From Dehalococcoidia bacterium (GTDB taxonomy: Bacteria > Chloroflexota > Dehalococcoidia > Dehalococcoidales > Fen-1064), in assembly GCA_030691775.1 (NCBI GenBank), contig JAUYDN010000099.1:1-35184 (forward strand): a stretch of 35,184 nucleotides of DNA, in the 5' to 3' direction. The position numbers were made by a program, and so were the translations under genes. This document shows, piece after piece, positions 1 through 35,184 of this stretch. The number at the start of each line of letters is the position of its first letter. The stretch's first letter is position 1. Under the pieces are notes generated by a model, which saw nothing but the letters and a program-made list of their open reading frames with translations, searched no databases and was not told the DNA's origin.

Positions 1-8
1 TTTCGAGA

Positions 9-23
9 TTCGGATTTCGTACT
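9..23 (+). repeat. Intergenic TTCGGATTTCGTACT repeat, copy 1
   Basis: Identical 15-mer at 9-23 and 3840-3854, part of degenerate heptamer-type (TTCGGAT/TTCGTAC) intergenic repeats. Confidence 0.6.
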
Positions 24-32
24 ATCTTGTCG

Positions 33-2441
33 TTATGGTATACCCGCGTAGTCCAGTTCCCGCCACGCTTCTTTTCCCCCGTTAAACTCCACCGTGAAAA
101 TGAGAGACGGGTCTGCGGTCTCTTTAACGTTTGGAATAATGCGCCCGTTTGCCTTGCCCAGTCCGACCGGCACATATAATGTAAACGGCAGCTCTTTTCC
201 GCCGCCGTTAACCGCCTGGTGGTACTTCGCTATCGTCCCGTTGGCTGACGCAGGCGTCTCCAGCCCCTTGAACTCGCCGTTACCCCACTTTAGAGCCGCG
301 TAGCGGAATGCCAGTCCGTAAGGCACCATCATCAAATCGAACTGGTTGGGAAAGCTGGGCCCATAGACCCGCGCGAATAGTGATAACTCTGTGGCATACT
401 GGATGCTCGGCCATTTACCATTACCGAATGTTAAACCGGGTACGAACGGGTCGGGGGTTTCCGCTCGAAGCTGTGACAATCTCATCGCGATGGGCATGGC
501 GGCATTCAGGTCCATCCGTTTGCCCATATTGATGCCGCGCGTGTTCCACTCCGCCCTCAGCGACCGCATTGGTTGTGCCATCACGAGGAACCGTAATTTG
601 AGCAGTTCCATCGGTTCTATGTCCAGTGCCTGCATTCGGACCGAGAGCGCGCCGAAATCGATACCCGTTCCCCCACCCTTCCCCTTCTCGCTGTAATCGA
701 TAATACCGTCACCATTTTCATCGAGCTCCGCCATTACACCAGCGTGGTAGTTCGAACCGGTCAACTTGTCGTTTGCCGATGCATAGGCAAGGGTAGTTGC
801 CTGCAGGTCGTGGAGCATCTTACCGGTGGCGAAGTAGAGATTAGCGGTGAACAAATCGGTGAACCCGCCACCTTCTAAACGTCCGAGATGACCTTCAACC
901 GAAGCGAGCCTGCCGCCCTGCCACACATCCTCCCCGACTGCGTAATAGCTTAGCTGTCCCAGACTCCGGTCCTGGCAGTGCTGGAACGCCCTGTAGCGCG
1001 AGATGGGCGAATCATACCCGAGACCGGCAACTATTTGTGTGCCCTCGACACGGGGGATGGGCACTTTCTGCAGGAAATCGGTGGGTAAGCCATGCTCTTT
1101 CTGTGCCTTTCTACCCTCATCCATAGGTACATTTGTGAACAGGTAGCGGGCGCTGAAGACATCCAGGGCTACCGGGTCGCGGCTGGCAAATATATAGCCC
1201 TCCGGCATGGCGATACAGGTGGGACCTGCCTGACCGCCGTTGGTGGCTTCAATCGCTTCGACGATGTGGAGCATGTAAATATCCTGGCTCTTCACCACGG
1301 AAATCACATCCGCCATCGTCGCCGCCATACCGCCGGTTTTCCGCATTTTCACACGGCCGTTTTCATCGAGTAAAGGCGCCCCTGTTCTCTCATCATAGAC
1401 CGGCGACCAGGGCTGGTGAGGAATCAGACTTTTCATACCGGGGATGGGCTTGTTATAAGGATGGGCGTATAGCCACTTCAGCTTACCCGGCTCTCTAGTA
1501 CCATTGACCTCCATCGGGTATAAACCGATGCCGAGGTTTTTAATAGCGTTGGTGAACAGCTCAAGCACATGGCATTTAAGCTTGGGGACATTGATAAGGA
1601 CGCAACCGGGCCAGTCCTTACGGTCCCGTGCATTCGACGGGTCGCCGCCGATAACTGCTTTATGTAAAATAATCGATTTGAAGTTGACGCCGCCGGGCAC
1701 GGGCGTTTCCCGGCCGTTGCTCAGGTCGTCACCTATTTTGTTGATGTCATAGACGAGGAGCTTGTCATGAGCTTTGCCGGGCGGCAGGCACAAGCCCGCC
1801 ATGCTCTCCTCGAAGCCATTCATAGGGTCGTCACTGTGCCCGCGGGTATGTGTTTCCGCCAGGTATTTGCGGGCAAAGTAGAAACCCCACCCCCCGTAGA
1901 AATCACCGCACTTGCCCTCCATCACTGCCTGCGTGGTCACAGCACCCTTGCCTTTCCGCATCAGTGTGTAAGCGCCAGCAATGGCAGACATAGTGGTGCT
2001 CGCCTCGCCCACGGACATCTGGTGGTAAGTGATACCAAGCTCGTCATGGAACCAGCGCATCAGAGCGGCGATGAAGCCCCATGGGGTCATAGTGGATACA
2101 GCACCGGGCCCGTGTGTGGCTGGTTCGATAGAGTTGGGATTGACGAGGTTCGGTTTAAAGAGGAGTTTCTGCCCGCTCACGACCCTCGCCTTGATTTCGC
2201 GAGAGAAGCCGGTCTCATTATCCAGCGCGCCCAGTGCCCTCCCGATGCCATCATAAATATAGTCGATGCGCTGTACAATCTCCTGCCACGCTTCCCCATC
2301 GCCATTGTTGATGTGCTTCTGGAGCAAAAGCGGAATGGGCGAATACGCCCTCGCCGGGTCCATTCTCACCACACCGATGGCGGCACCTGTGTCGTCTAAT
2401 CTCACTTGCCCGATTGGTGAATTGACGATTGTGTTCTCCAT
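33..2441 (-). CDS. Large DUF362-family protein (802 aa)
   Basis: Long ORF with RBS (AGGAGG on minus strand). DUF362-type motifs LFKPNLVN, INVPKLKCH, AIKNLGIG and ASRDPVALD; EF-hand-like DENGDGIID near the C-terminus. Confidence 0.75.
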   Translation of the reverse strand: MENTIVNSPIGQVRLDDTGAAIGVVRMDPARAYSPIPLLLQKHINNGDGEAWQEIVQRIDYIYDGIGRALGALDNETGFSREIKARVVSGQKLLFKPNLVNPNSIEPATHGPGAVSTMTPWGFIAALMRWFHDELGITYHQMSVGEASTTMSAIAGAYTLMRKGKGAVTTQAVMEGKCGDFYGGWGFYFARKYLAETHTRGHSDDPMNGFEESMAGLCLPPGKAHDKLLVYDINKIGDDLSNGRETPVPGGVNFKSIILHKAVIGGDPSNARDRKDWPGCVLINVPKLKCHVLELFTNAIKNLGIGLYPMEVNGTREPGKLKWLYAHPYNKPIPGMKSLIPHQPWSPVYDERTGAPLLDENGRVKMRKTGGMAATMADVISVVKSQDIYMLHIVEAIEATNGGQAGPTCIAMPEGYIFASRDPVALDVFSARYLFTNVPMDEGRKAQKEHGLPTDFLQKVPIPRVEGTQIVAGLGYDSPISRYRAFQHCQDRSLGQLSYYAVGEDVWQGGRLASVEGHLGRLEGGGFTDLFTANLYFATGKMLHDLQATTLAYASANDKLTGSNYHAGVMAELDENGDGIIDYSEKGKGGGTGIDFGALSVRMQALDIEPMELLKLRFLVMAQPMRSLRAEWNTRGINMGKRMDLNAAMPIAMRLSQLRAETPDPFVPGLTFGNGKWPSIQYATELSLFARVYGPSFPNQFDLMMVPYGLAFRYAALKWGNGEFKGLETPASANGTIAKYHQAVNGGGKELPFTLYVPVGLGKANGRIIPNVKETADPSLIFTVEFNGGKEAWRELDYAGIP

Positions 2442-2526
2442 TCCACCACCTCCTGAAGGAATAGCGGTATTCTAGCATAAAGTCAAGGGTAAAATCACTT
2501 CTGTGGACTGTGTATATTTGCATCTC

Positions 2527-2556
2527 TTGACTGTTTGTCTCCCGTCCACATATACT
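2527..2556 (+). promoter_or_regulatory. Sigma70-type promoter for the dehydrogenase
   Basis: TTGACT-N18-TATACT, about 30 nt upstream of the ATG at 2587. Confidence 0.5.
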
Positions 2557-2586
2557 GGGCATTATCACCACAAGGGAAGTGTATCT

Positions 2587-3576
2587 ATGAAGACAATCAA
2601 CGTTATCACCGTCACACCCCTGAGCGAAGACGTGCGCCGCGCAATGCAAGCAGTCAGTCCCGCCGTTAAAGTGCAGGACATCACGGATTTAACCCGCAGG
2701 GAGTACAAAGGAGATGAGCAGGCGAAAAAAGAGGTGGACGCGGTCCTCGCCGAGGCAGAGGTACTGTACGGGGGACGTTTCCCGGTCAACCTGCTCGCCC
2801 GCGCACCGAGCCTGAAGTGGATACAGATTCCGTTCGCCGGCGTCGACCGCTTCCTCACCGACGAATTCAAACGGAGCGGTGTGACCCTGACCAATGCCAG
2901 CGGTATCCACGCCACGCCCATCAGCGAGTTCGTGCTGGAAATGATGCTCATGTTTGCCAAGCAAGCGCCTCTCTTATTCGAGGCGAAGCAGAGAAAGGAA
3001 TGGCGGCGGGTACAGCTTGCCGTGCTTCGCGATAAAACCGCTGGCGTTATCGGGCTGGGGAGCATCGGGCAAGAAGTGGCACGCCTTTGTAAAGCCTTCC
3101 GGATGAGAGTCATTGCCACACGCCGTTCCCCGCGCAGTCGAAAAGCGAGGAATGTGGATGTGCTTTTGCCGCCCAGCGGTTTGCCCAGACTGCTCGAGGA
3201 GAGTGACTACGTTGCCATCTGCCTGCCATTGACCCCTGAAACACGCAAACTTATCGGTGAGCGGGAACTGAAGATGATGAAACCGACGGCTTATATATTG
3301 AACATCGGGCGCGGGGAGATTATCGATGAGGCGGCACTGGTGCAGGCGTTGGAAGAGAAATGGATTGCGGGTGCTGGACTGGATGTCTTCGCCACGGAAC
3401 CATTGCCAAAAGAAAGCAAGCTCTGGGAACTGAACAACGTCATTATCAGCCCCCATGTTTCCGGGGGTATGGAGGACTACGAGCAACACGCCACCGAGGT
3501 CTTCATCCGCAACCTCAATCGGTACGTGGAAGGTAAGAAGCTCGTCAACGTAATCAGTAAAGAAAAAGGTTACTGA
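2587..3576 (+). CDS. D-isomer-specific 2-hydroxyacid dehydrogenase (NAD-binding)
   Basis: Motifs GVIGLGSIG (Rossmann), NIGRG, AGLDVFATEPL and ISPHVSG. Start moved to ATG 2587, after GGGAAG. Confidence 0.9.
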   Translation: MKTINVITVTPLSEDVRRAMQAVSPAVKVQDITDLTRREYKGDEQAKKEVDAVLAEAEVLYGGRFPVNLLARAPSLKWIQIPFAGVDRFLTDEFKRSGVTLTNASGIHATPISEFVLEMMLMFAKQAPLLFEAKQRKEWRRVQLAVLRDKTAGVIGLGSIGQEVARLCKAFRMRVIATRRSPRSRKARNVDVLLPPSGLPRLLEESDYVAICLPLTPETRKLIGERELKMMKPTAYILNIGRGEIIDEAALVQALEEKWIAGAGLDVFATEPLPKESKLWELNNVIISPHVSGGMEDYEQHATEVFIRNLNRYVEGKKLVNVISKEKGY

Positions 3577-3680
3577 AGAGAAAATCTCAACTGACAAATT
3601 CCAAGTATCGAGCCACACCCTTTTTCCCCAAGAAAAAAGTGTCACCCTTATTAAAATAGGAAAACGTCCGCCTCTAAAAC

Positions 3681-3789
3681 GTCATTGCGAGCCTCGATTC
3701 TATCGGGGCGCGGCAATCCGACTCGTTGTCGTTCTGAGCGCTTTGAGTAATGTTTTGCCTAAAAAGAATGATTGCGCGCGAAGAATCTC
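3681..3789. repeat. Two REP-like palindromic elements
   Basis: GTCATTGCGAG-hairpin-GCGGCAATC (3681-3718) and GTCGTTCTGAGCG...GCGAAGAATCTC (3728-3789) resemble widespread intergenic palindromic repeat families. Confidence 0.6.
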
Positions 3790-3839
3790 CAGGCGAGGTG
3801 GGGGTTTGATTATTGTGTATTAATTATTGTGAACATTGT

Positions 3840-3892
3840 TTCGGATTTCGTACTTCGTTCCCCGCCTTCGTGGGGACAGGGCTTCGGATTTT
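3840..3892 (+). repeat. Intergenic TTCGGATTT repeat cluster with internal hairpin
   Basis: TTCGGATTTCGTACTTCG, hairpin TCCCCGC-CTTC-GTGGGGA, then GCTTCGGATTT; shares a 15-mer with positions 9-23. Confidence 0.5.
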
Positions 3893-4017
3893 TTGCCAGA
3901 AAAAGCTCAAGGTTAACTTTTTGTAAAGCGAAAGTTCGATTTGTCACCCCAGCATGGTTGTGATAGCATAGCAGACGGAATATCGTGCATACAGAATTAT
4001 CGAGGAGGTATCATTGG

Positions 4018-4596
4018 ATGCTTACCGTAAAGGAAGCCATCGAAAAGCGTCGTAGTATCCGTAAGTTCAAGCCGGTGCCCGTTCCGGACGAGCTATTGAT
4101 GCAGGTGCTCGAAGCGGCACGCCTGGCGCCATCGGGAACGAACCGTCAGCCGTGGCGGTTCCAGGTAATCAAAGACGGTCCGCTCAAGAAGAAGCTTATC
4201 GAGGAGGCTACTTTCGGTAGTGAGGCGTTGAACAGCGCACCGGTTATCATCGTCTGCGGTGCGGAGATGTTGACATTCGTTAAAGGACACCAGTTGGCGC
4301 CTCCCGGTTCCCAGTATTACGGCGCCGAGAACGAAGACCCCGAAGAGCTGAAAAAGTTCGCGCCGGACGCTAATATGTACACGGCAATCGCAATCACGCA
4401 CATGACATTGATAGCGACTGCACTCGGACTGGGCACATGCTGGGTACAAAGAATCAAGTTCGGGCAAATGGCACGGCTTTTGGGCTGGCCACGGCATATG
4501 ACAGTACTCACCACCCTCGCACTTGGTTACCCGGATGAAGACCCGCCACCCAGACCACGTGTTCCCCTCGACACCATCCTGATTAAAGAGGGGTAG
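4018..4596 (+). CDS. Nitroreductase family protein
   Basis: Motifs RRSIRKF, LAPSGTNRQPW and ALGLGTCW; GAGGAGG RBS upstream of ATG 4018. Confidence 0.92.
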   Translation: MLTVKEAIEKRRSIRKFKPVPVPDELLMQVLEAARLAPSGTNRQPWRFQVIKDGPLKKKLIEEATFGSEALNSAPVIIVCGAEMLTFVKGHQLAPPGSQYYGAENEDPEELKKFAPDANMYTAIAITHMTLIATALGLGTCWVQRIKFGQMARLLGWPRHMTVLTTLALGYPDEDPPPRPRVPLDTILIKEG

Positions 4597-4691
4597 ATAC
4601 CCGCTTAAGAAATCCCAACTTCCAAATCATCAATTACCAAGCTGGAGGAGATTCTCCTTACAGTTGACAATCAGCTTTCGATACCAGGTAT

Positions 4692-4726
4692 AGGAGCGCT
4701 TCGTGAGAGCCCAGGCGCTCCTTTTT
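4692..4726 (+). terminator. Rho-independent terminator
   Basis: AGGAGCGC...GCGCTCCT stem followed by a T-run. Confidence 0.65.
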
Positions 4727-4739
4727 GTGCATTGGGGGT

Positions 4740-4768
4740 TTGCGCTTGAGGGTGTGGTTTGGTAAGAT
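4740..4768 (+). promoter_or_regulatory. tRNA promoter
   Basis: TTGCGC-N17-TAAGAT with extended TGn, 20 nt upstream of the tRNA. Confidence 0.55.
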
Positions 4769-4788
4769 AAGAATCTGGGACAACCCGT

Positions 4789-4864
4789 GGGCCACTAGCT
4801 CAAATGGCAGAGCAGCTGACTCTTAATCAGCAGGTTCAGCGTTCGATTCGCTGGTGGCTCACCA
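4789..4864 (+). tRNA. tRNA-Lys (anticodon CTT)
   Basis: Acceptor stem GGGCCAC/GTGGCTC; D-arm TAGCTCAAATGGCAGAGC; anticodon arm GCTGA-CTCTTAA-TCAGC; T-loop GTTCGATTC; encoded 3' ACCA. Confidence 0.97.
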
Positions 4865-4877
4865 GGTTTTGAAGCTA

Positions 4878-4915
4878 ATAAAGCCCTTATGTAAATTACT
4901 GCATAAGGGCTTTAT
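4878..4915. terminator. Bidirectional terminator between tRNA and integrase
   Basis: Perfect 14-bp inverted repeat ATAAAGCCCTTATG / CATAAGGGCTTTAT. Confidence 0.75.
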
Positions 4916-4921
4916 GATTAG

Positions 4922-4943
4922 TTGGCAATAATTTGGCAATAAT
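4922..4943 (+). repeat. Tandem 11-bp repeat, candidate integrase arm-type sites
   Basis: TTGGCAATAAT twice, between the tRNA and the integrase stop codon. Confidence 0.6.
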
Positions 4944-4946
4944 TGT

Positions 4947-6122
4947 TTACAATTCCGCTTCTACCGTATCCTTGTGCTTTGGCATGACTATATCATCGAA
5001 TCTGTTAGCGGCTGCTTCCTGTAGCCCCGGCGCTACATGGCTATAGGTATCAAGGGTTATCTGGATGCTGGAATGCCCTAACCTCTCCTGGACTATCTTC
5101 GGGTGAATCCCTTGTTTGAGCATTAACGAGGCGTGGGTATGTCTGGCATCATGCAATCGAACACCTTTTAATCCACACCGGAGCGCCAGTTTATGCCAGG
5201 AGTGTGTAATACCATCCGGTAGATAGGGCTTGCCAGTATGATGGCAGAAAACTAAATCATCATCCGTGAAAGGTAGACTTAGCGATTCCCTTAGCTTCTG
5301 TTGGGCTTCCCGGTGTTCCTTGAGAACTATCGTGGTTGATGGGGAGAGCGCTATCATCCGGCGGGATTTTGCGGTTTTAGCTTCTCCGTAGATAATCTGT
5401 CCATTATGTAGCTGGTGAATAGTCCGGCTAATGGATACCTGGCAGAGTATCAAGTCCACGTCAGACCACCGGAGCGCCAGTATTTCAGACCGGCGCATAC
5501 CAGTAAACAACAGGGTGTAGAATAAGGCGTAAAATGGGGTAGACCTGGCATATTCTAAAAATAGGTGTATATCGCTTTCATTCATAGTTCGCAATTCGTG
5601 GTAGTGCACCTTTGGAGCTTCTACAGCATCGGCAACGTTGCGGGGTATCATTCCTAGCTTGACGGCGCTTGATAGGGCTTTATGCATGGTAACGTGGCAA
5701 TAGCGGACAGTCCGGTTACTGAGTCCGCCTTTACCATCGGAGCGCCCGGCGGATAGCTTCTCTGAGTATAAATGCTGTAGATGTTCGGGCTTCAGTTGCG
5801 TGAGTAATATCTTACCCAGGGACGGTATCAAGTGAGTACGCACGATGTACTGATAGCTTTCAGCAGTCCGAGGTGTAAGATTAGACCAGCAGTAATCATG
5901 GAGCCATTGCTCTAGGTAGTCCGCAACTGTCTGCTTACCCGGCTTTACAAATATTCCTTTATCAAGTTCGGTTAATAACTCCCGGAGTCTTTTTTCAGCC
6001 TGGGCTTTATTGCCCCTCAGCGTCTCATAGTGTGAAGTGTATTTACCAGTGGTCGTGTCTCTGCCTAGAGATACCCTAACGCGGTAGGAATCCTCAGACC
6101 GTTTAATAATCGAACCTCTCAT
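4947..6122 (-). CDS. int: Tyrosine integrase (phage/ICEBs1-like) with N-terminal arm-binding domain
   Basis: Catalytic residues in TGMRRSE (R), AKT (K), HDARH (HxxR), LGHS (H) and DTYSH (Y); MRGSI-type N-terminus. Confidence 0.95.
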   Translation of the reverse strand: MRGSIIKRSEDSYRVRVSLGRDTTTGKYTSHYETLRGNKAQAEKRLRELLTELDKGIFVKPGKQTVADYLEQWLHDYCWSNLTPRTAESYQYIVRTHLIPSLGKILLTQLKPEHLQHLYSEKLSAGRSDGKGGLSNRTVRYCHVTMHKALSSAVKLGMIPRNVADAVEAPKVHYHELRTMNESDIHLFLEYARSTPFYALFYTLLFTGMRRSEILALRWSDVDLILCQVSISRTIHQLHNGQIIYGEAKTAKSRRMIALSPSTTIVLKEHREAQQKLRESLSLPFTDDDLVFCHHTGKPYLPDGITHSWHKLALRCGLKGVRLHDARHTHASLMLKQGIHPKIVQERLGHSSIQITLDTYSHVAPGLQEAAANRFDDIVMPKHKDTVEAEL

Positions 6123-6844
6123 TTTTTCTCCTTTCTTGGCGATATTATCATCGTATTAGTCTGAAATCGTGACTTGAATGCCAATGTAGGGTCATAATCA
6201 TCCGCATTGACATGGATGGGTTCACCCAGTTGTTCATCATTACCTATTTTACCTTCTGTAAAAATATAGGAATCTAAACCGGAAGTGTCTGGATACTGTT
6301 CGCCTTCTAACTCGCTGAGCTGTTCTTGCGCTGCGTATTGGTAAGTAATAATCGCAAGTAAAGCTAAACGTGAATCATTATGGGGGGTCGGAATGCTGAC
6401 CGTATCCCCTTCCTTAGTGACGATTGGCTCCAGTCCCGACAGACAATCTTCCAAAGGACGTTTCGCAGCAGACATTTCATATACTACGGGCTTTAATCTG
6501 GCAAACCATCTGGCTTGACGGATAGTAAATTTCGGTTGTCCTACTTGTTCATGTTCAATCAGAGTGGGGATAATATCAGCCGGAATGTTGTATTTTTCAC
6601 AGGAGCCGATAGACCAGGGCGAATCTATAGGGTCAAATATTACTTTTTCCTTATTCTTTTGGATTATGTTATAAATAGCCCTTTCTTTTGGAATATATTT
6701 TGAACCTGGGTGAATCTTTAATAGTTTTTCTCTGATGTCTTTTGCTGATAATTTGCCCTCAACGTCATTTTTTTTGAGTAAAAGAATATCATCTTTTATA
6801 TCCTTTTTTGTGTTAGGTCCTCTTAATCCTTTTCTGCCATTCAT
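6119..6844 (-). CDS. Hypothetical protein with N-terminal HTH-like region, putative repressor
   Basis: Overlaps the int start by 4 bp (ATGA) and is divergent from xis; LSAKDIREKL...PKERAIYNII resembles an HTH. Confidence 0.6.
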   Translation of the reverse strand: MNGRKGLRGPNTKKDIKDDILLLKKNDVEGKLSAKDIREKLLKIHPGSKYIPKERAIYNIIQKNKEKVIFDPIDSPWSIGSCEKYNIPADIIPTLIEHEQVGQPKFTIRQARWFARLKPVVYEMSAAKRPLEDCLSGLEPIVTKEGDTVSIPTPHNDSRLALLAIITYQYAAQEQLSELEGEQYPDTSGLDSYIFTEGKIGNDEQLGEPIHVNADDYDPTLAFKSRFQTNTMIISPRKEKK

Positions 6845-6870
6845 CTTATTGACTCCTAAAAATCATACTC

Positions 6871-6920
6871 ATATGTGCAATTTGTCTATATTCACTAACT
6901 TATATGTGCATCATATGTGC
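6871..6920. promoter_or_regulatory. Three ATATGTGC direct repeats, candidate operators
   Basis: ATATGTGC at 6871, 6902 and 6913 in the divergent intergenic region. Confidence 0.55.
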
Positions 6921-6942
6921 GAAATGTCGTTTGACAAATCTA

Positions 6943-6971
6943 ATAATAAACCTCAAAGTAGGAATTGTCAA
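6943..6971 (-). promoter_or_regulatory. Leftward sigma70 promoter for the regulator-int operon
   Basis: Minus strand reads TTGACA-N17-TATTAT. Confidence 0.6.
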
Positions 6972-7003
6972 GGGTGTGTTCTAGTTATTTGGAGGTAATT
7001 ACG

Positions 7004-7192
7004 ATGGATAGTAACAAAAGAGTTTTTTACCCGGAAGATATTGCGCAAGAAACCGGCTTAGGACTTAACCTGGTCTATCGGCTACTACGAGCTGGGGAAA
7101 TTTCCCATGTGAAAGCTGGCGATAGATATTTAGTAAGCCGAGCGAACTTTGAAAAATGGCTCTCTGGGGAAAGCCAGGCTCCGGCAAAATAG
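7004..7192 (+). CDS. xis: Excisionase-family (HTH_17) DNA-binding protein
   Basis: 62 aa: PEDIAQETGLGLNLVYRLLRAGEISHVKAGDRYLVSRANFEKWL; GGAGG RBS at 6991. Confidence 0.85.
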   Translation: MDSNKRVFYPEDIAQETGLGLNLVYRLLRAGEISHVKAGDRYLVSRANFEKWLSGESQAPAK

Positions 7193-7218
7193 CGGCGATA
7201 CCACAAGGTGGTGATGAT

Positions 7219-7377
7219 ATGAAAGATAAAACAGAGGAAAAACAAATCAAATTTGAAGACCAAGCAATTTTGTGTATTGAGTGTGGTCATACTTTCCTAT
7301 TCTCTGCGCCCCATGCCGGATGTACAGGAAGCTCACCCTGGTTAAAGGGGGGAGAGAATGAGACCACGAGACTTTGA
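7219..7377 (+). CDS. Small zinc-ribbon-like protein, possibly truncated
   Basis: FEDQAILCIECGHTFLFS resembles the first half of zf-trcl-type ribbons; the second CxxC is missing. Confidence 0.45.
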   Translation: MKDKTEEKQIKFEDQAILCIECGHTFLFSAPHAGCTGSSPWLKGGENETTRL

Positions 7378-9715
7378 GGACATACTCTCCAGGCTTCCCG
7401 GTGCTAAGCAAAGTGGTGATAGCTGGACAGCGCCTTGTAACCTATCGGGGCATAAGACACCGGCGGGACACCTTACCTTAAAGGATGCTGGAGACAAGGC
7501 ACTTGTTACTTGCCAGGGCGGGAAGCATAGCTACCAGGACTATTGCCAGGCATGGGGCTTTGATTCTCTTACCTATTCTGATAATGGTATAGGGGGGAGT
7601 ACCACCAACGGTAGACCCTGTCAACCTGTCAACGGTAGGGCAAAACAGGCACAAAACAGGGTTGACACCCCCCTGTCAACTGTTGTCAACGGTGTCAACC
7701 TTACGACTTTGGCGGAAGCCAAGCACCTACCAGTAGACTTCCTTAAATCTCTGGGTATGAGCGACTTCAAGTACAACGGACAGCCTTCAGTCAAAATACC
7801 CTACTATGCAGAGGACGGAACCGAACGGGCGGTACGTTTCAGGCTTGCCTTAACAGCAGCAGAGGGGACGCGCTTCAAGTGGCGGAAGGGCGACCATGCG
7901 ATGCCCTACGGATTAAACAGGTTAATAAAAATACGGAAAGCGGGTTGGGTTCTTATTGTTGAAGGTGAGTCTGACTGCTGGACGTGCTGGTTTCACAGCA
8001 TACCAGCACTAGGTGCGCCAGGGAAGGGGACATATCCGCCAGCGTGGGGGGAATATCTCAAGGGTCTCGATGTCTTTGTCTGGCAAGAGCCTGATGCCGA
8101 GGACTTCGTTTTGCGGGTACTTAAAGGCACGCCTGAATTGCGATATATCCCGGCACCGGACGGCATAAAGGACATTTCAGAAGCGCACATTCAGGGGCTT
8201 GATGTCCCGTCATGGCTAGAGGACTTGAAAGCCAAATCAGAATCAGGACAGGCACTAAAAGCTCAAAATGACAATGAGCGGTTAGGGCAGCTTTACATCA
8301 AGGCAAAAGCGGTTATCGAGGCTGAAGACCCCCTGGAACTAATATCGGCTGCAATCCGGGGCTTGGGTTATGGCGGTGATATAAGACCCACTATAATCGT
8401 TTACCTCGCTGCCACGTCCCGTCTACTGGCTATGCGTGATGGTGCTATGCCGGTACACCTTTTAATAATGGGGATTAGCTCTAGCGGCAAATCCTATACT
8501 TTGCGTGTAGTCCTGATTCTTTTCCCTGCGGAGGCTTACCACGTCATAAGCGCAGGCTCACCACGTACCATTATTTACGATGATACAGACCTTCAGCATC
8601 GGTTACTGGTATTCGGGGAAGCGGACAGTTTACCGGCGGGTGAAGATAACCCGGCAGCAAGCGCCATTCGTAATTTGCTTCAAGACCATTCTCTCCATTG
8701 GGAGGTCACCATTCGGGACGCTGACACCGGGGATTTCACCGTGCGCAAGGTAGTTAAGCCGGGACCTACGGTTTTAATCACTACCAGCACCCGGTCACTG
8801 GGAGCGCAACTAATGACCCGCCTTTTTACCCTGGAGATTGGGGATTCAAAAGAGCAAATCGAGGCGGCGCTTAAAACGCAGGCAGCACTAGAGATTGAAG
8901 GCTCAAAGCCTCTTGACGGTTCGCTTGTATCTTTTCAGGCTTATCTACAGTTGAAAGCACCATTCAAGGTGATTGTCCCCTACGCTGGAGAACTGGCTAA
9001 TGGCATGGCTAAAATGGCTTCAGCACCACGCATTTTAAGGGACTTTGCACGCCTTCTGAGTCTCATTAAGTCAGTCGCCATTATCCGTCACCACTGGCGG
9101 GAAACAGATAATGATGGGCGTCTTGTGGCTACTTTGACCGATTACGAGACGGTAAGGGAGCTGGTGAACGATATGTATATTGATTCCAGCACTGGTGCTA
9201 CTAGCGAGATAAGGGCACTTGTAGATGCGGTGAGAGCACTTGACGCCACCAGGGGTAACGGTGGTCAAATCACCAATACCACATTGGCAAAGCACCTGGC
9301 GACAGGCGTAAAGCAAGTCACCCGGCGGGCTGGTAGGGCTATCAAGGCTGGATGGCTAGTCAACCGAGAGCAACGGAAGTTCTATCCGGCGGATTATGCA
9401 CCGGGTGAACCTATGCCAGAAGTGGAAGGTTTGCCGGTGCTAGAAGGCTTGACAGGGTTGACATCCCTTGACACCCCCCTGTCAATGAATTCTGAAGCTA
9501 AAAATGAGGGGGTTGACAGGTTGACACACCTTACCGTTGGCGATATACCCCCTCCCCCTGACACCGACCTGCCGCCGGTTCCCAACCATCCCTGCCATGA
9601 CTGCGGGAAAGACGAATGGTCTTTTGAAGAGAAAGGTGGAACGGTGTACTCGAAATGTGCGAGCTGTGGCATTGTTCACTATCCGGCTGGCTGCCCGCAA
9701 TGCCGAGAAGGGTAA
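7358..9715 (+). CDS. Multidomain primase-helicase (Zn-binding, Toprim, P-loop AAA+, wHTH, C-terminal Zn finger)
   Basis: N-terminal C..H..C metal site; Toprim VLIVEGESD and KDISE; Walker A GISSSGKS; Walker B-like FGEAD; LMTR Arg finger; C-terminal CHDC/CASC/CPQC. Confidence 0.85.
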   Translation: MRPRDFEDILSRLPGAKQSGDSWTAPCNLSGHKTPAGHLTLKDAGDKALVTCQGGKHSYQDYCQAWGFDSLTYSDNGIGGSTTNGRPCQPVNGRAKQAQNRVDTPLSTVVNGVNLTTLAEAKHLPVDFLKSLGMSDFKYNGQPSVKIPYYAEDGTERAVRFRLALTAAEGTRFKWRKGDHAMPYGLNRLIKIRKAGWVLIVEGESDCWTCWFHSIPALGAPGKGTYPPAWGEYLKGLDVFVWQEPDAEDFVLRVLKGTPELRYIPAPDGIKDISEAHIQGLDVPSWLEDLKAKSESGQALKAQNDNERLGQLYIKAKAVIEAEDPLELISAAIRGLGYGGDIRPTIIVYLAATSRLLAMRDGAMPVHLLIMGISSSGKSYTLRVVLILFPAEAYHVISAGSPRTIIYDDTDLQHRLLVFGEADSLPAGEDNPAASAIRNLLQDHSLHWEVTIRDADTGDFTVRKVVKPGPTVLITTSTRSLGAQLMTRLFTLEIGDSKEQIEAALKTQAALEIEGSKPLDGSLVSFQAYLQLKAPFKVIVPYAGELANGMAKMASAPRILRDFARLLSLIKSVAIIRHHWRETDNDGRLVATLTDYETVRELVNDMYIDSSTGATSEIRALVDAVRALDATRGNGGQITNTTLAKHLATGVKQVTRRAGRAIKAGWLVNREQRKFYPADYAPGEPMPEVEGLPVLEGLTGLTSLDTPLSMNSEAKNEGVDRLTHLTVGDIPPPPDTDLPPVPNHPCHDCGKDEWSFEEKGGTVYSKCASCGIVHYPAGCPQCREG
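7619..7699 (+). repeat. Intragenic iteron-like array 1
   Basis: TGTCAAC at 7619, 7627, 7674, 7684 and 7693, plus inverted GTTGACA at 7661. Confidence 0.85.
9448..9526 (-). repeat. Intragenic iteron-like array 2, mirror image of array 1
   Basis: (C/G)TTGACA at 9448, 9457, 9467, 9512 and 9520, plus TGTCAAT at 9480. Confidence 0.85.
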
Positions 9716-9720
9716 AGTCT

Positions 9721-11112
9721 ATGTCGAAAGCTATGAATCAAATCCTGGAGCTTGGTCAAAATGCCGACAAGTTTCACCCGGCGGCTGTCAAGCAATACCG
9801 GGAGTTTCTTGATGAAATTTACGAGAAGGTACCGCTGGATACGATTACTGATGATGATGTGAAGGCATTTCTCTCTAAATCGGATTTTGAAGACTACCAG
9901 CATAGCATAAAAAGTCTATTTGAATGGCTTGCAAAATGCCTGCTGACCAATGATTCGTCCGCGCTCAAGAGTTATCCTCCTTTATTCCCCGTTTGGGGCG
10001 TATTTGGTTTTAAGAATTTATTGCTGAAAGTCTATCAAGGGAAACTGTACCGCCAAATGGTAGCAGATGCTCAAAATCGGGAGCATCTGGATTCGAGGCG
10101 GAGGGACCGAGAACGGGAAGAGGCAAGAATAGAACATCAGCAGTGGGTGAACCGGGTTAATAAAAGCCTGGATACTCTCAAGGCAAACCTGAGCAAGAAC
10201 ACCATGCCAGAATTCCAAACTCCGGTCTGGCTGAAATCTTACCATCCCTCAGTTTGGGTTAAACAGCTATCTGGTCCAACTAAAGACTGGTTCACTGCAA
10301 AGACCAGCATAATAGTTGCCGCTTACAAAGTGACACTGGAGAAAGCTCTTCGGGACCACGTATATGTTCAGTTCTTTTATTGGGCTTATCATCTCCCCGC
10401 TGTTCAGTATCAAGCGGTCAGCCCACCGCTGGTTTCGGTCAAAGGTCATCCGCTCAAAGTAAAGCCGGGGGTTCCCTGCCTTAAGTGGCTGCTGGCTACA
10501 TATATCATATCGGTCACCGAATTTTGGCAGGCAGCGGGGAATATTACCGATAGACGCTATGGCCATGATTTTCAAGTTCAATCTTCCCCTGAGAAATTGG
10601 GCACAGTTTATTCTGGACCTGCGTTTTGGAAATACCAGGACGCCTTCGTGACTCCCCTTAGTCTTCTCGCCCTGCTCGCTTGGGGAAAAGCCGAGCTGCC
10701 TGGTGTTGAGGTAGTAAATAGGGATGCACCCTGGACCGTATTCAGAGTCGCGGGATTCTCGACTGAAATTAGCTTACATGACGATTTTATTAAATTTGTC
10801 AGGGATATGACTAAAACAACTTCGCTGGATAAAGCTCTGCTGGACAGAAAGATGTGCGACAAGGAAACTGCCGGATTGGTTAAAGCAAAGCTAGAGAAGT
10901 TGAAGGAGCCGGAAGCTCATGCTGTAGTCCCCGGAACTACCAGTGAACCGGAGAGCACCGGAGACCCTTACATGGATGTGTTTTCCGCTCTCGTGGGGCT
11001 GGGCTATACCAAGGGTGAGGCGACAAAGGCGGCAAAGTTCGCCTGCGAGAAACATCCCCACGAAACGCTGGCAAATAAGATAAAAATTGCGTTGCAATAC
11101 CCGAGTAAATAA
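9721..11112 (+). CDS. Hypothetical protein with C-terminal RuvA domain III-like module
   Basis: C-terminus DVFSALVGLGYTKGEATKAA...LANKIKIALQ fits the RuvA_C pattern; ATG lies 5 nt after the primase stop. Confidence 0.7.
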   Translation: MSKAMNQILELGQNADKFHPAAVKQYREFLDEIYEKVPLDTITDDDVKAFLSKSDFEDYQHSIKSLFEWLAKCLLTNDSSALKSYPPLFPVWGVFGFKNLLLKVYQGKLYRQMVADAQNREHLDSRRRDREREEARIEHQQWVNRVNKSLDTLKANLSKNTMPEFQTPVWLKSYHPSVWVKQLSGPTKDWFTAKTSIIVAAYKVTLEKALRDHVYVQFFYWAYHLPAVQYQAVSPPLVSVKGHPLKVKPGVPCLKWLLATYIISVTEFWQAAGNITDRRYGHDFQVQSSPEKLGTVYSGPAFWKYQDAFVTPLSLLALLAWGKAELPGVEVVNRDAPWTVFRVAGFSTEISLHDDFIKFVRDMTKTTSLDKALLDRKMCDKETAGLVKAKLEKLKEPEAHAVVPGTTSEPESTGDPYMDVFSALVGLGYTKGEATKAAKFACEKHPHETLANKIKIALQYPSK

Positions 11113-11229
11113 TCTTGTGCCCTACATATCGCTATGGGCATACAGGACGGTAGTCCTGAGTGATATAGTCCGAGCCTGATTGATTGATAGCTAATAGATT
11201 GATTGATAGAGCTAAAGGGGAGAAAAACT

Positions 11230-11490
11230 ATGGCAAATGTTAAAACAGACTTGGTTCTAAAATGTCCCTGTGGGGCATCCAGTCCGGTGTTTGAAGGTAA
11301 GGGCTGGAATAGCCATTGCGTTGGTTGCGGACGGGTGAGCTTCTGGTCGAATCCTCTGCTTACCGAGCGGTTGAAATTTGGCGGTCCACTGTGTAAGCAC
11401 AAACCCGAATTAAAGCCCTGCAAGAATCCCAAGATACTGACATCTTTTTGTCTCGTTTGCAGGGTGCGGGTATTCCTGCCCGCTTCCTAG
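11230..11490 (+). CDS. Cys-rich Zn-finger protein
   Basis: CPC, CVGC, CKH...C and CLVC motifs; GGGGAG RBS. Confidence 0.65.
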   Translation: MANVKTDLVLKCPCGASSPVFEGKGWNSHCVGCGRVSFWSNPLLTERLKFGGPLCKHKPELKPCKNPKILTSFCLVCRVRVFLPAS

Positions 11491-11507
11491 AAGGGAGGTA
11501 ACGGACA

Positions 11508-11726
11508 ATGATAGTTCAGTGTCCTCACTGCGGCAAAGAAATAGCGGTGAATGGTTTAGGTCGTCCGAGGTTAGATATACCACTCAAAAACGTTTATGAG
11601 TCCCTTTCGAGGCATTGTAGCGTGATAGCAGCAGCCAATGAGCTAGGTTGTAGTCCAGCTTACATATTTGGCGCCCTGAAAGCCAATGGGATGAAATTAA
11701 AGGATGTGCTAAAGAGATGCGAGTAG
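11508..11726 (+). CDS. Zn-ribbon plus GRPR-HTH protein (Hin/Fis-like)
   Basis: CPHC, GRPR and SVIAAANELGCSPAYI; GGAGG RBS. Confidence 0.7.
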   Translation: MIVQCPHCGKEIAVNGLGRPRLDIPLKNVYESLSRHCSVIAAANELGCSPAYIFGALKANGMKLKDVLKRCE

Positions 11727-12274
11727 CAGCCTACCTTCGGGTATCAACTTCAGACCAGAGTGTTGATAATCAGTTACCTGCCATTGAGCAATTAGTTAAG
11801 GACAGGGGTTGGGAGCTGGCAGAAGTTTATGCGGAACATGAAAGCGCCTGGCGGTCCGGGCATCAGTATGAACTGAAGCACTTGCTGGATGATTTACGGA
11901 GCGGCAAACATAAATACGATTATGTGGTCGTTTGGAGCTTGGATAGATTAACCAGAGAAGGCATCGCCAAGATATTTGACCTGATGCATTCTTTTAAGAC
12001 GTGCGGTTGCCAGGTGATAAGCGTTAAAGAGCCGTGGACCGAGACGAGCGGTATTATGACTGACTTACTTTATGCTGTAAGCGCCTGGGTAGCTGAATTT
12101 GAAAGCAGCAGACGCTCGGAACGGATTCAAGCTGGTATCAAGCGAAAGACGGAAAGGGAGGGTTATAGACCAGGCCGTCAGAAAGGTGCTAAGGATAGGG
12201 GAAAGAGGGACCGCACCGGGTATCTCCTACGGTATGCCAAGAAGAAAAGAACACCGGTTGGAGCGAGCAAATAA
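11717..12274 (+). CDS. Small serine recombinase (resolvase/invertase family)
   Basis: YLRVST catalytic Ser, WSLDRLTR and AEFESSRRSERIQAG; short basic tail with no clear HTH. Confidence 0.92.
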   Translation: MRVAAYLRVSTSDQSVDNQLPAIEQLVKDRGWELAEVYAEHESAWRSGHQYELKHLLDDLRSGKHKYDYVVVWSLDRLTREGIAKIFDLMHSFKTCGCQVISVKEPWTETSGIMTDLLYAVSAWVAEFESSRRSERIQAGIKRKTEREGYRPGRQKGAKDRGKRDRTGYLLRYAKKKRTPVGASK

Positions 12275-12540
12275 ACTATCGGGAAAAATCTACTTCTGGA
12301 TTAGATAGACCGAGGTATTAAAAAATTGACTGTAAATATAGGGTAGCTATTTTGCGTAAGGAATTTGGCCTACAAGTTACACCAGTGCTGTGGCAGGGAA
12401 TTGTAGATACTCCAAAAAAGTTATGTTTTGTTGACGACTGGCAATAAGTGTATAATTACGATAATCAAAAAGACTCTTATTCGTGTTTTCGGGAATAGGC
12501 CCAGAGGCATGTCAGGCTAGACATAGACAGGAAGGAAGCC

Positions 12541-14214
12541 ATGATTGATATCCAGCCTCAGCTCCTGACCCTAAGCGGGTTGCTAAGCAAGCGTCTTTTC
12601 CGGATTCCTCAATATCAGCGCGCTTACAGTTGGCACTCCAGGCACAGACAAGATTTGTTTAACGACATCGTCAACACATGGCGTGCCGAGGGTGACCGCC
12701 AGCACTTCATGGCCACAGTAGTCGGACTCCGCCGTGAGAGGCGCATGATTGGAACCGACGAACACCAAGTGGTTGAAATTGTTGACGGTCAGCAACGGAT
12801 AACAACTGTCATTCTGCTTTTGAAAGCAATTGCGAAGATTGTGAATCGTTCGGACCAAGAGGGAGATAGAGTTGGCCGCGAACTCGATGAGACTCTAGTT
12901 AAGCCGGACAAAGCCTCGCTATTGCTCTTGCAGACGAACCACGATATCAGTAACTACTTTGCCGATTATCTGAGAACGGGAAATCACCCAAGCTCGGATT
13001 TGGCGACTACCCAATCAGACCGCGAACTTTTGCTCGCCATTGAGGAATGCGAGCAATTTCTAATGTCCTGTAGTAAAGAGGGCCTACCAGTTATCGACTT
13101 GGTTAGTCTGCTCAAGAACCGACTGACATTCGTGTTCCACGAAATTAGTGACGAAGCGCTGGTTTACACCGTTTTCGAAGTGTTGAACAGCCGTGGTCTT
13201 GAAGTCTCTTGGTTTGACCGTCTGAAGAGTATGCTAATGGCCATCGTGTTTGAAGCTAAGGAGAACAGTCCTGAGATTACAAGAGAAGTTCATACTCTTT
13301 GGAGTGACATCTACAGATGCGTCGGATTGCGAATAGGGATGAGTACAGAATCGCTTCGTTTCGCTGCATGTCTGCGTGAAAAAGCTGCTCCGAGCCGACT
13401 CCCCAGTGAGGAGGATGCTGCAAATATATTACGGACGCGGGCCAAGGCTAGTACTGCAGACGTAATCGAGATTACCAACTGGCTGAAAACGGTGACTGCA
13501 GCAATGGACAAAGTGCTCGGCGACCGCCGGACTAGAGGTGTTACGAGGATTGTGCAAGCACGCTTGGTCGCTGCTGCAATACATATTCGCCGCGATTTGA
13601 CCGATGGGGATAGGACAGAGGTGCTTCGCCGGTGGGAAAACGTTGCATTCCGCATGTACGGCATGTTTGGCTTGGACGCACGCTACGCCGTTGGAGACTA
13701 CATTCGGCTTGCTTGGAGGGTCGCGAATGAAAACCTGGACCGAGACGCAATTCTGAAGGAATTGTCGAGTATTGGAGCCCAGTACCCGATTACTGAAGCC
13801 TTAGAGAACCTCCGTAGCGCCGACCGCTATAACGGTTGGCAGGAAGAACTACGATATTTTCTTTTCAGGTATGAAGAGCATCTCACGAAGAAGGCAGGAC
13901 AGAATTTCAACAACGAACAATGGAATCATATCTGGATAGCTAACGCCTCGGATTCTATTGAACACATTCTCCCTCAGAGTTCAGGAAGTGATAAGGTGGA
14001 CCGCCTGGGAAATTTATTGTTGCTTCCCCCTAAGTTGAACTCCAAACTTCGTGCCCTCAGTCCGTCGAAGAAGTCCGAGGAATATCGCAAGACCGGCCTG
14101 TTGATAGCCGGGAAGGCAGCAGACCAAGTAGAGAGTTCTCGATGGGGACTAGGACAAATCAAAATCAGAGAGGACGAACTGTTGGACTGGGCAAAAACTG
14201 AATGGGCTGATTGA
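12541..14214 (+). CDS. DUF262-DUF1524 (GmrSD-like type IV restriction) nuclease
   Basis: DUF262 motifs IPQYQRAYSW, DGQQR and FEVLNSRG; HNH-like IEHILPQ...LGNLLLL...N (DUF1524). Confidence 0.9.
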   Translation: MIDIQPQLLTLSGLLSKRLFRIPQYQRAYSWHSRHRQDLFNDIVNTWRAEGDRQHFMATVVGLRRERRMIGTDEHQVVEIVDGQQRITTVILLLKAIAKIVNRSDQEGDRVGRELDETLVKPDKASLLLLQTNHDISNYFADYLRTGNHPSSDLATTQSDRELLLAIEECEQFLMSCSKEGLPVIDLVSLLKNRLTFVFHEISDEALVYTVFEVLNSRGLEVSWFDRLKSMLMAIVFEAKENSPEITREVHTLWSDIYRCVGLRIGMSTESLRFAACLREKAAPSRLPSEEDAANILRTRAKASTADVIEITNWLKTVTAAMDKVLGDRRTRGVTRIVQARLVAAAIHIRRDLTDGDRTEVLRRWENVAFRMYGMFGLDARYAVGDYIRLAWRVANENLDRDAILKELSSIGAQYPITEALENLRSADRYNGWQEELRYFLFRYEEHLTKKAGQNFNNEQWNHIWIANASDSIEHILPQSSGSDKVDRLGNLLLLPPKLNSKLRALSPSKKSEEYRKTGLLIAGKAADQVESSRWGLGQIKIREDELLDWAKTEWAD

Positions 14215-14271
14215 GCGGTTGCCCAGTCCCTCGGAGTGCAGTCATTTTCCCTTCGAAGCACAGGAGTCTTA

Positions 14272-17200
14272 ATGAATGTCGCCGACCAAGTCCAACAGCA
14301 GCTTCGGGCCCTCAATGGCTATGATGCCCTTCTTGCGCTGTTTGAAGCGCTGGGGTTCAGTTATGCCAATGAGCCGCACTCAACTGTGGATTGGACTGAG
14401 TCTGTAAAGCGAGATGTTTCCGACTTCCGTCTTGCCGCGAGACATGGTGCCTTTAATGTTTTCTACGTAGTTATTCCAGAATCGCACATGTTCAGCCGAG
14501 AACGGCAGATTACCTCGAAAATCCTGGCAACCGAGCCTCACAGTTTGATTGTCTTTACCGAGCCAGCACACCGGCTCTGGCATTTCGTACACGTCCGTTA
14601 CGATGAGCGCCTAGAACGGCGTAAACAGCTCCGTCGCTTTGTTGTTGACCTGGGAGAAGAACACACCGAGACCCGCCTTCGCACCACTGCCGAACGTCTT
14701 GCCCGCATTGCGATTCAACCCAGTGAGCAGGTTTCGGTACTGGAAATGCAAGAACGCTGTGATGAAGCCTTCCGCATCAGTGAAGTAACCAGGGGATTCC
14801 TGAAATCCTTTGTCAGCGTAGTCGCTGACCTGACCAACGCCCTGCTGAAGAATAATCCTGCCTTGCTGAAAACAGAGCCAGAAGCTTTATGCCAGGCGCA
14901 ACTTCTTATGGACCGGCTCGTCTTCCTCTACTTCGTACAGAAAAAGAACTGGCTGAATGGAGAGCCAGCCTATCTTTATTTACGTTTCCGTAAGTGCTAC
15001 GAGGCAGACCATGGGCAGGATACATTTTACCGGGAACGTTTGTTGCCCCTATTCCGTGCTCTATCTCATCGTGCCGCTCAGCGTCCTCACACAGATGACG
15101 GTAAAGATGAAGCGCTCCCGTTCTTAAACGGCGGCCTCTTTGACCTGCCGCTGTCCTATGGAACAGCCAATCCTCCCATCGATGAGCGACTGCGCCTCCC
15201 AAATCAGGCTCTCTACTCTGTTTTTGAGGATTTTCTGGAGCGTTACAATTTCACGACCACGGAAGACACGCCTCTCGATGTCGAAGTGGCAATTAACCCG
15301 GAGGTCATTGGCACGATTTTTGAGACGTTCGTGCTCACTTCGGAAAACGAGCCGGAAACTAATGCTCCTGACCGGCGCAAAGCCACGGGTAGTTATTACA
15401 CTCCTCGTTGCGTCGTCCATTTTATTTGCCAGGCAGTTTTCCGCCGCTATCTTGCCAGCCGGACGGGCATCGCCGAACGAGTCGTAAAGGAATTGGTGGA
15501 ATACCTGCCTGCCCAGCAGTTGTCCAGTGATGAGGAAAAGGAATTAGTCGGACTGATGTCCGTCAAGGATGCTGAAAAGTTACGCGAGGCAGCCGTTCAA
15601 ATACGTGCCTGCGACCCCGCCGTGGGTTCCGGTGCTTTCCCGGTGGGTTTGCTCCAGGAAGTGGTAAAGCTAGTCTCTTTACTGGATTTACGCATCAAAG
15701 GCAGGGACTACATTCAACACCTCAACTATGCCCACGACCTCAAAAAACGTGTTATTGAAGAATGCCTTTACGGCGTAGATATCCAGGAGCAGGCAGTGCA
15801 GATATGCGAATTGCGTCTCTGGCTATCGCTTGTGGTAGACTATGAGACTGACGAGAGGCTGCCTCTTATCGAGCGTATATCGCAGATAGAACCGCTGCCA
15901 AACCTGACGTTCCGCATACGAGTAGGTGATTCGCTCATTGACCAAATCTTTGGTCGTAATTGGGATGTCAAAAATCAGCGTCATGATGACCTTACCAGCG
16001 AATTGACTGCCAGGAAACGTTCTTACTACGAATCACAAACGCCGGAAGGCAAACGTGATTTGGAGCGGCAAATTATTGTACTGCAATTACGGCTGCTGGA
16101 ACGGTTGCTTGAGGCAGAGCGGCTGGAAACCGGCGCGGACCTGCCTATGCTCGACGAAATGGTGAGCGCCCAACAACGATTAAGAGTCACTTATATTAAG
16201 ATGCGCCTGCAGGAAATTGATGACTTGCTGAAGCACTGCCGTACAGCGATGGGGCAGGCAAATCAGCCGGTTGCAGAAGCCTGGGAGCACACCCGCCGCT
16301 TTGATGCTATCCGCAAGCAGCTTGGTGTCTCTTTCATCTGGGAACTGGACTTTGCCGAGGCATTTGACCCTGCACGCAGCGGCAATGGTGATAACAAGAA
16401 AGGCTTTGATGTCATTGTAGGAAATCCGCCTTTTGTTACCGCCCGCAACCCGGAAAAACGCGAACAGTACCGGAGGCGCTGGCCAACGAGCTGTTACAAG
16501 AAATACCACCTGCTGGCGCCCTTTACCGAACTCGCGCTTAGTAAGTTGCTGCGGAAGGGTGGGCAACTCGGTTACATTGTATCAAACGCCTTTGCCACGC
16601 GTGATTTTGGAAAACCTTTAGTGGAGCAGGTTTTCCAGCAGATGGAACTGCAGAACGTGGTTGATTGCTCCGGGCTGATGTTCCCAGGACATGGCACGCC
16701 CACCTGTATTCTTCTCGGGTACACCGTGGCAAATAGACCGAAACTGACTACGTATTTGTGCGGTACTAAACCAGGCATGGGCCAACTGCATGAGGAAGCG
16801 GAAGAAACCGAGTTGTGGGCTGAGATTGAAGACGGTTGGGAGAACCCCACTTTCAAAGGCAAACGGATGGAGGTCGCTGAATGGACTGAGGACGTAGCTC
16901 GAGCACATCCGTGGTCATTGAACGCGGCAGGTACGAATCTGAAGGACTCCATGGAAGAAGGTTCTTCAATGCTTGACGGATATTCTCCCTACTCGGTTAG
17001 TTACTCCACAGTTTCAGGAAAAGACGCTGTGTTCGTTTTACCGTTTGATTCTAGCCGAAGGTTCCTTTTGAAAGATTTAGCCAGATTATTTGTCCTGGGA
17101 GAAGAGCTGCGTGATTGGAGTGTTACTCCTTCTCAATTGGCTATCCACCCATTTAGCGATGATGGACTTTTACTTGAACCGGAACTGTTGTCTGCCGGAG

Positions 17201-18573
17201 CAAGCAAGTATTTCGCTAGATTTCGGGGATGTCTGGAAAACCGTCAGGGAATGCTGTTTCAACAAGGCATGAAGAAGGGAGAACCCTGGTACCGTTATGA
17301 ATACTACGACCAGAAGAGGGCGGGTAGTGAAGTTCGCATTATTTGGGCTTTCATTGCGACTCACATTTCGGCATGTGACGGGGTACTCGGTCTGCAGACG
17401 AATCGTTCAATAAATGACTTCATCCCTGGCGCAATTGGGGACCCGAAGTTATTTCTCGCCCTACTCAACTCTTCCTCTGCACTCTTCTACCTTAGGCAAA
17501 TCTGTTTCTGTAAGAGGGAAAGTAGTAACCCTGAAACTGATAACTACTACGAATTCGCGGGAGGCAAAGTAGAACAACTGTCGGTACCCCGCCTACTCCT
17601 GGAAGACAATCACGTGAAAGAACGTACCAGTTTGCTGGCGGGAAAATGCTCCGTACTTGGAGCACTCGTCCCGGGTCTCCATCCGCGTAAGCTCTTCGAG
17701 ATGCCGCGCGAAGCCTATACAGACTGGTACGGCGGCATCCGAGGTTACCAGTTGCCTCATCCCGCTCTGAACCTCAAGTGGAGAACGGCAAGCGAGCTGC
17801 TTAGGGCATGGCGTTGGGCAATTGATGAAATGCATACCATCCGCAGACAGATGATTGCCTTACAAGAAGAAATGGACTGGCTGATGTACGGCGCCTATCA
17901 GATACTGCCCCTAAACCACCCTGCGGTAAACCTGCATGGCCCTCCGCAACCCCAAGCCATCGACCGTATAGAACGTCCCTATCGTCTGGTGCAGAACAAC
18001 CAATCCTCTCCACCTGACTGGAGCGTGGAGCAAAGAAGACTTTGGCAGGCGCGCCTCGATGCCATTGCGGAGGAAGAATTTATTGGACAGGTAGAAAATC
18101 CGGCTTACAAACGGCGTTGGGAAGAACCCTTCGGTGATAAAGATTTCCTCACGGCGTATGAATGGTGGCTCAGGGAAAAGGCTGAGTGGTGGCTGGAAAA
18201 CAAACACAAAGGTGGCCCCATCAGTCTGGATGTGTGGGCAGCCGAACTATGGCAGGACAGACGCGTGAGAGCTGCATACGAAGCTGCCTTGGAGATTGGG
18301 CAAGCAATAGGAGACAAAGACTACCAGCGTGAAGCTGAAAATGGCAATCAAGCCCGGCACCTGAAGCGCGTTATCGAAGAAGAGACAGTGCCGGACCGGC
18401 GAGATGCATTTAAGAAAAAACACGAGAAACTGCGCAGCATTAGTGCCGAGAAACATTTGCCTAATGGCGTGCCCAGGGAAAGGTTCCGCTCGGTTACAGA
18501 TAAACCTGGCTATTACGTATGGGCGGGGAAGGACATCTGGGGCGGCGTTCAAGGAGATAAATGGGATGACTGA
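14272..18573 (+). CDS. Large N6-adenine DNA methyltransferase (Eco57I/type IIG-like N-half, BREX-2 PglX-like C-half)
   Basis: GSYYTP, DPAVGSGAF (motif I), YGVDI and VGNPPF (motif IV); also PGHGTPT, MIALQEEMDW and YKRRW. CAGGAG RBS before ATG 14272. Confidence 0.88.
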   Translation: MNVADQVQQQLRALNGYDALLALFEALGFSYANEPHSTVDWTESVKRDVSDFRLAARHGAFNVFYVVIPESHMFSRERQITSKILATEPHSLIVFTEPAHRLWHFVHVRYDERLERRKQLRRFVVDLGEEHTETRLRTTAERLARIAIQPSEQVSVLEMQERCDEAFRISEVTRGFLKSFVSVVADLTNALLKNNPALLKTEPEALCQAQLLMDRLVFLYFVQKKNWLNGEPAYLYLRFRKCYEADHGQDTFYRERLLPLFRALSHRAAQRPHTDDGKDEALPFLNGGLFDLPLSYGTANPPIDERLRLPNQALYSVFEDFLERYNFTTTEDTPLDVEVAINPEVIGTIFETFVLTSENEPETNAPDRRKATGSYYTPRCVVHFICQAVFRRYLASRTGIAERVVKELVEYLPAQQLSSDEEKELVGLMSVKDAEKLREAAVQIRACDPAVGSGAFPVGLLQEVVKLVSLLDLRIKGRDYIQHLNYAHDLKKRVIEECLYGVDIQEQAVQICELRLWLSLVVDYETDERLPLIERISQIEPLPNLTFRIRVGDSLIDQIFGRNWDVKNQRHDDLTSELTARKRSYYESQTPEGKRDLERQIIVLQLRLLERLLEAERLETGADLPMLDEMVSAQQRLRVTYIKMRLQEIDDLLKHCRTAMGQANQPVAEAWEHTRRFDAIRKQLGVSFIWELDFAEAFDPARSGNGDNKKGFDVIVGNPPFVTARNPEKREQYRRRWPTSCYKKYHLLAPFTELALSKLLRKGGQLGYIVSNAFATRDFGKPLVEQVFQQMELQNVVDCSGLMFPGHGTPTCILLGYTVANRPKLTTYLCGTKPGMGQLHEEAEETELWAEIEDGWENPTFKGKRMEVAEWTEDVARAHPWSLNAAGTNLKDSMEEGSSMLDGYSPYSVSYSTVSGKDAVFVLPFDSSRRFLLKDLARLFVLGEELRDWSVTPSQLAIHPFSDDGLLLEPELLSAGASKYFARFRGCLENRQGMLFQQGMKKGEPWYRYEYYDQKRAGSEVRIIWAFIATHISACDGVLGLQTNRSINDFIPGAIGDPKLFLALLNSSSALFYLRQICFCKRESSNPETDNYYEFAGGKVEQLSVPRLLLEDNHVKERTSLLAGKCSVLGALVPGLHPRKLFEMPREAYTDWYGGIRGYQLPHPALNLKWRTASELLRAWRWAIDEMHTIRRQMIALQEEMDWLMYGAYQILPLNHPAVNLHGPPQPQAIDRIERPYRLVQNNQSSPPDWSVEQRRLWQARLDAIAEEEFIGQVENPAYKRRWEEPFGDKDFLTAYEWWLREKAEWWLENKHKGGPISLDVWAAELWQDRRVRAAYEAALEIGQAIGDKDYQREAENGNQARHLKRVIEEETVPDRRDAFKKKHEKLRSISAEKHLPNGVPRERFRSVTDKPGYYVWAGKDIWGGVQGDKWDD

Positions 18574-21500
18574 CCGGCTGATAGATAACCAGGACTTACG
18601 CCTTTCTGACGCTCTCAGTGAGCTCATTCCACACGCTACGGTGGCGCGATTCGCGGTGGGCTATTTCTTCATTTCCGGGTTCAACGCCCTCGCGGACAAA
18701 ATAGGTAAACTCGACAAGCTGCAATTGCTTATTGGCACCACCAGTAGCAAAGAGACCATTGAGCAACTGGCGCTCGGTTACCGCCGCCGCGAGCTAATTG
18801 AAGAGAAACTGAGAGAACAGCGGTTTGTAGCCGTGGAACGGGCAATCGGGGAGACTGTAACCAGTATCCGTCAAGAAATCAGCGAGCTGCAACCCGGCGA
18901 GCGCGAAGAAAAGACAATCGCCACGCTCGCTGAGCTTATTACGTCTGGCAAAATCGAAGTCAAGGTCTACACACGTGGGACATTGCACGCCAAAGCCTAC
19001 ATTTTCGACTATCGGCATCCCCAGCCCAATTCTAAGGGCATCGGTATTGTCGGCTCCAGCAATCTCACTGAGCCTGGCCTGACCGTAAACAGTGAGCTCA
19101 ATGTTCAGGTAGACGACGACGCAAATGTTATGACTGGTGAAGGGCTCCACCGCGACTTGTGCACGTGGTTTGATAGGCTCTGGGCAGATGCAAAGCCATT
19201 CTCAACAGAGCTGATGAATGAATTAAAGGAAAGCTGGGCCCTTACCGTCGCCCGCCCGTACGATGTCTACCTGAAGATGCTCTTCGAACTGGTGCGGAGC
19301 AGACTCGAAGGTGATGGTTCGAAACTGATTTTGCCGGAAGAGATTCCGCTCGCGGCATATCAAAAAGTGGCGGTACAGCAAGCAATCCGCATGGTCGACC
19401 AGTACGGAGGGGCCTTCGTGGCAGATGTGGTGGGTGTAGGGAAGACTTTTGTTGGCTCGGCCGTTGCCCGCTTCTATTATGAATCAGAAAAACGCCGGCC
19501 GCTCATCATTTGTCCCAACGCACTCGTGGAGATGTGGGAAAAGTACAGCAAGATGTGGTTCCTCAATGCGGAAATCGTTTCCATGAGTATGCTGCGGGAA
19601 CAGTCTGCGGAAGGCGCAGACAGGAAAATCTCCGGGCTGGACGAAGAACTGGTGCAGCACTGCGGCTTCGTGCTTATTGATGAAAGTCACAACTTCCGGT
19701 ATTCAGATAGCCAGCGCTATCGGGTACTCTCGGACTTCCTGATGGAGGGCACGGACCGGAAGGTTCTATTGCTCACTGCCACTCCCTACAACAAATCGGC
19801 GCTGGACATTTATAACCAGCTAAAATTGTTCCACCACAACGAGACGACGATGATACCGGTCGAGCCCCGCAATCTGAAGCAGTATTTCAAACGAGTGGAG
19901 GATGGAGAACGGCGGCTCTCCGACCTATTGGTCCACATGCTCGTAAGACGGACCCGTTGGCAATTACTCCGCTGGTACGGGTACGACGAGAACACTGATA
20001 AAGCGGTAGATACTCACAACTTCCAACCTTACCTCAACAGCGAGAAACGTGCCTACCTCCGCTTCTATGATGCGGCGGGCACACTATCTAAGAAATTCTT
20101 CCCCTTACGGGAATTGGAGACAATCGATTACTGCATTGACGACGTATACGGTAATCTCTTCGGCAAATCGCTCTACGACCAGATTGTGGCTTTGCTGCAC
20201 AGGCGTAAAACCAGTATCAGTGAGGAAACACTCGAGGACGAGCCGGCGCCGGCGTCCGACCCCAGAGCGCTTACCTACGCTCGGTATGGGCTATGGAATT
20301 ACGTCAAACCGGAGTGGAAAAACGACGCTCGTTATAAGAGACTGGTGAGAGCCGGGAAGAACCTGCGCGGACTTATCCGCACTAGCCTTTTTAAGCGTCT
20401 CGAAAGCTCCGTGGAGGCTTTTCGCAAAAGCATCGGCCGGCAGGTAACTGTGCATGAGAACTTCTTGGCGGCACTCAGTAACGGGAAAATCGCTGCCGGT
20501 GAAAGGGCCGCCGACCTATTAGAAATTGACCGGGATGATACCGAAGAAGCGTTACAGTCCTTTCTCAATGCGCTTGAAGAATTCGAAGAGCAACGTGGCT
20601 TTCATTATGACATCGACGCCTTCGAGAAGGAGCACCTGCGCGCTGACGTGGAGCACGACCTAGACACTTTCCGTGACATCAATGAAATGGTGAGCACTGC
20701 AAAGATTCCCGCTTCAAACGACGACAAGCTGAAGACCCTTATGAAACAGCTGCTAAAATTAAGACAGAAAGGGAAAGTCATTCTCTTCACTCAATATGAG
20801 GATACAGCCAAGTACCTGATGGACAATCTGCCAACTGCCCTACGCTCGCATGCCGCTTTGGTTACCGGCGAAACCGAGAACAAGATGAGTGTTGTCAGGC
20901 GTTTCGCACCAGAAGCCAATGAATACGCTCCTGGGCGGGGTCAGGAACTGCATCTATTGATTGCTACGGATGTATTATCCGAAGGTCTAAACCTACAAGA
21001 CTGCCACCAGGTCGTCAACTATGACCTGCATTGGAATCCCGTCCGGTTAATTCAACGGTTTGGACGCATCGACCGCGTCGGCTCTAACCATGACAGGATT
21101 TTCGCCTTCAATTTCTTGCCAGAAAAGGCCGCAGAGCATGAGCTGGGGTTAAGCGAGAAGCTACGGGCAAGAATCAGTGAGTTCAATGAGATATTGGGGC
21201 TTGATTCACAAGTACTTGATAACAAGGAGAAGGTAAATACTGAGGCAGTCTATGCAGTCTACGAGGAAAAAGGCGGCAGACACTTGGGCGCTTTTGAAGC
21301 AGGAGAAACTGACCTGGTCGGAGTCACGCTGGCGGAAGCTGAGGAGTTCTTCCGGGATTTACGGGAGAAAGCGCCTGCAGAATATGACCGCATTAAGAAC
21401 TTGCGAGATGGCATCCGCACAGCCCGTTCGACGGGCGAAAAAAAAGTGCTTGTATTGTGCCGTGCCGGTGACTTCCTGCATCTGTATGTGCGTAATCTCG

Positions 21501-21973
21501 ATGACCAGTCTGTAGACATTGACACTCTTGACGCACTTAATCTTTTGAAATGCGGGCCAGAGGAGTTACCGGCGGAGCTTCCTAGAAACCTAAATGGCAT
21601 TCTAACAACGGTGAAGCTGAAACTCACAAATGATGTCGACGAGCTATGGAAACAAAGCCGCACCAAGAGTCCGCTTAGCCCAGGGCAAAAATACGTTCGC
21701 GACGGATTGGAACGATTGCGTGTGCAATTACCTCACTTGGATGCCGACGGGGGACTTAGCCGTCTTGCCGAAGCCACTGTGAAAACACGTCAGCGGCGTT
21801 TCCAGCGGGCATGCGATAGATTGCGCCGGGATAAAGTAGCTGGAGAAGCACTACTAAGGAGAACCCGACAGCTGTACTATGACTGTGCCCTTCACATTGA
21901 AGTCGCCGCCGTCAAGGAAGAAGAGATTGAAACCAGGATACCGAGAATTGTTGCGGTGGCGGCGCTGGTGTAG
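18566..21973 (+). CDS. PLD nuclease-SNF2/SF2 helicase fusion
   Basis: PLD motifs LHAKAYIFD (HKD) and GSSNLT; helicase motifs ADVVGVGKT, DESH, TATP, SEGLNLQ and QRFGRIDR. Start overlaps the MTase stop (ATGACTGA). Confidence 0.92.
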   Translation: MTDRLIDNQDLRLSDALSELIPHATVARFAVGYFFISGFNALADKIGKLDKLQLLIGTTSSKETIEQLALGYRRRELIEEKLREQRFVAVERAIGETVTSIRQEISELQPGEREEKTIATLAELITSGKIEVKVYTRGTLHAKAYIFDYRHPQPNSKGIGIVGSSNLTEPGLTVNSELNVQVDDDANVMTGEGLHRDLCTWFDRLWADAKPFSTELMNELKESWALTVARPYDVYLKMLFELVRSRLEGDGSKLILPEEIPLAAYQKVAVQQAIRMVDQYGGAFVADVVGVGKTFVGSAVARFYYESEKRRPLIICPNALVEMWEKYSKMWFLNAEIVSMSMLREQSAEGADRKISGLDEELVQHCGFVLIDESHNFRYSDSQRYRVLSDFLMEGTDRKVLLLTATPYNKSALDIYNQLKLFHHNETTMIPVEPRNLKQYFKRVEDGERRLSDLLVHMLVRRTRWQLLRWYGYDENTDKAVDTHNFQPYLNSEKRAYLRFYDAAGTLSKKFFPLRELETIDYCIDDVYGNLFGKSLYDQIVALLHRRKTSISEETLEDEPAPASDPRALTYARYGLWNYVKPEWKNDARYKRLVRAGKNLRGLIRTSLFKRLESSVEAFRKSIGRQVTVHENFLAALSNGKIAAGERAADLLEIDRDDTEEALQSFLNALEEFEEQRGFHYDIDAFEKEHLRADVEHDLDTFRDINEMVSTAKIPASNDDKLKTLMKQLLKLRQKGKVILFTQYEDTAKYLMDNLPTALRSHAALVTGETENKMSVVRRFAPEANEYAPGRGQELHLLIATDVLSEGLNLQDCHQVVNYDLHWNPVRLIQRFGRIDRVGSNHDRIFAFNFLPEKAAEHELGLSEKLRARISEFNEILGLDSQVLDNKEKVNTEAVYAVYEEKGGRHLGAFEAGETDLVGVTLAEAEEFFRDLREKAPAEYDRIKNLRDGIRTARSTGEKKVLVLCRAGDFLHLYVRNLDDQSVDIDTLDALNLLKCGPEELPAELPRNLNGILTTVKLKLTNDVDELWKQSRTKSPLSPGQKYVRDGLERLRVQLPHLDADGGLSRLAEATVKTRQRRFQRACDRLRRDKVAGEALLRRTRQLYYDCALHIEVAAVKEEEIETRIPRIVAVAALV

Positions 21974-22083
21974 TCAATCGCAACAAATATAAATACACGG
22001 GTTCTCAATGTTCAAGTCGTAATTATCGGCGTTTGCCGAAGTATAGTCACCATTCGAGACTGCACATTTCGTCATGTTGTGTT

Positions 22084-22103
22084 ATGAACCCCTGTCCGTG
22101 CGG
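22084..22103 (+). other. comM/YifB-like 'MNPCPCG' fragment, candidate attachment-site scar
   Basis: ATGAACCCCTGTCCGTGCGG in non-coding DNA 110 bp after the defence cassette. Confidence 0.5.
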
Positions 22104-22196
22104 AATGTAGTTACGACAATCGAGAGGGAGGTGGTTTTGAAATAGGGTTGCGGTCACCGGTGCCCCCGAGATGCAGCAAGGTAAATGAGGTTAGTG

Positions 22197-22225
22197 CTGA
22201 CAAGAAACCAGCCCATGTGTATAAT
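22197..22225 (+). promoter_or_regulatory. Promoter for the small membrane gene
   Basis: CTGACA-N17-TATAAT. Confidence 0.5.
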
Positions 22226-22511
22226 TGGAACACAGAGAACTACGCCATGTCTGAAACTACTTCTGCTCAAATGGAAAAGCGTCAGCGTGTCATGGGGTGG
22301 GTGGCTGTAGCACTATCCACGCTGGCCGCCTCAGTCCTGGGCATCGTCGCCGGTGAAGAGGTCATCATGCGCGACTGGCTTGGCGCCCTTTCGCACGCGG
22401 CTCAAATGTTGGTCGTAATAGTAGCTACCCTGGTCGCCCTGCGCTGGCCGCAATTTGGTGGCAGCCTCCTTGTGCTGGCCGGACTGGGGTTTATGTTACA
22501 GCTTGCACTAG

Positions 22512-22636
22512 TACTACTACGTTATGTTGCATTCGACGACATATGCCAACATATATTATTGCTTCGATGTCTCGGTCATGAAAGGTAAAGAGGGAGAGCA
22601 GTTCCAAGCTGACTTTGGGTACTTAACGCAGTAGTA
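22512..22636. mobile_element. 125-bp MITE flanked by CTAG
   Basis: TIRs TACTACTACGTTA / TAACGCAGTAGTA (12/13 match); CTAG at 22508-22511 and 22637-22640. Confidence 0.75.
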
Positions 22637-22640
22637 CTAG

Positions 22641-23960
22641 CAGGGTGCTGAAAAACGGGTGTTGGTGGGCATTTCTTCAGCCCTGATGCCTCTTTGTTGA
22701 TAATTCCTCACTGCTTTTTAGTTTTCGAAGTCGCTGGAAGGGGCTAAAACTGGTGTTTCGAGCCCGGTTTCAGTTTATTAGGCATAGTTCACCCCCAGCG
22801 GGCATGGCCAAGGCAAGTTTGGCCATCCTCACCAGGTTGTAGGCCACAGCGGTGAGCTCCCACCAGAGCCGGTTGCGCACCAACCCCTTATACCTGAGCT
22901 TGCGACCTCCGCCGACTGTCTTCACCCAGCCAAATATCTCCTCGACACGCTTGCGTATCCGCTGACTGGCTTGATAACCCGTATGGCGGGTGGTGCGTCC
23001 ATCCACCTTCGAAGTCTGGCGGCGGGCTACATGGGGCGTGATGTTCATTCTACGGCACATGGTGACGAAATCCTGTGTGTCGTAGCCCTTGTCTGCCCCG
23101 ACGGTAATCCGGCGTGACACCGGCACTCCCTCCAGCATGTCCAGCGCCGCGTCACGTTCCGCCGTGCCGGTAGCCTGAGTAAAGGTGACATCTACTACCA
23201 TGCCATTGCGGTTCTCCATCAGGACGTGGCCGGCAAAACATAGCTTGGCTTCCTTACCACGTCCCTTCCTGGCCAGCCACGCCTCGGGGTCCGTAGTCGA
23301 TTGGTGAGTATCATTCGTCCGCTGTTCCCCATGGAAGTCTACGCTGGGATTCTTCTCCCCGGTAGTGGGTGTGTCATTGCCCGCATCCTTGGGACGAAAA
23401 CTCTTCAAGGATGCCCACGCCTCCAGTAACGTGCCATCTACGGTGAAGTGGTCCTCTGATAGCAGCCTGCGCCGCCGCGCCTCTTCCAGTACCACTACCA
23501 GGAACTCCCTCGCCACGTCATGCTCTAGCAGTCTCTCCTTGTTCTTGGAGAAGGTCGAGGCATCAAACGCCGGGTCTATTATGTTGAGGTCCAGAAACCA
23601 CTTGAACAGCAGGTCGTACTGTAGTCGTTCACAGAACTGGCGCTCACTGCGCACCGAGTACAGGGCAATTAGTAGACATGCTTTGAGCAGGTGCTCGGGT
23701 GGTATTGAAGGCCGACCTGTCTCGGCATACATCCGGCTGAACGTAGGAGACAGCTCCCGCAGAGCGTTATCCACAATCGGTTTGATTTGACGTATAGGGT
23801 GGTCTTCAGGCACTAACTGGTCGGCCGTCACCAGACTGAGCATCGTCACCTGCGCATCTGCTTTGCCACGCATCTAAGCCTCCGATTATCTCGTTGGCTC
23901 TAATCTACCACAACCCGCAGGCTAAGTCAGCTACCCCCAAGAGACTTTTTCAGCACCCTG
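22641..23960 (-). mobile_element. IS5-family insertion sequence (1320 bp)
   Basis: Perfect 15-bp TIRs CAGGGTGCTGAAAAA / TTTTTCAGCACCCTG; CTAG target duplication at 22637 and 23961. Confidence 0.93.
22770..23873 (-). CDS. IS5-family DDE transposase
   Basis: GRPSIPPE and SERQ; DDE triad in VDGT, ADKGYD and RKRVEEIFGW. Confidence 0.93.
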   Translation of the reverse strand: MRGKADAQVTMLSLVTADQLVPEDHPIRQIKPIVDNALRELSPTFSRMYAETGRPSIPPEHLLKACLLIALYSVRSERQFCERLQYDLLFKWFLDLNIIDPAFDASTFSKNKERLLEHDVAREFLVVVLEEARRRRLLSEDHFTVDGTLLEAWASLKSFRPKDAGNDTPTTGEKNPSVDFHGEQRTNDTHQSTTDPEAWLARKGRGKEAKLCFAGHVLMENRNGMVVDVTFTQATGTAERDAALDMLEGVPVSRRITVGADKGYDTQDFVTMCRRMNITPHVARRQTSKVDGRTTRHTGYQASQRIRKRVEEIFGWVKTVGGGRKLRYKGLVRNRLWWELTAVAYNLVRMAKLALAMPAGGELCLIN

Positions 23961-24135
23961 CTAGAGTTGGCGCGGGCACGGCAATTAACTGCCTATGCGA
24001 TACGTGGCGGGATCATTTTGGCAGACGAAGCCCCTTGAAATTACGTGGAATTGGGTATTGACAGATTGCCTTCCTCATGGTAACCTTAATGTCGACCAAG
24101 CGATTGCTCGAAAACGTGAAAGTGGGTCTGCGACA

Positions 24136-24798
24136 TTGAGTGACATTCGTAGCTACAGCCGGAATCAGGCACTGGTTGAGCAGCGCCGTCTGGAGCTTCT
24201 GCATACCGCGGCTCGGGTTTTCGCCAGAAACGGATATCACAGGACGACTACCCGGCAGTTGGCTGACGCTTGCGGCATGGGTTCAGGTACGATGTACCAC
24301 TACTTGGGTTCGAAGAGCGACATACTCCGGATGATGCTCGACTACTCTGTGGTCCATATCTACGGGGCCAGCGAGTCCTTTGTGGAGACCTTGCGGCCAG
24401 CCGACCCCGCATATGCGCTTGCCGAAACGATACGGTACCTCTCGCGTTTATTGGCCGAATACCATGATTTGCACAACGTTCTAAACCAGGAAATGGTCCA
24501 CCTGCAATCAGGTGACCAAGAGCTGTTCTTGAATCTGGCGCTCCGGCGTGTAACTATGTTCGAAAAATTGCTCAATGATGGTGTGAAGGCGGGGGTTTTC
24601 AAAGTCAGCGACGTCAGTCATGCGGCTCAGGTGATCAGCTACTTGGTCACCATGTGGGTTAGAAGGTATCTTCTACTTAAAGGCCGTTACACCTTGGAAC
24701 AGCATGCTGACCAATTGACGCTGGAGATCTTGAGGATGCTCGGCGTGCCCGACGAAAACGTGCGTGCGGAGGGCAAGGCAATCACGCTGTGCGATTAA
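24136..24798 (+). CDS. TetR/AcrR family regulator (start codon uncertain)
   Basis: TetR HTH: AARVFARNGYHRTTTRQLADACGMGSGTMYHYLGSKSDIL. Confidence 0.85.
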   Translation: MSDIRSYSRNQALVEQRRLELLHTAARVFARNGYHRTTTRQLADACGMGSGTMYHYLGSKSDILRMMLDYSVVHIYGASESFVETLRPADPAYALAETIRYLSRLLAEYHDLHNVLNQEMVHLQSGDQELFLNLALRRVTMFEKLLNDGVKAGVFKVSDVSHAAQVISYLVTMWVRRYLLLKGRYTLEQHADQLTLEILRMLGVPDENVRAEGKAITLCD

Positions 24799-25026
24799 AA
24801 GAGAACAGCCCGAGTTGACGGTCGAATAAGCGCGAGGGTGACTCTTGGGGGAGTCACCATCAGGAGAGAAAATGACAAAAATGGATAGCGGTCGCTATGC
24901 ACTTTCATTTATCTCTCAAAGTTTTATACCTGCATAATTCTGTCACATTGTCAACAGAGGTCAGGATAACCTTTTACTCAATCATAGTTGGTGGTATAAT
25001 CTTCTCAAAGGCAAGGGAGGCAAATC

Positions 25027-25569
25027 ATGATTAGTTTTGCCCTTGCCTATGTGAGAGGACTAATGGTTAAGTTTAAGCCACTGAAATGGAACGATTATCT
25101 GATATGTCTCCTACACGACAAGGATAATATTAGGAGAACAATAGGTTTGATTCCATATTTTTGGGATGATGATATACATTTCACTCTTGCTTTAAGACCA
25201 ATAAGAAATGTCGAACACCATGATGATATATGGAGTATAAAGTGGCGTTTGTTAGATTTGGATGGTAATCGTCTAAAAGAGGGTAAAGATACTGTCAATA
25301 TTACAAATGCTAAGTGGATGCGTAGATATTTTGGTGGTCCTTGGACATCAGGGAAAAGAAGGGCTATTGTGCTTGGTAATTTAAGTCCGAATAGAAATTA
25401 TATATTGAAAGTCGTTTTAACTAACGGAATAGGCAATAGCGTTGAAGAAGCGATGGCGACATTCAGTACAAAAGATAGAGGAGATTTTTATTCCCAGATA
25501 TTTCTAATCCTATTTAGTATAGTGGCAGCATTGATATTCTCTGCTCTAGCGAAATGGTGTGGGTTATGA
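25027..25569 (+). CDS. AT-rich hypothetical protein with C-terminal TM anchor, passenger of the IS6-like unit
   Basis: TGGTATAAT promoter and GGGAGG RBS upstream; hydrophobic C-terminus; stop overlaps the transposase ATG (ATGA). Confidence 0.6.
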   Translation: MISFALAYVRGLMVKFKPLKWNDYLICLLHDKDNIRRTIGLIPYFWDDDIHFTLALRPIRNVEHHDDIWSIKWRLLDLDGNRLKEGKDTVNITNAKWMRRYFGGPWTSGKRRAIVLGNLSPNRNYILKVVLTNGIGNSVEEAMATFSTKDRGDFYSQIFLILFSIVAALIFSALAKWCGL

Positions 25570-26546
25570 GTTGTAAATATTGCTTATCTGAGAACATAAT
25601 CAAATACGGCAAGTACAAAGATACCCAATACTACTACTGTAACGACTGCAAACGTAAGTTCTCTAATCCCGATGCTATCCCCAAGATGCAGTACTCCACG
25701 TCCAAAGTAGCCGATGCTATCTCAATGTACTTTGAGGGTATGAGTCTCAAAGAGATACGGCGCAATTTCATACAACAACATAACGACTACATCTCGGACG
25801 TAACAGTCCTGAACTGGGTAAACCGATTTACGGACTTGGCTGTGACCGAGTCAAAAAAGCATTATCCCAATGTTGGTTCAGTTTGGATTGCCGATGAGAC
25901 TGTTTTGGACATTGACGGTAAAAATATCTGGCTGTGGGACATCATAGATTCTGATACCAGATTCCTGATAGCCACTCATATGTCATACACTCGCACTTCC
26001 AAAGATGCTGAACAGCTAATGAAGTTGGCTTACGAGCGAACGGGTAAAATGCCACGAATCATTTACACAGATAAGCTCAGAGCCTACTTGGAAGGGATTG
26101 AGCGGATATTCGGAGCAGACACAACTCACAAGCAAGGTGCTCCGTTTGATGTGGAAAACAATACCAACTATATTGAGCGGTTTCACGGTACAATCAAGTC
26201 CCGCACAAAGGTGATGCGTGGGTTGCACACTGAGGGGTCTGCTAGAAAGTACCTTGACGGCTGGCTGGTTCACTACAACTTTTTCCGTCCACATATGAGT
26301 CTCAATGACCAGACTCCAGCGAGTGTAGCTGGTATCAAGTTCCCTCTCCGAAATTGGAAGGATGTTTGTGAGCAACCTTACGAAGTAACAGCCAGAATAC
26401 CAATTAAGGCTAGTGTGCCGATACCAGAGACTACGTTACCGAGTGTGGGCATCAAGACTGTCACCAAGCGTAAGAAACTTGTTAAGCGCGGGTTTCACAG
26501 TCGGAAAAAGATAGAAACCAGCCTGTCTCAAATGAGGGTAAAATGA
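25566..26546 (+). CDS. IS6/IS240-family DDE transposase with N-terminal Zn ribbon
   Basis: CKYC...CNDC, WIADET, IYTDK, NYIERFHGTIKSR and YNFFRPH. Confidence 0.85.
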   Translation: MSCKYCLSENIIKYGKYKDTQYYYCNDCKRKFSNPDAIPKMQYSTSKVADAISMYFEGMSLKEIRRNFIQQHNDYISDVTVLNWVNRFTDLAVTESKKHYPNVGSVWIADETVLDIDGKNIWLWDIIDSDTRFLIATHMSYTRTSKDAEQLMKLAYERTGKMPRIIYTDKLRAYLEGIERIFGADTTHKQGAPFDVENNTNYIERFHGTIKSRTKVMRGLHTEGSARKYLDGWLVHYNFFRPHMSLNDQTPASVAGIKFPLRNWKDVCEQPYEVTARIPIKASVPIPETTLPSVGIKTVTKRKKLVKRGFHSRKKIETSLSQMRVK

Positions 26547-26680
26547 GGCAAGAACAACTAAGATTCAGTAGAACCCAGGATAAAACGACGCCACGAAATG
26601 CTGTGATTGAAAGGAGGGATTAAAGCGAGAGGATCCCAACCAATTGGCACTAAATTTATCCAATAAGAAGGAGGTTTTAA

Positions 26681-27487
26681 ATGGTGTCAACCAAGAAGGA
26701 ATACAAGCTTGTCATTCTGGAGAAAAAGGGAAACATCGCGACCATCACGTTCAACCGCCCAGAGAAACTGAATGCCTTGAATCCTCAAATGAGACAAGAT
26801 TTCACTGACGCACTGGTTGAAGTGGATAATGACCCTACAATCAAATGTCTGATCGTGACAGGGAAAGGCCGAGGTTTCTTCGCCGGGGTCGACTACCGAG
26901 AAGGATTCAAAGCTGGCATTGAGGAAAGGAAGAGGGAAGGTATTGATCCAACGAGGGGGTGGGGAATAGCCCCCCGACGTTCAGTGCAACTCGAGCAAAT
27001 GAAAGTGCCAGTTATCGCCGCGGTTAACGGCATTTCTGTAGGCGCCGGTTGCACCTTTCTCTGTCATGCCGACATCGTCATCGCCTCAGAGGAAGCCACT
27101 TTCAGCTTCAGGTTCTCAAAGATAGGCTTGATTCTCGAGTGGGGCTCTACTTATTATTTGCCACGCATGATCGGAATCCGTAAAGCGGCCGAATTGGCTT
27201 ATACAGCTAGGTGGTTTGATGCAAAAGAGGCTTTGGAGATCGGTTGGGTGAACAAGGTGGTTCCGCACGCCCAGCTGATGAAAGCAAGTTTGGATATGGC
27301 TAAAGAAATCTGCGAGAACTCGGTCATATGTAACCGGTTCAACAAGCGCGGCTTGTGGTACGGGCAGGGAGCTAGTCTGGAACAAGCACAGATGTTTGAA
27401 TCTTTTGGATTGAGTCATGTAAGCAATCTGCCATACTTTGAAGAGACTGTGGACGCATTCTTAGAAAAGCGACCACCCAAGAGATAG
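26681..27487 (+). CDS. Enoyl-CoA hydratase/isomerase (crotonase) family protein
   Basis: NRPEKLNAL, FFAGVD, PVIAAVNG and AKEALEIGWVNKVVP; AAGGAGG RBS. Confidence 0.92.
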   Translation: MVSTKKEYKLVILEKKGNIATITFNRPEKLNALNPQMRQDFTDALVEVDNDPTIKCLIVTGKGRGFFAGVDYREGFKAGIEERKREGIDPTRGWGIAPRRSVQLEQMKVPVIAAVNGISVGAGCTFLCHADIVIASEEATFSFRFSKIGLILEWGSTYYLPRMIGIRKAAELAYTARWFDAKEALEIGWVNKVVPHAQLMKASLDMAKEICENSVICNRFNKRGLWYGQGASLEQAQMFESFGLSHVSNLPYFEETVDAFLEKRPPKR

Positions 27488-27580
27488 GCGACTCCTTCTT
27501 GCGTCTTGCGCAAGCAGTGTGTCCAATCTGTGAAACACAAACGTCACCAGGAAGTTGTCCGGTGACACAGGAAGTTATGA

Positions 27581-28531
27581 ATGTATGCGTATATCGTTAG
27601 ACGGCTCTTACTAATAGTACCCACGATTATCCTGGTGACGTTTGTTGTCTTTTTTCTCATTCGATTGATTCCGGGGAACGTCGTTGATTTACTTGCAGCA
27701 CGTAATATTGGCGCTGAGGACGTAGACGTCGAGAAGCTGAGGAATATGCTCGGACTCGATGTGCCCATCCACCTGCAATATGTGCGATGGGTTGGTAACC
27801 TCTTACAGGGAGACTTGGGATCATCACTCTGGACGCGCCGGCCGCTTGTCGAGGAGATAAAAGCACGTCTTCCCGTGAGCATTGAACTTGGCATACTGGC
27901 GATAGTTATCGGACAGCTAGTGGCTATTCCGGTGGGCGTGCTTTCGGCTGTGCGCCAGGATACTGGCGCAGACTATATTGGAAGAAGTGCGGCGATTCTT
28001 TTCATGTGTGTCCCGAGTTTCTGGTTAGCAACTTTAGTAATGGTGTTTCCGTCTATATGGTGGCAATGGACTCCACCTCTTGAGTTCGTTGCGCTTACCC
28101 AAGATCCGTTAGGTAATCTGAAGGGGATAATCATACCTGCTTTAATAATGGGTTTGGCAGCTTCTGGAACGTCCATGAGGATGGTGCGTACCATGATGCT
28201 GGAAACCCTAAAACAAGACTATATCAGGACAGCGTGGGCAAAAGGGCTCAAGGAGCGGACTGTGGTTGCGAGGCATGCGATGAAGAATGCACTCATGCCA
28301 GTTATCACGATGATAGGAATGAATATTCCAGTGCTGATATCGGGCACGGTTATCATTGAGCAGATTTTTAACTTGCCCGGGATGGGCCGGCTGCTCGTAG
28401 ATGCTTTGACCAAGAGGGATTACCCGATAATCTCCGGTGCTAATCTGTTTGTCGCCGGGTTTGTGCTCCTATGCAATCTGTCTGTTGACATCACATACGG
28501 GTACTTAGATCCTAGGATTCATTACAGGTAG
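27581..28531 (+). CDS. Dpp/Opp-type ABC transporter permease (DppB-like)
   Basis: YIVRRLL, GDLGSS, EAA-loop DYIRTAWAKGL and RDYP. Confidence 0.92.
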   Translation: MYAYIVRRLLLIVPTIILVTFVVFFLIRLIPGNVVDLLAARNIGAEDVDVEKLRNMLGLDVPIHLQYVRWVGNLLQGDLGSSLWTRRPLVEEIKARLPVSIELGILAIVIGQLVAIPVGVLSAVRQDTGADYIGRSAAILFMCVPSFWLATLVMVFPSIWWQWTPPLEFVALTQDPLGNLKGIIIPALIMGLAASGTSMRMVRTMMLETLKQDYIRTAWAKGLKERTVVARHAMKNALMPVITMIGMNIPVLISGTVIIEQIFNLPGMGRLLVDALTKRDYPIISGANLFVAGFVLLCNLSVDITYGYLDPRIHYR

Positions 28532-28543
28532 AGCGAGAGTCGA

Positions 28544-29497
28544 ATGACTGAGGCAATTCCAACCATGGAATCCGTCGAACGCAAAACAAAGAGACGCTCG
28601 TCTTTTTGGGTAGAGCTGTTTGTAAGGTTGCTGAGGGAAAAACCCCTAGGCAGTGTGGGCGGTGCGATCGCGCTAGTGATGTTTCTCGTTGGCATCTTCG
28701 CCACGTTTATAGCACCTTACGGAATGAACGAAGTCCATCTAGGCGACTCGTTGCAGTCTTCCACCGCGAAGCATCTAATGGGGACCGATCAGATGGGTAG
28801 AGATATCCTTAGCCGTGTCATATACGGGGCTCAGATCTCGATGATCGTCGGTGTCGGAGCTACAGCCATCAACACCCTAGTATCTCTATTGATCGGCGTT
28901 ACCTCGGGCTTCATCGGTGGTAAGTTGGATCTGATAGTGCAAAGGTTCGTGGACACATGGATGTGTTTTCCTGCGTTGATCATGTATCTGAGCGTAATGT
29001 CGCTCACTGGTCCTGGCCTTACGCAGGTAGTCGTGGTGCTTGGTGTGGCTGGAGGAATCGCCGGCTCGAGAACGATTCGAAGCGTCGTCATGGGAATCAG
29101 GCGCAATGTCTATATAGACGCCGCCCAGGTCGCCGGTTGCTCGACCCTAACCACTCTCGTCAAGCATATACTTCCGAACATCATGCCGGTAATCATAATC
29201 GTATCGAGTACACATGTGGTTGGCGCGATTCTTGGCGAAGCGAGCCTGAGCTTTCTCGGTTTTGGAGTACCGCCTCCCGTCCCGAGTTGGGGAGGGATGC
29301 TCAGCGGTGAAGGCCGCCGCTACATGAGTGTAGCCCCGTGGATGGCGCTTTGGCCTGGCTTGGCGCTGAGCGTAACTGTCTACGGAGTAAACATGTTTGG
29401 AGACGCTCTTCGTGATCTTCTTGATCCGCGGTTGAGGGGCGGTCTTGGCCGGTACTCCACCACGAGTATGAGAAGAAAGAGAGGAGGACATATGTAG
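28544..29497 (+). CDS. Dpp/Opp-type ABC transporter permease (DppC-like)
   Basis: HLMGTDQMGRDILSR, HILPN, EASLSFLGFG and GDALRDLLDPR. Confidence 0.92.
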   Translation: MTEAIPTMESVERKTKRRSSFWVELFVRLLREKPLGSVGGAIALVMFLVGIFATFIAPYGMNEVHLGDSLQSSTAKHLMGTDQMGRDILSRVIYGAQISMIVGVGATAINTLVSLLIGVTSGFIGGKLDLIVQRFVDTWMCFPALIMYLSVMSLTGPGLTQVVVVLGVAGGIAGSRTIRSVVMGIRRNVYIDAAQVAGCSTLTTLVKHILPNIMPVIIIVSSTHVVGAILGEASLSFLGFGVPPPVPSWGGMLSGEGRRYMSVAPWMALWPGLALSVTVYGVNMFGDALRDLLDPRLRGGLGRYSTTSMRRKRGGHM

Positions 29498-29593
29498 TGC
29501 CAATAATTCTGGAGATTATCTGCTTCAAAGTCCCCAACGCTAGTGGTAGAATCACGAACCAAACTAAAAGTCGATAAGAAAAGGAGGTGCTCC

Positions 29594-31396
29594 GTGCACA
29601 GACAACTAGTGGCCATAGCAGGTATCATGGTGGCAATCGCGATCATGGTGGTAGCTTGTGAACCACGCACCGAATCGCCCATCACTACCACAGAGACACA
29701 AACACCTCAGTCAACCTCAAAACCGACTGAAACCTCGCAACCAACACAACCTACTCAAACGCCGACCTCCACAACGCCTTCGAGCACAGCCAGGCCGACA
29801 TATGGGGGAACTATAACAGTTGGCAATGCCGGAACAGGGTCTTTCGCTGCCCCCGGCGTAACAGGGATGGGGCAGGAATACATCCGGCAGCATCTGGTCT
29901 ACCAACCCTTAGCCCAGCCAGACTGGTCGAAGGGACCTGAAGGCACAAAGGAAATCTCGTTCAACTCGGCGTACACTCCCATGGAATACCACTCCCCCCT
30001 GTTGGCCGAAAGCTGGGAGATTCCCAACTTGGCGACGTATATTTTCCACTTACGCAAGGGAGTGCGTTTCCACAACAAGCGGCCTGCATTCGGCCGCGAA
30101 ATGACTGCGGCTGACTGGGTGTGGTCATTACAGCGTATAGGAGCCACAGCGGGCGCTGCTTTTCCAGTCCCGCCCACGAAAGTGACTGCTGTAGACAAGT
30201 ACACTCTCCGCATTGAGATCGCGGATCCAGATCCCAATGCCTTCTGGAACCTGATGTACGGTCATTTCGTTTACGCGCCCGAAATGGGGGATAGTGCAGA
30301 TTGGCGAGATGCTAATGGCACTGGGCCGTACATGGTAAAGGAAGTGGTTGTGGGGAGCTCCGCAACCCTAGTGAGAAATCCGGACTACTTTGAGACAGAT
30401 CCGCTCTATCCTGGAAACAGACTGCCCTATATCGACCAGGTAAGAGAGATCTTCATTACCGACCCTGCAACCCAACTGGCAGCTCTTCGCGCCGGTAAGA
30501 TTGATCGCGCCTGGGGAGTGGCGTGGCAGGACGCCGAACAGCTTCAAAAAACGAATCCGGGGATTCTGTCGAAGAAGGGTCAAGGGAACGCCTCGATGAT
30601 TTTGGTGTTGAGGATTGACAACGACAAGTTCAAGGACCTGCGGGTGAGGCAAGCGTTATCGATGGCGATTGACAAACAAGCGATACTTCAGCACTACTAC
30701 CGTGGTAATGCGGATTTGATTTCGTGGCCTTTACAACCCGATTCCATTAATGAGTTCACGCCATATGATAAGTTGCCAGCGGATTTAAAACAACTGTGGG
30801 AATACCACCCAGACAAGGCGAGACAACTATTGGCAGAAGCGGGCTTCCCGAACGGGTTCAAGACGACAATGTTGATGTACCCGTCTCCCTCCTACCAAGA
30901 CGTTGCAGCCATAGTCAAAGACAATTGGATAGCCGTAGGCGTGGATGTAACACTAGTTCCAAGCGAGCCGGCAACTTACTGGAACATCGTTAATGCGACG
31001 CCGCGTGGCTTCGAAACCAACATGGCTCCCTACGGCAACAGCAATCCATACAACTTCTTCAATAGATTCTACAGGCCGCCCCATAACCTCAATTGGTTCT
31101 GGACAGATAAAACCACTTTCCAGGATGATTACATAAACGAGGCTCGTAATAAGATCAATAGCACACTCGACCCAGCGGAACGTTCTAAGATGATTAAGCA
31201 ATTGGGTCTCGACCTGATGGGGAGAGTGTACGTCATACCGATGCCATTGCCTAGCAACTACACCTTCTGGCAACCATGGCTGAGGGGTTATAGCGGGGAA
31301 ATCGGCATCGGACACGTATGGGGGTATGAGGGCTTCTGGCAGTATGTTTGGATAGATCAGGACCTGAAGGCTAAGATCACAGGCGTGAAGCAATAG
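29594..31396 (+). CDS. Family 5 ABC substrate-binding lipoprotein (DppA/OppA-like)
   Basis: AAGGAGG RBS before GTG 29594; lipobox VVAC; T/P/S linker; LAESWE, LRKGVRFH, GTGPY and RVRQAL. Confidence 0.9.
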   Translation: MHRQLVAIAGIMVAIAIMVVACEPRTESPITTTETQTPQSTSKPTETSQPTQPTQTPTSTTPSSTARPTYGGTITVGNAGTGSFAAPGVTGMGQEYIRQHLVYQPLAQPDWSKGPEGTKEISFNSAYTPMEYHSPLLAESWEIPNLATYIFHLRKGVRFHNKRPAFGREMTAADWVWSLQRIGATAGAAFPVPPTKVTAVDKYTLRIEIADPDPNAFWNLMYGHFVYAPEMGDSADWRDANGTGPYMVKEVVVGSSATLVRNPDYFETDPLYPGNRLPYIDQVREIFITDPATQLAALRAGKIDRAWGVAWQDAEQLQKTNPGILSKKGQGNASMILVLRIDNDKFKDLRVRQALSMAIDKQAILQHYYRGNADLISWPLQPDSINEFTPYDKLPADLKQLWEYHPDKARQLLAEAGFPNGFKTTMLMYPSPSYQDVAAIVKDNWIAVGVDVTLVPSEPATYWNIVNATPRGFETNMAPYGNSNPYNFFNRFYRPPHNLNWFWTDKTTFQDDYINEARNKINSTLDPAERSKMIKQLGLDLMGRVYVIPMPLPSNYTFWQPWLRGYSGEIGIGHVWGYEGFWQYVWIDQDLKAKITGVKQ

Positions 31397-31424
31397 CGAT
31401 TGCTGTCTGCAAGTCTGCATGACT

Positions 31425-31460
31425 CTGGGGCACGGGGAGCTGGGTTACCCCGTGCTCTAG
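31425..31460 (+). terminator. GC-rich hairpin after the substrate-binding protein gene
   Basis: GGGCACGGGG / CCCCGTGCTC stem; no strong T-tail. Confidence 0.45.
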
Positions 31461-31649
31461 CAAAGGACCGTCAGACATCAAGTTCTAAAGGACCCGAAGG
31501 ACAGAGTTCCACGTGTTGTGCGCGTGGGTGAATGTTGTATCCTACAGCGTGAATTCAGTCATGATGGGGGCCAACCGAAGTTTGAATTGCTAAAGTGCCA
31601 CGAGCTTTGCTCGTGGGTATCTACGAGGGTTCCTAGAGGTGGTTGTCTT

Positions 31650-32903
31650 ATGAGCGATGTTCCTATAGGTATGCTGAGCCCATATCGTGTCCTGGACCTG
31701 ACAGACGAAAAGGGTTGGTTCTGTGGCAAAGTGCTGAGCGACCTCGGTGCCGACGTCATCAAGATAGAAAAGCCCGGTGGTGATCCCGGTAGAAAGACCG
31801 GCCCTTTCTTTCATGACGAGGTGGAACCGGAGAAGAGCCTTTACTGGTTCGCCTACAATACTAACAAGCGAGGGATAACGCTCAACCTGGAGAGTACCGA
31901 TGGGCAAGAGATATTCAAGAGGCTGGTGACGACCACTGACTTTGTCATCGAGTCGTTTGAGCCTGGGTACCTTGACAAGCTTGGTATTGGATATGCCCAT
32001 CTGGAAAAACTCAATCCACGTCTCATCATGGTTTCGATTAGCCCTTTCGGTCAGACTGGGCCATATTGTCATTACAGGTCATCGGATGTGGTGCTTTGGG
32101 CGTTGAGTGGGTACATGCAGCCATTCGGAAATGAAGACAGGGCTCCGCTGCGGGTGAGCCATCACTCTCAAGCATACTTGCACGCGTCAGCTCAAGCAGC
32201 GATAGGCGCGCTGCTGGCCCTGCGACAACTCAACCTCACGGGAGAGGGGCAGCATGTTGACGTTTCTATACAAGAGGCCGTCGCATGGATTGTTGACTTG
32301 CCCGTCATCGCCTGGGACATGCTGAAAGTGACCATGCAGAGGGACCACGGTCAGCACCAGAACCAGAGCCTGCGGATCCGCCAGATTTGGCGGTGTCTTG
32401 ATGGCTTCGTGTATTGGAGGTATGGCCTTGGCGCCCGCTCAACTCGCACCACTCAACCGTTCGTAGAATGGATGAAAACCGAGGGCTTCGCAGACGACTT
32501 CCTCCGAGGCTTCGATTTTGAGAAGGCTGATATCAGGCAGCTAACTCAGGGGACTATCGACCGTTTGGAGCAACCGACCGCACGCTTTCTGGCCAGCCAC
32601 AGCAAGGACGAACTGTTCAAGGGGGGCGTGGAGCACCAGGTGCTGCTATATCCGGTCAGCACGATAGCCGACCTTGCCGGGCTCGATCAGCTGTCGGCCA
32701 GAGGTTTTTGGTCAACTCTACAGCATCCGGAATTGGGTGGTTCGATAAGGTACCCGGGTCCTTTCGCACAAGCGAGTCTTACCCCACCCGCTGTGGTGAC
32801 TCGCGCACCGCTTCCCGGCGAGCACAACCGTGAGATCTATGAACTTGAGCTAAGACTGTCACAAGACGAGATCTCCAAGTTGGCGCATTCAAGGATGATC
32901 TAA
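31650..32903 (+). CDS. Family III (CaiB/BaiF) CoA transferase, subunit apparently lacking the catalytic Asp
   Basis: RVLDL, LGADVIKIEKPGGD, NKRGITLNL, GEGQHVDVS and APLPGEHN. Confidence 0.9.
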   Translation: MSDVPIGMLSPYRVLDLTDEKGWFCGKVLSDLGADVIKIEKPGGDPGRKTGPFFHDEVEPEKSLYWFAYNTNKRGITLNLESTDGQEIFKRLVTTTDFVIESFEPGYLDKLGIGYAHLEKLNPRLIMVSISPFGQTGPYCHYRSSDVVLWALSGYMQPFGNEDRAPLRVSHHSQAYLHASAQAAIGALLALRQLNLTGEGQHVDVSIQEAVAWIVDLPVIAWDMLKVTMQRDHGQHQNQSLRIRQIWRCLDGFVYWRYGLGARSTRTTQPFVEWMKTEGFADDFLRGFDFEKADIRQLTQGTIDRLEQPTARFLASHSKDELFKGGVEHQVLLYPVSTIADLAGLDQLSARGFWSTLQHPELGGSIRYPGPFAQASLTPPAVVTRAPLPGEHNREIYELELRLSQDEISKLAHSRMI

Positions 32904-32926
32904 CGCACAAGAACACGAGGCTGATC

Positions 32927-34138
32927 ATGCCAAAGAAGCTACTGGAGGATGTCAAGATTGCGGACTTCACGTGGGCCCTTGTTGGGCCAATCTCGACTAA
33001 GCCATTTTCTGACTACGGCGCCCAGGTCATCAAAATAGAAGGCAGAACCAGGCCCGATTCGAGAAGGGCCTCTGGACCGTTTAAAGACGATATCCTTGGA
33101 CTCGACCGGAGTGGCGGCTCTAACCCTTTCAGTTCAGGCAAGATGAGTCTCGGTTTGAACCTGGCGCACCCCAAAGGACTGGAAACAGCCAAGCGTCTGG
33201 TTGCCTGGGCAGACGTGGTCGTTGAGAACTTCGCCGGAGGCGCGATGGAACGGATGGGGCTAGGGTACCGAGAATTGGTGAAGATCAAGCCTGATATCAT
33301 CATGCTGAGCTCATGCATCATGGGTCAGACCGGCCCGCTGGCGACACATCGAGGCGCTGGACTTACTCTAACCGCCTTGGCTGGGTTCAACTCGATCACA
33401 GGGTGGCCAGACCGTGAACCGGTCAGCATCGGCTTCTACACCGACTTTATCGGCCCCTACTTCAACACGATTCTTCTGCTCGCGGCTCTTGACTACCGAC
33501 TCCGGACGGGAAAAGGACAGTATTTCGACGTGTCGCAGCTCGAGACCTCCGCGCACATGCTCGCACCGTTGATCCTTGATTGGACTGTGAATGGCCGATC
33601 GGCTCAAATGGAGGGGAACTCGTCGCCGTACTCGGCACCGCATGGGGCATACAGGTGTCGGGGAAACGATAGATGGTGTGCGATAGCTGTGTCGACTGAG
33701 GAGGAGTGGCACAGCTTTTGTCTTGCCATCGGGAGTCCCGGATGGACAAAGGACCGAAGATTCGGCACTCACGAATCAAGAAAGGAACACGAGACTGAAC
33801 TCGACCGACTCGTTGAATCGTTCACCGTGGCTCTTACGCCAGAAGAGGTGCAAGAGTTGATGCAGTCGGTGAACGTGCCCGCTGGCATCTTGCGTTCGGC
33901 CGTCGACCTTGTAACCGAAGATCCCCAGCTGACGTCGCGTGGGTTCTGGCATACGGTGGACCACCCTGATGTGGGTAAGTACATCGCTTGGAGAATGCCC
34001 TTCATATTGTCCAAGTCGCAGTGCGAAGTCCGGCGCGCGCCTCTTCTAGGTGAGCACAACGAATATGTGTGCAAAGAGATTCTTGGCATGTCAGATGAAG
34101 AGGTCAGTGAGCTGGTCGTGGAGGGTGTTCTCGAATAG
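32927..34138 (+). CDS. Family III (CaiB/BaiF) CoA transferase, catalytic subunit
   Basis: GAQVIKIE, ADVVVENF, YTDF (catalytic Asp position), GKGQYFDVS and APLLGEHN. Confidence 0.92.
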   Translation: MPKKLLEDVKIADFTWALVGPISTKPFSDYGAQVIKIEGRTRPDSRRASGPFKDDILGLDRSGGSNPFSSGKMSLGLNLAHPKGLETAKRLVAWADVVVENFAGGAMERMGLGYRELVKIKPDIIMLSSCIMGQTGPLATHRGAGLTLTALAGFNSITGWPDREPVSIGFYTDFIGPYFNTILLLAALDYRLRTGKGQYFDVSQLETSAHMLAPLILDWTVNGRSAQMEGNSSPYSAPHGAYRCRGNDRWCAIAVSTEEEWHSFCLAIGSPGWTKDRRFGTHESRKEHETELDRLVESFTVALTPEEVQELMQSVNVPAGILRSAVDLVTEDPQLTSRGFWHTVDHPDVGKYIAWRMPFILSKSQCEVRRAPLLGEHNEYVCKEILGMSDEEVSELVVEGVLE

Positions 34139-34219
34139 GCGGGCATGTCAGCCATTGGAAACAGCCGACACTCGACTGCCTCCGCGGAACAGTTTTCATA
34201 AGAACAGTAAGGGGTAAAG

Positions 34220-35040
34220 ATGCCTAAGGCGAAACTGAACGGAGTTGAAACTTACTATGAGGTGCACGGCCAGGGATTGCCTGTGCTATTGATTCACGGG
34301 GGTGCTGGCGGTCCTTCATCCACTCTAACCTCTGCTGTGGGTGGGTATCCGGCTGAAGTCTTCACTGGCTTGTTCCCGCTCGACCGCGTGCAACTGACCC
34401 TATACGACCGTCGTTCAGCTGGACGATCGCAGTACGTGCTGGCTCCCTACACACTATTTGACCTGGTCAGGGACGCTCATTCTCTGACAGATCTCTTGGG
34501 TGCAAAGCGCTCTGTTGTCATAGGCGACTCCATGGGCGGGCCCATTTCGATTCTGTACGCGCTAACCTATCCTCAAGACACGATCGCATTGGCTCTCGTG
34601 GAAACCAGCGCAGCCCTTATGTCCGGAACAGCGAGACCACGCGGTGGCAGCAACCTGGCTAGCCAGGTTGAAAGGGCTCGTGAGCTGGGCGACCGTGCTT
34701 TCTTTGAGTGGCGCAAAGACGAGCTCCGCCATCCTCCAGATCCTCCCGTGTTGTCCATGCGGGAGAACGAACGCGTGAGATTCAGAAGAACGTACTGGAG
34801 GGGATACCTGGAGGCTCTCTCAAGGATAAGCGATGAGGACCTGTACATCTACTCTACGGGTTCTCTCCGTAACATGGAAGCTGCGTACGGAGTCGATCTC
34901 AGGCCTCGCCTGGCGGAGCTGAGAATGCCAGTCTTAGTTGTTCAGGGATCGCAGGATGAAGCGGTGAACCCGGTATCCGCTGAAGAATTGCGCAACGGAA
35001 TTCCCCACGCGGAAGTACACGTGATTGAAGGCGGGACACA
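34220..35040 (+). pseudogene. Alpha/beta hydrolase truncated at the catalytic His (absent from the ORF track because no stop occurs in the window)
   Basis: MPKAKLNGVETYYEVHGQG, IHGG, YDRR, GDSMGG nucleophile elbow and GSQD; ends VIEGGT then Q instead of H, after which the frame runs into unrelated sequence. Confidence 0.8.
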
Positions 35041-35184
35041 AATCATCTTTGCGTATAGTCCGTTCGCCTCAAGTAGCTGTTCGTGTGTTCCGTCCTCCAC
35101 AATTTCAGAGGAATCCATAACAAGGATACGTTCGGCCAACCTTGCAGAACCGAGCCGGTGCGAAATCATAAAGGTGGTCTTATC
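35041..35184 (-). CDS. 3' part of an ABC exporter ATPase domain (partial)
   Basis: Minus strand reads DKTTFMISHRLGSARLAERILVMDSSEIVEDGTHEQLLEANGLYAKM (H-loop and C-terminal consensus). Confidence 0.8.

Follow-up and report, generated by a model that had tools for sequence, protein, structure and literature searches.

A run of three genes on one strand, encoding a GmrSD-family nuclease, a large DNA methyltransferase (MTase) and a PLD-SNF2 protein, raises the question of which of them belong together and what they do. The earlier note on this locus read them as one three-gene defence cassette, in which a BREX type 2 PglX recognition module had been grafted onto a helicase-nuclease restriction system. 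Here we analyse the genes, their relatives and their surroundings within the window (the whole 35,184-nucleotide stretch of DNA), in the rest of the genome and in related loci.

Gene organization and island context

The genes, placed by ORF calls and translations, are laid out as follows, together with a hairpin.

12541-14214, + strand: GmrSD-family type IV (predicted modification-dependent) nuclease, 557 aa, GmrSD_N and GmrSD_C domains
14184-14229, + strand: hairpin of putative function (inverted repeat I2), 20-nt arms, 80% complementary, spanning the GmrSD stop codon, partly in and partly beside the 57-bp gap
14272-18573, + strand: MTase gene, 1433 aa
18566-21973, + strand: PLD-SNF2 gene, 1135 aa

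The ORF calls and translations bear out the layout first described, with three same-strand genes, a gap of 57 bp between GmrSD and the MTase (14215-14271) and an overlap of 8 bp between the MTase and PLD-SNF2 (18566-18573, ATGACTGA); all peptide motifs quoted in the earlier note are found in the MTase translation. The MTase ORF extends up to a GTG at 14236, and the ATG at 14272 is preceded by AGGAG at 14262-14266. AAGGAG at 18551-18556 forms the ribosome-binding site ahead of the PLD-SNF2 start. The same MTase/PLD-SNF2 overlap recurs in the five closest-relative loci with a full MTase (four of them distinct), and PLD and SNF2 lie within a single ORF in 85 of 91 loci. A promoter and terminator scan gave a signal no higher than the shuffled expectation.

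The surrounding island carries the following mobile-element features.

4789-4864, + strand: tRNA-Lys (CTT), called by ARAGORN
4947-6122, - strand: tyrosine integrase of the island (Pfam Phage_integrase, 85 bits, and SAM_3; phrog_1 integrase, E 1.1e-75)
11717-12274, + strand: small serine recombinase of the resolvase/invertase type, upstream of GmrSD (Pfam Resolvase, 104.6 bits; phrog_125 DNA invertase)
22770-23873, - strand: IS transposase, located at the island's right side or close to it (Pfam DUF772 and DDE_Tnp_1)
25554-26546: second IS transposase in the window

The tRNA-Lys gene is likely the integration site of the island, and the integrase gene begins 83 bp downstream of it. The island has no defined right border: a search of the window for another copy of the tRNA 3' end (attR) came up empty, and no useful direct repeat is present. 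Long inverted repeats are absent from the MTase gene, and the interval 11000-22700 holds only three short pairs. We considered, and rejected for this locus, inversion of MTase segments by a shufflon or invertase, as the serine recombinase would find no long inverted repeats there to work on.

Domain architecture of the MTase

The MTase scores above the curated Pfam cut-offs for Eco57I (97.2 bits) and DUF7008 (48.7 bits), and its parts can be placed as follows.

14272-14661, + strand: aa 1-130, alpha/beta domain with a PD-(D/E)xK-like fold, proposed partner adaptor
14782-15432, + strand: aa ~171-387, helical bundle of the MmeI / PglX / HsdM N-terminal type
15559-16716, + strand: aa ~430-815, gamma-class N6-adenine MTase core (Pfam Eco57I and N6_Mtase)
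16720-17601, + strand: aa 817-1110, target-recognition domain (TRD), collinear with BREX-2 PglX
17602-18573, + strand: aa 1111-1433, helical C-terminal region that contains DUF7008 at aa 1245-1374

Residues 1-110 were modelled by AF2 with block mean pLDDT values of 86-96. In VIA-align the N-domain fold matches the nuclease domain of BpuSI (Z 5.2) and the putative restriction endonuclease 9y1l (Z 4.8), both middling scores, and a Foldseek search of the pdb with the N-terminal model returned no match at E <= 0.001. Column counts across the aligned relatives show that strand 3 has no conserved (D/E)xK. The domain may have a non-canonical active site, given the conservation of E77/R78 and WHF103-105. 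The helical bundle aligns with MmeI 5hr4 (Z 10.2), BREX-1 PglX 8c45 (Z 9.3) and HsdM 2okc (Z 8.8).

The catalytic core has the order that defines gamma-class N6-adenine MTases, with motif I (DPAVGSGAF, 448-456) preceding motif IV (NPPF, 718-721); D448, P449, G452-G454 and N718-F721 are invariant across 36 MTase sequences. By sequence the core matches CamA (E 7.8e-8). The TRD, modelled with a pLDDT of 89.9, matches CamA (7e-11), M.BseCI (3e-9), PglX (2.6e-4) and MmeI (2.9e-4) in Foldseek.

An old mosaic related to PglX-2

Residues 1-433 match 'type IIG' models alone (PADLOC REase_MTase_IIG). From motif IV onward the MTase is, as the earlier note had it, collinear with bona fide BREX-2 PglX, at a remote 29-33% identity. 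In BLASTP the TRD is 29% identical to PglX-2 (E 9e-43), and the C-terminal region 33% identical to PglX-2 residues 847-962. Against the BREX-2 PglX equivalog NF033451 the MTase scores 288.4 bits versus a cut-off of 400, and covers profile positions 356-769 and 890-1009 only; by segment, aa 710-1110 contribute 222 bits and the C-terminal region 52 bits. The PADLOC PglX-2 model gives a partial match of 314 bits, against 1780 bits over positions 1-1187 of 1189 for a control PglX-2 (Polaromonas pPNAP01). Judged by these profiles, the MTase is a mosaic whose likeness to PglX-2 from motif IV onward is remote. Its C-module is nearer to solitary enzymes of ~1480 aa than to PglX-2.

The proposal of a novel or recent graft does not survive comparison with relatives. 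The full architecture is shared by 118 of the 120 best homologues at 82-100% coverage, the other two being fragments, and in a tree of the N-terminal part all 47 DUF7008-type rows and one truncated row fall together to one side of a single branch with strong support (99*). By these alignments and this tree the architecture is old and common, that of a large full-length family, and not a one-off graft. The family was studied in metagenome contigs because, in the own-phylum sample, 0 of 400 other genomes matched the C-terminal 524 aa of the MTase at E <= 1e-10.

The PLD-SNF2 protein

The product of the third gene combines a nuclease domain and a motor.

18566-19315, + strand: aa 1-250, single-HKD PLD nuclease domain (PLDc_2)
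19316-21973, + strand: aa 251-1135, SNF2-type SF2 motor and a ~290-aa C-terminal region (SNF2-rel_dom, Helicase_C, ResIII)

Curated Pfam cut-offs are exceeded by PLDc_2 (40.6 bits), SNF2-rel_dom (41.1 bits) and Helicase_C (66.9 bits), and the PADLOC model C3a139 'HKD+Snf2' scores 228 bits. The PLD signature HxK(x)4D ... GSxN is present as H141-A-K143-AYIF-D148 and G163-S-S-N166; all 32 partner sequences compared keep H141, K143, G163-S-S-N166, E177 and N179 unchanged. The motor carries the SNF2 ATPase motifs GVGKT (290-294), DESH (372-375) and QRFGRIDR (830-837), and here too the Walker A residues G290/G292/K293, the DExH residues D372/E373/H375 and motif VI (Q830-R837) are invariant among partners. 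A sequence match links the PLD domain to SauUSI 7clg (E 2.4e-7), and Pfam recognises no modified-base reader domain in the protein. A predicted complex of MTase aa 1-440 with helicase aa 850-1135 scored 0.00, which gives no verdict either way.

The partner follows the N-terminal module of the MTase

Among genome loci that share the MTase N-half, PLD-SNF2 adjoins the MTase in 66 of 80, and in 45 of 45 with room, defined as no less than 4.5 kb on the upstream side of the MTase and 2.5 kb on its downstream side. Metagenome loci with the exact architecture carry it in 37 of 46 cases (13/13 with room). Taking genomes and metagenomes together, all 58 relatives by N-half that have room to either side carry the partner, although these locus counts include near-duplicate contigs (identical MTase sets, near-identical tree groups) and are not all independent. 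This survey of homologues agrees with the earlier assignment of the N-half to the form that partners PLD-SNF2 helicases. When this C-half follows some other N-terminus, PLD-SNF2 adjoins the protein in 0 of 15 loci (0/3 with room), and such proteins stand alone among housekeeping genes. The PLD-SNF2 partner tracks the N-terminal module of the MTase, not its C-half.

The window itself holds an MTase with a PFLNGGLF-type N-half next to a same-strand PLD::SNF2 in one ORF. Relatives with the partner downstream share MTase aa 1-130 (median identity 24% versus 15%), and PLD-domain identity is 37-45% for the partners of downstream-order relatives versus 22-31% for those of upstream-order relatives. 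In two loci (L093 and L094) an intact PLD-SNF2 lies beside a 398-aa MTase remnant, an arrangement that fits a nuclease harmless without its specificity subunit. A search for fused PLD-SNF2-MTase proteins gave one unrelated match among 3954 longer candidates, which is weak evidence of absence.

GmrSD is a passenger

The first gene encodes a clear GmrSD-family protein: GmrSD_N scores 99.3 bits (Pfam cut-off 33.2) and GmrSD_C 58.8 bits (cut-off 23), the translation carries DGQQR of the DUF262 N-domain and IEHILP of the DUF1524 His-Me finger C-domain, and the PDB DUF262 protein 9jfl is matched at E 9e-11. It occurs once in its own genome. That genome holds a second MTase and PLD-SNF2 pair (contig C224), and GmrSD-like sequence is absent from the surrounding DNA examined there. 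Relatives whose C-terminal region is 53-68% identical have other neighbours (integrase, NYN), and GmrSD was found beside a related MTase in none of 160 loci, closest relatives included. The idea of the three genes as one unit is therefore not borne out; GmrSD is an independent type IV neighbour, a passenger outside the conserved pair.

Comparison with known defence systems

The absence of BREX and DISARM core genes from the window, claimed at the outset, is confirmed by Pfam and PADLOC. No PglZ, DUF499 or DUF1998 gene is present (PADLOC on 9 proteins, Pfam on 24), and none of the BREX type 2 set PglZ, BrxC/PglY, PglW and BrxD/BrxHI is found among the window proteins scanned; the genuine BREX-2 loci examined carry pglW, pglX, pglZ and brxD. 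In the bacterium's own genome, which is 92% complete, neither PglZ (PF08665) nor DUF499 (PF04465) has a match. DISARM DrmA and DrmB are both missing from the window, and the sole DUF1998 match in the genome lies unlinked on contig C42.

The MTase resembles BREX-2 PglX in a collinearity that starts at motif IV and runs almost to the C-terminus, in the motifs GHGTPT, LLNSS, QEE(M/L)DW and YKRRW and in DUF7008, but its N-terminal 440 aa are unrelated and its profile score is below the cut-off. Class 1 DISARM draws on the same three families: its DrmD model recognises the SNF2 helicase here at 132.6 bits, its DrmMI model recognises the N6A MTase at 66 bits, and its DrmC is a PLD nuclease. At this locus, however, there is no adjacent DrmA/DrmB, PLD is fused to SNF2 and the NCBIfam score is 150 versus a cut-off of 610. 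Type IIG/IIL enzymes (MmeI, BpuSI, DrdV) have a nuclease-like N-domain, helical bundle, gamma-MTase and TRD in the same order; unlike them, the MTase described here has an N-domain without a conserved catalytic (D/E)xK, always a separate helicase-nuclease partner and an extra DUF7008 C-terminal region. Type ISP enzymes (LlaGI, LlaBIII), which in the available part of the source recognize an asymmetric site and are ATP-dependent (PMC3874165), combine a nuclease, SF2 motor, gamma-MTase and TRD in the order of the partner-upstream loci. They differ in being one polypeptide rather than two, with an Mrr/PD-QxK nuclease in place of PLD; the motor here is of SNF2 type.

MANTIS (also Gao_RL, Hma-like or DUF499-centred BREX-related type 2) consists of MtsA-MtsB-MtsC-MtsD. 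In the accessible text of the relevant sources, MtsD is a SauUSI-like dimer (10.64898/2026.09.23.753747; PMC12839542), and the first of these presents it as a dimeric PLD-SF2 effector acting downstream of MTase-directed recognition, for which cleavage was not reconstituted in vitro; it is the closest characterised PLD-SF2 effector. The window ORFs scanned lack the AAA+ DUF499 protein MtsA and the DUF3780 protein MtsB, MtsC is an alpha-class MTase whereas the MTase here is gamma-class with an MmeI/PglX-like layout, and the PADLOC HmaA model matches PLD-SNF2 over aa 578-841 only.

The earlier description of the system as undescribed holds in part. The pairing of an MTase with PLD-SNF is already in print, mentioned in passing (PMC9881135, PMC6546367). 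In the literature search 'DUF7008' retrieved no paper, PLD-SNF2 and HKD-SNF2-type terms retrieved a BREX-diversity paper only, and a 'modularity' preprint (10.64898/2025.12.08.692795) held nothing relevant. What is new here is the PglX-2-type (DUF7008) subfamily and the N-terminus that tracks the partner.

A proposed split restriction pair and its alternatives

What is directly observed is the structure of the genes, their domain families, the intact state of their catalytic motifs and a co-occurrence that follows the N-terminal module. Genes 2 and 3 probably constitute a two-subunit, ATP-dependent restriction-modification pair, split and Type ISP/MANTIS-like, with GmrSD as an unlinked modification-dependent nuclease. 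In action it would resemble a Type ISP enzyme divided between two polypeptides, or MANTIS minus the AAA+ loader. The MTase would be the modification and specificity subunit, reading a short asymmetric site with its own TRD and methylating host DNA, and its N-terminal nuclease-like domain, having lost the catalytic motif, would serve together with the helical bundle as adaptor for the partner. Restriction would fall to PLD-SNF2, whose one HKD domain would have to dimerise to make a single active site; the SNF2 motor would use ATP for translocation from, or communication between, MTase-bound unmethylated sites, and the DNA would then be cut. Hemimethylation, recruitment via the N-terminus, translocation and cleavage are the steps that we infer. 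The C-terminal reader module (TRD and DUF7008) probably has an old ancestry in common with BREX-2 PglX and the solitary enzymes, and GmrSD was probably acquired alongside as a separate type IV enzyme that would cover phages with modified DNA that escapes the first system.

Should the MTase be a self-contained Type IIG/IIL cutter, PLD-SNF2 would be a defence in its own right, encoded by one gene (SauUSI-like type IV or Hna-like) and simply travelling with it. The PADLOC placement of the N-half under REase_MTase_IIG models, the restriction-endonuclease-like fold of the N-domain and the resemblance of the PLD domain to SauUSI are in keeping with this, but we consider it improbable: (D/E)xK is not conserved in the N-domain, PLD-SNF2 has no modified-base reader recognisable by Pfam, and the partner, closely coupled to the MTase or overlapping it whichever gene comes first, is there in 58/58 loci with room and tracks the N-module rather than the MTase core or TRD. 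We give equally little credence to a BREX-like, non-degradative exclusion, in which the MTase marks self, SNF2 blocks replication of unmarked DNA and PLD is regulatory or a non-nuclease. The C-half is collinear with BREX-2 PglX, and BREX restriction mechanisms are still described as unclear in the available part of one source (PMC12839542); against this, the HKD/GSSN catalytic residues are invariant in 32/32 partners, PglZ, BrxC/PglY and PglW are absent and the C-module is closer to solitary enzymes than to PglX-2.

A true three-gene system, with GmrSD wired to the MTase and helicase through, for example, shared regulation or sensing of their own methyl mark, is more doubtful still. Its genes are co-oriented, 57 bp apart and on one island, and there is a precedent in the pEFER plasmid island, where, according to the accessible portion of PMC8565348, BREX lies next to the GmrSD-family enzyme BrxU and the two give complementary cover of unmodified and modified phage DNA. 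Both islands place a methylation-based system beside a GmrSD-family type IV enzyme; here, however, the first layer is a two-gene PLD-SNF2 system, and the adjacency is found in 0/160 related loci, the relatives at 53-68% identity included. The hairpin across the GmrSD stop codon, the single GmrSD in the genome and the second pair without GmrSD-like sequence nearby also speak against it.

Modularity and significance

A wider scheme can be put forward tentatively: the MTase-TRD-DUF7008 core would serve as an interchangeable 'reader-writer' cassette, with an N-terminal adaptor to choose the effector and the inactivated nuclease domain as docking and activation switch for the helicase-nuclease. One adaptor would pair with the BREX-2 machinery (PglW/Y/Z), a DrmMI-like N-terminal part would belong to the solitary enzyme, and the dead-nuclease and helical adaptor would pair with PLD-SNF2. 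If this is true, the two-gene pair would provide a minimal and tractable model for the conversion of BREX-2-type recognition into restriction.

What distinguishes the locus is not a hybrid RM/BREX three-gene cassette, since GmrSD travels as a passenger and the MTase architecture is neither recent nor rare. Pipeline labels such as 'Type IIG' or 'PglX' hide a very common two-gene system, putatively one of ATP-dependent restriction, that is still unnamed. In this family the choice of effector follows the N-terminal module of the MTase, and the DNA-reading module is one that BREX-2 PglX has as well. The pair thereby offers a two-protein setting in which to study the PglX-2-type reader, and a concrete hypothesis of how methylation-based defences may be assembled module by module.

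Organization of the locus

The earlier note had read a cassette of three same-strand genes, with a 57-bp gap between the first two (GmrSD and the MTase) and an 8-bp overlap (ATGACTGA) between the last two (the MTase and PLD-SNF2). Open reading frames and translations bear out this layout, and every peptide motif quoted there is present in the MTase translation. The features of the island are as follows (for genes 1–3, Pfam families above their curated cut-offs).

4789–4864, + strand: tRNA-Lys(CTT), island start
4947–6122, − strand: tyrosine integrase, beside tRNA-Lys(CTT) at the island start
11717–12274, + strand: serine recombinase, within the island
12541–14214, + strand: GmrSD (gene 1), 557 aa; GmrSD_N and GmrSD_C
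14272–18573, + strand: MTase (gene 2), 1433 aa; Eco57I and DUF7008
18566–21973, + strand: PLD-SNF2 (gene 3), 1135 aa; PLDc_2, SNF2-rel_dom and Helicase_C
22770–23873, − strand: IS transposase DUF772/DDE_Tnp_1, right of the cassette
25554–26546, + strand: IS transposase IS240/rve, right of the cassette

The MTase frame is open from a GTG at 14236, and the ATG at 14272 has AGGAG ahead of it (14262–14266); the PLD-SNF2 start is preceded by AAGGAG (18551–18556). A hairpin (14184–14229) straddles the GmrSD stop codon and lies mostly within the 57-bp gap. To the right of the cassette, a TetR gene is flanked by the two different IS transposases and a low-GC stretch (0.39, 25–26 kb), which probably blur the right border of the island; no second copy of the tRNA-Lys end, which would mark this border, was found in the window. 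The island also encodes a 785-aa protein of unknown function (7358–9715) with a weak match to a phage primase/helicase (phrog_239, E = 1.5e-5). Inside this gene are both copies, 1.8 kb apart (7656–7679 and 9452–9485), of a 16–24-nt element with the palindrome TTGACACCCCCCTGTCAA, which may serve the island as an origin or as a binding site. A 485-aa island protein (9655–11112) resembles the C-terminal domain of RuvA over its last ~45 aa (Pfam E = 3.3e-5), and no further family match was found for it in Pfam, PADLOC, NCBIfam or PHROGs.

GmrSD is a bona fide member of its family, as judged by Pfam and by the DUF262 protein of PDB entry 9jfl (E = 9e-11). It was detected by tblastn (E ≤ 1e-5) at none of 80 genome loci and none of 80 metagenome loci that are related to the window. 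The closest relatives (53–68% identity in the C-terminal region) have the same overlapping MTase/PLD-SNF2 pair with differing neighbours, such as an integrase in L097 and an NYN-domain gene in L092. GmrSD is thus an independent neighbour rather than a third subunit, and the proposed three-gene cassette reduces to a two-gene system.

The MTase is a mosaic by profile

The MTase was scanned against profiles in four pieces. For residues 1–433, the sole matches are 'REase_MTase_IIG' models of PADLOC (85 bits at best); PglX models give none. By contrast, residues 710–1110 score 222 bits against the BREX-2 PglX equivalog NF033451, with the next model far weaker, and residues 1111–1433 score 52 bits. 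The full protein reaches 288 bits, below the cut-off of 400. As a reference we used PglX-2 of Polaromonas pPNAP01, which belongs to a complete BREX-2 locus (pglW, pglX, pglZ and brxD). In BLASTP, MTase residues 712–1081 align to residues 372–763 of this protein (29% identity, E = 9e-43) and residues 1190–1286 to 847–962 (33% identity); alignment is weak around motif I and absent over the first 440 aa. Against the PADLOC PglX model, the Polaromonas protein reaches 1780 bits over its full length, and the MTase 314 bits over part of its length. Thus, the mosaic seen in the earlier note holds at the level of profiles and domains, yet the MTase is not a PglX-2.

A structural model of the first 440 residues was built on an alignment of 29 rows (pLDDT 80.4). 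Residues 1–126 form a confidently predicted α/β domain, and residues 14–169 give middling matches to BpuSI, a type IIG enzyme, in its nuclease domain (Z = 5.2), and to a putative restriction endonuclease (Z = 4.8). The helical bundle predicted at about residues 172–387 resembles the corresponding regions of MmeI (Z = 10.2), BREX-1 PglX (Z = 9.3) and HsdM subunits (Z up to 8.8). Among 24 relatives with the N-domain, no (D/E)xK is conserved on the third strand; conservation is seen at E77/R78, WHF103–105 and an arginine run. We infer a putative nuclease-derived domain that would no longer cut. The closest folds to the C-half model (39 rows, pLDDT 89.9) are the regions of CamA (E = 7e-11) and M.BseCI that recognise DNA, followed by BREX-1 PglX, BpuSI and MmeI (about 3e-4), as would be expected of a TRD reading a short asymmetric site. 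The MTase motifs DPAVGSGAF and NPPF are intact and invariant, as are H141/K143/GSSN, GxGKT, DExH and motif VI of PLD-SNF2, the PLD region of which matches SauUSI by sequence.

PLD-SNF2 follows the N-terminal module

The genome loci come from contigs fetched via N-half motifs; all 80 have the N-half, most with a different, shorter C-half. At 66 of them, PLD-SNF2 lies no more than 10 kb away in the same orientation, and at the other 14 the contig ends early on one side. Where at least 4.5 kb upstream and at least 2.5 kb downstream of the MTase are available, it is present at 45 of 45. Among metagenome loci, fetched via C-half motifs, those with both the N-half and a DUF7008-type C-half have the partner in 37 of 46 cases (13 of 13 with the same room), whereas those with the C-half but a weak N-half match have it in 0 of 15 (0 of 3 with room); several contigs in these counts are near-duplicates (identical MTase sets, near-identical tree groups), and the loci are not all independent. 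The expected co-occurrence with the helicase is therefore observed, and the partner tracks the N-terminal module of the MTase, not the reader module. The position of the partner, upstream or downstream, flips at least eight times on the N-part tree. Identity to the window over the first 130 aa has a median of 24% in partner-downstream relatives versus 15% otherwise, and PLD identity is 37–45% versus 22–31%.

The solitary C-half proteins (15 loci) are ~1460–1505 aa long and constitute a third context of the reader module. Two that were scanned have N-parts matching DrmMI (277 bits in PADLOC) and other 'IIG' models, and C-halves scoring up to 460 bits against the PglX-2 model, above that of the window. 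The five loci examined (L104, L107, L108, L165 and L101; Eco57I + DUF7008 ORFs of 1459–1505 aa) have no partner and unrelated neighbours, mostly housekeeping genes.

Other arrangements were also observed. A second pair is encoded in the same 2.26-Mb genome (contig C224, ~14.4–19.6 kb, minus strand; recovered as L082, L176 and L177), in which a 1083-aa PLD-SNF2 frame (27–34% identity to that of the window) lies directly upstream of a 1064-aa MTase frame of the N-half type (MT_N, 179 bits) without the DUF7008-type C-half; the two paralogous pairs presumably differ in specificity. Two of the closest relatives, L093 (4598–9320) and L094 (6381–11103), identical over the decayed-MTase region, retain an MTase remnant of ~398 aa (DUF7008 part) followed by an overlapping, intact 1139-aa PLD-SNF2. 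The latter appears to be tolerated without its MTase, in keeping with a nuclease that does no harm when its specificity subunit is missing. In a Brasilonema MAG (L019, 3015–7568), a single ORF of 1517 aa links the N-half of the MTase (query residues 1–556) to a C-terminal SNF2 half (query residues 354–885 of the motor part), and looks like a gene-joining deletion, not a functional fusion.

An old and large family

Among 8000 scored candidates from 5.8 billion proteins searched, 1828 match the MTase at E ≤ 1e-3. Eco57I and DUF7008 occur together in 118 of the best 120 (lengths ~1330–1600 aa), spanning 82–100% of the query except for two fragments; the nearest is 67% identical, and the MTase is conserved end to end in a 36-sequence alignment. 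Two quick, unrooted FastTree trees were built, from which transfer direction is not readable. In the N-part tree (residues 205–815; 121 rows after six without an NPPx motif or with a short N-part were dropped), all 47 DUF7008-type rows and the truncated ORF L022 are together on the same side of one branch supported at 99%, and the DUF7008 label requires 2 changes versus 37.5 in shuffles. In the C-module tree (residues 705–1420, 66 rows), PglX-2 is set apart by a long branch with full support, the solitary enzymes form one clade, and the partnered forms make up three lineages, one being the five-row clade of the window. By sequence, the C-module of the window is nearer to the solitary enzymes (37–39% identity) than to PglX-2 (29%). 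Both trees thus point to an ancient combination of N-half and DUF7008 C-half with one origin or very few, whose members have by now diverged to ~35% identity. A recent or rare graft does not agree with this single branch and shared architecture; 'hybrid' is right at the domain level, but describes an old, large family.

Relation to known systems

Several described systems were considered. BREX-2 does not fit: the NF033451 cut-off is missed, PglZ was found neither in the window, as had been noted, nor in the 92%-complete genome, and PglW and PglY are absent. MANTIS/Hma/BR type 2 was rejected as neither DUF499 nor DUF3780 is present and the MTase is gamma-class versus alpha-class in MANTIS. For class 1 DISARM, no DrmA or DrmB is adjacent, again in agreement with the earlier reading, and the sole DUF1998 gene is unlinked, on another contig. 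Type ISP differs in that the system here has two genes and a PLD nuclease.

The pair is proposed to be a split Type ISP-like or MANTIS-like restriction-modification system. The methylase–TRD subunit would methylate host sites and detect unmarked ones; its N-terminal adaptor would recruit or license a PLD-SNF2 dimer, which would travel along DNA, driven by ATP, and cut. Everything beyond site recognition is proposed by analogy with Type ISP (PMC3874165) and MANTIS (preprint 10.64898/2026.09.23.753747). According to the preprint, MtsC governs methylation as well as restriction, the PLD-SF2 effector MtsD is a dimer, and cleavage is not reconstituted. PLD-SNF2 has one HKD per chain, like BfiI, SauUSI and MtsD.

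No paper naming or testing the two-gene system, and none mentioning DUF7008, was found among the main texts searched. As a candidate undescribed hybrid the pair is thus new in part: Milman et al. 2023 (PMC9881135) already list a PLD + SNF helicase gene next to 'Type II RM' genes. Shah et al. 2018 (PMC6546367) report, in the vicinity of type III CRISPR loci, an 'HKD+Snf2' cluster, the PADLOC model of which is the best match to PLD-SNF2. The two-gene system is a putative new variant of ATP-dependent restriction-modification, to which this locus adds a PglX-2-type reader subfamily and evidence that it is the N-terminal module which determines the effector.
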